Shown in pieces: positions 1-64,000 of a stretch of 64,000 bases of DNA. Location of the stretch: contig CAXXYH010000004.1 of assembly GCA_963677925.2 (NCBI GenBank), positions 2,144,001-2,208,000 on the forward strand. The letters run 5' to 3'. The notes under the pieces were generated by a model that saw nothing but the letters and a program-made list of their open reading frames with translations, did not search any database and was not told the origin of the DNA. The stretch is from Spirochaetia bacterium. GTDB lineage: Bacteria; Spirochaetota; Spirochaetia; UBA9216. The stretch's first letter is position 1. The number at the start of each line of letters is the position of its first letter. The position numbers were made by a program, and so were the translations under genes.

Positions 1-831
1 CTTGCCAGGGGCAAAAGTATAAGTCAGGATATCAATTTGCTCTGTGAGCAGTTTAAGGAACTGCAGGATAAGGGGTATCTTGAAGTAATACTGACGGGCG
101 TGAATATCTCATCATATAAAGATAAATCAGGTGCTGATTTTTCAGATCTGCTGAAGAGACTATGTGATATCAGGGACAAGGCACGTATACGGCTTTCTTC
201 GATTGAGCCGGAATCTATAACCCCCGGGCTTGCGGAAGTTTTAAAGGATCCGGGAATCTGTCCCCATTTTCATATTCCTGTTCAGTCAGGAAGCGATAAA
301 ATTCTTGAGGTTATGAAAAGGAAAAACCGTCGGTCTCAGATAATTGAAGCGGTCAGGCTGCTTCGTGAAGCTAAAGAAGACCCCTTTATTGCTGCGGATA
401 TAATTGCAGGTTTTCCCGGTGAAACAGATGAGGATTACCGGCAGAGTTTCAGCCTCCTTGATGACTGTGATTTCAGTGCGCTGCATGTGTTCCCCTATTC
501 ATCAAGGCCCGGAACTGCCGCCAGTACGATGAAAAACCGCGTTCCCGAAAGAATTACATCACAAAGGACTGCTGAATTGCGTGAACTTTCGAGCCGTAAG
601 ACCCGTGAATATACCGAAAGATGGATGAGTAGAGAGCTTGAGGTTTTAATCGAAGAAAAAAAAGATAACTGTTCTTACGGAATCAGCTCTAATTATTTGA
701 AAACTGTTTTTTGTGATATACTTAAGGAAGAGGGAAGTCTGTGTACTGTAAAACCTGAACCGGGACTCTCTTCTGATAAAACCGCCGGTTCCGACACTAT
801 TCCCTGCCGATTTATAAAATGGATAGTTTGA
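1..831 (+). CDS. mtaB: tRNA methylthiotransferase, MtaB/MiaB radical SAM family (5'-truncated by window)
   Basis: Motifs EVILTGVN, RIRLSSIEP, CPHFHIPVQSGSD, DIIAGFPGET, LHVFPYSSRPGT typical of MtaB; reading frame is open to the window edge. Confidence 0.8.
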   Translation, partial: LARGKSISQDINLLCEQFKELQDKGYLEVILTGVNISSYKDKSGADFSDLLKRLCDIRDKARIRLSSIEPESITPGLAEVLKDPGICPHFHIPVQSGSDKILEVMKRKNRRSQIIEAVRLLREAKEDPFIAADIIAGFPGETDEDYRQSFSLLDDCDFSALHVFPYSSRPGTAASTMKNRVPERITSQRTAELRELSSRKTREYTERWMSRELEVLIEEKKDNCSYGISSNYLKTVFCDILKEEGSLCTVKPEPGLSSDKTAGSDTIPCRFIKWIV

Positions 832-875
832 TTTTATAAGTTCTTTTGACGATAATTCTGATTAGGAGGGCTGTA

Positions 876-1487
876 ATGAAAATAAAACTCATTATGGTTG
901 CAGTACTTATATCAGCTGCCCTGATACTTGCTTCCTGCCAGCAGGTTTTTACCAGTAGTGTTTACACTCTTTTAGGTTATTCAACCGATATGTCCAGTAT
1001 GACCGATGAGCAGAAGGTTTCTTACGCACAGGATCTGCTTAGTTCCGGCAGCGCAGAAGATATGCAAACGGCATATGATGAGATTTTTGCCATGCTTGGT
1101 GATGATCTGAGTACTGCTGATCCGGAACTGGTGCTCCTTGCTGCCGATTTAGCTGTAGGCGCCTCAGGTCTTGGAGATGCTGTAACAGACGGTCTGGAAC
1201 TGCTGACTTCCGGTTCCGAGGATGCTGATGCTATGGCTAGCCTGATTGAAGGCATTGATACGGATAACCTTGCGGATGCAGTTACACTGATGGAAGCTGC
1301 TGAAGCCAGCGGTACCGACATTACCGAAGAACAGTATGCCAATGCTGCCGCAGCCCAGCTGCTTGTAGCTGCAGACGGTGATATAAATAATCTGGATTTT
1401 GAGACTCCTGATGATGATCTTCAGCAGGCCCTCGACTGGGCTGTACTTGGCGGAGTAGATCTGGAATCTCTGTTTGCCGGCGGTTGA
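876..1487 (+). CDS. Hypothetical acidic lipoprotein
   Basis: AGGAGG RBS before ATG 876; MKIK + hydrophobic stretch + LASC lipobox. Confidence 0.7.
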   Translation: MKIKLIMVAVLISAALILASCQQVFTSSVYTLLGYSTDMSSMTDEQKVSYAQDLLSSGSAEDMQTAYDEIFAMLGDDLSTADPELVLLAADLAVGASGLGDAVTDGLELLTSGSEDADAMASLIEGIDTDNLADAVTLMEAAEASGTDITEEQYANAAAAQLLVAADGDINNLDFETPDDDLQQALDWAVLGGVDLESLFAGG

Positions 1488-1517
1488 TAGCACAATAAAT
1501 ATAAAACGGAGATTCTG

Positions 1518-2708
1518 ATGCCTAAACGACTGATAATAATTTTTTCTATTGCCATTCTGGCGGTAACTGCCAGTCCTGCTTTTTCTGCTCCGGATTTTTA
1601 TATGGAGGATATCCATATACCTTCTGCTATTGACTCAGGAATGGGCGGACCTTATCCGACAGACAACGAGGGGCTTGAAACTATATTTGCAAATCCAGCC
1701 TCATTTAAATCTGCAGAAACAGATGTTACCTTTACAGATTTCAGTCTGCTGCTTAAAGGGCCTATTTTTGATATTACCAGCCTTGTAATAAGCAGTATGT
1801 CCGGAGGAGGAGAGCTTACCGACATTCTTTCTTCCTCTTCGGCCCAGAGTATTCTAAGCAATATTTACACGGGTGTTGAATTGACAGGTCCAATTTATTT
1901 CGGATACACCGGAGACGGACTTGGCTTCGGACTTTTTAATAACACAGATATCACTTTAAGAGAGTCAGGAACACTTGCTCTGACTGTTGAAACAACCGAA
2001 GATATTCTGCTTTGCGGCGGTTATGCATTCAGAATTCCGCTTTCCAGAGATCAGACTCATGTTCTTGATGCCGGAGTAATGATGAAAGGCGGTGTGGAAG
2101 GCAGTCTTGAGATTGAGAAATCGCTTCTTGAACTCACCACGCTGCTCTCTGATTTAAGTCTTGATATTGTTATGAAATCTCCCTTTAGTTTCAGTACGTT
2201 GATCGGTCTTGATGCAGGCCTTCTGTACACCTGGGAGGGGCTTCTTTCCGTCGGCCTTACGGCTCAGGATATATACTCTCCTGCAATCAAATATACATAT
2301 GATACCGGGCTTACCGGCTTTATTGATCCAGCTACAGTGGCACCGACTCCTGAGTATGGACTGATTCCGTTTAAACTGAATGCAGGTGTTGAGCTCAATC
2401 CGGAAATCCCGGCACTTCAGCAGTACATAACAGATTTCCGGTTCCTGGTTGCCTATGATGATATTCTAGATTTCTGGCTTTATCCTTCAGAGGCTGAAAA
2501 CGCCCTGCTTCATATCAAAACCGGCCTTGAGCTTACCATGCTTGAGATTCTATCGGTACGTGTTGGTATGGCGGAAGGCTTACTGAATGCAGGACTTAGT
2601 CTGGATCTGCAGCTGTTTACTCTAAACGCGGCGATGTTCGGCACAGAACTTTCAAGTGTGCCAGGTTTGAACCCAGTTTATAATATGATAATCAGTTTTG
2701 TTTTATAG
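1518..2708 (+). CDS. Putative outer-membrane beta-barrel protein (TraF/DUF5723/FadL-like)
   Basis: Signal peptide; 'GMGG...FANPA' N-terminal motif; amphipathic beta-strand pattern. Confidence 0.55.
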   Translation: MPKRLIIIFSIAILAVTASPAFSAPDFYMEDIHIPSAIDSGMGGPYPTDNEGLETIFANPASFKSAETDVTFTDFSLLLKGPIFDITSLVISSMSGGGELTDILSSSSAQSILSNIYTGVELTGPIYFGYTGDGLGFGLFNNTDITLRESGTLALTVETTEDILLCGGYAFRIPLSRDQTHVLDAGVMMKGGVEGSLEIEKSLLELTTLLSDLSLDIVMKSPFSFSTLIGLDAGLLYTWEGLLSVGLTAQDIYSPAIKYTYDTGLTGFIDPATVAPTPEYGLIPFKLNAGVELNPEIPALQQYITDFRFLVAYDDILDFWLYPSEAENALLHIKTGLELTMLEILSVRVGMAEGLLNAGLSLDLQLFTLNAAMFGTELSSVPGLNPVYNMIISFVL

Positions 2709-2753
2709 CAGAATGAAGCACGAAAATCGTACCTAAATTTCTGCTAATTCGTG

Positions 2754-2782
2754 TTGACATTTTATTTTATAGTTGCTATATT
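2754..2782 (+). promoter_or_regulatory. Sigma70 promoter of the tRNA-Lys/tRNA-Glu operon
   Basis: TTGACA (2754-59), 17 bp spacer, TG-n-TATATT (2777-82). Confidence 0.75.
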
Positions 2783-2803
2783 CATCCAGCAAATGAGCGA
2801 TAC

Positions 2804-2876
2804 GGGCCGCTAGCTCAGCTGGTAGAGCAACGCCCTTTTAAGGCGTGGGTCACAGGTTCGAACCCTGTGCGGCTCA
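2804..2876 (+). tRNA. tRNA-Lys(TTT)
   Basis: Cloverleaf GGGCCGC...GCGGCTC-A; anticodon arm ACGCC-CTTTTAA-GGCGT; T-loop TTCGAAC; CCA not encoded. Confidence 0.96.
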
Positions 2877-2905
2877 AAAGCATTCGCTAGGTGAATGTTT
2901 AAATT

Positions 2906-2978
<73 letters not shown>

Positions 2979-2990
2979 AAATAATTATTA

Positions 2991-3022
2991 TTGGTAGGAT
3001 AAAGATTTACTTATCCTACCAA
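2991..3022 (+). terminator. Island-supplied hairpin downstream of the reconstituted tRNA-Glu
   Basis: Perfect 12-bp inverted repeat TTGGTAGGATAA / TTATCCTACCAA; no clear U-tract. Confidence 0.5.
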
Positions 3023-3104
3023 CGAAACTACCGGACAACCGGCGTTTCTCTAAATCCAAGATACAGATAACTTACAGAAGAAAGTTATCTTAAGGAGTTA
3101 GACG

Positions 3105-4433
3105 ATGCGTCGGTTTTCTGTTTATAAACGTAGTAACAGTCCTTATTACTACTGTCAAATCAAAAATCCAAAAACAGGTAAATATCTTCCACCCAAAAGT
3201 ACAGGTAAGGTTGATGAGGATGAAGCTCTCCTTGTAGTTGCTGATTGGATCAAATATGGGATGCCTCAGAAGGGGCAGCGACGTAACTTTGAAGACATCT
3301 TCATGTTTAGCTCTTTCATGAGCTACGTAGAGAGCTCTACGATAACTGAGAAAGATGCCTCAAGGATTGTAAATGTTTTAAAGAATAAAGGCTTGATTGA
3401 ATCGGTTATATTTACAAGTGATGGCCCAGACACCCAACCTCTTATCCCTTTTTTGAAAACATTCTGGAATTTTGAGAAATCCCCATATGTTAAAGAAAAG
3501 CATAGCTATGGTCAAAAAATTGGTCAGAGGCACTGCTATGAGCAATCTAAGAGACTTTCTCACTGGGAAGAGTATTTTATTGACTTTAGAATTAAGGACG
3601 TTGACAAGCAAGCATTGAAGGAATTTCAATTCTATTTAAGTGAAAAAGGGTTAGCTCCAAAAACTATAAATCATGTTCTAAGTGCAGGTCTTACTGCGTT
3701 TAAATGGATGTATGAAGATGAGAAGATTAAAACAGATCCTGGACATGGTTTAAAGAAGTTTTCCGGGGAATCTGAATCACGTGGAATCTTAACAACAGAA
3801 GAAACTAAAAAGTTGTTTACACTTGAATGGAAAGATGAAAGGGCAAGAATAGGGAATTTAGTTGCATGTACGACAGGCTTAAGAGCAGGAGAGGTCCTGG
3901 CTATTAAACCTGAAAATATTGGTGATGATCTATTGTATGTGAAACATAGTTTTTCAAGGATTGAAGATCTTAAAGATACAAAGAACCACGAAGAGGGGAT
4001 AGTCCCTCTTGTTCCTATAGTCAGGGAAGAACTTTTGAAGCTATCTAAAAAGAATACCTTTGGGACGAACGGATATATTTTTTATTCTGAGTCTCCTGAT
4101 AAGCCAATGAGTCAAAATATTCTTCGTAGAGGTCTTGAGGATGCCCTGATAAAGCTTAGAGCAGGAAATAATCCTAATGAGGATCAATCAAAAGAAGCTA
4201 TTAAATATTGGGAAGAAAGGAATGTCCTTTTCCATTCTTGGCGTCATTATTATGCAACCCATCTTGCAGAGCGAGTTGATCTAAGAACAGCACAGATTGC
4301 CATGAGACACAAGACAGAGGCTATGACAAAGCATTATTCAAACCATGTGCAGACAGAGCGGATGAAAGAAATTGCCGCAGCGGTAGGGGATGCATTTGGA
4401 AACATTATTGAATTTTCGAGAAAAAGAGCATAG
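3105..4433 (+). CDS. int: Tyrosine recombinase / phage integrase
   Basis: Catalytic R (TTGLRAGE), K (KDTKN), HxxR (FHSWRH), H (MRHK), Y (TKHYS); AAGGAG RBS; next to attL. Confidence 0.93.
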   Translation: MRRFSVYKRSNSPYYYCQIKNPKTGKYLPPKSTGKVDEDEALLVVADWIKYGMPQKGQRRNFEDIFMFSSFMSYVESSTITEKDASRIVNVLKNKGLIESVIFTSDGPDTQPLIPFLKTFWNFEKSPYVKEKHSYGQKIGQRHCYEQSKRLSHWEEYFIDFRIKDVDKQALKEFQFYLSEKGLAPKTINHVLSAGLTAFKWMYEDEKIKTDPGHGLKKFSGESESRGILTTEETKKLFTLEWKDERARIGNLVACTTGLRAGEVLAIKPENIGDDLLYVKHSFSRIEDLKDTKNHEEGIVPLVPIVREELLKLSKKNTFGTNGYIFYSESPDKPMSQNILRRGLEDALIKLRAGNNPNEDQSKEAIKYWEERNVLFHSWRHYYATHLAERVDLRTAQIAMRHKTEAMTKHYSNHVQTERMKEIAAAVGDAFGNIIEFSRKRA

Positions 4434-4529
4434 TACACTATATATGGTATGAAGGAGTGGGCATATGTGTATATATACACTATATATAATGACATATGTA
4501 AATATACATGGTACAATCTTATAGTAATC

Positions 4530-5054
4530 ATGGAAGATATAGATAAGAAAATTTATTTATCAGTAAATTTAGATAATTTGAAAAGAGTAACAGGGATGCC
4601 TTTTCGGTTGATGTCAAAGGCTTCAGGTATCCCTTGGACGGATTTTAGACGGTATATTAGTACTAATAGATTACCATTAAAGGTTGCTGTAAAACTCGAA
4701 ACTGTCTGTGTACGATACATCAATGCTCAAGATTTCTATTTACACCAAGGTGTTAAAAGTAATAGAGCATTACTTCTTTTAGAGAAGAATTGTAAAATGA
4801 GCTCTTGGTTTTCTCATGAGGAATGCGGTAATAAAATAGTTACTTTAGAAGCAGGCTTATTGAAAGCTAATGAAAAGATGAAAAGCGGAAATGCAAATGA
4901 ATTGGAAAAAATGTCCTTTTTAATCAATCAACATAGAGTTTCTTGTGAGTGGCAAATCCTAGGAGAATCTTGGGGTGAAGCTGAGTTTTCAGCATTTGCA
5001 GAAAGAGGGCTAAGAGCGCTTGATAGAAGAATTGAAGAAAGTATGTCTGATTAA
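4530..5054 (+). CDS. Hypothetical protein with N-terminal Cro/XRE-like HTH
   Basis: NLDNLKRVTGMPFRLMSKASGIPWTDFRRYIS resembles an HTH; ATGACA-17-TACAAT promoter (4489-4517) favours start 4530 over 4449. Confidence 0.5.
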   Translation: MEDIDKKIYLSVNLDNLKRVTGMPFRLMSKASGIPWTDFRRYISTNRLPLKVAVKLETVCVRYINAQDFYLHQGVKSNRALLLLEKNCKMSSWFSHEECGNKIVTLEAGLLKANEKMKSGNANELEKMSFLINQHRVSCEWQILGESWGEAEFSAFAERGLRALDRRIEESMSD

Positions 5055-5223
5055 GACATAAGATAATATATCTTATCAGCACCAGGCACACCGAACTTCG
5101 GAAGTTGCCACACTGATAAGATAGGAAGTACACATTGTTGATGTAGTTGCTTCTAGAAGGTTGATAAGGTAGACCGGACTCCAAATTAAACTCCTGATTA
5201 CAGGGGCGGGGAGGTCTATCATT

Positions 5224-5451
5224 ATGACGATAGATTCACTCAATTTAGTTTCACATCTCTTAAATTACTCAGAATGCGCTGAGTATCTTGGTGTGAAAGA
5301 AACCACACTTAGAATCTGGGTTTCCCAAGGTAAGGTTCCGTATACCAAGATTGGACGAAGTGTAAGATTTACTTCCGAACAAGTAAATGAAATTCTCGAA
5401 AATGGCCGTCATGAGGCTACAGCGAGGTGTATCAATGAAAAAAATAATTGA
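5224..5451 (+). CDS. xis: Excisionase / HTH_17 (AlpA-like) DNA-binding protein
   Basis: LLNYSECAEYLGVKETTLRIWVSQGKVPYTKIGRSVRF, typical excisionase winged HTH. Confidence 0.85.
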   Translation: MTIDSLNLVSHLLNYSECAEYLGVKETTLRIWVSQGKVPYTKIGRSVRFTSEQVNEILENGRHEATARCINEKNN

Positions 5452-5632
5452 TGCAGCCTTTAACTGGGTACTGAAACAAAAAGTTGAATATGGAGAAGTA
5501 ACTCTTAAATTTATTTTTCATGATGGACAACTTAGGCAAATCGAAAGGGATCTTAAGGAAAAGATACAAGTTTCTTATGAAAATAGATCGAACAACGTAA
5601 AGATCTGTAAAAAAGGGGGAACGCATGAATGA
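5435..5632 (+). CDS. Small DUF2292/YezD-like protein
   Basis: YGEVTLKFIFHDGQLRQIER resembles DUF2292; GAGGTG RBS before ATG 5435. Confidence 0.55.
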   Translation: MKKIIDAAFNWVLKQKVEYGEVTLKFIFHDGQLRQIERDLKEKIQVSYENRSNNVKICKKGGTHE

Positions 5633-6308
5633 ACTACCTAAGTATAGTCTATCCCCTAATAGGTTCGATGTGGATTATTTCTTAGAATACTGTAAGGATA
5701 AAGCCCTGACATTTAAAGAACTGATTGAACTGATCCCCCATTTTTCTTTTAAAACAGTGATTGATGAACACCATAATGGCCGGAAGAAAAAATATTCTGA
5801 GGAATTAGCCATTCAGTTTTGTATTCTATTATTTGAATATAAATCAATTTATCCGGTATTAGCGAAATTAAGCGTTAACAGGACAACTATTTGGAAGTGG
5901 AGACGCCTTTATATCGAGTTTGATAATATGTTCAGATTTACAATGAATTGTATTTTCATAAAAGAAGAAAAAAAACCTTATTCTCAGCATTATAAAAAGC
6001 AACAAAAAATCCACACTAATGCTTCACCGAAAAAAAAAGGTACAACTGGAGCTCAAACTAAGTATAAACCAGAATATAACAGATTCGTAAAATCCTCACT
6101 TAGTAAAACGGCAAAGACTTTAGGTGTTAGTAAAAGAACAATAGTTACATGGTGTAATAAGTATCCCGAATTTAAAATGGCCCAAACAATAAAAAGTGTT
6201 GAGAGAGCACTTCAATTATTGTGTATAGAAGTTGACAAACAAGAAAGAGTATATTCAGCATTTTTAAAATACTCTAAATTAAGAGAGGAGTTTACTGCGC
6301 ATGAGTAA
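5625..6308 (+). CDS. Protein with two terminase-small-subunit-like HTH modules
   Basis: GRKKKYSEELA...VNRTTIWKWRRLYIEF and GAQTKYKPEY...GVSKRTIVTWCNKYPEF. Confidence 0.55.
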   Translation: MNELPKYSLSPNRFDVDYFLEYCKDKALTFKELIELIPHFSFKTVIDEHHNGRKKKYSEELAIQFCILLFEYKSIYPVLAKLSVNRTTIWKWRRLYIEFDNMFRFTMNCIFIKEEKKPYSQHYKKQQKIHTNASPKKKGTTGAQTKYKPEYNRFVKSSLSKTAKTLGVSKRTIVTWCNKYPEFKMAQTIKSVERALQLLCIEVDKQERVYSAFLKYSKLREEFTAHE

Positions 6309-7500
6309 TGACACAATTCAAATACTTGATTTGTTTAAAAACCGCCCTCTCGTGAATGGTATAGATTGTCTTTCATATAAGCAGTTATTAGAAAAAAAAG
6401 CTGAAAATAGTCATCAGCAAAGAAAAGACAAGAAACAGCCCCTTGCAGAGATACGAAACTTTAAGGAAATTCCACGAGAGGACATTAGTTGGCTTTGGCC
6501 TGGACGAATAGCACTTGGAAAATTATCTATGTTAGCTGGAGATCCAGGGATATCAAAAAGTCTTGTCACAATAGATATCGCAGCTCGACTTTCTAATAAT
6601 TCTAATTTCCCAGATGGTGTTCCTGCTCCTATAGGTGATACGATTTTTTTGAGTTTAGAGGATGATCCATCGGATACCATTAAACCAAGACTTGAAGCTG
6701 CGAAGGCCGATTTAGCCAGATGTCATTTTTTAGATAGTAAACTTGTTTTTAGCAATCAAGGAGCTGTAAAAAAAGAACTATTTACGTTAAGGGATCTTGA
6801 TGTTCTCTCTGATGCCTTAAATCAAATTCTCTCTGGAGGTGGAACACCTCTACTATTAGTTATTGATCCTATTGATAGTTTTCAGGTGGCTGTTGATTCA
6901 AATACCAATGATGTTAGAACCATGCTTGCACCAATAGCTGATTTTGCATCTAAACATAATATTGCTGTTCTTTTTATTAAGCATCTCAATAAAAACACAA
7001 AAAATTCAGTTGCATATAGAGTTAATGGTCATATCAGTTATACGGCAGTAACTAGATCAAGTTGGATTTTGTTAAAAGATCCAAAAGTTACTGATAAGCG
7101 TCTATTTTTATGTATCAAAAATAATATTGGCAAAGATAATAACGGATTATCGTATACTATAAAAGATGATGATACAGGGATTCCATATCTGGAATGGAAT
7201 AAAGATATAGAGGTCCGGACTCCTGATGAAATATTATCTGAAGTATATGGAGCAAGAAATAATTCTATTCAACGGGATCAGGTTCTTAAGTTCTTATCAA
7301 TGAATGGTAAAAGTAAAGCAAGTGAAATTGCTGCTTATATTGGTTCTTCATTATCTTCAACTTCGAATATTCTTAAGAAGATGCTCAGTAGTGGTGTGAT
7401 ATCTAACATTGGATATGGGGAATACGATATTTCACCACCTGAAAAAGCTGATAAAAGTGGTGAAAGTGATGAAAGTGATGAAACTCATAAAAGTAAATAA
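6301..7500 (+). CDS. AAA_25 / RepA-type (SF4-like) replication ATPase-helicase with C-terminal winged HTH
   Basis: WLWPGRIALGKLSMLAGDPGISKS (Walker A variant), LSLEDD, LLVIDP (Walker B), IKHLNK, KNNIG. Confidence 0.85.
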   Translation: MSNDTIQILDLFKNRPLVNGIDCLSYKQLLEKKAENSHQQRKDKKQPLAEIRNFKEIPREDISWLWPGRIALGKLSMLAGDPGISKSLVTIDIAARLSNNSNFPDGVPAPIGDTIFLSLEDDPSDTIKPRLEAAKADLARCHFLDSKLVFSNQGAVKKELFTLRDLDVLSDALNQILSGGGTPLLLVIDPIDSFQVAVDSNTNDVRTMLAPIADFASKHNIAVLFIKHLNKNTKNSVAYRVNGHISYTAVTRSSWILLKDPKVTDKRLFLCIKNNIGKDNNGLSYTIKDDDTGIPYLEWNKDIEVRTPDEILSEVYGARNNSIQRDQVLKFLSMNGKSKASEIAAYIGSSLSSTSNILKKMLSSGVISNIGYGEYDISPPEKADKSGESDESDETHKSK

Positions 7501-7653
7501 TTAATGGTTGGATGATTTAGCCGTAAACGTTATGTTTACGGCTAATTTACATACTTGTTAGACCAATTGGATAATATCCTAAATCTTTCCATTTCCAGTA
7601 TCAAAATCTGAATGTGAAAGTTGAATTATGAAGAAGTTTCATCACTTTCATCA
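7449..7653. repeat. Candidate iteron-type replication origin of the island
   Basis: Five tandem 9-mers (TGATGAAAG-like, 7449-7493); perfect 19-bp inverted copy at 7635-7653; palindrome TTAGCCGTAAAC/GTTTACGGCTAA at 7517-7545. Confidence 0.6.
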
Positions 7654-7770
7654 GATTCACTAGGCTTTAAATAAGTGAAATAAAAATTGGAAGTTGATAG
7701 CTAATTTCACAGGTACAGTGTAGATTAGGTTAATTCTTCTAATGTAAAGCGGTTTGAATAAATCGACGAA

Positions 7771-8355
7771 CTATAATCCATCAGTATCTATTTTCCCTTG
7801 TCTGAAGGTTAAAGCACGTTTTTGTGACATATAAGTGATTGACACTTGCCATTCTGAACTATGTGAGCTGTAATGTGCTGTTACACTAATAGTATCATCT
7901 TCAATCTCCCAAGTTGTTGTATAGAAGGAGGGTTTTCCTCTTAGTACTTCCTCTGTTAATTCTATTGTACCTGGTTTCAAATCGGGAAGAGCACTCCAAC
8001 TGGACTTTCCATAGACTCTATCTAATTTGTTACATAAGTCATAATATACATCAAAGCATTCGTAGGCATCTTTGGGATTACCAAGTTTTATCAAATACGT
8101 ACTATTAAAAAACTCCCGATCCGTGAATGCGAAAGTCATAGCTACATCATAACCTGCGACAGAATTATTCGAATATTCCAAAAGTGTGTAATCGCTTCCC
8201 TTTACGTTTTCTTCTCTGATTTTATCAGGTTGACCTTCTTGAGCTATAACATCTTCAGGAGATAAACCAAAAGAGAGGTTTCGAAATTTAAGTTCTTCTG
8301 AATAGGCAAAGGCTGTAGTTATTAAAATAATGCATACAAGTATTATTCTCCTCAT
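7771..8355 (-). CDS. Secreted/periplasmic hypothetical protein
   Basis: MRR + hydrophobic stretch + AYS signal peptide; AGGAG RBS on the minus strand. Confidence 0.7.
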   Translation of the reverse strand: MRRIILVCIILITTAFAYSEELKFRNLSFGLSPEDVIAQEGQPDKIREENVKGSDYTLLEYSNNSVAGYDVAMTFAFTDREFFNSTYLIKLGNPKDAYECFDVYYDLCNKLDRVYGKSSWSALPDLKPGTIELTEEVLRGKPSFYTTTWEIEDDTISVTAHYSSHSSEWQVSITYMSQKRALTFRQGKIDTDGL

Positions 8356-8453
8356 ATCAACTCCTGGTGATTAATTATCACGATCTGTAATTTCCTGTTT
8401 GAATTTACTCTGGTAAATGCAAAAACACAAGAGTAAATATGGCTTTTTAGACC

Positions 8454-8473
8454 AACTATATAGAATTATAGTT
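8454..8473. promoter_or_regulatory. Candidate operator between divergent genes
   Basis: AACTATA-N6-TATAGTT palindrome upstream of the XRE gene. Confidence 0.35.
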
Positions 8474-8526
8474 TCTTGGATTAGTAGTAAAACCCTATTA
8501 CGATGTACATCAATGGGGAAATAGTT

Positions 8527-8844
8527 ATGAGTGTACTACATCCGCTGTCTGTAAATTTAAAGAAATTACGGAAGCAAAATAATATGACACAAGCTATGCT
8601 TGCAGAGAAGATTGATGTAACCACTGCCTTTATAACTGATATTGAGATTCAGAAAAAATACCCCTCACTCAGAAATTTAGAAAAGATTGCCGATGTTTTT
8701 GGTGTTGAACCATTTGAGCTTATAATGCCGGAACAGCAGGCATTATCCTTGGAAGATAAAAAATATATATCAATGAAATATGCATCCCGAATACGAGAAT
8801 TAGCCGATGAGATTGAAAATGAATTGTCTGATTTAGACAATTAA
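8527..8844 (+). CDS. XRE-family HTH transcriptional regulator
   Basis: NLKKLRKQNNMTQAMLAEKIDVTTAFITDIEIQKKYPSLRNLEKIADVFGV; alternative start 8503. Confidence 0.9.
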   Translation: MSVLHPLSVNLKKLRKQNNMTQAMLAEKIDVTTAFITDIEIQKKYPSLRNLEKIADVFGVEPFELIMPEQQALSLEDKKYISMKYASRIRELADEIENELSDLDN

Positions 8845-9439
8845 CCGAAAACTTGAACTTTTTCATAAAGAATATACATTTTTTGTTTTATATTTTAGAA
8901 AATTATTTAGATGGTATAATTCAATATCTTTGCAATAGTTATATGTTTCCGAATGAATTTGCCACAAGTAAAAACGGTTTGATAACAGCCATTAATAAAT
9001 ATAATCAAAAATACAATATAGTTGCTTCTTTTTTGGTCTTTTGAGAACAATCTAATTTTTTTAATTCTTTTTCACGATTAGTAAATTTCATGCTATGATA
9101 CCCTTATTCTTTCATTGAAATTGACTCAAAAATGAAGGATTGCAGGTAAAAAAGATGTTAGCTACAAATAATAATCTTTGTGAAAGGGTATTATTATGAG
9201 GCGTTTTACAGAAGTAGGAAGATTTATTCAAAATTATTATTACTATTGTTCTCAAAATGAGTGTGATTTGATTACCTTCTATGATTTAATATTATTTGAA
9301 GGCCGCATGGTGCATGATAAATTAAACGACTGCCCTTATTTGGTTATATTTGATATGAATTTTATTGAATACTACCTTACGATATTTAAATATCTAATAA
9401 CAATTTTCATATTTCCCGAAAATAAGTATAGGTGTACTC

Positions 9440-9991
9440 TTGATGGATAAAATTAATGTAACAGTTCTATTTAGTGGTGGAATAGATTCAACTGCATGTA
9501 TAAACATGTTTCATGGTAAACAGTATAAGATAAAACTTTTATATATTGACTATGGTCAAAAAAGTTGTGAGATGGAAAAGAAGACTGTTTTGAATATTGC
9601 CAATGAAATGAATCTTCCAATCTCAATTAGAAAATATTACAGTGAACATATATATTCAGTTGGAGAGATCCTTGGCAGAAACCTTTTTTTGTTGAGTGCT
9701 GCATTGTTAGAACAAACATCCGCTGGTCTTATTGCAATGGGGATACATGCAGGGACTAATTACTATGATTGTTCGATTGATTTTTTTAATCTTGCTTCGA
9801 GCCTCATCAGCAATTATAGCGCTGGCCAAATAGCTTTTGTAGCGCCCTTTATTGAATGGAATAAGAAAGAAATATGGGAATATTCCAAACTGAATAATTT
9901 AGATAGATATAAAACATATAGCTGCGAATTGGGGTTAATACAACCTTGTAAAAAATGTTTAAGCTGTAAAGATTTGGAGTTTTTAAAATGA
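9440..9991 (+). CDS. cap9: QueC-like 7-cyano-7-deazaguanine synthase family protein; type IV CBASS Cap9
   Basis: PP-loop SGGIDS, DYGQ, GRN, YYDCS, TYSC...PCKKCLSC zinc motif; operon context. Confidence 0.88.
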   Translation: MMDKINVTVLFSGGIDSTACINMFHGKQYKIKLLYIDYGQKSCEMEKKTVLNIANEMNLPISIRKYYSEHIYSVGEILGRNLFLLSAALLEQTSAGLIAMGIHAGTNYYDCSIDFFNLASSLISNYSAGQIAFVAPFIEWNKKEIWEYSKLNNLDRYKTYSCELGLIQPCKKCLSCKDLEFLK

Positions 9992-11004
9992 TAGCTAGGA
10001 AATCTGTAATTTTCCATAAAGAGAGTGGAGTTAAAATTGATACTCCACTGTTAATCCCTTCATTTTCAAGTAAAGGGTTCGTCTTTGACAGTAAAGGTAA
10101 TAGTGAAATAAATAAGATTTATAAAACTTCTAGTGAATTCTTCACTAGAGCATGTTTGGTAAGTGCATATGATATTCATTACAATCATATTAAAGACCCT
10201 TTTAATTTTGAATCTATACCAGAAGTATTCTTTTTAGATAGTGGTGGCTATGAAGTCTCCGAGACAGATGATTTTTCAGCAGTAGTTCACACTCCTTCAC
10301 AGTCGAAAGAATGGAATAAAGAAAAATATCGGCAAGTTTTATCAGAATGGCCTGATGAATATCCAAGCGTCTTTATAAGTTATGATCATCCAGATGACAG
10401 AAAATCTTTAGAGGAACAATTAAAGTCGGCAGATGAAACCTTCAGTCAATATAAGAATAGATTGAGTTTATTTTTATTAAAACCTGAAAAGAATACAGAA
10501 CACACCTTGAAAAGTGTTTTAAAAAAGGTATATTCAAACATTGATTCTCTACGGGGTTTTGATATTATTGGTATAACTGAAAAAGAAATCGGCTCATCGA
10601 TTTTAGATCGGATGGAGAATATCGCGAGATTTAGAATAGCATTAGATGAAGCTTCAATCCAAACACCTTTACATATTTTTGGAGCATTAGATCCCATTAG
10701 TGTTTGCCTATATTTTCTTTCAGGTGCAGAAATCTTTGATGGATTAACATGGTTACGTTATTCTTACCATGAGAGTACTTGTATTTATCCTCATAACTAT
10801 GGATTTATTAATTTAGGTATTCAGGCAGACGAAAAAAGAATAAGGGTAAAAAGTGTTAGTCAAAATATAATCGAATTAGAAAATATTGAATATACTTTAA
10901 GAGAGTATTTAAATACTAAGAATTTTAAAAAATTTGGACTCCATGCAGATAAAATTGAACAAGCTTTAGATCGACTTGAAACTAAAGTGAAAGGAGTAAA
11001 ATGA
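9988..11004 (+). CDS. cap10: TGT-like (tRNA-guanine transglycosylase fold) protein; type IV CBASS Cap10
   Basis: TPLLIP, FFLDSGGYE, LHIFGALDP, GAEIFD motifs; ATGA overlap with queC. Confidence 0.82.
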   Translation: MIARKSVIFHKESGVKIDTPLLIPSFSSKGFVFDSKGNSEINKIYKTSSEFFTRACLVSAYDIHYNHIKDPFNFESIPEVFFLDSGGYEVSETDDFSAVVHTPSQSKEWNKEKYRQVLSEWPDEYPSVFISYDHPDDRKSLEEQLKSADETFSQYKNRLSLFLLKPEKNTEHTLKSVLKKVYSNIDSLRGFDIIGITEKEIGSSILDRMENIARFRIALDEASIQTPLHIFGALDPISVCLYFLSGAEIFDGLTWLRYSYHESTCIYPHNYGFINLGIQADEKRIRVKSVSQNIIELENIEYTLREYLNTKNFKKFGLHADKIEQALDRLETKVKGVK

Positions 11005-11939
11005 TGGGTGGATCAGGCAGTATTTGGGGTAGCATTGATCCTGCTACTGAGATTGAAAAAATAAGAAAGGCTGGAGAATCAAATTTGAATGCAGGAGTGG
11101 ATACAGAAGTAAATTCATTTCTTGCAAAACTACTAGTTGGATTTAATGATAGAGATGTTGAGACAATAAATTCGATTCTTGATGAAATAAAAAATGATTT
11201 AAAAGAAGTGATTTCTGATACTATAGATATTCTTTTTGGAGGGTCTATTCATAAAAATACTTATATTGAAGGATTAAGTGACATAGATTCTTTGATTTGC
11301 TTAGATAATCATATTTTTAAGGATAAATCACCCAATGAGGTTAAAAATATTCTTAAAGTTGAAATGGAAAAAAAATTCGGTAAAGAGAATGTAAAGGTTG
11401 GTAATCTTGCTGTTACTATCAATACCAAAGGATATGAAATTCAATTACTACCAGCTATTAAAGAGCATGATACTATAAAAATTAGTTCTTTCGATGGTAA
11501 TAATTGGTCTAGAATAAATCCAAAAAACTTCACAGATATCTTAACAAAAGTGAATAAAAGAAATAATGGCAATGTTATTCCGGTTATTAAATTGGTTAAA
11601 TCTATCATTAGTTCTCTTCCAGAACAACAACAATTAAGTGGGTATCATATAGAATCTTTAGCTGTGAATATCTTTAAGGATTACGATAATATTAAAACTT
11701 ATAAAGAAATGGTGAAGCATTTTTTTATAAGTGCAGTCAAAGAAGTAAAAGAGCCAATTTATGACAAATCAGGGCAATCTTTATTTGTAGATGATTATTT
11801 AGGTCCTTCTAATTCAATTAAGAGAAGGTTGATATCAATATCCCTTGATAGAATTGCTAGGAAAATTCGGAATTTAGATGGCTTAGATAATGGGAATTTA
11901 GTATTGGATACTTGGTCAAGGCTTCTGAATCATGAGTAA
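11004..11939 (+). CDS. cGAS/DncV-like nucleotidyltransferase (CD-NTase, SMODS), CBASS cyclase
   Basis: FGGSIHKNTYIEGLSDID (hG[GS]x9-13DxD), GNLAVTI, IQLLPA, NPKNF, VIKLVK, SGYHIE; ATGs at 11001 and 11004, RBS spacing favours 11004. Confidence 0.92.
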   Translation: MGGSGSIWGSIDPATEIEKIRKAGESNLNAGVDTEVNSFLAKLLVGFNDRDVETINSILDEIKNDLKEVISDTIDILFGGSIHKNTYIEGLSDIDSLICLDNHIFKDKSPNEVKNILKVEMEKKFGKENVKVGNLAVTINTKGYEIQLLPAIKEHDTIKISSFDGNNWSRINPKNFTDILTKVNKRNNGNVIPVIKLVKSIISSLPEQQQLSGYHIESLAVNIFKDYDNIKTYKEMVKHFFISAVKEVKEPIYDKSGQSLFVDDYLGPSNSIKRRLISISLDRIARKIRNLDGLDNGNLVLDTWSRLLNHE

Positions 11940-12480
11940 ATTAAAAGATGAAATAGATAGACAGTATAGGGTCATTGATATGATGATATCGATGCATTCG
12001 TTAGCACGGGATGATAAAAAGCTAAAAAGTAAAACATTAGATGTTACTTTACTTTTATTCTCAGTAATTACATGTGCTCTTCTCCTTTCGGAATACACGA
12101 TATCAACCATTTTGCCTGTGAATGAGAATTTCGTTGAAATCTGTACGGCGTTGTTCTCAATGATAGTCTTTTTTTTATCATTGTTAGAATACAAATTGGG
12201 TTGGAAAGAAGAAAGAGTTTTACACGATTCTGCAGTAAAAAAACTGAGTTTATTAAAAACGAGATATAGACAAGTTTATATTTCAGGAACAATCAATTTT
12301 AACCTTAACAGACTTTTTAATAGTGTTATGAAGAGTATTCATCCCATCCCGGAAAAAGATTTTTTAAAATATAAGGCTAAACATTTATACAAAATTGAAG
12401 TTAGTAAAGCGTTGTCAGGCAATCCAGGAATTTCGATAATTCTACTTAGATTGAAAATTAAATTAGGACTATATAATTGA
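11932..12480 (+). CDS. Two-TM (SLATT-like) CBASS effector
   Basis: Two hydrophobic helices (VTLLLFSVITCALLL; ICTALFSMIVFFLSLL) followed by W...H; overlaps the cyclase stop by 8 nt. Confidence 0.75.
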   Translation: MSKLKDEIDRQYRVIDMMISMHSLARDDKKLKSKTLDVTLLLFSVITCALLLSEYTISTILPVNENFVEICTALFSMIVFFLSLLEYKLGWKEERVLHDSAVKKLSLLKTRYRQVYISGTINFNLNRLFNSVMKSIHPIPEKDFLKYKAKHLYKIEVSKALSGNPGISIILLRLKIKLGLYN

Positions 12481-13115
12481 AAGACTTAGAATATAGCATA
12501 ATTGAAAAATATTTAGAAATTAAGGAAACTGTAATAGCAAATGGTTATGAGTATGAAATTGAATGGCAGGAAGATATTAAAATTCAAGACATCAACGAGA
12601 ATGCATTTCTAAAAGAATATGTATGGGTTATTCTGTCTTCAGGTTTTAAAGAGCGTGTAGTTAGAAGGATATTCAAAGATATTTCCGAAATATTTAACTC
12701 ATGGTCAGAGATTTCATACTTAAATACAATTAAAGATAACTGCAAAGATGCCGCATTACGAGTTTTTAATAATAAAAGTAAAATAGATAGCATTTGTGAA
12801 ATGATTGACTATATTGATAAAAATGGTTTTGAAGAATTAGAGTATAATATTTATAAAAGCAATGTTGATTTTTTTTATAAATTTAAATATATCGGTCCGA
12901 TTACTGTAATACATCTATTTAAGAACTTAGGTATTTCTGTAGTCAAACCTGACCGCCATTTGATAAAGATATCAAATGCATTAGGTGTTAATTCACCTAA
13001 TGATTTATGCAATTTAGTTGCCCAATTCACGGGAGATGATCTAAAAGTAATTGATTTGATCCTATGGAGATGGGCTACTATAGTTCCAAACTATATCAAT
13101 CTTTTAAAAAAATAA
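12477..13115 (+). CDS. cap11: HhH-GPD / OGG-like N-glycosylase; type IV CBASS Cap11
   Basis: EYVWVILSSG, HhH-like FKYIGPITVIHL, KPDRHL, IDLILW; TTGA overlap with the effector. Confidence 0.78.
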   Translation: MKDLEYSIIEKYLEIKETVIANGYEYEIEWQEDIKIQDINENAFLKEYVWVILSSGFKERVVRRIFKDISEIFNSWSEISYLNTIKDNCKDAALRVFNNKSKIDSICEMIDYIDKNGFEELEYNIYKSNVDFFYKFKYIGPITVIHLFKNLGISVVKPDRHLIKISNALGVNSPNDLCNLVAQFTGDDLKVIDLILWRWATIVPNYINLLKK

Positions 13116-13294
13116 TTTGGATTTAAAGGCATATACAAGAATCTTAATATTAAGGTGTAAATATAGTTTATTAATTGGTTTGCTAAGTGTTATCAGATTT
13201 GAAAAATGTTAAAGGTAGTCAAATCATAGGGTCAGCTAGGCACATTATGACCAGAATGGTGAATTGATTAGGTTATTATGTAAAAGAGGGAAAA

Positions 13295-15634
13295 ATGTTA
13301 GAAATTGTGAGTGGTTTAGGTATTGGGTTAGGTAAAGTATTTGCAAAATATTTAATAGAAAAATTTAATAAAAATAATTCAAATCTAAGGTCATTAATTG
13401 CAAATGAAATTATTGATACCTTAAAACCAATAAAAGTTAAAGAAGATAATGTGATAACTACATCTACTGACAAAGTATTAGTAGTGATATCACATACTAA
13501 CATTTCTGAAAACACGAAGAAGGCTATTCTTGTTGAAGTAATTTCACTTTTATCAAGAGTGAATACTGAAATGTCATATCTATCAAAATTTTTTTTTAAT
13601 CCTCATCTATATGCTGCGGAAATTAAGAAAATGAGCAGTTCAAATATTTCAATGTTTTCTAAAGATGAAATTTATATTTTTGATCAAATGGTTTTTATAG
13701 CTTGTGAATCAATCATGAAAATATCAGAGAGTTTCTCAGGTTTTTTACATTACTCTGTCAGATCAATTTTTCAAAATCAGTCCGACATCCATAATGAGAT
13801 AAAGAAAATAGGAGCAAATATTAAATTATTAGAAGAATATATACTAAATGATGAATATCTCACCTCTGACTCATTCGAGATGAAATATAAAGAATTTTTA
13901 CAGACTAAATATAATAAATTCGAACCATTCGGTTTAAGAATATACGATATGATTTTTGAAAGTATAAAATTAACTGATGCATTCACAGAGCTTGATTTAA
14001 AAATATCTATCGATATTGATATGGGCAAAGATAATATAGAAAATAGAAATGATGAATTTATTAAATTATATATAGATGAAGATAACGAATTTATTAAATA
14101 CTATATTGAGGATAATAAAGGATTATTTAAAATTGAAAAGACATTAGATGGAAAAAAGCTTACTGGTCAGTCTAAAAATGATGAGGATAATAATCGTGAA
14201 TTAATTAAAAAGGATCATGATGGTGAATTTATTGAATTACCAAAATTTCAATTAGAAAATATCATTCATAATTTACTTGATGACAATTCTCAGAGGAAAT
14301 ATAAAAAGCAAGTTTTGACAATCAATGAGATATTACCTAACGAAAGGCGATTAATGATAGTTGGTCTGCCTGGTTCTGGGAAATCAACATTATTACAATG
14401 GCTAGTTGTAAATATCTCATCATTGAAGAATGAAAATAAGATAAAATACTGGGGAGATTCTATTCCCTTTTTTATTCGGTTAAGATCTTGTTAAAATGGA
14501 AAGTTCCCGCCTCCTGAGGAATGGTTAAGTTTAGAAGCAAAGAATATTCAATCATTGATGCCAAAGAATTGGATTCATAATTTAATGGGGAAAGGTAGAG
14601 TTGCATTATTCATCGATGGTATTGATGAAATTAGTCCAAGCGCTAGAGAATCTTTATTAAAAGAATTATCTGAATTAGTCCAACTATATCCATTATTAAG
14701 ATTAGTTATAACTTCACGTCCTACCGCTGTTGATAATCGTAGTTGGCCTGAATGGAATGTTTGGTTGTTAAAAGAAGGATTTCTTAAAGCATCAATTAAC
14801 GAGTATACAAAAGAACAAATAAATAGTTTTATTCATTCTTGGCACAAAACTCTTGCGAATTCAGTCAGTAATAAGGAGAATAATGATAAGTTGTTAAGTA
14901 ATGCAGATTCCTTAATCAGTATATTGAATGAACGTAGTGACCTGAGTAGATTGGCGACAAATCCATTGTTATGCTCTATGATATCTGCAATATTTTATGT
15001 AAAAGATGGCGAGTTGCCTGAAAATAGAATTGAGTTATATCAAAACTGTATTGAAGTACTACTTGAGAGTCGGGATAATAAACGTGAAATTGATTTGTCA
15101 CACTTTAAGTTATTTAAAAGTATAAATAATAAAATTCTATTAGTTCAATACTTGTCGTATTGGATGATGGATAATGGTAAAGTTGACTTGACCAAAGAAG
15201 AAATAATACAATGCTTTTTACATCGGTTGCCTATTTCAGGCATATCTAATGATGAAATTAATAATATTTTTGATTACTTTATTGAAAGAAGTGGTTTGTT
15301 GACTGAATATATGACAAACAGGTATATTTTTATTCATTTAACTTTCCAAGAATACTTTGCAGCTTTAGAAGGTCTGTATGCATACAACATTGGCTCATTA
15401 GCTCAAAAGGTAATGTTTGACCATTGGCATGAAGTGATAAAATTAACCATTGGAGTAGCTAGACCACATGAACGTAAGGAACTTGTCACAAAGATAATAG
15501 ATGTAGGTATGATGAGTCCATCAAAAGAAACCAAAATGATAATCTCTAATGTATTAGAACAATCATTGGAGATATGTTTAGATAAAAATGAAAGACTTAT
15601 TCGTGATGTTGAATATTATAAAAATAGTTTTTAG
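13295..15634 (+). pseudogene. NACHT/STAND NTPase (NLR-like defence protein) interrupted by in-frame TAA at 14492-14494
   Basis: ORFs 13295-14494 and 14555-15634 share a frame; Walker A GLPGSGKST, ...FIRLRSC*NGKFPPPEEWL..., Walker B LFIDGIDE, ITSRP, NPLL, FIHLTFQEYFAA. Confidence 0.85.
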
Positions 15635-15998
15635 AGTGATTCACTCTCGGGAGAGATAAATATTTTAAATTGGAATTGAATATAGGGTGATGAAGTATCT
15701 AATTTTATTAGACATAGGAAATAGTATCTGTAATAACCAGAAAACATCGTTATAGAGAAATTTAACGATAGGACCCTATTGTGCTGTTTTGAAAGATACC
15801 TATGGTTGAACAATTACTGATGGAGGTTTGTCTGAATCGAGTAATGAAATTCACAGATAAAAGTTACAGATAGAACCCGGAAAATGGGTCAATATAGAAA
15901 AATACTCATATACGATCATAAACAAACTCTTGAAATATCTCTTTTCATCATCTACACTTGTTTACATAGAGAAATGTCGGGATACACGGTGGACCGCT

Positions 15999-16040
15999 TT
16001 TTCATCCCGGCAACAGGGGTTCAACTCCCCTAGGAGATGC
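15999..16040 (+). repeat. attR, displaced 3' half of tRNA-Glu
   Basis: Identical to 2937-2978; continues ...GATGCCA (CCA end). Confidence 0.95.
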
Positions 16041-16048
16041 CAAATATT

Positions 16049-16083
16049 AAGGACTGTTTCTTGACGGAAACAGTCCTTTTTTT
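16049..16083 (+). terminator. Rho-independent terminator (original tRNA operon terminator)
   Basis: AAGGACTGTTTC-ttgacg-GAAACAGTCCTT followed by a T-tract. Confidence 0.85.
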
Positions 16084-16159
16084 ATGTCTTCAGCCTTTCT
16101 TGTTTACAGATAAATAGTTCTTGCTTTTCCATGTTTCAGTAGATTAAAATTATATTAAG

Positions 16160-18277
16160 GTGAAGTTTAAGAGCAAATTATTTTTTTCATTTTCAACTAA
16201 ACTGATTCTGGTATTCATCCTGCTGTTAAGTATATCAAGCCTCATTACAGGTCTAACTGCTTATCTTGTAGCCAGAAATGAACTCAACAGAAAAGGCAGC
16301 CAGGTTTTAAAAAACAGTGTGGTTCAGGCTCTTGATCTTATAGAGTCCGAGCATGAGCGGTTTATCTCCGCTAACTATTCACTGGATGCTTTACAGGAGC
16401 ATATTAAAGAAATCCTCATGGGGCCTTTAGATCCGCAGCTGGGTACCCGAACACTTCACCATCGCATTGATCTTGGAGCAAATGGTTATTTTATAATCTA
16501 TAATTCTAAGGGCGATGAAATCATGCATCCTACACTTGAGGGGCAGAATGTAATTGATGTAACCAGTTTTGATGATGATGAAAGATTTCTGGTACAGGAT
16601 CAGATTGATGCAGGTAAATCCGGGGGTGGTTTTACCTACTATTCCTGGATGCTTCCGCATTCAACCAGGATCGCCAGGAAAATATCCTACAGCCAATACT
16701 ACGAGCCATGGGACTGGATAGTTGTTGCTACTGCATACGAAATTGATTTTAACAGAGGCGCTGCAGTAATTCTTCTGGCGATCGTTATTACTATGCTGCT
16801 TTTAATTCTCTCTGTATCTTTTCTTATCGTAAAATTCATCCGGGGCGTCACAACTCCAATTTATAAGATAGTTGACGGATTTGGAAAGGTTGCTGTAAAT
16901 AAGCTTGAAGCTGTCGAAAATAATCTCCGTCGGGATGAGATAGGAATGTTGGTCGACGGATATAATCACATGATCAGCGCACTTCAGGAAGCAGAATCAA
17001 ATATTGCGGATAAGGAAGATTATATAAAATTTCTGGCCTTTCATGATGATCTCACAGGACTGCCAAATCGTCACGGAATTGAAGAGCACATCTCCGGAAG
17101 AATAAAAACCGGATGTAACACCGCTTATATGGTTCAGGCTGATATATGGGGGCTGAAGATAATAAATTCGGCACTGGGATACAAACAGGGAGACATGCTT
17201 CTGCAGGTAATAGGGGAGTACTTTTTAAAATCAGATAATTCAGATTTATACCTTGCAAGAACAAGCAGTAATGAATTCACAATGTGGGTAGAAAACAGGA
17301 ATCATAAGGAAATATCAGATCTTGTCTATGATTTAAGAAAATCTGTAAAAGAATATATCAATAAGAGCGGTTACGGACGCCTTGTTAATATGCATCTTGC
17401 CATGACAACATACCCGCTCGACGGCAGTACTTTCAGTGAGCTTTATGAAAAAACCTGTATAGCGCTTAAAACAGCAAAAGATGAAAATTCTTTAAAACTC
17501 AAAGAATATCATGATGATTTTAAGGAAAATATCGAGAATGAACTTTCAATGAGGAAGTATCTTACAAAAGCTCTTGAAGAGGATGAAATAAGAGCTTTTT
17601 ACCAGGCCCAGATGGATATAACGACCGGAACCGTGGCAGGCGTTGAGGCTCTTGCACGCTGGGAATCCAAAGAGTTGGGCTATGTTCCTCCGTCAATTTT
17701 TATTCCTGCTATAAGCAGCCAAAATCTTGTAAATGAATTCAGTATCTATATGATTGATAAGGTCCTTGGTGATTATTCCGCGTTGAAGCAGAAATACAAC
17801 GATGACATCAGTGTTTCAATTAATATTTCTCCATCCTATTTTATGGATAAGGGCTTTCTGGATAATCTTAATACAAGACTGAAAAAATATTCAATTCCGG
17901 CTGAAAAACTCACATTGGAAATAACAGAAGATGTTTTTATATCGGATATCGATAAGATTAACAGTATAATCAGTCAGCTGCATAACATGGGGGTCAGAAT
18001 ATCAATTGATGACTTCGGAACAGGTTATTCGTCATTAAATTATCTGACAAAGATGAATTTTGATGAGATGAAGATAGATAAAAGTTTTATAAATAAGATA
18101 ATAGAGGAACCGAAATCCATGGAGCTTTTTAAAGTTCTGTGCCAGATAGCTGAAATATATGATTATGAAATAGTTGCGGAAGGGGTAGAGACTGAGCTTC
18201 AGCTTGATATGATAAAAACTACACCTCTTAAAATTGTACAGGGATATCTTTTTTCAAAGCCGGAACCTCTGCAATAA
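16160..18277 (+). CDS. Cache-HAMP-GGDEF(degenerate)-EAL protein, probable c-di-GMP phosphodiesterase
   Basis: Two TMs, Cache sensor (GGFTYYSW, WDWIV), HAMP, DDLTGLPNR, RTSSNEF in place of GGDEF, intact VEALARW, DDFGTGYSS, EGVE. Confidence 0.9.
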   Translation: MKFKSKLFFSFSTKLILVFILLLSISSLITGLTAYLVARNELNRKGSQVLKNSVVQALDLIESEHERFISANYSLDALQEHIKEILMGPLDPQLGTRTLHHRIDLGANGYFIIYNSKGDEIMHPTLEGQNVIDVTSFDDDERFLVQDQIDAGKSGGGFTYYSWMLPHSTRIARKISYSQYYEPWDWIVVATAYEIDFNRGAAVILLAIVITMLLLILSVSFLIVKFIRGVTTPIYKIVDGFGKVAVNKLEAVENNLRRDEIGMLVDGYNHMISALQEAESNIADKEDYIKFLAFHDDLTGLPNRHGIEEHISGRIKTGCNTAYMVQADIWGLKIINSALGYKQGDMLLQVIGEYFLKSDNSDLYLARTSSNEFTMWVENRNHKEISDLVYDLRKSVKEYINKSGYGRLVNMHLAMTTYPLDGSTFSELYEKTCIALKTAKDENSLKLKEYHDDFKENIENELSMRKYLTKALEEDEIRAFYQAQMDITTGTVAGVEALARWESKELGYVPPSIFIPAISSQNLVNEFSIYMIDKVLGDYSALKQKYNDDISVSINISPSYFMDKGFLDNLNTRLKKYSIPAEKLTLEITEDVFISDIDKINSIISQLHNMGVRISIDDFGTGYSSLNYLTKMNFDEMKIDKSFINKIIEEPKSMELFKVLCQIAEIYDYEIVAEGVETELQLDMIKTTPLKIVQGYLFSKPEPLQ

Positions 18278-18304
18278 AAAAGCCGGAATCACCCGGCTTT
18301 TTTA
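18275..18304. terminator. Bidirectional terminator
   Basis: TAAAAAAGCCGG-aatcac-CCGGCTTTTTTA between convergent genes. Confidence 0.85.
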
Positions 18305-18319
18305 TAATGTAAATCCTGT

Positions 18320-18790
18320 TTAGAACCAGAATCTGAATCCAACAGCAGACTGAAGTCCCCAGTTCGGAAAACTGAAATTATCTCCAAGTGTTACGCCGAC
18401 AGCCGGGGCTACTTCAAGAAAAAGTTCCAGAACATCAATGGGGAATATCTGGAGTCCAACAGGTATTCTGGCACCAATCTGAAAGTTGGTAGAATTACCA
18501 AGACCAAGAACTCCGTAACCGCCAAGTCCTGCATACAGATTTAGAATACCTGCAAGATGTTCATGATAGAGCCACCAGTCAGCAGTTAATCCAAGATTGA
18601 ATTGATCAGAATTACCTGAAGCACTGATGCCCAGCAGGGGCCAGTCACTGTATTTTAATGACAAAGCGCCTGAATACGGAGAACTTCCAATAGGGTCAAA
18701 ACCGAAAGCTCCGCCGATACCGATTGCGAAAGAGCTGGCAGCAGTTATTACTAGCAGAATGACTGCTATAGCTATTATTTTCTTTTTCAT
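18320..18790 (-). CDS. Small outer-membrane beta-barrel, DUF3996/BAPKO_0422-like
   Basis: Signal peptide; GARIPVGLQ, ELFLEVAP, C-terminal VGFRFWF. Confidence 0.75.
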   Translation of the reverse strand: MKKKIIAIAVILLVITAASSFAIGIGGAFGFDPIGSSPYSGALSLKYSDWPLLGISASGNSDQFNLGLTADWWLYHEHLAGILNLYAGLGGYGVLGLGNSTNFQIGARIPVGLQIFPIDVLELFLEVAPAVGVTLGDNFSFPNWGLQSAVGFRFWF

Positions 18791-18913
18791 GTTTCCTCCA
18801 AAACAGTTGTTGTAAATAATATAAACTCTAAATCTTCATTTTTCACCATATATCCAATGCAATTAATGAAAATTTATTGTAATATCAGTAAAAATACATT
18901 CTGGAGTGAATAA

Positions 18914-19975
18914 ATGAATAAGGTTATTCTTAAAGCCGCAGATCTGGACGGGTATCTGACAGATTACGACAAAGAAAATCTGGCTAAGATGGAAGTCTAC
19001 TATAACGAAGCCATGGAACAGTTTGCTACCATCAGCTCTTCCAATTTTACTGACAAAAGTGAATCAAGTAAAAAAGAACTTATTTCCATCTATAACAAAA
19101 TGGGTGTGCTTATGCAGGAGATAACTAACGAGATTCCTGCAATCAAGGTGTATTCGTTTGAGACCCCAAGAGAAAATCATGGTGAGGCTTCCCGGCTGAT
19201 TGCAAAACTGCGGGATGTGAGAACTGAGCATCATGAGTTTCTTTACTATATCCAGCGGGCTTATGAAATGCTGTTTAATCTGGCATACGGCGGAGCAAGC
19301 TCCAAAAAAAATTACCTTATTACTAAAACTCCTGTAAATATGCCTGTTCAGAATTACGCTGTTCACAAGATTCCAGATGCTGATGAGCAGATCGAGAATT
19401 CAGTTATGTGTGTAATGCTTCGCGGAGCTCTTCTTCCCTCGATGATTATGAGTAAGGAAATACAGGAGTATTCCTCAGAAGGCTATGTCACCCCCTTTGC
19501 CTTATTCAAGATAAACAGGGATGATTCAAAGAAAGAATTAAACATGGAATACATTCTTGATCTTGAGAAATCATACTTTGATCTTGAAAGTCTTGATGGT
19601 AAGGATCTGATCTTTGCTGATCCAATGAATGCCACCGGCGGAAGTCTGGTTACAATAGTGAAATACCTTCTTGAGAACGGTGTGAAACCTAAATCCATAA
19701 AATTTTTCAATGTTATTTCTGCACTTAAAGGATCATTACGCATAGTCAGAGCTTTGGAAAATGTAACCGTTTATACTTTATGGATGGATCCAATCCTTAA
19801 TGAAAAAGCATACATAATGCCTGGTCTTGGAGATGCCGGAGACAGGCTTAATGGAAGCGATGCAGAAGAAGCTCCTCGAAACATTATTCAGCTAATTGCT
19901 GACTATGGAGTAAATATCTCCCAGCTTTACCGATCTCAGGTTCGAAAAATCGAAGAAACAGTCCTTGGAGGCTGA
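18914..19975 (+). CDS. upp: Uracil phosphoribosyltransferase with N-terminal extension
   Basis: VMLRGAL, PRPP-binding [28 protein letters not shown]. Confidence 0.88.
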
Positions 19976-19981
19976 TGAGTA

Positions 19982-20947
19982 ATGTTTTCTCATCCGGCCG
20001 GTAAGGTAGGTATCTTATTTTTCAGTTCTCTTCTGATTGTTTTTACACTTTCCTGCGGGACTGTTGCCAATGTCTCTGTAGAGGAGACGGCGACAGCATG
20101 GTACAACCTGGGCAATGCCTATACCGAGCTGGGCCGGAATGAAGAAGCCGTTGAGGCCTTTGTTAGGGCAAGAGAACTGGATCCCTCACTTTTCAGCGCC
20201 GGATATAATCTTGCCCGGGTTTATATCTATCTTGAAAATTATGGTGACAGTGTCGATGAATTGCAGGGGCTTCTTGAGGTAGATCCTGAAAACCGGATCG
20301 CTAAGGAGACTCTTGCATGGGTCTATCATCTGCAGGGCGATGATGAAAGAGCACTTGGTGTGTATCTTGAACTTATAAGTAAGTCTCAATTCAGCAGAAA
20401 TTCTCTCTACAATGTTGCAGCTATCTATGATGCACAGGGCAAAAAGGAAAAGGCTGTTCAGTATTACGAGACATTGGTTGATAATTTCCCGGAAGAAACC
20501 ACTGTATACAGGAACCTTGCCATTCTATCCAATGAAGCTCTTGATTATGAAAAAGCCCTGCTTTGGTCCGCTAAATATACAGAATCGGCCGAAGATGAAT
20601 ACCAGTCCTGGGAATTAAACGGAGATATCCTGAAGAATCTAAGCAGGTACGATGATGCACTTGATTCCTTCTTAAAGGCAGAAGAGCTTGCTGATAAAAA
20701 CTCAGAGAAGGGAAGGGTCATATTCAAACAGGCAAGGATATATCTGACAATTATTGATGATTCAGAGAAGGGCCTGGAGCTTCTGGAGAAGGCTGTAGAA
20801 AATGAATGGAAAGACAGCGACGCTGCAGAAGCGCTTTTATCTGATAAAGAAATTCCCTGGTATGAGGATGCTGCTGAAATTTTAAAAACCGTGATTAGTC
20901 AAACGGAAACAACTGAAGTCAGTGAGGCTGCGGATGAAGAAGAATAA
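19982..20947 (+). CDS. TPR-repeat lipoprotein
   Basis: TLSC lipobox; TPRs such as AWYNLGNAY...EAVEAFVRARELDP. Confidence 0.8.
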   Translation: MFSHPAGKVGILFFSSLLIVFTLSCGTVANVSVEETATAWYNLGNAYTELGRNEEAVEAFVRARELDPSLFSAGYNLARVYIYLENYGDSVDELQGLLEVDPENRIAKETLAWVYHLQGDDERALGVYLELISKSQFSRNSLYNVAAIYDAQGKKEKAVQYYETLVDNFPEETTVYRNLAILSNEALDYEKALLWSAKYTESAEDEYQSWELNGDILKNLSRYDDALDSFLKAEELADKNSEKGRVIFKQARIYLTIIDDSEKGLELLEKAVENEWKDSDAAEALLSDKEIPWYEDAAEILKTVISQTETTEVSEAADEEE

Positions 20948-20955
20948 TTCCCTGC

Positions 20956-20981
20956 TTAGAGCTTCATATTAGAAGCTCTAA
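20956..20981. terminator. Hairpin between convergent genes
   Basis: TTAGAGCTTC-atatta-GAAGCTCTAA. Confidence 0.55.
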
Positions 20982-20982
20982 T

Positions 20983-21612
20983 TCAGGAATTAACAGTTTT
21001 CAATGTATCCTTTAAGACATTCTCAACGGTCTGTGTTCCGTCGATATCAAAAAGACGGTTTTTAGACTTATAATAATCTATAAGCGGTGCTGTCTGTTTT
21101 CGGTAGACATCAAGCCTGTTCTGGACGGCATCGGCTGCGTCATCGGGTCTGACATACAATTCCCCGCCGCATTTATCACAAATGCCGTCAGTCTTAGGTT
21201 TGATAGTTTTAATGTGATAACCTTCACCGCAGTTTTTACAGAGTCTTCTGCCGCTGAGCCTGTCAACGACTTCTTCGTCAGACACAATAAAATTAATTAC
21301 CTTATCAATAGTACTGAATTCTGCCAGAGAATCAGCCTGTCCGATTGTTCTTGGAAACCCATCCAGGATATAACCATTTGAAGCATCAGCTTCGGCAAGT
21401 CTCTCCTTGACAAGGGCGACTGTTAAATCGTCGGGAACCAGATTTCCGGCTTCAATGATAGCCTGAACCTTAACACCCAGTTCTGTTTTGTTTTTGATTG
21501 CTTTTCTGAAAAGATCTCCGGTTGAGATGTGGGGGATACCGAGGTTTCCGCATGCCCTCGACGCGATTGTCCCTTTTCCGGCACCCGGGGGGCCTAAAAA
21601 AATCAGTTTCAT
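20983..21612 (-). CDS. adk: Adenylate kinase (zinc-lid type)
   Basis: GPPGAGKGT, HISTGDLFR, ILDGFPRT, CKNC...CDKC lid. Confidence 0.97.
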   Translation of the reverse strand: MKLIFLGPPGAGKGTIASRACGNLGIPHISTGDLFRKAIKNKTELGVKVQAIIEAGNLVPDDLTVALVKERLAEADASNGYILDGFPRTIGQADSLAEFSTIDKVINFIVSDEEVVDRLSGRRLCKNCGEGYHIKTIKPKTDGICDKCGGELYVRPDDAADAVQNRLDVYRKQTAPLIDYYKSKNRLFDIDGTQTVENVLKDTLKTVNS

Positions 21613-21876
21613 TCATTCCTCCTTCATATCTGGAAGAATTATACCGTCTTTGGAGTAAATTGTTCTACACTCAACTGAACAATAATATTTCGTTTCATTC
21701 TCATTTTTGTCAGGTTTAAAGTATTTGCCGCAGTTTATGCATTTTGCATACTCATTTGTACATTCAGTTGAGCAATAGAGATTATTTATACTCTGACTTG
21801 CAGGTGTAATTCTTCCGCAGGTTTGGCACCTGATATATTTTATATCCGAATCATCCGATTCCATTCGTTTCTCCAT
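21613..21876 (-). CDS. Small Cys-rich putative zinc-binding protein
   Basis: Two CxxC...YCSxEC (TRASH/MYM-like) motifs; abuts adk. Confidence 0.6.
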   Translation of the reverse strand: MEKRMESDDSDIKYIRCQTCGRITPASQSINNLYCSTECTNEYAKCINCGKYFKPDKNENETKYYCSVECRTIYSKDGIILPDMKEE

Positions 21877-21970
21877 CAGTTTTATTATATTCGGTCAAAT
21901 TCCTGAATAAAAAGCTTGAATTACAAAAGCACGGGGTCTATTCTATATAGTATTACATGTGGAGGTAAAT

Positions 21971-22297
21971 ATGTCTATTTACGAAAAGCTTCAGGAAGGA
22001 TTAAGTGATGGCCTGGCTTATGGTATTGAAACATCAAAAAATCTCCTTTCCAAGGCTAAGGAGACAGCGGTTGAACTTGAAGAAGAAGGTCTGCTGCGTC
22101 TTGAATTAAGAAAGTTGAATGCAAGAAAGAAGGAATTAATCAGCGAACTTGGAATAAAGGCATATGAAGCCTTTGTCATAAATAACAGAAAGTCTCTCAC
22201 CTTATCTTCTTCAGGAGTCAACTCAATTCTTTCAGAGATAAATGAGCTTGAAAAAGCCATAGCCGAGAAAGAAGAAGACCTTAGAAAGTCAGAATAG
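21971..22297 (+). CDS. Hypothetical coiled-coil protein
   Basis: GGAGG RBS before ATG 21971; helical heptad pattern. Confidence 0.65.
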   Translation: MSIYEKLQEGLSDGLAYGIETSKNLLSKAKETAVELEEEGLLRLELRKLNARKKELISELGIKAYEAFVINNRKSLTLSSSGVNSILSEINELEKAIAEKEEDLRKSE

Positions 22298-22423
22298 CTA
22301 TTCACTTTATAAATTCAGTTCAACTCATCTCAATTTTTATCAATTCACCTGATATTTCTGGAAACTTGAGTAAATTAGTGTTAATAGTTTGTGTATTCTA
22401 TTTATAATTTTTAAGGAGAAAAT

Positions 22424-23554
22424 GTGAAAACAAAACTAATTCTACTTACAATCGTACTTACAATTGTCGCCATTTTTGCCGGATGCTCATTAATTGGGAT
22501 ATGGCCATCATCCGTAGATGTTTCTGATGTAAATACTGACGGTTTTCCTACTATTTCAGCAGGTCTTGAAATGAGAGGTCTGGATGATGGTTATTTTACA
22601 AAGCTTAGTGCTGATGATTTTCCGGAAGAAGTTACGGAATATGTTTATTATGGAACCAAAGATGATATAGGCGATTTAATTCAGTCTGTAACATTCCCGC
22701 TTGATGTAACTGTAAACATGACAGAAGAAACATCAAATGTTGATGTAGTTTTTGTATTTGATACAACAGGAAGTATGGGCGGTGAAATTTCTGGAATGGT
22801 TGAAAGTGCCAATGATTTTGCAGACCAACTTGATACCTCCGGTGTAGATTTCACTATAGGTTGTGTAACTTTTGGTGATACATATGGAAATACATTGGAT
22901 TCATATTACGAAAGACCATATCTGGCTCCCACAACTGAAGTTTCAGATTTTAAAGACTTTATGAATTCTCTTACTGCAACCGGCGGTGGTGATGGCGCTG
23001 AAAATTTTATTGATGCTATTGATTATGCCAGAACATCAACTTCGGGTGATAACCCGGAAGGCTCGTTTCAAACTCAGGCTGGTTTCACTTATCGTTCAGA
23101 TGCAAAAACAGTTTTTGTCGGTGTGACTGATATCTATTATCAGACTCCTGCATCACCAGGAAATGTTTCCTCATATTATGCGGATGGAGGTCCTTACAGC
23201 AGTGCTGTTTACAACACAATTGAAGATGAAATCGCCCATCTGCAGGATGATGCAATAGTTATGCACGTTGTAAGCCCCTCTTACTATCAGGACTATTATA
23301 CAGATCTGGCCTACCAGACAGGCGGTGTGTGGATAGATATGGATTCTGATTTTGAGGATGTTGTTGATTCAATTGGGACTACCATTAGTTCTAATTATAT
23401 TATCAGGTTTACAACTACTGATGAGACTCTGGGTACATACAGATCTATCTCTTTTTGGGTAGGTGGAGTTTACGTTACGATTGAATATGAAATTGATGCA
23501 TACGGTGCAAGATCAGCAAAAGTTATTTCAATACCGTCAAATTCAAATTATTAA
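22424..23554 (+). CDS. vWA-domain lipoprotein
   Basis: FAGC lipobox; MIDAS DVVFVFDTTGSM; GGGDGAE; VGVTD. Confidence 0.85.
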   Translation: MKTKLILLTIVLTIVAIFAGCSLIGIWPSSVDVSDVNTDGFPTISAGLEMRGLDDGYFTKLSADDFPEEVTEYVYYGTKDDIGDLIQSVTFPLDVTVNMTEETSNVDVVFVFDTTGSMGGEISGMVESANDFADQLDTSGVDFTIGCVTFGDTYGNTLDSYYERPYLAPTTEVSDFKDFMNSLTATGGGDGAENFIDAIDYARTSTSGDNPEGSFQTQAGFTYRSDAKTVFVGVTDIYYQTPASPGNVSSYYADGGPYSSAVYNTIEDEIAHLQDDAIVMHVVSPSYYQDYYTDLAYQTGGVWIDMDSDFEDVVDSIGTTISSNYIIRFTTTDETLGTYRSISFWVGGVYVTIEYEIDAYGARSAKVISIPSNSNY

Positions 23555-23603
23555 TTAAAACCTTTACAAGCACCATTTAAATTCCTAAAATTATAAATGG
23601 TGC

Positions 23604-23758
23604 TTGACATTTTTTCAGCAAATCTGTATAACTACGAAACCTTCTGAAACAGCAAGTCAAACGGCTCTTCAGGACCAACGATAAGTCAAGTAAGTTCTTA
23701 AAATACTTAAAATTATTTTAACGAACCGGTTGACACAAATCGCTGGGTTTGGTAAAAC
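23604..23758 (+). promoter_or_regulatory. Tandem rrn promoters P1/P2
   Basis: TTGACA(23604)-17-TATAAC and TTGACA(23730)-17-TAAAAC. Confidence 0.6.
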
Positions 23759-23812
23759 TACGGCACGCTTAAAACACAGTGTGTGAGTAGCGAAAAAGAC
23801 TCTGATGAGTCT

Positions 23813-23824
23813 TGTTCTTTAACA
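23813..23824 (+). promoter_or_regulatory. rrn antitermination boxA
   Basis: TGTTCTTTAACA (E. coli boxA is TGCTCTTTAACA); identity with the second operon starts here. Confidence 0.75.
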
Positions 23825-23951
23825 GTTAATTAGGGAAGGAAAGAGAGCCTGTGTTAATAGGTTTGATACTGAGCTACTTGAAAGATAGTAGATAGTGCGA
23901 ACCGTCAATTGTTAGGATTAAAATTGCTAAGCTTTATGTTTAGCAAATTAT

Positions 23952-25489
<1,538 letters not shown>

Positions 25490-25761
25490 CAATGTGAAAG
25501 GAACGTGACTAAGTCTGAAAACTTCGGTTTAAAACTTAGCTTAGAGTTTGTTTACAAACTTTAACGCTTTAATAGTCATGGAAAAACAGCCTGTTAGGCA
25601 AAAAACAACGCAGTGAAGTTCAGTTTACTGAACTTCCGAGATGCAGCTTGCTGCATCTCCGCTCTCTTTCTTCCTTTTTTATATTAAGTGAAGGTCAACT
25701 GGTTTTACTCGCTTGGAGATTTACCATGTAAAGCTCTGGAGGAAATCTTTGATTTTCTTTC

Positions 25762-25835
25762 GGGGGTATAGCTCAGCTGGCTAGAGCGGTGGCTTTGCAA
25801 GCCATAGGTCTGGGGTTCGAATCCCCATACCTCCA
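25762..25835 (+). tRNA. tRNA-Ala(TGC)
   Basis: GGGGGTA...TACCTCC-A; anticodon arm GTGGC-TTTGCAA-GCCAT. Confidence 0.96.
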
Positions 25836-26072
25836 ATAGATATTTAACCGGTAACGGTTTGATATATTAAAGTCCTTTTTGTAGGGCTTTAAGACATAGT
25901 CTCCATAGAGAGATTTAAGTTTGGCATTGTCAAACTTAAGAGAATACGGAATTAAGAATTCAGTATTCTCCGTTCTTTAAAATAGATAAAGACTGTTGAA
26001 AGATTACAGTTTTGAAAACTTATCCATATAACAGGGAGTGGATAAGTATAGGGAAGGGTTAAGAGGTAATAT

Positions 26073-29060
<2,988 letters not shown>

Positions 29061-29203
29061 TATTTCCCCTTAATCAATTCCCGGAGAATTGAGCCAATAG
29101 GCTGCATGGACTAAGAAGTCCTGTGAATAGCAACCTATCGTGCCCAAACTCAATCCCTGTTCATTCTGCAATAGCAGGATGTAAGAATAATTTTGAATAA
29201 TTA

Positions 29204-29313
<110 letters not shown>

Positions 29314-29900
29314 TTTTTTTTATTAATTTAGACCAACGGTCTAAATTAATAAAATATGAGACCTAAGAAGAGCTTGAAGTTTGGTAATACCAAACTTCAG
29401 AGAAAGTTCTGAATATTAAGCGGTTATATAAACCAATAGAAGTCTGGAAGATAACCAGAGATAAATGGCAGCAAAGCCACTTTCTCCGGTCATATGCCAG
29501 GCTTTTTTTTATTAATTTCAAAAAGCAGTATTACAATTCTTAACTTTTAAAATAATCACTCCCGCTAACGCGTGAACTGATGTAACTTTTTTCACGTAAA
29601 ATCTATCTAAACTAATAATTTGCGGGACTACGTTAGGCCCCATAGGCTCACCCTGAAAGTAGCACAGCAGGCTTAGCCTGATGTATAGTAGGTCATTGCC
29701 AGGCTTTTTTTTATTTTCACAGAACTTCTGTTCTGCGAATATAAAATATTAGTCTAAGATGTGGTAAGAAGTTTAGCTTGCTAAACTTCAGAGAAAGTTC
29801 TGAATATTAAGCGGTTATATAAACCAATAGAAGTCTGGAAGATAACCAGAGATAAATGGCAGTAAAGCCACTTTCTCCGGTCATATGCCAGGTTTTTTTT
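29314..29900 (+). repeat. Structured repeat array after 5S (units A-B-A)
   Basis: GGTCAT(A/T)-TGCCAGG + T-tract recurs ending at 29313, 29502, 29704, ~29892 (spacing 189, 202, ~189). Confidence 0.85.
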
Positions 29901-30046
29901 ATTAATTTCAAAATATAGTTAATTTATAGGAAAACAATAACCTCAGATAACATGAACTCTGATTATTTACATTTTATACATTTGTTGACAGTTTAATATT
30001 TACTAAACATAATGAAACAGTAGATTTAAAATTTCTGGAGGATTTA

Positions 30047-31051
30047 TTGGCTAAGCTTAAAGATGTCGCTAAACTGGCCGGTGTATCTGTTGCAACTGTT
30101 TCACAGGCTCTCAACGGAAAATACGTAAACGAGAAAACTAGAGAAAATATTTTAAGAATAGCTTCTGAATTGAAATACTATCCCAATAAAAGCGGGAGAA
30201 CACTGATAACCGGTAAAGCTTCTGCAATCACTCTGGTTATTATTAACTCAACAAAACATGCAGACATTGTTCATGAGAGCACATTCTTTTACCATATAAT
30301 CCAGGGTATTATACAGATAGCAGAAAAAAATCACCATAGTTTTATATTAGATGTTCGTAATTGGGAAGATGATGATCTTATCGCTTATTTTACTCGAAAA
30401 GTCAATGATCGTTCTTCGGACGGATTAATAATAATACCTCAATTCATACATCCATATATATTCATTGAAGCTTTGCAGGATTTTCCGGTTGTTTTTTTAA
30501 ATGCGTCCGATAGAAGAGAAAAGCTAAATACTGTTTATATGGATAACGAGATGGGAGCAGCTCTTATGGCCAGGCATATAATTGCAAAGGGATACAGGAA
30601 TGTAGGTGTAATTCATGGTCCTGAAGATCATTACGACGGTTATCTGAGGAAACAGGCTTTTTTGAAAATTATGAATGACTACGGATTTGGGATAACTGAA
30701 AAATATCAGGTTTATGGAGATTATACTATCGAGAGCGGCTATCTCGGGGCTAAAGTTCTTTTTCAGCAGTGCAAACCTGATGCTATTTTTTGTGCGAATG
30801 ATTATATGGCTGCCGGAGCTATGAGGTATATCAAGGAAAAGGGCCTGCGGATTCCTGAGGATGTTGCTGTAAGCGGTTATGATAATGTGGAGCTTTCCCA
30901 GGCAGTCTATCCCATGCTGACGACCGTCGATGGTGGTATGTTTAAGTTAGGCCGGGCTCTGGCGGAAAATCTCTTTAAGGTTATGAAGACCGGAGGGCAT
31001 AATCTGAATATCCGTCTTCTACCTGAACTGGTAGAAAGAGGAACTGCATAA
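30047..31051 (+). CDS. LacI-family transcriptional regulator
   Basis: LKDVAKLAGVSVATVSQALN; AIFCANDYMA; IPEDVAVSGYD. Confidence 0.95.
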   Translation: MAKLKDVAKLAGVSVATVSQALNGKYVNEKTRENILRIASELKYYPNKSGRTLITGKASAITLVIINSTKHADIVHESTFFYHIIQGIIQIAEKNHHSFILDVRNWEDDDLIAYFTRKVNDRSSDGLIIIPQFIHPYIFIEALQDFPVVFLNASDRREKLNTVYMDNEMGAALMARHIIAKGYRNVGVIHGPEDHYDGYLRKQAFLKIMNDYGFGITEKYQVYGDYTIESGYLGAKVLFQQCKPDAIFCANDYMAAGAMRYIKEKGLRIPEDVAVSGYDNVELSQAVYPMLTTVDGGMFKLGRALAENLFKVMKTGGHNLNIRLLPELVERGTA

Positions 31052-31103
31052 TAACTAAAATGATAAAGAAAAATAAAATATGACAACATAAGAGAAGTTT
31101 TAC

Positions 31104-31164
31104 TTGACACTTGTTATCAATATGATAAAATATTAAAACGTTTTAGATTAACTGAAACGTTTTA
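31104..31164 (+). promoter_or_regulatory. Promoter with two LacI-type operators
   Basis: TTGACA (31104), TG-n-TAAAAT; TAAAACGTTTTA (31134-45) and TGAAACGTTTTA (31153-64). Confidence 0.7.
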
Positions 31165-31186
31165 AATTTGTTTTTGGAGGAAAAGT

Positions 31187-32062
31187 ATGAAAGTAGGCAT
31201 AGACAGTTACTGTTATCACCGTCTTTTTGGAGAGGTATATGATGATCAGAAAGCCCCGACAAAAAATATTGATATGGAATGGTTTGTTAAAAGGGCTTCA
31301 GAACTAGGTGTAGATGGAGTGTCTCTGGAATCGTGTTTTTTCCCAAGTTTCAGTTCAGGATATTTAAGTGAGGTTAAAGGACTGCTTGATGAATATAAAT
31401 TTGAGCGTGTATATGCATGGGGTCATCCTGATGGCCTGGAGGGCGGATACAATGAAGCTGCATTTGACGATATGATGAAGCATATGGAATATGCTGAAGC
31501 GATAGGTGCAGATGTTATGCGTGTCTGCGGTGCAAGTCTGATGTTTCGGTTTCGTGATCATGAGTGGATGCTTGATACATTGACGAGGATGTTTCAGAAT
31601 GCAATGCCGACAGCAGAGAGAAAGGGAATAAAAATAGCCGATGAAAATCATATCGACTTTACTTCCGAAGAAATGCTAAGGCTCATTCATCAGATTAACA
31701 GTCCCAATTTCGGTATTAACTTTGATACTGGTAATTTTATGCGGGTACTGGATGATCCTATTGAAGGAATGAAGAAACTTGCACCATATACATTTTCAAC
31801 GCATGTTAAGGATCTGAAACCTCAGGCAAACTGCGGGGTAGGAAGCTGGCATTTCTTTGCCTGCACACCCACAGGGCAGGGGCTTGTTGATAATCTTAAA
31901 CTTGCACAAATTCTAAAAGATGCAGATTATAAAGGTTTTCTCGCAATGGAAATTGATTACCTTCATGAAGACTACAGAAATGACTGGAGTGATGATGATG
32001 AAGATAAGGCTGTAGAAGCAAGTGTTATAGAACTAAAAAGAATTGCAGGAATCGTCGGCTAG
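31187..32062 (+). CDS. Sugar-phosphate isomerase/epimerase, IolE / AP-endonuclease-2 TIM barrel
   Basis: ENH, FDTGN, THVKD, LAMEI metal motifs. Confidence 0.85.
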   Translation: MKVGIDSYCYHRLFGEVYDDQKAPTKNIDMEWFVKRASELGVDGVSLESCFFPSFSSGYLSEVKGLLDEYKFERVYAWGHPDGLEGGYNEAAFDDMMKHMEYAEAIGADVMRVCGASLMFRFRDHEWMLDTLTRMFQNAMPTAERKGIKIADENHIDFTSEEMLRLIHQINSPNFGINFDTGNFMRVLDDPIEGMKKLAPYTFSTHVKDLKPQANCGVGSWHFFACTPTGQGLVDNLKLAQILKDADYKGFLAMEIDYLHEDYRNDWSDDDEDKAVEASVIELKRIAGIVG

Positions 32063-32071
32063 GAGGCAGAA

Positions 32072-33229
32072 ATGAAATCCATGAACATTGGGCTTATAGG
32101 TTACAAATTTATGGGTAAAGCTCACAGTAATGCCTGGAGAAATTCACCCTTATTTTTCGATATGGAACTTAAGCCGGCAATGAAGGTTGTCTGCGGCCGC
32201 CATGAAGAAGCTGTCAAAGAATTTGCAGAGCACTGGGGCTGGGAAGAAACTGAAACAGATTGGAAAAAGGTCGTTGCACGGGAAGATATTGATATAATTG
32301 ATATTGCCGTTCCTCAGCACCTGCATTATGAAATTGCCATTACAGCGCTTAAAGCCGGTAAACATGTTTTTTGTGAGAAGCCGCTTGCTATGAATTTAGA
32401 GCAGGCCAGAGAAATGGCTGATCTTGCTGCAAAAAGCGGTAAAGTAAATTATGTTAACCATAATTACAGACGCTGCCCGGCAATACAGCTTGCAAAGCAG
32501 ATGATCGATGAGGGAAAAATAGGACGTATCTTTCACTGGAGGGGAGCATATCTGCAGGACTGGATTGTGGATCCCGATTTTCCGCTTACATGGCATCTGC
32601 AGGCTGAGCGTGCAGGAATGGGGCCTCAAGGTGATTTAAACTCTCACAGCCTCGATCTGGCCAGGTTTCTGGTTGGTGATGTTGAAAGTGTCAACTGCAT
32701 GACCGCTAATTTTATCACAGAGAGAGCTTTACCGGATGAAGCTGCCTCAGGTACATTCAGCGGGGCTGCAGGAGAAAGTGGAAAGAAAGGAAAAGTCACA
32801 GTAGAAGATGCTGCATTTATGACGGTTCGTTTTAAAAATGGTGCTCTCGGTTCATTTGAGACTACAAGATTTGCCCCCGGGCGGAAAAACTATAATTATT
32901 TTGAAATATATGGAAGCAAGGGCTCTCTTGTTTTTAATCTGGAAAGAATGAACGAGCTTCAGTATTTTAACCGTGAAGATCCGGATTATCAGCAGGGATT
33001 CAAAACCATACTCGTAACTGAAAGTGTTCATAAATATATTCCGGCATGGTGGCCGCCAGGACATATAATTGGATATGAACATGAATTTCACCATGCTGTT
33101 GTCGATTTTATGTCGGCGATAAATACCGGCAGTGAAATTCGTCCAAATTTTCATGACGGAATGAAAGAACTTGAGATACTGGAAGCCGGATTGAGATCTG
33201 CTAAAGAGGGGCGAGAGATTCAACTCTGA
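32072..33229 (+). CDS. Gfo/Idh/MocA oxidoreductase
   Basis: GLIGYKFMGKAH, KHVFCEKPLA, GDLNSH, WWPPGHIIGYEH. Confidence 0.92.
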   Translation: MKSMNIGLIGYKFMGKAHSNAWRNSPLFFDMELKPAMKVVCGRHEEAVKEFAEHWGWEETETDWKKVVAREDIDIIDIAVPQHLHYEIAITALKAGKHVFCEKPLAMNLEQAREMADLAAKSGKVNYVNHNYRRCPAIQLAKQMIDEGKIGRIFHWRGAYLQDWIVDPDFPLTWHLQAERAGMGPQGDLNSHSLDLARFLVGDVESVNCMTANFITERALPDEAASGTFSGAAGESGKKGKVTVEDAAFMTVRFKNGALGSFETTRFAPGRKNYNYFEIYGSKGSLVFNLERMNELQYFNREDPDYQQGFKTILVTESVHKYIPAWWPPGHIIGYEHEFHHAVVDFMSAINTGSEIRPNFHDGMKELEILEAGLRSAKEGREIQL

Positions 33230-33455
33230 CTGAATACACTGTATTGCGGTATGAAATTGCTGATATGTCTTAGACTTTTTTTATACCGCGATATTGCTGT
33301 AGTTATGATGAGAGTTACAGTAACTTTTGCCTGATTATTTTACATCTCTTCTGTTTTTAACATAAATAGATAGAAATTTTATTTAATGTGGATTTAACGG
33401 GAGAGCTGTGTCCGGAAGAAAAGCGAGTAGATGCTTAAAGCTAAAGGAAGGTATT

Positions 33456-34940
33456 ATGCCGAAATTGCTTGAAATGCAGGACATCTGTAAGAGTTTTTAC
33501 GGGGTTGAGGTTCTGCATTCAATTGATTTTAGTGTCGACAGGGGTGAAATCAGAGCTGTCTGCGGAGAAAACGGTGCCGGTAAATCAACCTTGATGAAGG
33601 TTTTATCAGGTGTTTACGAACAGGATAGAGGTGACATCTTTCTTAATGGGGCCGCTGTCAGTAATTCAGCCGGACCGCTGGAAATGCAGTCATTCGGAGT
33701 TTCAATGATTCATCAGGAGCTGAATCTTTTTGATGATCTGAGTGTTGCTCAGAATATTTTTCTGTGCAGGGAACCTAAATTAAAAAGCGGTCTGATAGAT
33801 TTTAACAGGATGAATCAGGATGCTGCAGAGCTGCTGGACAGGCTTGGGCAGAAAATTCATCCGAGAACGCAGGTTCGTGATTTGAAAATTGCCCAGAAAC
33901 AGATGATTGAAATTGCAAAAGCAATTTCATTCAATGTAGAGCTTCTCATAATGGATGAACCGACAGCTGTACTTACAGGAAAAGAGACCGAAATAATGTT
34001 TAATCTGATGCGGACTCTCTGCAGCGAAGGAATTGCGATCATCTATATATCCCATAGATTGAAAGAAATCACAGAAGTATGTCACTCGGTTACGATACTC
34101 CGTGACGGTTCCTATATAGATACCCAGCGGGTAAGCGATCTTACTGAGAAGAAAATTGCTGCGATGATGGTCGGCAGGGAAGTGCAGGAGTCAAGTGTCG
34201 GCGATTTTAACGGTGAACCTGAAGATGTGATTCTTGAAGTAAGAAATGTATCAGATAGTATGCTCAAAGATCTCAGTTTTACGCTTCGCAGAGGAGAAAT
34301 AATTTGTTTCAGCGGGCTTGTCGGTGCAGGCAGAACAGAATTGATGGAGGTGATATTCGGCATACGGAAGTCTGAACGCGGAGAAATCTTGATTAATGGA
34401 AAACCCGTTTCAGTGAAAAGCCCTATAGATTCAATAAAAGCAGGTATAGGTTTGGTCACCGAGGATCGTAAAAATACAGGACTTGTTTTATGCCGGGATA
34501 TTACAGAAAACACAAATTACGTTTACTGGCGTAAAAATAAGGGCGTTTTCAGGAATCAAAAAAGAACCAGGCATAATACTTCGACCTTGATGAAGCGTAT
34601 GAATATCCGGAGTACCGGATCTGCACAGACCGTTGCAACACTAAGCGGCGGCAACCAGCAGAAGGTTGCTCTGGCAAAATGGCTACTGAGTGATGCAAAG
34701 GTTCTGATACTTGATGAACCTACAAGGGGTGTCGATGTTGGAGCGAGACAGGAAATCTATCAGATAATCAGAGAGCTTGCTGAAAGCGGTATTGGAATAA
34801 TAGTAGTTTCATCAGATATGCAGGAGGTTATGTGCATCAGCCAAAGGGTAATTGTAATGCATGAAGGCCGGAAAACTGGTGAACTTTCATGTTCTGAACT
34901 TGACGAAGAAAAAATTATGTTTCTTGCAACGAATGTATAG
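33456..34940 (+). CDS. Sugar ABC transporter ATP-binding protein (RbsA/MglA type)
   Basis: GENGAGKST, IMDEPT, LSGGNQQK, LDEPTRGVDVG. Confidence 0.95.
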   Translation: MPKLLEMQDICKSFYGVEVLHSIDFSVDRGEIRAVCGENGAGKSTLMKVLSGVYEQDRGDIFLNGAAVSNSAGPLEMQSFGVSMIHQELNLFDDLSVAQNIFLCREPKLKSGLIDFNRMNQDAAELLDRLGQKIHPRTQVRDLKIAQKQMIEIAKAISFNVELLIMDEPTAVLTGKETEIMFNLMRTLCSEGIAIIYISHRLKEITEVCHSVTILRDGSYIDTQRVSDLTEKKIAAMMVGREVQESSVGDFNGEPEDVILEVRNVSDSMLKDLSFTLRRGEIICFSGLVGAGRTELMEVIFGIRKSERGEILINGKPVSVKSPIDSIKAGIGLVTEDRKNTGLVLCRDITENTNYVYWRKNKGVFRNQKRTRHNTSTLMKRMNIRSTGSAQTVATLSGGNQQKVALAKWLLSDAKVLILDEPTRGVDVGARQEIYQIIRELAESGIGIIVVSSDMQEVMCISQRVIVMHEGRKTGELSCSELDEEKIMFLATNV

Positions 34941-34951
34941 CGGAGAGATTG

Positions 34952-35935
34952 ATGGAAGAAATAAAACGAAGAAAAAAATTGGGTTTCCTGGCAATGTGGA
35001 TTTGGAAAAAATACAGTATTTTGGTGGTCTTTGTTGTTATTCTGATTATTTGCGGAATAGCAGCACCCCGTTTCCTTCGTCCCAATAATTTACTGAATAT
35101 ATTAAGAAATACATCCATTGTGGGTATTATTGCTCTGGGCATGACATTTGTCATCATTGCGGGAGGTATTGATTTATCAAGCGGACCTGTTCTTGCGACT
35201 TCCGGAGCAGCTCTGATTGCACTGCAGAAAATGGTAACCGAAACCGGAGAGCCGGCGCTGCCGTTGATTGTGCCGATTATAGTCTGTCTCCTGGTTTCCA
35301 CGTCTATTGGTTTTGCCAACGGATTGATAATTACAAAAGCAAAACTTCCTCCTTTTATAGTAACCCTTGCAGTAGGAATAATCGCACGTTCAGTTGTTAT
35401 GTATTTCTGCCGCGGAGCTACAATAATGGGAAACAAAATTCCGGAATTTACAAATATTGGAAATGGAGCCATTCTCGGAATTCCCATACCGTTCATTTTA
35501 GCAATAATTCTTGCTGTGATTCTTCACATTTCATTGACCCGCTCCAAGTTCGGAACCTATGTATTCGCTGTCGGTGGGAATGAGAATGCTGCAAGATATT
35601 CGGGCATTAAAGTCGACCGAATAAAGATAGTGACATATATGATTGTAGGATTCTGTACCGGATTAGCTGCAATTATTGAGATGTCAAGGATGGCAGCGGT
35701 TGCAGCTACCTCTTCCGGAATGCAGTATGAATTTGAAGCTATTACCGCTGTAATCGTCGGAGGAACCTCGCTTTCAGGCGGTAAAGGCAGATTAATAGGT
35801 ACTATAGTTGGATTTATTATTCTGGGGATTGTTAAAAATATGATGATTATGCTGGATATCTCACCTTATCTTGCCGGTGCCGTTAAGGGGGCAGTCATAC
35901 TTTTTGCAGTTCTTATTCAAAGCAGGGAAAAATAG
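34952..35935 (+). CDS. Sugar ABC transporter permease (RbsC type)
   Basis: GMTFVIIAGGIDLS, GGNENAARYSGI, IVGGTSLSGGKG. Confidence 0.95.
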   Translation: MEEIKRRKKLGFLAMWIWKKYSILVVFVVILIICGIAAPRFLRPNNLLNILRNTSIVGIIALGMTFVIIAGGIDLSSGPVLATSGAALIALQKMVTETGEPALPLIVPIIVCLLVSTSIGFANGLIITKAKLPPFIVTLAVGIIARSVVMYFCRGATIMGNKIPEFTNIGNGAILGIPIPFILAIILAVILHISLTRSKFGTYVFAVGGNENAARYSGIKVDRIKIVTYMIVGFCTGLAAIIEMSRMAAVAATSSGMQYEFEAITAVIVGGTSLSGGKGRLIGTIVGFIILGIVKNMMIMLDISPYLAGAVKGAVILFAVLIQSREK

Positions 35936-36027
35936 AATCAGTTCCCGTTAGCGGGATAAAATTCCGATTTTACATATTGATCCGGATTTTCTGAGACAAT
36001 GATTAAAGATTTATGGAGGAAGCAAAG

Positions 36028-36984
36028 ATGAAAAAAGCTGTATTTTTATTTTGTACAGTATTGATTCTGACGGCCGGTCTGTCAGTATTCGCCGGGGGCC
36101 AGCAGGATTCTGACATGGGTGATGTGTACAGAGTTGCAGTATCTTTTCCCCCTGCCAATAACTCCTGGCAGGCAAAGATGCTTGATTCTGCTCTTGATGA
36201 GGCGGCAAAGGATACAAGGGAATTTCAGTTCGTAATAAAGAATGCGGTAGACGATGCAGATCAGCTGAATATTCTGACAACATTTAAAGAGGATAATTAT
36301 GACATGATTATCTGTCTGCCTGGTAATGGGACTTTGATGACTCCGATCTGTGAGGAAATTTATGATGCAGGAATTAAACTTATGATTGTTGACAGACCTA
36401 TAGACAGCGATAAATATACTGTTCTGTTAGGAGGTGACAACTATTTGTGCGGTTCAAATGCCGCCCGTTATATAGGGGACAGGCTGAAAGGAAAGGGTGA
36501 TATTGCGATTCTCAGGAGTTATGTCGGAATACCTATAGACCTTGACCGGTATAACGGCTTCATGGATGTAATCAAAAAAGAATATCCAGGCATAAAGGTA
36601 GTTGTAGAAGCAGATGGTGAATTTAACCAGGATGCAGGTCTTAATGCTATGAATAATATACTTCCCGCATATGACAAGATTGATGCTGTCTATTGTCAGG
36701 ATGATGAATCCGCCATTGGAGCCATAACAGCAATTGAAAATGCCGGCAGAAAAGATGTTCAGTTTGTGACCGGTTTCGGCGGCTCTAAAACAGCTTATAA
36801 ATATCTTTCTGAAGGTAATCCAATATTTGGAGCTTCAATGTCGTATTGGCCGACAATGGGCGGCCGGGCTCTCGCTCTGGCAAAGTCAATACTGCGTGGA
36901 GAACCCTTTGAGAAGAAAAATCTGGATCCTACATACGTTGTTACCAAAGACAATGTATCGAAATTTATGGATAACACATACTGA
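36028..36984 (+). CDS. Sugar ABC transporter substrate-binding protein
   Basis: FAGGQQD signal; VDR, GGDNY, AVYCQDD (RbsB-like). Confidence 0.92.
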   Translation: MKKAVFLFCTVLILTAGLSVFAGGQQDSDMGDVYRVAVSFPPANNSWQAKMLDSALDEAAKDTREFQFVIKNAVDDADQLNILTTFKEDNYDMIICLPGNGTLMTPICEEIYDAGIKLMIVDRPIDSDKYTVLLGGDNYLCGSNAARYIGDRLKGKGDIAILRSYVGIPIDLDRYNGFMDVIKKEYPGIKVVVEADGEFNQDAGLNAMNNILPAYDKIDAVYCQDDESAIGAITAIENAGRKDVQFVTGFGGSKTAYKYLSEGNPIFGASMSYWPTMGGRALALAKSILRGEPFEKKNLDPTYVVTKDNVSKFMDNTY

Positions 36985-37005
36985 TCGCCTGAGTAAAACT
37001 CATTA

Positions 37006-37032
37006 GCTCAGGCGTTCCGTAACTGCCTGAGC
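37006..37032 (+). terminator. Stem-loop after the SBP gene
   Basis: GCTCAGGC...GCCTGAGC followed by T-rich sequence. Confidence 0.55.
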
Positions 37033-37126
37033 ATTCATTTTTCAGACTAAATTAATTCACCTGTTTTCTAATATAAAACAAAACAATAATAAAAAAGGTA
37101 AAATGATAATAAAAAACAATGAAATA

Positions 37127-37155
37127 TTGACTTGGCTCGGTTAAAGTGTTAGAAT
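37127..37155 (+). promoter_or_regulatory. Sigma70 promoter
   Basis: TTGACT-17-TAGAAT with extended TG. Confidence 0.6.
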
Positions 37156-37222
37156 ATGACAACAAACGTTAATATAAAACAAGTTATGAGGTTATATTTT
37201 AAACACTATATCGGAGGTAATA

Positions 37223-38242
37223 ATGAGTAATAATGTAAATGTGGCTGTGATAGGCTGCGGACGGGCCGGGATGATTCATGCAAGAAATTATGCCGGGTCT
37301 GTCGCCGGATGTCATCTTGCTGCCATGGTCGATCCGGATGAACAGGCAGCTAAGTCCGCAATTGAAGAATTAGGAATCAGCAAATATTATCTCGATTACA
37401 AGGATGCTCTTGGCGACCCCGGAATTGATGCTGTAGTTGTAGTAACGCCTACTGCATACCATAAAGATATAGTGGTGAATGCAGCTTCGGCTGGAAAGCA
37501 TGTCCTTTGTGAAAAACCAATGGCGATGACTGAATCAGAATGCAGCCTTATGATTGATGCCTGTGAAAAAGCAGATGTAAAACTACAGCTGGCATTTATG
37601 AGGCGCTTTGATGAGAGCTTTCAGTATGCAAAGGAAAGAATTGATACCGGAGAAATCGGGGATATTGTATGTGTAAAATCTCTCACTCATGGGCCGTCAA
37701 TTCCGAAGCCATGGATGTATGACATAAAAAAAAGCAATGGTCCCCTGGCCGAAGTCAGCTCTCATGATATTGACGCACTTCACTGGTACAGCGGCAGCTA
37801 CATCAGTGAAGTATATGCAGTGGCTGGAAACTATAGATGTCCGGAAGCTGTCGATGAGTATCCGGACTTCTATGATAATGTCCTTATGAATTGCCGCTTT
37901 AGAAGCGGTGCACAGGGGCTGGTAGACGGAGCACAGGGTGTGCAGTACGGTTATGATTCCAGAGTCGAAATTCTGGGAACAAAGGGGATTATTCATATAG
38001 GAAAGAACCAGAATTACAGTGTTCTTACCTGCAGTCCTGAAGGTATAAGGACCCCTTTTGTAAAAAGCTGGCAGAACCTTTTTATTGACGCATACAGAAG
38101 AGAAGACCAGGCATTTGTGGACTGTATCCGAAATGATACTCAGCCGGTAGTTACCGGAAGGGACGGACTGGAAGCTGTAAAAGTTGTAAATGCAGGAAAT
38201 AAATCTATTATTGAAAAAAGACCCGTAGTATTGGAGGATTAA
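37223..38242 (+). CDS. Gfo/Idh/MocA oxidoreductase (IolG-like)
   Basis: GCGRAG, KHVLCEKPMA, FMRRFD, SHDID, YGYDSRVEILG. Confidence 0.9.
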   Translation: MSNNVNVAVIGCGRAGMIHARNYAGSVAGCHLAAMVDPDEQAAKSAIEELGISKYYLDYKDALGDPGIDAVVVVTPTAYHKDIVVNAASAGKHVLCEKPMAMTESECSLMIDACEKADVKLQLAFMRRFDESFQYAKERIDTGEIGDIVCVKSLTHGPSIPKPWMYDIKKSNGPLAEVSSHDIDALHWYSGSYISEVYAVAGNYRCPEAVDEYPDFYDNVLMNCRFRSGAQGLVDGAQGVQYGYDSRVEILGTKGIIHIGKNQNYSVLTCSPEGIRTPFVKSWQNLFIDAYRREDQAFVDCIRNDTQPVVTGRDGLEAVKVVNAGNKSIIEKRPVVLED

Positions 38243-38246
38243 TATA

Positions 38247-39278
38247 ATGAAAGCGGCAAGATTGCACGGTGTAGAAGATATCAGAATTGAAGATGTTCCG
38301 ATACCTCAGATAAATGAACATGAAGTTCTTATAAAAGTATCTGCATCATTTATTTGCGGAACTGATGTACGTTTCTATAAAACAGGGGCACCTTCCGACA
38401 AGCCATTGATAGCCGGCCATGAGGTCGCTGGAGTTATAGAGAAGGTTGGAAGCAGTGTAGAAGGATATAGTTGCGGAATGCGGGTCGGTGTTGCACCTAA
38501 TTACGGATGCGGTGTCTGTGATCTGTGCACTGCTGGAAATTCGCATATGTGCCTGGATTCACAGGCCTTAGGTGTCTCTGTTGACGGAGGATTTGCTGAA
38601 TATATGAGAGTTCCGGCAGCCGCCGTCCGGCAGGGAAATATCAGCATTATAGATGACAATATCAGTTTCAGCGAAGCCGCATTGGCTGAACCTCTATCAT
38701 GTGTATACAATGCTTATGAAAAAATTGGTATTTATCCGGGCGATCAAGTTCTGGTCATTGGGGCAGGTCCTATCGGAATGATGCATGTCAGAGTTGCTTT
38801 GCTTGCAGGAGCTTCCAGGGTTTATATTACTGATATAAGCAGTGAAAGACTGGAGCTGGCAAAGACCCTTGTCCCGGATGTTGTAACGATTCCTTCAGAT
38901 CAGCTTGATACTGCAGTGTCTGATTATACCGGCGGCCGTTTAATGAATCTGGTAATCACAGCAGCCTCTGTTCCGGCTATTCAGGAATCTGCTTTCAGCT
39001 ATGCCGGATTAAACGGAAGAATTATGTTTTTCGGAGGGCTTCCCAAAGGAAAATCAGCAGTCCGTCTGGATACCAATGAGATACACTATAAACAGCTTAC
39101 TGTAGCAGGAACGACAAGGCAGAGTCTGCGTCAGTACCGTCAGTGCCTGAAACTTATATCGTCAGGGCGTTTAAAAGTTTCAGATCTTATTACATCAAGT
39201 TCTTCGCTAGATAAGATCGAACAGGTCATAAAAGATGTGGCGGCCGGAAAGGGTTTAAAGAGTGTGATAACCGTTTAA
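38247..39278 (+). CDS. Zn-dependent polyol dehydrogenase (MDR, sorbitol-DH-like)
   Basis: ICGTD, GHE, CGVCDLC...C, EPLSC, GAGPIG. Confidence 0.92.
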   Translation: MKAARLHGVEDIRIEDVPIPQINEHEVLIKVSASFICGTDVRFYKTGAPSDKPLIAGHEVAGVIEKVGSSVEGYSCGMRVGVAPNYGCGVCDLCTAGNSHMCLDSQALGVSVDGGFAEYMRVPAAAVRQGNISIIDDNISFSEAALAEPLSCVYNAYEKIGIYPGDQVLVIGAGPIGMMHVRVALLAGASRVYITDISSERLELAKTLVPDVVTIPSDQLDTAVSDYTGGRLMNLVITAASVPAIQESAFSYAGLNGRIMFFGGLPKGKSAVRLDTNEIHYKQLTVAGTTRQSLRQYRQCLKLISSGRLKVSDLITSSSSLDKIEQVIKDVAAGKGLKSVITV

Positions 39279-39321
39279 AATTAAACCTGGAGCAGAACCA
39301 GAGAAAAAGAGGGTATTGTGT

Positions 39322-40833
39322 ATGGTGCAAGATTTACTTTTAGGCATTGATATTGGAACACAGGGGGTTAAAGCTTCTCTATTTGATTCATCAGGAACCT
39401 GTCGAGGTTCAGCATTTATACCATCCAGACTGCATCAGCCGGCTCCCGGTGTTACCGAGGAGGAGCCGGAATTTCAGCTTGATTCTGTCTGCAGGTCAAT
39501 TTCAGAATGTCTTAAGTCTCTTACTGAATTGGATAAAAAGGCCGTCAGATGTATAGCTATAGATGGTCAGATGGCTGGTATTATAGGAATAGATGAAGAC
39601 GGAAAAGCCCTTACTCCTTATGACTCCTGGCTGGATACTCGCTGTGCACCCTACATTGAAAAATTAAAAAACGCTGCCGAAGAGGAAATCATTAAAAAAA
39701 CCGGTAATCCCCCAAGTTTCAATCACGGCCCGAAAATTCTCTGGTGGAAGCATGAACGAAAGGATGTATATAAGCAGGTGGCTTCCTTTGTTCAGCCCGG
39801 CGGTTATGCTGCAATGCGGCTCTGCGGTTTGAAAGGGAAGGATGCATTCATCGATAAAACCTACCTTCATTTTTCCGGTTTTGCGGACAACCGAAACGCC
39901 CGCTGGGATGAGGATTTACTAAGATTATTTGATGTAGAGGTCTCGAAACTACCCCGTATTGTATCCAGCACTGAAATCATAGGTACAATGACAAAGGAAA
40001 TGTCTTTAAGATGCGGTCTGCCTGCTCCTGTTCCTGTAGCTGCAGGCTGCGGTGATACCGCTGCATCATTTCTATCCTGCGGTGCTGTCAAACCCGGAAT
40101 ATGTATTGATGTCGCAGGTACAGCCAGTGTTTTCGCCGCTACAACAGATCGATTCTCCTGCGATCTGAAGTATCAGGCCATGGGCTGCGGAGCATCGGTT
40201 ACTGAGGGACTATGGCATCCCTATGCCTATATTAATGGCGGAGGTATGAATGTTGAGTGGTTTCTTTCTGAAATCATGGGAAGGGATAAGTCAGACCCGG
40301 AAAGGTTTCGCGGCCTTGACAACGAACAACCTGACCTGAGAGATGATTCTCCCATGTTCATTCCACATATGTCCGGCAGGGTGAGTCCCAGTCAGCCTGC
40401 TCTGAAGGGGACTTTTTCAGATCTAAGCTGGCGGCACCGCAGTATTGATATGTTTTTTGCTGTAATGGAGGCTGTAGCTCTTGAATATGGTATTTACCGG
40501 GATGCCCTTGAATCAATGTTACCCGGATATTCTATATCTGAAATGAGAATTACCGGAGGGGGGGAGCGGAACACTGCATGGAAGCTGATGAAATCAGGAG
40601 TCCTTCAGGTTCCAGTTGTCTCAATCAACCAGAATTACGGGGCTCCTATGGGGGCTGCGATTGTAGCAGGCGCAGCCTGTGGAATTCTTACGTCCGCTGG
40701 AAATGCAGCTGAATCATGGATCTCAACCAAAGATGCTGTCATCTGTGAAGCGGAGTACTACAGTCATTTTGAAAAAAGGCTCAAAAAATATCGGCGTCTG
40801 CTTGATACTATGAACAATTTTTACTCAAATTAG
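39322..40833 (+). CDS. FGGY-family sugar kinase (xylulokinase-like)
   Basis: GIDIGTQGVK, WLDTR, GCGDTAA, AGTAS, ITGGG. Confidence 0.92.
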   Translation: MVQDLLLGIDIGTQGVKASLFDSSGTCRGSAFIPSRLHQPAPGVTEEEPEFQLDSVCRSISECLKSLTELDKKAVRCIAIDGQMAGIIGIDEDGKALTPYDSWLDTRCAPYIEKLKNAAEEEIIKKTGNPPSFNHGPKILWWKHERKDVYKQVASFVQPGGYAAMRLCGLKGKDAFIDKTYLHFSGFADNRNARWDEDLLRLFDVEVSKLPRIVSSTEIIGTMTKEMSLRCGLPAPVPVAAGCGDTAASFLSCGAVKPGICIDVAGTASVFAATTDRFSCDLKYQAMGCGASVTEGLWHPYAYINGGGMNVEWFLSEIMGRDKSDPERFRGLDNEQPDLRDDSPMFIPHMSGRVSPSQPALKGTFSDLSWRHRSIDMFFAVMEAVALEYGIYRDALESMLPGYSISEMRITGGGERNTAWKLMKSGVLQVPVVSINQNYGAPMGAAIVAGAACGILTSAGNAAESWISTKDAVICEAEYYSHFEKRLKKYRRLLDTMNNFYSN

Positions 40834-40947
40834 TATATTAATACCAGCAGCAGGAGTGAACTGTGCGTTTGTCTTCTGTTATGATATAAATACCCTGAAT
40901 TAAAAACAGGAATAAGTACAGGGTGGACGGAGATAGGATCTATTATT

Positions 40948-41733
40948 ATGGAAAAAGATACTAACCTCTTTGCAGAAGAGCGAAAGAATAAGATTGTTGA
41001 TTATATCAATGAAAGACGCAGAGTTACTGTTCCTGAACTTTGCGAGCATTTTTCGGTTTCAGGTGCTACTATGCGCAATGATCTTCGTGAGCTTGATGAT
41101 TCCGGAATGATTACCCGGACTCATGGCGGCGCAATAAAAAAATCGCGGACCGGATATGAACCCTTAATTGATAATAGATCTCAGCGTAATCTTGATTCTA
41201 AAAAAAAGATAGCGGAAACAGCTCTGCTGGAGATAGAGGATGGAGATACAATAATTCTTGAGACCGGCACAACCGTAAAAGAACTTGCAAAGGTTCTGCA
41301 TCTGAAAAAAAATCTGACAGTAGTCACAAATGATATAACCATAGCAGCCGAGCTTGAAACTCAGGGCACCTGTGAGGTTCTGATGATTGGGGGATTATTG
41401 AGAACAGGGTTCCACTGTACAGTTGGTTACGGCATGTTCTCAAATATCGGGGCTTTGTCTGTTGATAAGGCTTTTTTGGGTACAAACTCTTTCTCTCTGA
41501 AAAAGGGGGCTAGCACCCCCGATCTGTCACAATCTGAAGTGAAAAGGCAAATGATGGAAATTGCTTCAAAAGTTATCATTCTATGTGATCACAGCAAGCT
41601 TGAGACAGATTCTTTTATAAATTTTGCCCCTCCCGATCGTGTGGACCTGATTATTACGGACGAAATCACTGAAGAGCTTCGCCGCCAATACGAAGAAAAG
41701 GATATTGCAATACGAAGTTATTCTTTTAAATAA
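40948..41733 (+). CDS. DeoR/GlpR-family regulator
   Basis: VSGATMRNDL, RTHGGA, TVVTND, CDHSK. Confidence 0.95.
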   Translation: MEKDTNLFAEERKNKIVDYINERRRVTVPELCEHFSVSGATMRNDLRELDDSGMITRTHGGAIKKSRTGYEPLIDNRSQRNLDSKKKIAETALLEIEDGDTIILETGTTVKELAKVLHLKKNLTVVTNDITIAAELETQGTCEVLMIGGLLRTGFHCTVGYGMFSNIGALSVDKAFLGTNSFSLKKGASTPDLSQSEVKRQMMEIASKVIILCDHSKLETDSFINFAPPDRVDLIITDEITEELRRQYEEKDIAIRSYSFK

Positions 41734-41759
41734 GAGCACAGATCTTGTTTGTGTTTATC

Positions 41760-41807
41760 TTGACAGCTTACAAATCTGTGTTAGCATAATCTGAAACGTT
41801 TTAGATT
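41760..41807 (+). promoter_or_regulatory. Promoter plus LacI-type operator
   Basis: TTGACA (41760); AATCTGAAACGTTTTAGATT (41788-41807), same core as the operators at 31134-31164. Confidence 0.65.
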
Positions 41808-41851
41808 GTTTTCGATCTTCTAAAAAACCTTTATAAGATGGAGTGATATAT

Positions 41852-43174
41852 ATGAAACCAAGACTTTTACCTGTTTATTTTAAAAAGGAGCGGACCTCCC
41901 GCTTTTCAACCCAGCTTTCGGCATTGAAAAAACTGCTTGCGGATTCTGCAGAGTTTCTTCCCGAACAGCCGCTGGGTGCAACGGTGCCTGAATGTGAAGC
42001 GGTATTGTTTCCTGAGATTCTAGGTGAAGCATATCGTTCTGTTGAAGATATCAAATCAATTAATGTTCCTATACTCATTATTACTTCAGAATTTGCAACT
42101 GTTTCCATGTGGGATTGGGAAATCAGTAATTTTTTACGCGGGAAGGGGATTAAGACAGTTACTCCATACAGTCTGGATGAATCTCGATTAATCTGCAGAA
42201 TACTTGGAACCGCCAGGAAAATGTCAGTGTCTAAATTCCTTATCTTTCAGGATAATCCGGGGGAAGGTTTTCAGCCTGAGATTTTCAAATCTTTCTACTG
42301 GTGGGAAAAAGAAAGTGATGAAACTATACTTAGCCGTTTCGGTACAAAAATTGAGAGGCGAAGTCTGAAAGCTCTCGGGGAAAAGGCGGAGAAAGTCAGT
42401 GATGCAGATGCTAGACATCTATGGAACAGCTGGGATTATCCGAAAGTTGACGGTTTTGAAGAGATTAGAGGGCTGAATGCAGCCAAATTTCATATTGCAA
42501 TTACTGAGGAACTTGATTCCGAAGATATTATCGGTATCGGCTCCAACTGCCTGAATGAATCCCACTACTGTAAAACAACTCCCTGTATTACCTGGGACAG
42601 GCTGCTTGAAGATAGAGGATTGTTATGGGTCTGTGAGGGAGATACCCAAACTCTGACAAGTAAATATCTTTTGTATAATTCAATCGGGGCTCCGCTTTTT
42701 ATGACGAATATATATCCCTTTATGATGGGGCAGGCTGCGCTGAAGCATGAAAAGATTCCGTCTTTTCCTGAAATAGTTGATGACCCTGAGAACCATATTC
42801 TTCTTGCTCACTGCGGTTATTTCGGTTTGCTTCCGAGAAAGTTCAGCACAAGCTTTAAGCTTGTACCCAAACAGCTTGCCATAGTAAATGAGAATTCCCA
42901 TATGATTGATTCGAGAATGGCCGTCGGAGCTGTAACTGTTGCTAAAATGAATATGGCTATGAATAAGATTATGTCGATTAAGGGGGAGCTTAGAGGATAT
43001 GTTCAGTATGATTCATCTTCTGACGTAAGAAACGGAGGGATTCTGAAAGTCCAGAACGGCCGCCGGCTTATGGATAATGTTTATTCACATCATGTGATCC
43101 TGATGGAAGGAGACCATACTCAGGCTGTCGATCTAATCGGAAAACTGATGAATCTTGAAGTAGAGGTTATATAA
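41852..43174 (+). CDS. L-fucose/L-arabinose isomerase-like protein
   Basis: WVCEGD (ExD metal motif), AHCG, C-terminal SHHVIL. Confidence 0.55.
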   Translation: MKPRLLPVYFKKERTSRFSTQLSALKKLLADSAEFLPEQPLGATVPECEAVLFPEILGEAYRSVEDIKSINVPILIITSEFATVSMWDWEISNFLRGKGIKTVTPYSLDESRLICRILGTARKMSVSKFLIFQDNPGEGFQPEIFKSFYWWEKESDETILSRFGTKIERRSLKALGEKAEKVSDADARHLWNSWDYPKVDGFEEIRGLNAAKFHIAITEELDSEDIIGIGSNCLNESHYCKTTPCITWDRLLEDRGLLWVCEGDTQTLTSKYLLYNSIGAPLFMTNIYPFMMGQAALKHEKIPSFPEIVDDPENHILLAHCGYFGLLPRKFSTSFKLVPKQLAIVNENSHMIDSRMAVGAVTVAKMNMAMNKIMSIKGELRGYVQYDSSSDVRNGGILKVQNGRRLMDNVYSHHVILMEGDHTQAVDLIGKLMNLEVEVI

Positions 43175-43937
43175 GATTCTGCTTTTTCCTGAATTCAGCC
43201 GGACTTGTTCCTGTTTCTTTTTTGAACAGCCGGCTGAAGTATCCCTGATCCTCAAATCCAAGATTGATTGATATTTCCTTAATTTCAAGTTCATCAGAAT
43301 CTGTCAGAAGACGTTTTGCCCGGTTTATTCTAAGTTCTGTCAGATAACGGCTTGGCGTTCTTCCTGTATTCTGTTTAAAAATCCGGCTCATATATGTAGG
43401 ATTAATTTTAAAATTTTCAGCAAGTTCGGATATTGCAATATTTTCTGTAAAATTATTTTTAAGAAATTCTGTCAGCTGTGTACACAGCTCGCTGACAGCG
43501 GTTTCGGAATTATAAATATATTCAGACTGGCAGAGTGTTTCCTGGTTGCCGGATAAAAGTATTTCCATGCGGGAAAGCAGGGATGTGAGTTCTTCTCTCG
43601 AGGATGGTTTTAAAATATAATCCTTCACTCCGAAATGGATGGCTTTTTTTGCATAACTGAAATCATCATAACCGCTTAAAATTACCACAGGAAGATCCGG
43701 ATGAGTTAAATACAGCTCTTCTATAAGCTCCAGTCCATCCATAACCGGCATTTTTATATCTGTTATCAGCAGGTTCGGAGCCTTTTCAATTATCATATCA
43801 AGTGCCTGCTTTCCGTTGACAGCAGTTCCGGCTATAAAAAAGAGTGGGTTTATTGACGGTATTTTTTTTGCAAGATTATCTCTGATCCTGTACTCGTCTT
43901 CTGCGATGATGACACTGAATTTATTATTAGTCCTCAA
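43167..43937 (-). CDS. YesN-type response regulator (receiver + AraC)
   Basis: AEDE, ITDIKMPVMDG, LSGYDDF, YILKP, GFEDQGYFSRLFKK. Confidence 0.95.
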   Translation of the reverse strand: MRTNNKFSVIIAEDEYRIRDNLAKKIPSINPLFFIAGTAVNGKQALDMIIEKAPNLLITDIKMPVMDGLELIEELYLTHPDLPVVILSGYDDFSYAKKAIHFGVKDYILKPSSREELTSLLSRMEILLSGNQETLCQSEYIYNSETAVSELCTQLTEFLKNNFTENIAISELAENFKINPTYMSRIFKQNTGRTPSRYLTELRINRAKRLLTDSDELEIKEISINLGFEDQGYFSRLFKKETGTSPAEFRKKQNLI

Positions 43938-45750
43938 CCGGTCCCTCCATTTCTATACAGGCTCCGCCAGTCTCTGTAGAATTATAACAGGAAAAACTGA
44001 AATCATTATTATAATAAAGCATCATCCTGGAATAAATATTGGGAAGTCCCAGTCCGTCAAAATGAAACCCAAGCTGAACAGCGATGTTTTTGTCGCAACT
44101 GGCAATCATTTCACTGTTTTTATTCAGTGCTTCTGAACTGAATCCGGGACCGTTATCCTTGATTGTAAGTCTCCATTTTTTTATTCCTGAAACAAACGAA
44201 ACCTGTGAATCAATAGTAATTTCCCACGGCGGTTCTTTTATTGTTGAATATTTGATGCTGTTTTCGACAAGGGGCAGGATGATGAGCTTTGGGACGCTCA
44301 TTTCAAAGATCTCCGGGGAGATGGATATTTTGTAGTTGAGCTCCTCTCCGAATCGAATTTTCATGCATTCTAGATAATTTCTGCTTATTTCAATTTCCTC
44401 CCGGAGCGGAACATAAAGCCTGCTCCTGGATGCCGTATATCTTAAAATTGACGTCAGGTGAGTAATGGTGTAGATGATATTTTCCGATTCACCTTCCTCT
44501 GCCATTATTCCAATACTTGTGAGCATATTATACATAAAATGAGGATCCATCTGGGACTGTAGGGCAAGCATTCGGGCGTTCTCCTGAAGACTTCTTTCTT
44601 TAACAACCAGTTTCATTGAATCGTACAGCTTTTTATTCATTTTCAGGAATTCCTGATGAATTTCTTCAAACTCGGTCAGGACGAAGATTTCATTTGATGT
44701 TTCAGGTCTTTCATCAGCCAGGTTGTCCCAGTGAAGATTGGAAATCCACCCGTTAAGCCGGCCGAGAGAGGTTGTTATCATGCCGGAGAAACGTCTTGCA
44801 ACCGAAATGCTGAAAATGAACAGCATTGCAGAGCCTATAACCATGATCAGCATCACACGGTGAACAGGAAGCAGGATATCGTTTTCCCTTGCTATATTCA
44901 GAATTGTCCAATTAATTTCCCTGCATTTACCTACCGAAATGATTTCTTTCTGATCTGTCACCTGATTACGGAATGAGAATATCCCTTCGTCAGTATTGCT
45001 GTTAAGCAGGTTGGTGTACGGTTTCAGCTCTGTAAGCGTAAAAGGATATAGTTGTTCATGTGCCGCGTTAAAAATCATGAAATTCTTATTGGCTTTTGAC
45101 GGCCCATAAAATATGGTTTCTGCAAACTGTTTAACCTCTATTATTCCGATGGTTTTATTGGAATTCTCACTGAAAATGGAACGATACAGGGATATATAAT
45201 TCTGATTTTTATATAAGGGAAAGGCTTTTTCAGCAAGAGGATCCCTTATTGCATTACTGAAATGCCTTTTCCCGTAGGTCCTGTCAATCCCCTCAATTGC
45301 CAGTTCGGTTTCAAGCGGTATTTCATGAATCAGATTGTATGTTCCGGCACCGATTAATCTTCCGTCTGGTGTGATGTAATTGATTTGAGGAACAGTTTTG
45401 ACTGGACCGGCAGTCATGGCCAGAGTGTTTGAGATATCTCGTCCGGCCAGATAGATCTCGGTGCTTGATTGTGAATATCCATCAGCCGTGAGTTCAAGAT
45501 ATAAGTTAATTTGATTTTTCAGTATTGTAGAATTTGATATGTTCAGTGACAGGTTATTCATTTTCGCAATTTCAGAATCGATTATACTCACCATCTTGTC
45601 AGTAAGATAAGTCAGGTTGGATTCTTCCCTGTTTCTTAGAACCTGTGAAGTGTAAATAAAGAAAAACAAAGAAAGAATAAATACAGTTATGACTATCGGG
45701 ATGAAGTATGCGAAAAATAATGTTTTCTCGACTGTTCTCTGTTTCATCAT
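43927..45750 (-). CDS. YesM-type sensor histidine kinase
   Basis: LQSQMDPHFMYN, LVENSIKY, IKDNGPGF, GLGL; start set at MMKQR (45750) because the longer ORF overlaps the divergent SBP. Confidence 0.92.
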   Translation of the reverse strand: MMKQRTVEKTLFFAYFIPIVITVFILSLFFFIYTSQVLRNREESNLTYLTDKMVSIIDSEIAKMNNLSLNISNSTILKNQINLYLELTADGYSQSSTEIYLAGRDISNTLAMTAGPVKTVPQINYITPDGRLIGAGTYNLIHEIPLETELAIEGIDRTYGKRHFSNAIRDPLAEKAFPLYKNQNYISLYRSIFSENSNKTIGIIEVKQFAETIFYGPSKANKNFMIFNAAHEQLYPFTLTELKPYTNLLNSNTDEGIFSFRNQVTDQKEIISVGKCREINWTILNIARENDILLPVHRVMLIMVIGSAMLFIFSISVARRFSGMITTSLGRLNGWISNLHWDNLADERPETSNEIFVLTEFEEIHQEFLKMNKKLYDSMKLVVKERSLQENARMLALQSQMDPHFMYNMLTSIGIMAEEGESENIIYTITHLTSILRYTASRSRLYVPLREEIEISRNYLECMKIRFGEELNYKISISPEIFEMSVPKLIILPLVENSIKYSTIKEPPWEITIDSQVSFVSGIKKWRLTIKDNGPGFSSEALNKNSEMIASCDKNIAVQLGFHFDGLGLPNIYSRMMLYYNNDFSFSCYNSTETGGACIEMEGPVED

Positions 45751-45893
45751 ACGCAGATAATTATAACTCTGTCCTGCCTTTTTTATAAAGTTGAAAATGT
45801 CCATATGGAAGATCAGTTTTGTCCATATACAAATAAAAAGAATCACTATTAAAATAACATAAAATAAGAACAAATGAAAGGAGAAGAAGGCAA

Positions 45894-46901
45894 ATGAAAA
45901 GAGTTGTTTTTGTATTTTTGTGTGTTTCAATTCTTTTAGGTGTATCGACCGGTGTTTTTGCTGCAGGGCAGCAGGATGCAGCATCAAAAGATGAATTTGT
46001 AATCGGATGGAGTAATGCCGGAATGGGAGATTCCTGGAGGCAGTTTTTAAAGGCTAACTTTGAAGCAGAGGTAGCTGCAAATCCTGAAATTGTAAAATAC
46101 TATATTTCTGATGCAAATGAGAGGCCTGAAAAACAGATTTCAGATATTGATGATCTTCTGGCAAAGGGTGTGGATGGACTGATTATTTACCCGACTGTAG
46201 GCGATGCAATTATTCCGGCTGTAGAACGGGCTTACGAATCAGGTATTCCTGTAATAGTTTTTGGGGGCAGTATCAATACTGACAGTCTTACAAGTCTTGT
46301 TACTCAGGATCTGTATGAATTCGGAAGAGCTCAGGCGAAGTGGCTTGTAGACGAGCTTAACGGCAGCGGGAAAATAATTATGCTTTCAGGTATTGCAGGC
46401 AATACAACAGCTGAAGAAAGACTTGCAGGAGCCAGAGAAGTTTTTACGGCCAATCCCGGTATTGAAATCCTTGATCATCAGTACTGTGACTGGTCTGCTG
46501 CCAAAACAAAAACAATAGTGGAAGCTATGCTGAATGCATTCCCGGAAATAGACGGAATCTGGGCTGATTCAGGATTGATGTCATGGCCTGCACTCCAGGC
46601 TTTCGAAGAAGCCGGAAGACCGCTTGTTCCTTCAACAGGAGACCAGCTTAACGGCTATGCAAAATATGTAACTGAGAAAAATGTTCCGGCCTATCTTTAT
46701 CCAATGTCTACAAGACTTTCATCAGAGGCTGTAAAAGTTTTAGTAAAGGCTATGAAGGGTGAAGCAGTTGATAAGATGGTTTCAGCTTCATTTGAAGGAA
46801 TGGGACCTGATAAAATAAAGGAATTTGTTAAGCCGAATCTTTCCGATTGGTGGTGGGTCGGTGATGACCAGATTCCGGAAAAGTTTCTGCCGAAACTGTA
46901 A
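45894..46901 (+). CDS. Sugar ABC transporter substrate-binding protein
   Basis: FAAGQQD signal; IGWSN, DSWR, KGVDGLII. Confidence 0.92.
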   Translation: MKRVVFVFLCVSILLGVSTGVFAAGQQDAASKDEFVIGWSNAGMGDSWRQFLKANFEAEVAANPEIVKYYISDANERPEKQISDIDDLLAKGVDGLIIYPTVGDAIIPAVERAYESGIPVIVFGGSINTDSLTSLVTQDLYEFGRAQAKWLVDELNGSGKIIMLSGIAGNTTAEERLAGAREVFTANPGIEILDHQYCDWSAAKTKTIVEAMLNAFPEIDGIWADSGLMSWPALQAFEEAGRPLVPSTGDQLNGYAKYVTEKNVPAYLYPMSTRLSSEAVKVLVKAMKGEAVDKMVSASFEGMGPDKIKEFVKPNLSDWWWVGDDQIPEKFLPKL

Positions 46902-46920
46902 AATCGTTAATTTCAGTTAT

Positions 46921-46943
46921 AGCCCGGATTTTCCGGGCTTTTT
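46921..46943 (+). terminator. Intra-operon terminator/stabilising hairpin after the SBP gene
   Basis: AGCCCGGA-ttt-TCCGGGCT + TTTT. Confidence 0.7.
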
Positions 46944-46963
46944 GGTATAGGAGAGAGGAAACA

Positions 46964-48106
46964 GTGAATATTGAAAATTTGAAGAAAGATATAAATTTCC
47001 ACGGTAGAAAATTATCCAACAGGTTTGCAATTCTGCCTACTGAAAGTAACTGTGCTGCACCCGGCGGACTTCCTGGAGAAGAAGTTATTGAGGTTTACCG
47101 AAAGGCTGCCGGAGGCGGGGCTGCACTGATCTACTGTGAAGCAACTGCTGTAAGCGCTGGCGCCAGAGCCAGAGTTAATCAGCTTATTCTGACAAAGGAT
47201 AACTGGGAAGCTTTCAAGCCGCTGGTACAGGCTGTAAAAGATGAAAATCCGGAAGCTGTTTTTATCCTCCAGCTTGACCATGCAGGGACACTGGCAGACC
47301 CCTCTTTTGCTGAACCTGTTGCTGTGTATGAACGGGACGGAAACCCTGTACATGTTCTCACTGATGCGGAGATTGAAAATATTATAAAGAATTTTATAGA
47401 CTCAAGCCTGGCCGCGGAAAAAGCCGGATTTGACGGTGTAGAGATAAAAATATGTCACGGTTTTCTGGGAACAGATTTTATTCAGCCTTTAAATAGGAGG
47501 GTGGGACGCTACGGCAGGAGTCTAAAAAACAGAACTTCTTTTATAGAAGAATTTTCATCCGGAGTCAAAAAGGAAGCCTCTGAAAGTTTTATACTAGGGC
47601 TTCGAATTCCTGCATATGAGAGTATTCCCGGCGGATTCGGAACCTCAGGCCCCGATGAAGTAATCGAAGATTTAACTGAAACTCTGGAAATGTGCAGGAT
47701 TGCTGAAAACGCGGGTGTTTCGATTATTTCTGTTTCGGCAGGAAGCGCAGTTGGAAATGCAGATCTTATTCATCCTACTGAGAAGTATCCCGACGGTGTT
47801 TACCGACATTTCGGGTGGGCTGCTGCGGTGAAAAAGGCTGTAGGAATTCCGGTTGTCGGTGCAGGATACAGCTATCTTTCAAATGGGAAAACCGGAATAG
47901 GCAGCTGGAGTTACTGGGCTGAGAAGAATGTACGGGATGGAAATGTAGACTTTGTCGGACTTGGGAGGCAGAGTATTGCGGATCCGCTTCTACCCTCAAA
48001 ACTGATGGATGGCAGGGAAAATTCAATTAATTACTGTACGGCCTGTCTCGGCTGCGGCGGACTTTTGCTGAGTCAGCAAAAAGTAGAATGCGTGGTTTAT
48101 AAATGA
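46964..48106 (+). CDS. NADH:flavin oxidoreductase (Old Yellow Enzyme family) with C-terminal Cys cluster
   Basis: LSNRF, QLDHAG, AGFDGVEIKICHGFL, GLGRQSIADP, CTACLGC...C. Confidence 0.88.
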   Translation: MNIENLKKDINFHGRKLSNRFAILPTESNCAAPGGLPGEEVIEVYRKAAGGGAALIYCEATAVSAGARARVNQLILTKDNWEAFKPLVQAVKDENPEAVFILQLDHAGTLADPSFAEPVAVYERDGNPVHVLTDAEIENIIKNFIDSSLAAEKAGFDGVEIKICHGFLGTDFIQPLNRRVGRYGRSLKNRTSFIEEFSSGVKKEASESFILGLRIPAYESIPGGFGTSGPDEVIEDLTETLEMCRIAENAGVSIISVSAGSAVGNADLIHPTEKYPDGVYRHFGWAAAVKKAVGIPVVGAGYSYLSNGKTGIGSWSYWAEKNVRDGNVDFVGLGRQSIADPLLPSKLMDGRENSINYCTACLGCGGLLLSQQKVECVVYK

Positions 48107-49050
48107 TTCTGATAAAAAAACAGGGGGAGGTCGCTGTCGGACTCTGGGCTGCTTTAATAATTATGATTGCAGCAGCCCTGGTTCTTCAGTTAATAACCGG
48201 TGTCAGTTTTTTCACCCTGAGTAATATGCTGAATGTTGCGCGAAACTTTTCAATGCTCGGACTGGTTGCGCTGGGACAGACTATGGTGATAATGTCCGGC
48301 GGACTGGATCTTTCAGTGGTTGCTGTAATCTCAACCGGGAATATCCTGGCTGCATCCATGATTGACGGCAGGAATTCTCTGGTCCTTCCCGTACTGCTTC
48401 TCACAATGACTGTAGGAGCTATTGTTGGAATGATGAACGGACTTCTTGTAACAAAACGTAAAGTGCCTGCATTTATAGCAACCCTTGGGGTCTCCATTGT
48501 TGTTAACGGGCTGCGTCTTATTGCTACAGGAGGGATTCCGAAAGGCAATGTCGCTGCCAGTCTGATTGAGATCGGAACCGGAAATTTCCTTGGTATCCCA
48601 TGGCTCGTTCTGATTTTCGGAATAACCGCTGTTTTCTTCTATTATCTTCTATCCAGATCTGCTTATGGCAGACGTTTGAGAGTGACCGGGTGCAATCATG
48701 ATGTCGCTGAACTCTCAGGAATACGAACGGATCGGGTGATTATCACTGCATATATTCTGTGCGGAGCTTTGAGTGCACTTACCGGTGTGTTTCTTTCGGG
48801 CTATACAGGAATAGCTGATAACTGGGCGGGAAACGAGTTTGACATTAACAGTATCGCAGCAGCGGTTCTTGGCGGTGCTGCAATCGGGGGAGGTTCCGGT
48901 TCTGTTCAGGGGACAGTATTAGGTTCAATTATCCTTCTTCTTATAACAAACCTGGCAATACTTGCACACCTTCCGATTCAGAGTCAGATGATGATAAAGG
49001 GACTGGTAATTATTCTGGCTCTTGGTCTTTTTAACAAGGGGAGGAGATGA
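48103..49050 (+). CDS. Sugar ABC transporter permease
   Basis: GQTMVIMSGGLDLS, AELSGI, LGGAAIGGGSG. Confidence 0.93.
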   Translation: MILIKKQGEVAVGLWAALIIMIAAALVLQLITGVSFFTLSNMLNVARNFSMLGLVALGQTMVIMSGGLDLSVVAVISTGNILAASMIDGRNSLVLPVLLLTMTVGAIVGMMNGLLVTKRKVPAFIATLGVSIVVNGLRLIATGGIPKGNVAASLIEIGTGNFLGIPWLVLIFGITAVFFYYLLSRSAYGRRLRVTGCNHDVAELSGIRTDRVIITAYILCGALSALTGVFLSGYTGIADNWAGNEFDINSIAAAVLGGAAIGGGSGSVQGTVLGSIILLLITNLAILAHLPIQSQMMIKGLVIILALGLFNKGRR

Positions 49051-50585
49051 TGGATTCAGAATATATCCTGGAATTCCGTGGTATTGATAAACAGTTTCCA
49101 GGCGTGATGGCTTTGTCTGATGTAAATATGGCTTTTAAGCCTGGGGAAGTTCATGCCCTTGTGGGCGAAAATGGCGCCGGGAAATCTACTCTTATGAAGA
49201 TTTTGTCAGGAGTTTACCAGCCTACAAGAGGGAAGATAATATACAGGGGGCATGACTTTGTACTCCAGAATCCCCATCATGCACAAACAGCGGGCATTTC
49301 CATAATTTTTCAGGAATTCAGCCTGATAAATACTCTGGATGTAACGGAAAATGTCTTTCTTAACAGGGAACCTCTAACAAGGTTCGGTCTTTTCGACAAG
49401 AAGAAGGCTTCAGCCAGAACAGTCCAGCTTCTGGACTCTATAGGAATTAAGCTTGATGTTTCTTCGAAAATCAGAGATCTCAGTGTGATAGAACAGCAGA
49501 CTGTTGAAATTGTAAAGGCTCTTTCTATTGATGCAGATATCATAATTATGGATGAGCCTTCAGCAGCTCTCTCGGATAAAGAGCTGTCAAAGCTTTTTGA
49601 TATAATTCATAAACTTCGGAGTGACGGAAAAACCATAATATATATATCCCATATGCTGGAAGAGGTTTTTTCAATTGCTGACAGGGTTACAGTTCTCAAA
49701 GACGGAAAGGTAATGGCTACAGAGAACACCTGCGATATTGACAGGAACCGGCTGGTCAGTCTTATGGTTGGACGTGAGATAGATGATGTATATCCTGAAC
49801 TTCCGGAGGAAACCGGTGAAACTATTCTTTCTGTGGAGGCTTTAAGCGGCGAGGGTATTGAGAACATTACGCTAAAACTCAAAAAAGGTGAAATACTTGG
49901 AGTGGCAGGAATTGCCGGTTCGGGACGTTCTGCTCTGGTAGAAACTATTTTGGGGCTGCGTCAAGGGAACTCCGGAAATATGGAATTAAACGATATCTCT
50001 GTAAAATTCAAAAATATACGTGAGGCTATATCAGCCGGGTTCTGCTATATTCATTCTGATCGCAAGAACAAGGGAATCATTGCTCCTGAATCAATCACAG
50101 TAAATACAACTATAACAAATCTTGATGAATACAAAGGCCGGTTTTTGCTGAAGAAAAATAGAGAAGAAAAAGTAACCCGTGAACAGGCTGAACTTCTCGG
50201 GACCAGGATGGCCGGGATAAATCAGAAAATAGAAGAGCTCTCCGGCGGAAATCAGCAGAAGGTTCTACTATCGAGGGCTCTTCTAAAGGAACCTGCAATT
50301 TATATTATAAATGAGCCTACTCGTGGAATAGATGTCGGAGCTAAACATGAAATCTATAAAATTATGCGGGAACTGACCAGTCAGGGGAAGTCTATAATTA
50401 TGGTTTCTTCAGAGCTGCCGGAGATTATTGGAATGTCCGATCGAATTGCAGTTATGAATTTTGGACGACTTGCAGGGGTATTGGATCAGCATAAAAAAAG
50501 GTACTCGGAAGAAGAAATTCTGTCTCTTGCAGTAGGTCATGAATACCAGCTTCCGGCAGGAGGATGTGATGAAGAAGAGATTTAA
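49047..50585 (+). CDS. Sugar ABC transporter ATP-binding protein
   Basis: GENGAGKST, IMDEPS, LSGGNQQK, NEPTRGIDVG. Confidence 0.95.
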   Translation: MMDSEYILEFRGIDKQFPGVMALSDVNMAFKPGEVHALVGENGAGKSTLMKILSGVYQPTRGKIIYRGHDFVLQNPHHAQTAGISIIFQEFSLINTLDVTENVFLNREPLTRFGLFDKKKASARTVQLLDSIGIKLDVSSKIRDLSVIEQQTVEIVKALSIDADIIIMDEPSAALSDKELSKLFDIIHKLRSDGKTIIYISHMLEEVFSIADRVTVLKDGKVMATENTCDIDRNRLVSLMVGREIDDVYPELPEETGETILSVEALSGEGIENITLKLKKGEILGVAGIAGSGRSALVETILGLRQGNSGNMELNDISVKFKNIREAISAGFCYIHSDRKNKGIIAPESITVNTTITNLDEYKGRFLLKKNREEKVTREQAELLGTRMAGINQKIEELSGGNQQKVLLSRALLKEPAIYIINEPTRGIDVGAKHEIYKIMRELTSQGKSIIMVSSELPEIIGMSDRIAVMNFGRLAGVLDQHKKRYSEEEILSLAVGHEYQLPAGGCDEEEI

Positions 50586-51534
50586 AATTAGAATTACAGA
50601 TCCCGGTGTGTTTGTCTGGGTACTGCTGGCTGCAATAATAATTTTCAGCATGTCAGCCAACCCTGTCTTTCTAAGAACCAGGAATCTGAAGAATGTATTT
50701 CTTATTCAGCCGGTAGGATTAGGGCTTGCCTCTCTGGGACAGGCTGTAATTATCATTTCCGGCGGGATCGATATGTCGATCGGTGCCGCTGTTTCTCTTT
50801 TGACTTCGATTGCCGGCGGGCTTTATCGTGATTTTCCGCAAATAGGGGTTCTGACCGTATTTATTTTAATAGCCGGTATAGGGCTTTTAATAGGTTTTAT
50901 TAACGGGCTTCTGGTTGTAAAGCTGAAGATTGCTCCGTTTATGGCCACACTTGCAACAATGTCTGTTATTCAGGGTGGAATATTTATATATACAAAAAAA
51001 ACAATAGGCGGTATTCCAAAGAGTTTCCGTTATATAGCGGAAGGAAATATAGGAGCTGTACCTGCAAGTTTTATCTATTTCATCCTGATTCTTTTACTGG
51101 TGTATATTTTACTCAATAAATCAAGATACGGACGCCACCTGTATGCTGTCGGGGCAAATGACTGGGTGTCAAGAATCAGCGGGATAGCTGTGGATAGAAT
51201 TCAGTTGTCAGCCTATATGTTCGGAGGGTTACTGGTAGGTTTGGCCTCAGTCTTTCTTGCCGGAAGAATGGGCGGAGGCGGACCGCTTGTAGGTAAGGGG
51301 TATGAACTTGATACTATTACCGCAGTTGTGATTGGCGGTATTGCTCTGGCTGGAGGTGAAGGTAATATTACGGGTGCTGTAGGCGGAGTATTGATTCTAA
51401 GCATCTTCAGTAACCTTATGAATATTCTTGATGTAAATCCTTATATACAGATGCTTCTAAAAGGTCTCATACTTATAACTGCGGTGTTCTTTTATTCTCA
51501 GAAAACGGTTAAGAGCAAAAGAATTACAGCCTGA
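50569..51534 (+). CDS. Sugar ABC transporter permease
   Basis: GQAVIIISGGIDMS, SRISGI, IGGIALAGGEG; AGGAGG RBS. Confidence 0.93.
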   Translation: MKKRFKIRITDPGVFVWVLLAAIIIFSMSANPVFLRTRNLKNVFLIQPVGLGLASLGQAVIIISGGIDMSIGAAVSLLTSIAGGLYRDFPQIGVLTVFILIAGIGLLIGFINGLLVVKLKIAPFMATLATMSVIQGGIFIYTKKTIGGIPKSFRYIAEGNIGAVPASFIYFILILLLVYILLNKSRYGRHLYAVGANDWVSRISGIAVDRIQLSAYMFGGLLVGLASVFLAGRMGGGGPLVGKGYELDTITAVVIGGIALAGGEGNITGAVGGVLILSIFSNLMNILDVNPYIQMLLKGLILITAVFFYSQKTVKSKRITA

Positions 51535-51617
51535 AGTTTGCATTTTTTTATTCTACTATGTGAGAAATAGGTTTTTAATGAAATCCTATAAAATTATAAG
51601 AAATATTTGTATTTCCG

Positions 51618-51646
51618 TTGACATGAAAGGCCAATTTCTATATATT
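51618..51646 (+). promoter_or_regulatory. Promoter of rrn operon 2
   Basis: TTGACA-17-TATATT; boxA TGTTCTTTAACA at 51799-51810. Confidence 0.7.
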
Positions 51647-51937
51647 CATCATCACACGTTAACGAGACGAATTGCCGACATCTGCTTGAAAGAGTTTGTT
51701 TGAAGCAGTTGCATCTCATCAAAGAAATAACGTAGGTGAATATTCAGCCTCCGCTCATGGAAAGCAGTAAAGCTTCTATGTGCGTTTTTGGGTGGATGTG
51801 TTCTTTAACAGTTAATTAGGGAAGGAAAGAGAGCCTGTGTTAATAGGTTTGATACTGAGCTACTTGAAAGATAGTAGATAGTGCGAACCGTCAATTGTTA
51901 GGATTAAAATTGCTAAGCTTTATGTTTAGCAAATTAT

Positions 51938-53475
<1,538 letters not shown>

Positions 53476-53749
53476 CAATGTGAAAGGAACGTGACTAAGT
53501 CTGAAAACTTCGGTTTTAAAACTTAGCTTAGAGTTTGTTTACAAGCTTTAACGCTTTAATAGTCATGGAAAAAACAGCCTGTTAGGCAAAAAACAACGCA
53601 GTGAAGTTCAGTTTACTGAACTTCCGAGATGCAGCTTGCTGCATCTCCGCTCTCTTTCTTCCTTTTTTATATTAAGTGAAGGTCAACTGGTTTTACTCGC
53701 TTGGAGATTTACCATGTAAAGCTCTGGAGGAAATCTTTGATTTTCTTTC

Positions 53750-53823
53750 GGGGGTATAGCTCAGCTGGCTAGAGCGGTGGCTTTGCAAGCCATAGGTCTG
53801 GGGTTCGAATCCCCATACCTCCA
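53750..53823 (+). tRNA. tRNA-Ala(TGC)
   Basis: Identical to 25762-25835. Confidence 0.96.
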
Positions 53824-54060
53824 ATAGATATTTAACCGGTAACGGTTTGATATATTAAAGTCCTTTTTGTAGGGCTTTAAGACATAGTCTCCATAGAGAG
53901 ATTTAAGTTTGGCATTGTCAAACTTAAGAGAATACGGAATTAAGAATTCAGTATTCTCCGTTCTTTAAAATAGATAAAGACTGTTGAAAGATTACAGTTT
54001 TGAAAACTTATCCATATAACAGGGAGTGGATAAGTATAGGGAAGGGTTAAGAGGTAATAT

Positions 54061-57048
<2,988 letters not shown>

Positions 57049-57191
57049 TATTTCCCCTTAATCAATTCCCGGAGAATTGAGCCAATAGGCTGCATGGACT
57101 AAGAAGTCCTGTGAATAGCAACCTATCGTGCCCAAACTCAATCCCTGTTCATTCTGCAATAGCAGGATGTAAGAATAATTTTGAATAATTA

Positions 57192-57301
<110 letters not shown>

Positions 57302-58335
57302 TTTTTTTTATTAATTTGGTTTTCATAACCAAATTAATAAAAATACAGTCTAAGATAACATAAGAAGTTTAGCTTGCTAAACTTCAGAGATTGCTCATGA
57401 TTAAAATATTGGGTTAAAAGAAGAACAGAGTCTGGAAGGAATACTGGAATAAAAAGCTGTCTGCAGCTATCTCCGGTCATATGCCAGGCTTTTTTTTATT
57501 AATTTCAAAAAGCAGTATTACAATTCTTAACTTTTAAAATAATCACTCCCGCTAACGCGTGAACTGATGTAACTTTTTTCACGTAAAATCTATCTAAACT
57601 AATAATTTGCGGGACTACGTTAGGCCCCATAGGCTCACCCTGAAAGTAGCACAGCAGGCTTAGCCTGATGTATAGTAGGTCATCGCCAGGCTTTTTTTTA
57701 TTAATTAAGTCTAAAGACTTAATTAATAAAATATTAGTATAAGATGTGGTAAGAAGTTCTGCAAAGCAGAACTTCAGAGAAAGTACTTAAGTAAAATTGA
57801 GTACTCAGAGATAATAGATAGTCTGGAAGGAATGCTGAGAATAAATAGTAGCAAAGCTACTTTCTCCGGTCATAACCCGCCAGGCTTTTTTTTATTAATT
57901 TGGTTTTGTAAACCAAATTAATAAAAATACAGTCTAAGATAACATAAGAAGTTTAGCTTGCTAAACTTCAGAGATAGCTCATGATTAAAATATTGGGCTT
58001 AAAAGAAGAACAGAGTCTGGAAGGAATACTGGAATTAAAAGCTGTCTGCAGCTATCTCCGGTCATATGCCAGGCTTTTTTTTATTAAATCGAATTTACAA
58101 ACTTTGTTATTCTTAACCCTTAAACCAAATACTCCTGGTAACGAGAGGACTGACATTCCTGATATTCACGAAATGATTTATATAAAACTTAAATGTTAGC
58201 GGGACTGTGTTTGGCTATGCATTTGTGCCCGAATAAGCAGCACAGCAGGCAACGCCTGATGTATAGTAGCTGGCATGTTCAGTGTTAACGAACTGGAGAA
58301 GTTTCTATGGAACTTCCTTTTACCGTTTTTTTATT
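57302..58335 (+). repeat. Structured repeat array after 5S (units A-B-A-A-B')
   Basis: GGTCAT..GCCAGGC + T-tract ends at 57301, 57489, 57691, 57885, 58074 (spacing 188, 202, 194, 189); diverged B' unit to ~58270. Confidence 0.85.
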
Positions 58336-58416
58336 AGGTTAAATTCCTTTGTCAAAAAATAGATTATGTTGTAATTATCTAGCTAAATATAATATAGTGT
58401 TTTATAGCTTTTGAAG

Positions 58417-59217
58417 ATGGAGAAAAAAATCATCGAAAATCCTGAATATTCCGACGCCAAGAAAGATTTAAAACTTACTAATCTTCAGAAAATGACTTAT
58501 ATTTTAAAGATCCTCAATCAGCCGCCTTATAAATTTACGGCGCAGGAAATCAGTAATCTTACAGGTATTAATCGTACTACCGTTTATAGAACATTGATGG
58601 TTCTTGTTGAAGAAGACTTTATTCTTCAGGATGAAGAAACACGGAAATTTGCAGTAGGTCCGATGTTATACCATATAGGACTTGGGTATCTGAATAACTT
58701 TCATTTCAAAGATGAAATTTACAAAACGCTTGAAAAATTAGCTGATATCACCTCGGAAGCCATTGGAATCGCTGTAAGAGAGGGCAACAAGATAATCTCC
58801 CTGTACGAGATAGATATTCAGCAGCCTTTAAAAATGAGTTATCCGCCAGGTTCATATTATCCGATGAACAGAGGCTGTTTCGGGAAACTTCTTATGGCCT
58901 ACCATGACCGAAATACTGTTCGAAAACTGCTTGAGCAAAGCAGTTTTGAAAAGTTATTTCCAAATACACTGACTGAAACAGATGAAATTCTTCATGAGTA
59001 TCAGAATATACGTAACAATGGATATGTGATTAGTGACGGAGAAGGATACAGTGTAATTGCTGCGGGAGTAGGTGTCCCGGTTTATAACACAAGAAATCAA
59101 GTTAAAGCCTGCCTTGCTGTTTCTTTTGTAAAGGATGACGATTTCGAAATTAAAAAAGATGAGCTGCTGAAATTATTACAGGAATATTCCAAAGAATTAA
59201 CAATTTATATGCCTTAA
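58417..59217 (+). CDS. IclR-family transcriptional regulator
   Basis: HTH AQEISNLTGINRTTVYRTL; FGKLLMAY; IRNNGYVIS. Confidence 0.92.
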   Translation: MEKKIIENPEYSDAKKDLKLTNLQKMTYILKILNQPPYKFTAQEISNLTGINRTTVYRTLMVLVEEDFILQDEETRKFAVGPMLYHIGLGYLNNFHFKDEIYKTLEKLADITSEAIGIAVREGNKIISLYEIDIQQPLKMSYPPGSYYPMNRGCFGKLLMAYHDRNTVRKLLEQSSFEKLFPNTLTETDEILHEYQNIRNNGYVISDGEGYSVIAAGVGVPVYNTRNQVKACLAVSFVKDDDFEIKKDELLKLLQEYSKELTIYMP

Positions 59218-59299
59218 TGTTTTGAATTATGTAATAAATTATCCTGATTTTGCAGTTTAGCGCTTGCATATCATTTAGATACTTCGTAAAGTAAAGAAA

Positions 59300-59333
59300 G
59301 TTCACAATACGGACACAAGTTCATAATATGAAC
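59300..59333. promoter_or_regulatory. Tandem candidate IclR operators
   Basis: GTTCACAATACGGAC (59300-14) and palindrome GTTCATAATATGAAC (59319-33) upstream of the operon. Confidence 0.55.
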
Positions 59334-59356
59334 AGGATTTACTATAGGAGCGTCTA

Positions 59357-60568
59357 TTGAGTCAGAGAGTTGATTTTCTTTGTGCATCTGTGAATGAAAA
59401 ACATCTTGTAGAATTAATATCAGATTTGATAAGAATTCCCAGTTATCAAGGCATTGAAAATCAGGAATATAGAGTTGCTGAATATATTCAGAACTACTTT
59501 ATTGACTCACAGATAGACTGTGAACTTATACCTGTTGACGGTGAACGAAGCAATGTTTATGCAAAAATACTCGGTGATAAACCTGAACCGGTTTTGTTAT
59601 TTAACGGCCATATAGATACTGTACCACCTTATGAAATGGGAAATGCCTGTCATCCTTTGATAGAGGGTAGACAAATTAAAGGGCGTGGCTCATGTGATAT
59701 GAAAGGTGCTGTTGCCTGTATGATGTATGCATTAAGAATTATTATGGAATCAGGTATCAAATTACCCGGAACTTTAATTTTTACTGCAGTAATAGATGAG
59801 GAACTTACAAGCAAAGGGACAAGGGCTTTCCTGAAATCAGGTATAAAAGCTGATGCGGCAGTGATCGGCGAACCTATGGCATACTCAATTGGCCTGGGGC
59901 ATAAGGGGCTGCAGTGGTTTCAATTTGATATCCACGGTAAATCCGTTCACGGGGGTGAACAGGAAAAAGGAATCAACGCAATCGGTAATGCCTCGATTCT
60001 GATAAATGCTATTGAGGAAAGGCTGGTTCCAAGGCTCAGAAAACGAATACATCCATTGATAGGTACATCAACTCTTAACTATGGACTGATAAGGGGCGGT
60101 TCACAGCCTAGTACTGTAGCCGGGGAATGTATGATTCAGCTTGATAGGCGATGGATTCCCGGAGAAGCATATGCGGATGTCTGCAGGGAATTTGAAGAGC
60201 TGATTTGTGATTTGGAAAAATCAAATCCTGGTTTTAAATGTGATTTCAGCGTAGTTGAAAACAGCTTAATGGAAGACGGTATTATTCATGAAGTCTGCAT
60301 TACAGATGAATCTGAGCCTATAGTTAAAGCCGCAGAGAAGGCTATGGTTGAATCTATAGGGCAGCAGCCTGAGAAAAAGGCGTTTCCTGCCTGGAGCGAC
60401 GGGGGACTTCTTAATTATTACGGAAAGATTCCTGTCATCATTATGGGACCCGGAGAGCTGTCCTGCGCACATACGGATAGAGAATATATTGATATTGATC
60501 AAGCCGTTGAGTTTGTAAAGATATACATAAAAACCGCGATGAATTTTCTACATTGGGAGGATACATAA
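59357..60568 (+). CDS. M20 ArgE/DapE-family deacylase/peptidase
   Basis: FNGHIDTVP, GRGSCDMKG, DEE, GEP, AHTDRE. Confidence 0.92.
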   Translation: MSQRVDFLCASVNEKHLVELISDLIRIPSYQGIENQEYRVAEYIQNYFIDSQIDCELIPVDGERSNVYAKILGDKPEPVLLFNGHIDTVPPYEMGNACHPLIEGRQIKGRGSCDMKGAVACMMYALRIIMESGIKLPGTLIFTAVIDEELTSKGTRAFLKSGIKADAAVIGEPMAYSIGLGHKGLQWFQFDIHGKSVHGGEQEKGINAIGNASILINAIEERLVPRLRKRIHPLIGTSTLNYGLIRGGSQPSTVAGECMIQLDRRWIPGEAYADVCREFEELICDLEKSNPGFKCDFSVVENSLMEDGIIHEVCITDESEPIVKAAEKAMVESIGQQPEKKAFPAWSDGGLLNYYGKIPVIIMGPGELSCAHTDREYIDIDQAVEFVKIYIKTAMNFLHWEDT

Positions 60569-61515
60569 TGTTAAAACCGAAACGATTATCAAAGGGAGAT
60601 TCCATTGGCATTATTTCTCCCTCAAGCCCGCCGTTCTATAGAAGTGATATAATCCGTGGAGCTGAAATGCTCGAATCATGGGGTTATAAACCGGTAATGG
60701 GTAAGAATGTTAATAAACGCTACAAATACCTTGCCGGTACTGATGAAGAAAGAGCTTCCGACATAAATGAAATGTTTTCAAGGGACGACATCGATGCAAT
60801 CTTCGTAACCCAGGGCGGCTACGGCGGTGCGAGGACACTCAAGTACCTTGATTTCGATATGATAAAAAGCAATCCGAAAATTTTTACCGGTTACAGTGAT
60901 ATCACCTCACTTCATCTTGCATTTTATAAGATGTCGGGTCTGGTTACCTTTCACGGTCCCGGTAATGACGGGCTGAATTCTGAGGAACTCTCCGATTACA
61001 CAAAGGATTATCTGTTAAAGGCTCTTACAACTGGAGACCCCATAGGAGAAATTCCGATGGCAAGCAGTAAGGGATGGGTTAACAGGATCGGCAGGGGAAA
61101 AGCCCGGGGGGAACTGATCGGAGGAAACCTTACTCTGATATGCGGAACTCTGGGGACACCATATGAGATTGATGTGAAGGATAAAATTCTTCTTATCGAG
61201 GATGTGGATACTGAACCATGGATATTTGATCACATGCTGTCTCACATGAGTAATGCGGGTAAACTTCAGGAGGTTGCAGGCCTCGTAGTAGGTGTTTGTG
61301 AAAATTGTGTGCCCAGAAAACTTGATCCGGCTTACCATACAACATTCAGCCTTGAGGATGTTCTTGAGGACTGGCTTGCACCGCTTGGGGTTCCCGTAAT
61401 ATATGGATTACCGCTGGGGCATGCAAGGGATAAGGCCACTGTACCTTTTGGAGTAACAGCTTTTGTTGACGGTGATGAAGGCCGTTTATTTATTGAAGAG
61501 TCCGGAACCCTTTGA
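60568..61515 (+). CDS. LD-carboxypeptidase, S66 family (LdcA/MccF-like)
   Basis: GGYG, GYSDIT (Ser), GGNL, IED (Glu), PLGH (His). Confidence 0.93.
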   Translation: MLKPKRLSKGDSIGIISPSSPPFYRSDIIRGAEMLESWGYKPVMGKNVNKRYKYLAGTDEERASDINEMFSRDDIDAIFVTQGGYGGARTLKYLDFDMIKSNPKIFTGYSDITSLHLAFYKMSGLVTFHGPGNDGLNSEELSDYTKDYLLKALTTGDPIGEIPMASSKGWVNRIGRGKARGELIGGNLTLICGTLGTPYEIDVKDKILLIEDVDTEPWIFDHMLSHMSNAGKLQEVAGLVVGVCENCVPRKLDPAYHTTFSLEDVLEDWLAPLGVPVIYGLPLGHARDKATVPFGVTAFVDGDEGRLFIEESGTL

Positions 61516-61549
61516 TAATTCAAGGGATAAAAATACTAAGGGGTAGAAA

Positions 61550-63187
61550 ATGCAAAAGAGATCTATGACTTTCAAAAAGATTGCTATGGTAGCAATGATG
61601 GTTCTTTTAGCAGCAGGCGCGGTTTTCGCCGGCGGCCAAAAAGAAGGTAGACAGGTTCCGTCCGTATTGAGAATCGGCTGGGGCAGTGAAGGGGACAGTC
61701 TCAGCCCGTTTATCTGTTATACTCAGGCCGGGTCAGAGATTATCCACCTGATCTATGATTCTCTGCTTAACTTTGATGAGAATCTACAGCCTGTTTCAAA
61801 CCTTGCTGAAAGCTGGGAAACCAGCGCAGATAACCTGACATGGACCTTCCATCTGAAAAAGGGAGTGAAGTGGCACGATGGGGTGGATTTTACTTCTGCG
61901 GATGTTAAGTACACCTATGAAAGACTGCTGGATACAGGTCTCGGTCTTTTTGCAGATTCGCTCGCGGGAATTTCAACAATTGAATGTCCTGATGCTGATA
62001 CTGTAGTTCTGCACACCGAGAAGCCGAAGGCTAATATGCTGATGGTTACTACTCCGATCCTTCCCGAACACATCTGGACTGATGTCTCGGATGATGATCT
62101 GGAAATCTGGGAGAACGAAAGTCCGGTAGGTACGGGTCCGTTCAAATTTGTTGAGTGGCAGCAGGGTGAATATCTTAAGCTTGCAGCAAACAAGGACTAT
62201 TTCGGAAAAGTTCCTGATATTGATGAACTGGTTTTTGTACTGTATGCGAATGCCGATACAATGGGTCAGGCAATTAAAACCGGAGAGCTCGGAGCTGCCA
62301 TATACCTGAATGCAACTCAGATAAAAACTCTTAAGGAAGATAAGAACGTAGACGTAATTTCAGGGACAATGTTTGGATTTACTGAATTGTCTTTCAACTG
62401 TACACCCTATGAAGAATCCCTTGGTAATCCGATTCTTATGGACAAGAAAGTCCGCCAGGCTATTGAGTACGCTATGGACAAGAATAATATTATTGATGTT
62501 GCCTATTCAGGCCAGGGAAATCCGGGTACTACAATAATTGTACCAGATGATTTCTGGCATTATGAACCAACTGCTGCAGAAATAAGAAATTATAACCTTG
62601 CAAAGGCAAAAGCCGTACTTGAGGAAGCAGGGTATACCGATAAGGACGGCGACGGTATCAGGGAGAATGCTGCAGGTGATAAGATGAGTTTTACTCTTAC
62701 CTGCCGTTCAGACAGTACCGATGAGATCAAAGCCGGACAGATGATAGCCGGAAATCTGAAGGATGCCGGTATTGAGATCACCATTGAAACTGTAGATGAC
62801 GGTCTTCTTCTTGATAAAATCTATTCATATGATTTCGATATGTTTATCTGGGGATGGGGTACCGATGTTGACCCGACAATAATTCTCAGAGTCATGAGTA
62901 CTGATCAGATCGGTAATAACAGCGACTGTAACTATTCAAACCCTGTTTATGACCAGATGCTTCTTGATCAGGCAACAATCATAGATAAAGCTGAAAGACA
63001 GAAAATGGTATGGGAAATGCAGAAGATTATTTATGAGGATGCACCTTATATCGTGCTTACCTATGATATAAGCATTCAGGCTGTACGAACTGATATGTTC
63101 ACAGGCTGGAAGCAGATTCCCGAGAACGGTCCTTATATTTACAATCTAACATGGTATAACTACCTGAATGTTAAGCCTGTAAGATAA
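61550..63187 (+). CDS. Peptide ABC transporter substrate-binding protein (family 5)
   Basis: FAGGQKE signal; LAESW, GVKWHDG, FTSADV, GTGPF, VRQAI. Confidence 0.95.
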   Translation: MQKRSMTFKKIAMVAMMVLLAAGAVFAGGQKEGRQVPSVLRIGWGSEGDSLSPFICYTQAGSEIIHLIYDSLLNFDENLQPVSNLAESWETSADNLTWTFHLKKGVKWHDGVDFTSADVKYTYERLLDTGLGLFADSLAGISTIECPDADTVVLHTEKPKANMLMVTTPILPEHIWTDVSDDDLEIWENESPVGTGPFKFVEWQQGEYLKLAANKDYFGKVPDIDELVFVLYANADTMGQAIKTGELGAAIYLNATQIKTLKEDKNVDVISGTMFGFTELSFNCTPYEESLGNPILMDKKVRQAIEYAMDKNNIIDVAYSGQGNPGTTIIVPDDFWHYEPTAAEIRNYNLAKAKAVLEEAGYTDKDGDGIRENAAGDKMSFTLTCRSDSTDEIKAGQMIAGNLKDAGIEITIETVDDGLLLDKIYSYDFDMFIWGWGTDVDPTIILRVMSTDQIGNNSDCNYSNPVYDQMLLDQATIIDKAERQKMVWEMQKIIYEDAPYIVLTYDISIQAVRTDMFTGWKQIPENGPYIYNLTWYNYLNVKPVR

Positions 63188-63265
63188 TCGCAGGCGAAGT
63201 ATTTAATATGGTTGGAGTAATGCCTTTAAGGCTTACTCCGGCCATTATTTTTTATGGAGACAGGA

Positions 63266-64000
63266 ATGAACAAAGGCTACATCCTAAGGAAGATTTTTCA
63301 ATCTCTGATAACCGTACTGGCTGTTCTGATAATAAATTATTTTCTATTCAGGGTAATCCCAGGTGATCCTATGCAGATGGTAATGAGGAACCCCAAGGCT
63401 TCGCCTGAATCGATTGCTCACATCAGAAGCCTGTTCGGGCTTGATAAACCATGGTATACCCAGTTCGGAATTTATATCAGCCAGCTGTTTAAAGGGGATA
63501 TGGGTCTTTCCTTTACATTTAAAAAACCCGTTGTGGAAGTGATAGGGGCAAGGGTATTCCCGACTGTTCTTCTTGTTGGTGTTGCAGAAATTATTGCAAT
63601 TATTGTGGGAACACTGATTGGAATTATATCGGCATGGAAGAGGGGAAAGAAAATAGATGTTATCGCTCTGAGTTTTTCACTTATTACCTATTCAATGCCG
63701 ACATTCTGGCTTGGAATCGTCCTGGTTGTAATTTTCAGTGTTCAGCTGGGTATTTTCCCGACAACCGGAATGGTAACTCCCGGAATGAGTTTCTACAGTT
63801 TTTTTGACAGGTTTTTAAATATCGGCTGGCATTCCGTCCTTCCGGTTCTTACCTTCTCACTGGTGATGATAGGTGAGTATACAATGATAATGCGGAATAC
63901 TCTGATGGAAGTTCTTACTGAAGATTATATAACCACGGCGAGGGCGAAGGGATTTAAGGAAAAGTATGTAATTATGAAGCATGCTGTCCCTAATGCCCTG
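63266..64000 (+). CDS. Peptide ABC transporter permease DppB/OppB (3'-truncated)
   Basis: MNKGYILRK...IPGDP...GLDKP...SMPTFWLG...EDYITTARAKG; runs off the window. Confidence 0.92.
   Translation, partial: MNKGYILRKIFQSLITVLAVLIINYFLFRVIPGDPMQMVMRNPKASPESIAHIRSLFGLDKPWYTQFGIYISQLFKGDMGLSFTFKKPVVEVIGARVFPTVLLVGVAEIIAIIVGTLIGIISAWKRGKKIDVIALSFSLITYSMPTFWLGIVLVVIFSVQLGIFPTTGMVTPGMSFYSFFDRFLNIGWHSVLPVLTFSLVMIGEYTMIMRNTLMEVLTEDYITTARAKGFKEKYVIMKHAVPNAL

Follow-up and report, generated by a model that had tools for sequence, protein, structure and literature searches.

Both rRNA operons in the window, the whole 64-kb stretch of DNA analysed here, are followed by arrays of folded, non-coding units whose ends copy or mimic the 3' end of the 5S rRNA gene. 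Judged by layout, the units are of a known kind, the tRNA-linked repeats (TLRs) of E. coli; their sequence family is unrelated to those repeats. With slightly better than even confidence, we read them as a spirochaete TLR-like family, transcribed together with rRNA and with the 5S-end mimic setting the 3' end of each unit.

Arrays of repeated units behind the rRNA operons

Two rrn operons (16S, tRNA-Ala, 23S and 5S) lie in the window; their 5S genes are at 29205-29313 and 57193-57301, and an array of units follows each of them (Table 1). The motif GCCAGGYTTTTTT has nine matches in the window against 0.01 expected, a number that none of 100 shuffles reached, and all nine lie on the + strand inside the two rrn trailers. 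A preliminary description of this DNA had noted that a block from the 5S end recurs three more times behind operon 1 at near-regular spacing, and we could confirm this: the 29-nt block AGTAGGTCATTGCCAGGCTTTTTTTTATT or a variant of it stands at 29296, 29485, 29687 and 29875, that is, at intervals of 189, 202 and 188 nt. The order A-B-A that had been proposed for this operon is likewise borne out by sequence and repeat comparison, its two A copies having a common 131-nt 3' block of 94% identity.

Trailers of this kind are found behind all three rrn operons of the genome, in the orders A-B-A, A-B-A-A-B' and B-A (3, 5 and 2 units), the last of them on contig C4 near position 1264218. This makes six A and four B units in total, all ten downstream of a 5S gene and on its strand. 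Outside rrn trailers, a search of the 5.04-Mb genome found neither unit, except for a weak 43-nt B-like piece by a tRNA-Arg gene (C3:1266710); no integrase lies near this piece, whose neighbours encode DUF4384, WD40/PDZ and DUF4037 proteins. Copies in different operons are 99-100% identical by blastn, and the A copies are mosaics in which two hairpins, P1 and P2, and the 3' part of the unit are combined differently. The arrays stand between the rrn operons and co-oriented regulator-like genes.

A coding reading was rejected, since the array is without a conserved ORF. Only two frames of at least 40 aa are present, both on the minus strand (52 and 41 aa) and neither conserved, in agreement with the earlier remark that no credible ORF was to be seen; an 18-codon frame of the first A copy is stopped or start-less in the other copies. 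The arrays are also not CRISPR-like, as had been said of them: the units are long, homologous and folded, and there is no alternation of spacers and repeats.

An assembly artefact, which the preliminary description had thought unlikely, is indeed unlikely, because related arrays occur in seven other genomes and because contigs of the public run X1 (which may be the source sample) tile positions 29113-30100 with 0 differences and bridge all unit junctions. Runs X2 and X3 contained small shares of the stretch only; on one X2 contig, a B-like start and an A-like start are linked through 111 other letters.

Table 1. Coordinates of the array units, their parts and related features (window positions unless a contig is named).
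Feature	Position	Strand	Details
5S rRNA, rrn operon 1	29205..29313	+	Rfam RF00001, 97.5 bits; 3' end GGTCATTGCCAGGC, T8 directly after
Unit A copy 1	29314..29510	+	197 nt, from T-tract behind 5S to its own T-tract; model R1, 212 bits
P1 hairpin	29318..29354	+	17 bp, perfect; 5' arm is the preceding T-tract (TTTTAT.../...ATAAAA)
P2 hairpin (GAAGT...ACTTC)	29375..29399	+	First half of the twin-hairpin motif
P-LR 5' strand GAGAAAGT	29400..29407	+	RNAalifold
GTCTGG, copy of 5S helix I 5' strand	29442..29447	+	Would pair with CCAGGC at 29497-29502
P-LR 3' strand ACTTTCTC	29479..29486	+	RNAalifold
5S-end mimic CGGTCATATGCCAGGC + T8	29487..29510	+	Repeat comparison with 5S end
Unit B, short form	29503..29712	+	blastn; three genome copies 99.5-100% identical
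Antisense segment CTCCCGCTAACGC	29559..29571	+	13 nt, perfect reverse complement of 5S 29283-29295, helix IV region
5S 3'-end copy AGTAGGTCATTGCCAGGC + T8, end of unit B	29687..29712	+	100% over 29 nt including trailer
Unit A copy 2	29705..29901	+	Model R1, 187 bits; P1 and P2 differ from copy 1
Operon 2 trailer	57302..58082	+	A 57302-57497, B 57490-57699, A 57692-57893, A 57886-58082
Unit B', long form, operon 2	58083..58332	+	Body as B; two extra hairpins and a degenerate end instead of an exact 5S-end copy
Twin hairpin (GAAGT..ACTTC, C, GAGATGCAGC..GCTGCATCTC, C), 16S-tRNA-Ala spacer	25615..25660	+	Weak R1 match 25547-25682
Twin hairpin, tRNA-Ala-23S spacer	25916..25971	+	R1 match 25862-25997, E 5e-6; GTTCTTTAAAAT directly after
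tRNA-Leu gene with trailer (first)	C4:143158		
tRNA-Ala gene with trailer	C4:288454		
tRNA-Leu gene with trailer (second)	C4:1272810		
tRNA-Arg gene with trailer	C3:1266469		

Conserved structure of unit A

All copies of unit A fold far better than shuffled sequence, the first copy reaching an MFE of -65.4 kcal/mol (z -8.4). Its first two hairpins, P1 and P2, have the form that the preliminary description gave them. P1 measures 17-20 bp among the copies; its inner sequence is wholly different from copy to copy, with pairing retained. P2 belongs to a twin hairpin that makes up the core of the unit and consists of GAAGU..ACUUC, one base, GAGAnnnn..nnnnUCUC and then C. A long-range helix, P-LR, is formed by the 8 nt directly after P2 (GAGAAAGU) and the 8 nt preceding CGGUCAU (ACUUUCUC), about 70 nt downstream. 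It encloses a variable hairpin, the hexamer GUCUGG together with an invariant UGGAA, and a small hairpin at the apex, and it is followed by CGGUCAUAUGCCAGGC and then U8. P-LR is one of four features that we add to the first description, together with the antisense segment of unit B, the twin hairpin of the rRNA spacers and the trailers behind tRNA genes.

The fold is backed by covariation. In an alignment of 12 copies from five genomes, which are related sequences and whose alignment was fitted to the model, the share of paired cells is 90.1% (69.6% in shuffles), and both sides have changed in 35 of the 42 pairs; 0 of 500 shuffles reach this. By helix, compensatory changes in this set fall on all 10 pairs of P2, on 7 of the 8 of P-LR and on 12 of the 16 of P1. 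Paired cells amount to 97.5% in P2 and 99% in P-LR, and pairing falls to 35-52% when the partner strand is slid along. The sequences of P2 and P-LR are almost wholly replaced among relatives with their pairing kept; P-LR, for instance, reads GAGAAAGU/ACUUUCUC in the present genome (G000), UAAUGAGC/GCUCAUUA in G008 and GGAAAAGC/GCUUUUCC in G061. Across the rrn trailers of this genome and its relatives, a comparison that the preliminary description had envisaged, unit number and order vary and structure is conserved through compensatory change.

The end of unit A is an inexact copy of the 5S end: GGTCAT-A-TGCCAGGC stands against GGTCATTGCCAGGC, with one inserted base and 69% identity over the 29-nt block, and some A copies have an extra hairpin between GGUCAU and GCCAGGC. 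The hexamer GUCUGG and the terminal CCAGGC correspond to the 5' and the 3' strand of 5S helix I, and their pairing appears in the MFE folds of 10 copies. Since the changes seen in it are one-sided only, this pairing is given as predicted; it would make a pseudoknot with P-LR.

We also considered an RNA from the minus strand, on which the first two A copies fold better. This is less likely: among ten A copies the + strand folds better in seven and the minus strand in two, with one tie; the T-tracts lie on the + strand; and G-U cells outnumber A-C cells by 11 to 6. Taken together, this is modest evidence on the functional strand.

Unit B

The preliminary description rightly gave unit B an identical copy of the 5S end, but its figure of 19 nt was too short, the identity extending over 29 nt when the trailer is included. 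The unit also contains a segment antisense to the 5S rRNA. Segments of this kind (13-15 nt) are kept in the B units of G001, G010 and G006, and G009 retains a 12-nt core with one change. The long form B' ends the array in both G000 and G001 and is present in G010 too, in each case with two further hairpins and a degenerate 5S-like end. The B units of G006 hold a degenerate yet recognisable copy of the 5S 3' domain (CGCCATATGGTCTGACTGCG...GAGTAGGTCATCGCCAGGC). An origin of the B end by a single tandem duplication at a 7-nt microhomology was dropped, as the G006 B units have the same 5S end. The helices of unit B were assigned by inspection, the copies being too divergent for reliable alignment.

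Distribution among related genomes

Arrays of the same kind were found in seven other genomes, and each copy checked lies directly behind a 5S gene. Covariance models match seven of the eleven genomes of the family at E <= 0.01, the weakest matches being minimal units or spacer hairpins. When 150 genomes of the class were sampled, A-type units were detected in six, which belong to two families (f1 and f20); there was no A-type match in the other 144, many of which are fragmented MAGs, where rrn regions are often unassembled. A scan for the exact A pattern returned 43 loci in species genomes, of which five, from two other species, were true, and 65 loci in metagenomes, of which none was true; this pattern is too narrow, and it misses the variants of G061 and of genus g4.

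Units end in the GTC[A/G]T variant of the genome's own 5S gene in five of the six genomes that show both (G000, G001, G006, G007 and G061; the exception is G010). The orthologous trailers of G000 and G001, two species of one genus, differ in the number and order of their units. Foreign sequence is seen in some of the relatives. In G005, a full 5S gene is separated from a diverged partial 5S copy by a small ORF and a gene for a ParE-family toxin, and the trailers of G006, G007 and G008 are interrupted by sequence that starts with GTAAGCGGTAA, presumably an IS66-like end.

Twin hairpins in rRNA spacers and trailers behind tRNA genes

In each operon of the window, the twin hairpin of unit A is also found on both sides of the tRNA-Ala gene within the 16S-23S spacer. 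The sequence directly behind it in the second part of the spacer, GTTCTTTAAAAT (GUUCUUUAAAAU as RNA), we take to be boxA-like. The spacer twin hairpin recurs in G001 and G007, where it shows compensatory changes. Scanning the whole genome with the compound motif gave 13 matches, eleven of them in rrn operons and one doubtful; one match is located upstream of a Na/Pi-symporter-like gene.

A similar arrangement was detected behind tRNA genes. Among the 47 tRNA and tmRNA genes predicted by ARAGORN, four (two tRNA-Leu, one tRNA-Ala and one tRNA-Arg) are followed by a small non-coding trailer whose end is a copy of the 3' end of its own tRNA. Three of these trailers, those of tRNA-Ala, the second tRNA-Leu and tRNA-Arg, contain an inverted copy of the T-arm, and the predicted folds of the last two pair the inverted with the direct copy. 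In G004, a tRNA 3' end is repeated over 13 nt downstream of a twin hairpin.

Comparison with the tRNA-linked repeats of E. coli

Knowledge of the E. coli TLRs goes back to 1978, yet they have no accepted function or origin. In the E. coli genome (NC_000913.3) we found the 19-nt end of tRNA-Tyr six times, in two genes and at four TLR unit ends. Every tyrT TLR also contains GGGGAAGGAT, an inverted copy that is predicted to fold back on the direct one, and the rrnB trailer of the same genome repeats AACTGCCAGGCATCAAAT. Stenum et al. 2021 (PMC8144298) describe 22 TLR units in E. coli, spread over ten loci in tRNA or rRNA operons with one to five at each; the last 18-19 bp of a unit repeat the 3' end of the upstream gene exactly, and the function of the units is given as unknown. 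E. coli rrn operons finish in dual terminators according to the same paper, and rrA, rrB and rrF are TLRs that lie between these terminators behind the 5S gene and are made by read-through of T1. The resulting RrA/B/F RNAs, of 173 and ~115 nt, are described there as having ends 3 nt past the 5S end and 3 nt past its repeat, as binding Hfq and CsrA, and as having a half-life of ~2.5 min (PMC8144298).

The likeness of the present units to TLRs is extensive: they lie directly behind 5S or tRNA genes in the same orientation, in groups of one to five per locus, measure ~170-200 nt and are non-coding. At 29 nt, the 5S-end copy of unit B spans the 18-19 bp described for TLRs; unit A has such a copy only approximately. 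The inverted copy of the gene end in the tyrT TLRs has its counterpart in unit B and in the tRNA trailers here. The preliminary description had recognised no described family; this stands in so far as no Rfam model matches, but the layout is that of the E. coli TLRs.

There are also differences. A T8 stands directly after the 5S gene here, as opposed to the separate T1 hairpin of E. coli. In the spirochaete, unit A reproduces the two strands of 5S helix I, its end having one inserted base, and the arrays mix two unit types. The phylum is another, and neither Hfq nor RNase E/G, the E. coli partners, was found in the spirochaete genome. The tRNA trailers were not accepted as homologues of the E. 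coli TLRs, pairwise similarity not being significant: eight of the nine trailer pairings had z < 3.5, and the best was a single 13-nt match, a score that 1 of 300 shuffles also reached.

Rfam searches gave the same picture. The family RtT (RF00391, gathering score 45 bits) represents the 178-bp tyrT repeats, which resemble the present arrays in their tandem order and in closing every unit with the 19-nt 3' end of tRNA-Tyr. As a control, this model found all four E. coli tyrT units (133-138 bits) and not rrB; it gave no match at E <= 10 on positions 29100-30050, nor at E <= 1 on the other trailers, including those of the tRNA genes. No Rfam family was assigned to A, B, B' or the tRNA trailers, whether at the gathering score or at E <= 10, and only weak chance-level rows were returned for them (whalefall-1 at 22 bits, TD-2, rli52 and miRNA models). 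RF00001 has no match among the units at E <= 10 and hits only the true 5S genes.

The arrays add a second, unrelated sequence family with the TLR design, in a distant phylum and with covariation far richer than that of the E. coli units. That the same design occurs in an unrelated family, together with this covariation and a motif common to the rRNA spacers, argues for a design that is selected rather than accidental. The family also offers comparative handles, as to which helices matter and in that the unit end follows the genome's own 5S.

Transcription and formation of ends

A scan for canonical terminators (short G+C-rich hairpin with a loop of 3-8 and a T-run directly after it) found 0 sites on the + strand of 29000-30100 and 57000-58450, because the stems before the T-runs close large domains (50-190 nt). 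Promoters of the units' own are unsupported, as promoter-like sites inside the units are no commoner than in shuffles (6 vs 3.3 +/- 2.0 and 6 vs 4.8 +/- 2.2). Genes for RNase III, RNase Y and CsrA are present in the genome, whereas searches of it for RNase E/G, RNase M5 and Hfq gave no hits, so that the enzymology of E. coli is not simply transferable and the enzymes must differ.

Under the favoured reading of a co-transcribed TLR-like family, RNA polymerase coming from the rrn promoters would pass a stop that is weak and non-canonical, consisting of 5S helix I and U8. Transcription from these promoters is suggested by the co-orientation of the units, the lack of a promoter signal within them and the E. 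coli precedent; the U8 directly behind the 5S gene may stop nearly all of it. In the read-through transcript, the U-tract would be absorbed into the long, perfect hairpin P1. This duplex and the presence of an RNase III gene make P1 a candidate site of RNase III cleavage, which would part the 5S rRNA from the next unit. Each unit would then fold into P2, P-LR and the inner hairpins and end in the mimic of 5S helix I (GUCUGG / GGUCAU-UGCCAGGC) with its U8, thereby repeating a 3'-end formation signal that could act by termination, by 5S-type trimming or by both. The mimicry itself, and the agreement of the unit end with the genome's own 5S variant (CAT/CGT) in five of six genomes, point to the formation of ends at this place. 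The expected products are discrete RNAs of ~190-200 nt, in amounts tracking rRNA transcription. The family also suggests that the 3' ends of rrn operons can carry growth-rate-coupled small RNAs far outside enterobacteria.

The preliminary description had offered three mechanisms, namely released small RNAs, serial insertions and stacked terminators. All three remain live; the conserved, covarying structure in relatives favours co-transcribed small RNAs, for which RrA/B/F of E. coli are a direct precedent from experiment (PMC8144298). The unit ends, which are all a G+C-rich stem followed by T7-T9, would also suit stacked terminators or an insulator; the units would then halt antiterminated polymerase and shield the downstream gene, the bodies aiding the helix-I-like stem and the released RNA having no role. 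The position of the arrays between rrn operons and co-oriented regulator-like genes fits this as well, as do the dual terminators of E. coli rrn operons (PMC8144298). The E. coli T1-T2 pair resembles the arrays in its repeated stops behind the 5S gene with a transcribed segment between them, whereas the spirochaete arrays have up to six T-tracts, and their stems are copies of 5S helix I that close large domains. We nevertheless consider stacked terminators unlikely. One or two would suffice; the stems do not have the canonical form, and no + strand terminator came out of the scan; compensatory changes in P1, P2 and P-LR across two families are unnecessary for a mere stop; and the twin hairpin also occurs inside the operons, where termination would be harmful.

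Origin and turnover of the units

The differences in unit number and order between the orthologous trailers of G000 and G001 are explained equally well by insertion, by neutral turnover and by function. If the units form a TLR-like family as we suppose, the arrays may grow, shrink and homogenise by recombination at the ~30-nt repeated end and between rrn operons; concerted evolution of this kind fits the observation that the trailers of G000 and G001 differ while copies in different operons of a genome are 99-100% identical.

Tyrosine integrases that target tRNA genes create an att duplication, in which a direct repeat of the 3' part of the gene lies downstream of the intact gene. The trailers described here share with such duplications an intact stable-RNA gene and the direct repeat downstream; they differ in being without a recombinase gene, in having units of 65-250 nt and covarying internal helices, and in that the inverted copy pairs with the direct copy. 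Serial site-specific insertion would have miniature or decayed integrative elements enter the 3' end of a stable-RNA gene, restore the gene and push the 3'-end copy downstream, the newest unit lying beside the 5S gene. This would explain why the elements carry the 3' end of their own neighbour (5S, tRNA-Leu at two loci, tRNA-Ala, tRNA-Arg and the tRNA of G004) and why unit order varies between operons and between species of one genus; the toxin gene and small ORF between the full and partial 5S of G005 and the IS-like interruptions in G006, G007 and G008 are further points in its favour. We still hold it to be improbable, since no integrase or transposase is found in or beside the arrays of G000 and since A and B are confined there to the rrn trailers, bar the one weak B-like piece. 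MITE-type terminal inverted repeats with target duplications were not seen either: the inverted repeat at the unit border is P1, with an inner sequence that is variable yet palindromic, and the orientation is always that of the host gene. The compensatory changes argue for selection on the fold, and several G-U pairs hint that the fold is one of RNA, although DNA hairpins could tolerate them too.

Least probable of all, and in our view very improbable, are functionless by-products, that is, partial duplications of the 5S 3' domain and spacer hairpins spread by unequal crossing-over and gene conversion: the degenerate 5S 3' domain copy in the G006 B units, the mosaic A copies built of common modules and the near-identity of copies between operons agree with such an origin, the last as concerted evolution predicts, but the units are kept in two families of the class with P2 and P-LR replaced yet paired, where neutral repeats would decay.

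Possible roles

A broader proposal, to which we give a rather low probability, is that the units are '3'-end mimic' RNAs, widespread and made in proportion to stable-RNA synthesis, each joining an antisense, guide-like segment to a copy of its parent's 3' end. Such RNAs might influence how 5S rRNA and tRNA are matured or quality-controlled, for instance by serving as decoys or chaperones in 3' processing, and the twin hairpin might dock an rRNA-processing or antitermination factor. The antisense segment of unit B covers 13-15 nt of 5S helix IV, that of the tRNA trailers 10-14 nt of the T-arm.

RrA/B/F, the nearest precedent, bind CsrA (PMC8144298). The present genome has a csrA gene, and all A units keep the invariant UGGAA, around which only one to three GGA motifs per unit are seen; CsrA sponges of the CsrB/RsmZ type expose many such motifs in hairpin loops.

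Twin hairpin and 5S end

The twin hairpin, the core motif of unit A of the rrn trailers, was also found in the 16S-23S spacer of each operon in the window, in both parts of the spacer, and one copy lies outside rrn. Its consensus (GAAGU..ACUUC, a single base, GAGA....UCUC and C) is conserved, and compensatory changes were seen in the spacer copies of two related genomes (G001 and G007). The motif could be a signal for rRNA processing, or be tied to antitermination. The 23S-5S spacer of G001 gave a weak match to the Rfam TD-2 RNA (L010 1265-1353, minus strand; E 0.22), which is probably due to chance: it scores 29 bits, and the model's gathering score is 48.7.

At both 5S genes in the window, a T8 tract directly abuts the mature 5S 3' end without a separate terminator hairpin; judging from this arrangement, 5S helix I itself may act as the terminator stem in this lineage.

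Locations of the features
Feature	Location	Strand	Context
T8	window 29314-29321 and 57302-57309		behind 5S
Twin hairpin	window 25615-25660 and 25916-25971		16S-23S spacer parts, first operon
Twin hairpin	window, near 53534-53670 and 53850-53985		16S-23S spacer parts, second operon
Twin hairpin	G000 C4:1782560-1782640	minus	upstream of Na/Pi-symporter-like gene
tRNA trailer, L179	G000 C4:143242-143385
tRNA trailer, L180	G000 C4:288528-288721
tRNA trailer, L181	G000 C4:1272894-1273096
tRNA trailer, L182	G000 C3:1266543-1266714
ParE-family toxin gene and small ORF	L038 (G005 C13), about 770-1610	minus	ORF upstream of toxin gene

Trailers of tRNA genes and possible insertions

Trailers resembling the E. 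coli tRNA-linked repeats (TLR) follow four tRNA genes of G000, the genome holding the window; Rfam gave no match for any of them. Those of tRNA-Ala, tRNA-Arg and one tRNA-Leu have three parts: a copy of the T-arm in inverted orientation, a folded core, and the tRNA 3' end repeated in direct orientation. The core is G+C-rich in the tRNA-Ala and tRNA-Arg trailers, and these two have a 46-nt piece in common (87% identity). The other tRNA-Leu trailer comprises two tandem units of ~65 nt each.

In three genomes of genus g4 (G007, loci L005 and L072; G008, L155; G006, L156), sequence starting with GTAAGCGGTAA breaks up the rrn trailers, either at a unit or behind one; we take it to resemble an IS66-family end. 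In G006 and G008 it is followed by a reading frame whose beginning appears transposase-like by eye. In G005, the toxin gene and small ORF have a complete 5S gene on one side and, on the other, a partial copy that has diverged (5S query positions 39-106, 79% identity). The region looks like a cassette inserted within or beside a 5S gene.

Follow-up and report, generated by a model that had tools for sequence, protein, structure and literature searches.

In Escherichia coli, the rRNA operon rrnB is followed by two tandem intrinsic terminators, T1 and T2. The rrn trailers of the Spirochaetia bacterium described here resemble this arrangement: the operons with the strongest transcription end, immediately after the 5S rRNA gene, in reiterated stable stem-loops with U-runs. 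Unlike at rrnB, the stems copy helix I of 5S rRNA, the 5S rRNA gene itself abuts a U-run, the repeated units add a covarying, spacer-like hairpin and a palindrome of U-run and A-run, and termination is predicted. A second related system in E. coli is 3'ETS-leuZ, a small RNA from an external transcribed spacer that is released by RNase E. It shares with the present locus a structured (here predicted) RNA in the 3' trailer of a stable-RNA operon that lacks its own promoter and ends in a (here putative) terminator. In contrast, RNase E was not found in the genome studied here.

Among spirochaetes, a tandem duplication of the 23S and 5S rRNA genes is reported for Borrelia burgdorferi (PMC3037291). 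There, too, the distal portion of a spirochaetal rrn operon is duplicated, and the units reported here, with a spacer-like leader and a 5S-like end, have the composition expected of such a duplication after reduction in size. In contrast to B. burgdorferi, the units hold no 23S sequence and span only about 190 nt; the comparison is meant as a likeness, not as a claim of shared origin. In a full-text literature search, judged by the openings of abstracts, no account of modules derived from 5S and located downstream of bacterial 5S genes came up.

Organization of the rrn trailers

The window, i.e. the whole stretch of 64,000 nucleotides that was analysed, contains two complete rrn operons on the plus strand, each in the order 16S, one tRNA, 23S, 5S. 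The source genome (G000; 5.04 Mb, 4 contigs, 99.6% complete) has a third rrn operon elsewhere on the same contig. In the trailers of these operons, short modules are found that share both ends with the 5S rRNA gene and are termed mini-5S. A preliminary description had placed five of them in the window, starting with AGTCTGG and ending with CCAGGCT (once CCAGGTT) like the resident 5S genes; all five are present at the positions listed below, together with the variable capping hairpins named at that time. The start motif AGTCTGG occurs 15 times in the window (5.5 expected), a count reached by none of 100 shuffles.

The features of the trailers are as follows (window coordinates):

25909-25968, plus strand: two 16S-23S spacer hairpins of operon A, paralogous to the unit leaders
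29203-29314, plus strand: 5S rRNA gene of operon A, helix I strands AGTCTGG... and ...CCAGGCT, RF00001 with 97.5 bits; T-run to 29321
29318-29354, plus strand: perfect AT-rich palindrome, into which the T-run extends with its last T's, TTTTATTAATTTAGACC AAC GGTCTAAATTAATAAAA
29355-29440, plus strand: leader of unit U1, with a covarying hairpin (29376-29403) that is a paralogue of the internal transcribed spacer (ITS) hairpin 25909-25944
29441-29503, plus strand: mini-5S m1, hairpin form (fold, sequence); T-run to 29510
29558-29705, plus strand: X element X1, with the 5' box CTCCCGCTAACGC (29559-29571), antisense to GCGTTAGCGGGAG of 5S; T-run to 29712
29675-29705, plus strand: micro-5S of 31 nt that closes X1, last 20 nt as in 5S
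29709-29746, plus strand: imperfect AT-rich palindrome with T-run (sequence), also kept in the related genome G001
29747-29831, plus strand: leader of unit U2, hairpin 29768-29794
29832-29894, plus strand: mini-5S m2, ending with CCAGGTT (29888-29894; fold, sequence); T-run to 29900
57191-57302, plus strand: 5S rRNA gene of operon B (Rfam RF00001); T-run to 57309
57306-57342, plus strand: AT-rich palindrome with T-run (sequence)
57343-57428, plus strand: leader of unit U3, hairpin 57364-57390
57429-57490, plus strand: mini-5S m3 (fold, sequence); T-run to 57497
57545-57692, plus strand: X element X2, built as X1, 3' end GGTCATCGCCAGGCT; T-run to 57699
57696-57731, plus strand: AT-rich palindrome with T-run (sequence, fold)
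57732-57819, plus strand: leader of unit U4, with two hairpins (one at 57753-57780) that align to the two ITS hairpins upstream of the boxA-like GTTCTTTAAAA
57820-57886, plus strand: mini-5S m4, orthologue of the mini-5S of G001 (fold, alignment); T-run to 57893
57890-57926, plus strand: AT-rich palindrome with T-run (sequence, fold)
57927-58013, plus strand: leader of unit U5, hairpin 57948-57974
58014-58075, plus strand: mini-5S m5 (fold, sequence); T-run to 58082
58131-58332, plus strand: divergent X element X3 (X'), which lacks the 5S 3' end and is closed by a hairpin of its own (58295-58317) and T7; orthologous to the X element of G001

A genome-wide search with the pattern AGTCTGG, 30-125 nt, CCAGGYT and a subsequent run of T's returned only the three 5S genes and six mini-5S, each of which lies behind one of the 5S genes. 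The sixth copy, m6 (L006; C4:1264656-1264738), is located outside the window behind the third operon. It is 83 nt long and differs from m1 by one base and by an extra 20-nt hairpin arm, which turns it into a three-way junction. Per operon, one, two and three mini-5S (M) are found, and the order of modules is 5S-X-M, 5S-M-X-M and 5S-M-X-M-M-X'. All six mini-5S and three X elements are placed directly after the three 5S genes. Three other CCAGGCTTTTTT sites and one similar site (GGTCAT..CCAGGCT) in the genome were examined as well; these four are unrelated sequence without module features.

Mini-5S are part of a unit of about 190 nt, which consists of an AT-rich palindrome with the T-run, a covarying leader hairpin and the mini-5S itself. 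In the palindrome (36-38 nt), the T-run behind the preceding module is complementary to an A-run further downstream; the centre varies among units. After the palindrome come a conserved GTCTAAGA-like motif and the leader hairpin (GAAGT...ACTTCAGAGA). Some units have another hairpin at this point, before the mini-5S completes the unit. For a whole unit, five separate hairpins are predicted (z -9.7). X elements represent a second type of unit that alternates with the mini-5S units. They start with a box of 13 nt, exactly antisense to part of 5S, and end in a 31-nt micro-5S whose last 20 nt are identical to 5S.

The leader hairpins are paralogous to two hairpins of the 16S-23S spacer just upstream of GTTCTTTAAAA, an element that we take to be boxA-like. 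The similarity is supported by a blast E-value of 6e-5 and by local alignment scores that were reached by 0-3 of 300 shuffles. Since the leader is paralogous to the spacer and the end is 5S-like, the unit may have originated as a size-reduced copy of spacer and 5S. The spacer paralogue is certainly transcribed, which supports the leader hairpin as a transcribed structure as well. A promoter scan of the trailers found no consistent sigma-70 promoter before the units, so that these are probably read from the rrn promoters only. Weak sigma-70-like sites are present in U1 (TTTAGA, 17 nt, TAAAAT) and inside X (TTCACG, 17 nt, AATAAT), but are not consistent across units. Among the sequencing runs listed for 57304-58340, one DNA run and no RNA run contains this stretch. 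Nor was a conserved ORF found in the units: the ORFs encode 31-72 aa and cross module borders, and the 72-aa frame is not kept between the paralogous units U3 and U5 because of an early 1-nt indel.

Integrative elements insert at tRNA genes and duplicate the gene end in doing so. By analogy, the units could be scars of small elements that integrated at the 3' end of 5S, with the duplicated 5S ends as copies of the attachment site, and the same 22-30 nt of 5S end and T-run indeed bound all units. This origin is nevertheless highly improbable. The 5' strand of helix I is contained in the units as well, although the duplication of an attachment site would not produce it, the units are non-coding (190-250 nt, no conserved ORF), and their leader is paralogous to the operon's own spacer. 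Moreover, the stretches that were read showed no gene for a recombinase, and the same units are found at the same place in a sister species and in other genera.

Structure of mini-5S and comparison with 5S rRNA

The 5' end of the mini-5S is the 5' strand of 5S helix I (7 nt), and the 3' end equals the last 15-16 nt of the resident 5S. In the predicted folds of the five window copies, the ends are always paired (7 bp in four copies, 5 bp in m2 with its CCAGGTT end) and helix I closes one long irregular hairpin. The folds reach -20.5 to -24.5 kcal/mol with z-scores of -2.7 to -4.0 and were equalled by 0-1 of 200 shuffles. The ends are also paired in the copies of three other genomes (the G007 copies, both G061 copies and, except for single unpaired positions, the G001 copy, see below); the minimum-energy fold of m6 leaves them unpaired. 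The modules form a graded series from three-way junction over hairpin to the 31-nt micro-5S. Together with the shared ends and their pairing, this series supports the earlier view that the modules derive from 5S and keep helix I. Mini-5S appear to be derivatives of the 5S gene that constitute a conserved 3' trailer of rrn operons in this spirochaete lineage and that presumably arose by internal deletion.

The third arm of 20 nt is present in m6, in G001 and in one G007 copy and is deleted in five G000 copies of three sequence types, which differ in the capping hairpin. In a parsimony reading, the arm would have been lost at least twice. This comparison suggests that only the U-run, a single inner hairpin and the closing stem are indispensable.

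A run of T7-8 (closing T counted) follows CCAGGY in all 12 modules that end in the 3' strand of 5S (three 5S, six mini-5S and three X) and begins at the last paired base in each of them; in most cases, ATTAATT comes next. The 7-bp helix I of the mini-5S comprises four G-C, two A-U and one G-U pair. According to the predicted folds, a stable G-C-bearing stem is located directly before a U-run, as in an intrinsic terminator. The modules differ from the textbook short-loop type in that the closing stem encloses 48-69 nt of further hairpins. A consensus terminator scan limited to loops of 3-8 nt did not flag them on the plus strand because their loops are larger; the same kind of site was not enriched in a 20-kb control stretch (30000-49999, 16 sites found, 14.9 expected), which gives no indication that the organism relies on canonical intrinsic terminators. 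In the modelled structures, the parts kept in mini-5S appear to be what an intrinsic terminator needs, namely the helix I strands, joined by one or two short hairpins and followed by U7-8.

With 62-83 nt, mini-5S are shorter than the 5S rRNA of 112 nt. The Rfam model of 5S rRNA (RF00001, gathering score 38 bits) reports only the two real 5S genes in the regions 29050-30050 and 57040-58420, even at E<=10. In an alignment with real 5S, loop C, helices III-V and loop E appear as gaps. The absence of loop C and helices IV and V, as described previously, is hence confirmed and extends to helix III. The preliminary description had further assumed that part of helix II is kept, for which the evidence is suggestive at most: among six comparisons of half-interiors with 5S, only the 3' half of m1 stands out (13 of 1000 shuffles), which aligns with the 3' strand of helices III/II, while the other five are not significant. 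In the predicted mini-5S folds, the GGTCAT stretch pairs inside arm 2 and does not form loop A as in 5S. Conversely, a covariance model of the mini-5S built in this study (R1) assigns only 20 bits to real 5S.

Searches with all Rfam families returned only rRNA and tRNA, at the gathering score in the window, at E<=10 in both trailers and at E<=0.05 in 11 related loci. The whalefall-1 RNA (RF01762) was considered for the leader hairpins and rejected, as its scores of 22.1 and 19.8 bits are below the gathering score of 37 and no match was obtained at E<=0.05 in the 11 related loci.

Distribution and conservation in Spirochaetia

Of the 21 nearest genomes, 13 (G000 included) have an assembled 5S. 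In G001, a member of the same genus, all three operons are followed by one unit with a three-way-junction mini-5S. G007 belongs to another genus and has units at both operons, one with a hairpin form that starts with AGCTTGG and one with a three-way junction. At least one unit is thus located behind all eight complete operons of G000, G001 and G007 (3/3, 3/3 and 2/2). In addition, G010 has an X element, and G008 carries the leader and the start of a mini-5S before other sequence sets in; this copy looks as if it had been interrupted by an inserted transposase-like gene.

Model R1 matched three of the 11 genomes of the family, which is the whole order in the set, and four of 151 genomes sampled from the class. 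The fourth positive genome, G061, belongs to another family, and its contig carries two units. As R1 is tied to the AGTCTGG stem, 57 further genomes of the class were read directly, namely 700 nt behind one 5S gene per genome. Six of them contain a direct repeat of the 5S end and the T's. In five of these genomes, which add five other families of Spirochaetia (G159, G172, G045, G161, G081), the repeat closes a hairpin or a three-way junction. The closing stem equals helix I of the respective genome, e.g. GGCCCCGGTGGC...GCCGCCGGGCC in G081, and is followed by T4-8. Judging from these sequences, the mini-5S is a recurrent element in Spirochaetia whose stem follows the resident 5S.

A run of at least five T's within a few nt of the 5S end is found at all 24 5S loci of the 13 genomes and at 55 of the 57 further loci (one per genome). 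With T-runs beside nearly all sampled 5S genes, helix I plus U-run looks like the regular end of rrn transcription in the class. Many trailers of the class open with a palindrome that repeats the U-run, sometimes together with the 3' strand of 5S, in inverted form.

The conservation of the trailer was assessed by comparing G000 with G001. Over its last 1300 nt, the 23S rRNA gene is 99.7% identical, whereas the distal 23S-5S spacer is not alignable. The distal leader of U4 together with m4 differs from the G001 unit at 7 of 102 nt (93.1% identity), and the proximal leader of U1 at 6 of 62 nt; for comparison, 60 of 89 four-fold sites (67.4%) are identical in the neighbouring orthologous gene (window 58429). 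This test relies on one control gene and on the best-matching paralogue as the unit to be compared. A LacI-like gene was discarded as a neutral control because its G001 copy loses the frame after about 30 codons. Three of the differences fall into the mini part of m4, one in the capping loop and two at the boundary of unpaired and paired positions on the 5' side of arm 2. The unpaired purine-rich stretches of the leader are identical in both genomes. In mosaic fashion, the G001 unit is composed of parts that correspond to different G000 units.

The leader hairpin covaries. Among eight sequences, 5 of 11 pairs show double changes and 92% of the cells are paired, a score that none of 500 shuffles reached. 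For the interior of the mini-5S, described before as co-varying, the pairing holds (85.5% of cells paired compared to 33-52% with the partner slid), but covariation is modest, with double changes in only 4 of 28 pairs and a number of doubly changed cells that was reached by 10 of 500 shuffles. From the alignment, the interior is better described as different hairpins that have been swapped in.

These data bear on whether the units are neutral debris, i.e. tandem copies of a 23S-5S segment or of the 5S end alone that are decaying, have no function and stay alike only through gene conversion with 5S. Such a process would be in line with the differing number of mini-5S per operon (1, 2, 3), the mosaic G001 unit, the repeated loss of the third arm, the mostly non-significant similarity of the interior to 5S, and the scrambled 5S pieces in X elements and on a metagenome contig (L153). 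The tandem 23S-5S duplication reported for Borrelia (PMC3037291) provides a precedent. We regard debris as a rather improbable explanation, since at least one unit is kept behind all eight complete operons of three genomes, the stems and the U-run are retained in every copy, and the leader hairpin shows compensatory changes. Furthermore, 93% identity stands against 67% at four-fold sites and a distal 23S-5S spacer diverged beyond alignment, and gene conversion with 5S could not preserve interiors and leaders that have no 5S counterpart. The retained stems and the identity of the G001 orthologue agree with the earlier argument against simple pseudogene decay.

Possible roles of the trailer units

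The preliminary description did not take account of the T-runs that follow all modules, nor of the leader hairpin and the palindromes on the flanks. These features point to a cis role in the rrn trailer, in termination and processing. A cis role also fits the absence of a consistent promoter and the position of the modules, which are found only behind 5S. On balance, we assume that mini-5S are probably, though far from certainly, reiterated intrinsic terminators derived from 5S that also act as processing landmarks of the rrn trailer.

The following course of events is conceivable. Helix I of 5S, which abuts a U-run, would form the first terminator of the operon. A polymerase that reads through would meet one to three more modules of helix I and U-run, so that mini-5S and X elements may act as fail-safe terminators protecting the downstream genes from the very strong rrn transcription. 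In the read-through RNA, the U-run and the downstream A-run would pair as an AT-rich stem of 16-18 bp. This stem is a plausible site for RNase III, a gene for which is present in G000, and cleavage there could trim the 3' end of 5S and separate the units. Duplication, unequal crossing-over and gene conversion between the repeated unit ends of 22-30 nt (CCAGGCT, T8, ATTAATTT) may have given rise to the units and may maintain their similarity. Differences in copy number and a mosaic unit as in G001 are the expected outcome of duplication and gene conversion, and exchange between unit ends would also explain a stem that matches the resident 5S.

Termination alone would leave some features unexplained, i.e. 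the conserved leader including its unpaired purine-rich stretches, and the fact that the stem copies 5S helix I. Moreover, the U-run is also one half of the palindrome and could be part of a processing stem instead of a terminator.

Alternatively, the trailer could be the source of trans-acting small RNAs. In an extension of the earlier proposal, read-through transcripts would be cut at the palindromes, so that each leader with its mini-5S accumulates as a stable RNA of about 150-190 nt (or about 60 nt), the amount of which follows rRNA synthesis and which serves as a decoy or sponge for 5S-binding proteins, for the factor that matures the 5S end or for another partner. The conserved leader argues for such an RNA: its hairpin covaries and its unpaired stretches are identical in G000 and G001, compared to 67% identity at four-fold sites. 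In addition, the predicted fold of a unit is very stable (z -9.7), an inner motif is conserved within the trailers of other families, and a shared recognition factor would explain why the closing stem copies the resident 5S helix I across families, although gene conversion accounts for this tracking equally well.

In the 99.6%-complete genome, no match was obtained for RNase M5 (TIGR00334), whose model matches the controls Bacillus subtilis and Lactococcus lactis, or for RNase E/G (TIGR00757), and Hfq was not found. CsrA is present, but GGA motifs are not enriched in the two arrays (3 found, 5.9 expected; 13 found, 11.3 expected), so that a CsrA sponge is unlikely. On 5S rRNA, uL18 and uL5 bind helix II-III and loop C, and bL25 binds loop E. 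The corresponding regions are absent from mini-5S, and the Rfam 5S model does not detect these modules. With the candidate maturases not found and the sites of ribosomal proteins missing, the proposal that the modules are substrates or decoys for the 5S maturase or uL18 is not supported. Considering also the lack of an own promoter and the repeated loss of the third arm, we judge trans-acting trailer RNAs to be unlikely.

A broader variant would see the units as a class-wide functional RNA family of Spirochaetia, produced by rrn read-through in proportion to rRNA synthesis, with the trailer as a switch that senses helix I or as a decoy. In such a family, the stem would match 5S helix I because of a shared recognition factor or because of alternative pairing. 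For the 5' strand of a mini-5S, there would then be two alternative partners: its own 3' strand, which would yield a terminator, and, via the palindrome, the preceding module with its 3' strand and U-run. As a switch, the trailer would sense whether helix I of 5S has formed; as a decoy, it would couple the maturation of 5S ends or the supply of ribosomal proteins to rRNA output. On the sequence features at hand, there is only a slim chance that this variant applies.

If mini-5S indeed act as terminators and processing landmarks, a structured stable-RNA gene would have been recycled into terminators and processing sites that are built repeatedly from 5S ends. It would also suggest that helix I of 5S doubles as the terminator stem of the operon in Spirochaetia, and it offers a testable route to 5S 3'-end formation in a genome where neither RNase M5 nor RNase E/G was found. 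Should stable RNAs be produced from the units, this would add a new class of growth-rate-coupled small RNAs. In either case, mini-5S are a recurring unannotated RNA element that annotators could miscall as partial 5S genes.

The modules were also searched for on a wider set of contigs. A pattern scan yielded 51 stretches, four of them from spirochaetes. Three of these contain true modules (L059, L061, L080), and the fourth (L066) has no 5S or module features; the other 47 stretches score below 32 bits with R1 and were taken as chance on the score alone. A metagenome scan for the 5S end returned at least 115 stretches, and a second CCAGGYTTTT is located downstream in five of the 80 whose DNA was examined. 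R1 gave only weak matches on the metagenome stretches. On the metagenome contigs, further variants (L111, L126, L157), X elements (L139) and a scrambled pseudo-5S (L153) are found.

X element of the 5S trailers

The trailers, i.e. the stretches 3' of the 5S genes, carry a second conserved module, the X element, which has a length of about 150-230 nt and is found at the following positions:

window 29558-29705, X element
window 57545-57692, X element
window 58131-58332, X element
locus L005 of the same-genus relative G001, X element outside the window
locus L002:188-382, X element outside the window
metagenome contig L139, X element outside the window, three copies

The element opens with a box exactly antisense to a 13-nt stretch of the 5S (helix IV/V region). 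This stretch is also present in sense orientation within the element, and that copy can pair with the antisense box. The 3' end is usually formed by a mini-5S (a module closed by 5S helix I) or by its 31-nt counterpart, the micro-5S, followed by a T-run. Within the element there is also a weak promoter-like sequence (TTCACG, 17 nt, AATAAT). Between the genome under study and G001, the core of the X element is ~92% identical.

Copied spacer and leader hairpins

Within the rrn operon, hairpins of the spacer and the leader (window 25909-25984 and 23790-23830) are followed by GTTCTTTAAAA or GTTCTTTAACA, an arrangement that we take to represent boxB/boxA-like antitermination elements. The hairpins are copied in the trailer units; an intact copy of the GTTCTTTAA element is absent from these units.

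5S 3' flanks across the class

The 3' flanks of 5S genes were inspected throughout the Spirochaetia (loci L001-L024 and L205-L264). A run of five to nine T residues begins 0-4 nt after almost every 5S gene (24 of 24 loci and 55 of 57 further loci), frequently followed by a palindrome in which the U-run base-pairs with an A-run. Some of these palindromes carry an inverted repeat of the 5S 3' strand, e.g. at L205, L230, L236 and L244.

Six genomes, belonging to at least four other Spirochaetia families, share a conserved structured motif in their 5S trailers:

L010, L228, L230, L236, L252 and L255, structured motif in the 5S trailers of G018, G172, G045, G173, G054 and G102, respectively

It consists of a stem strand, GUACCGCAG, a hairpin, GAGGAAC and the complementary stem strand, and the outer stem shows covariation. 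Three tandem copies are present in the G173 trailer. The motif is absent from the trailers of the genome under study, and we know of no name for it.

Possible rearrangements at and near the rrn loci

Transposase-like ORFs are encoded directly 3' of 5S or within the trailer array in two relatives, G008 (L013) and G018 (L010, L019, L024), so that insertion sequences seem to land in the trailer frequently. Another Spirochaetia genome harbors two tandem 5S genes about 200 nt apart (G021:C29:20-131 and 220-331, locus L233). The LacI-type regulator gene adjoining operon A was compared from window position 30047 onward with its G001 counterpart (L005:2230 onward), which is apparently frame-shifted or replaced past ~30 codons.
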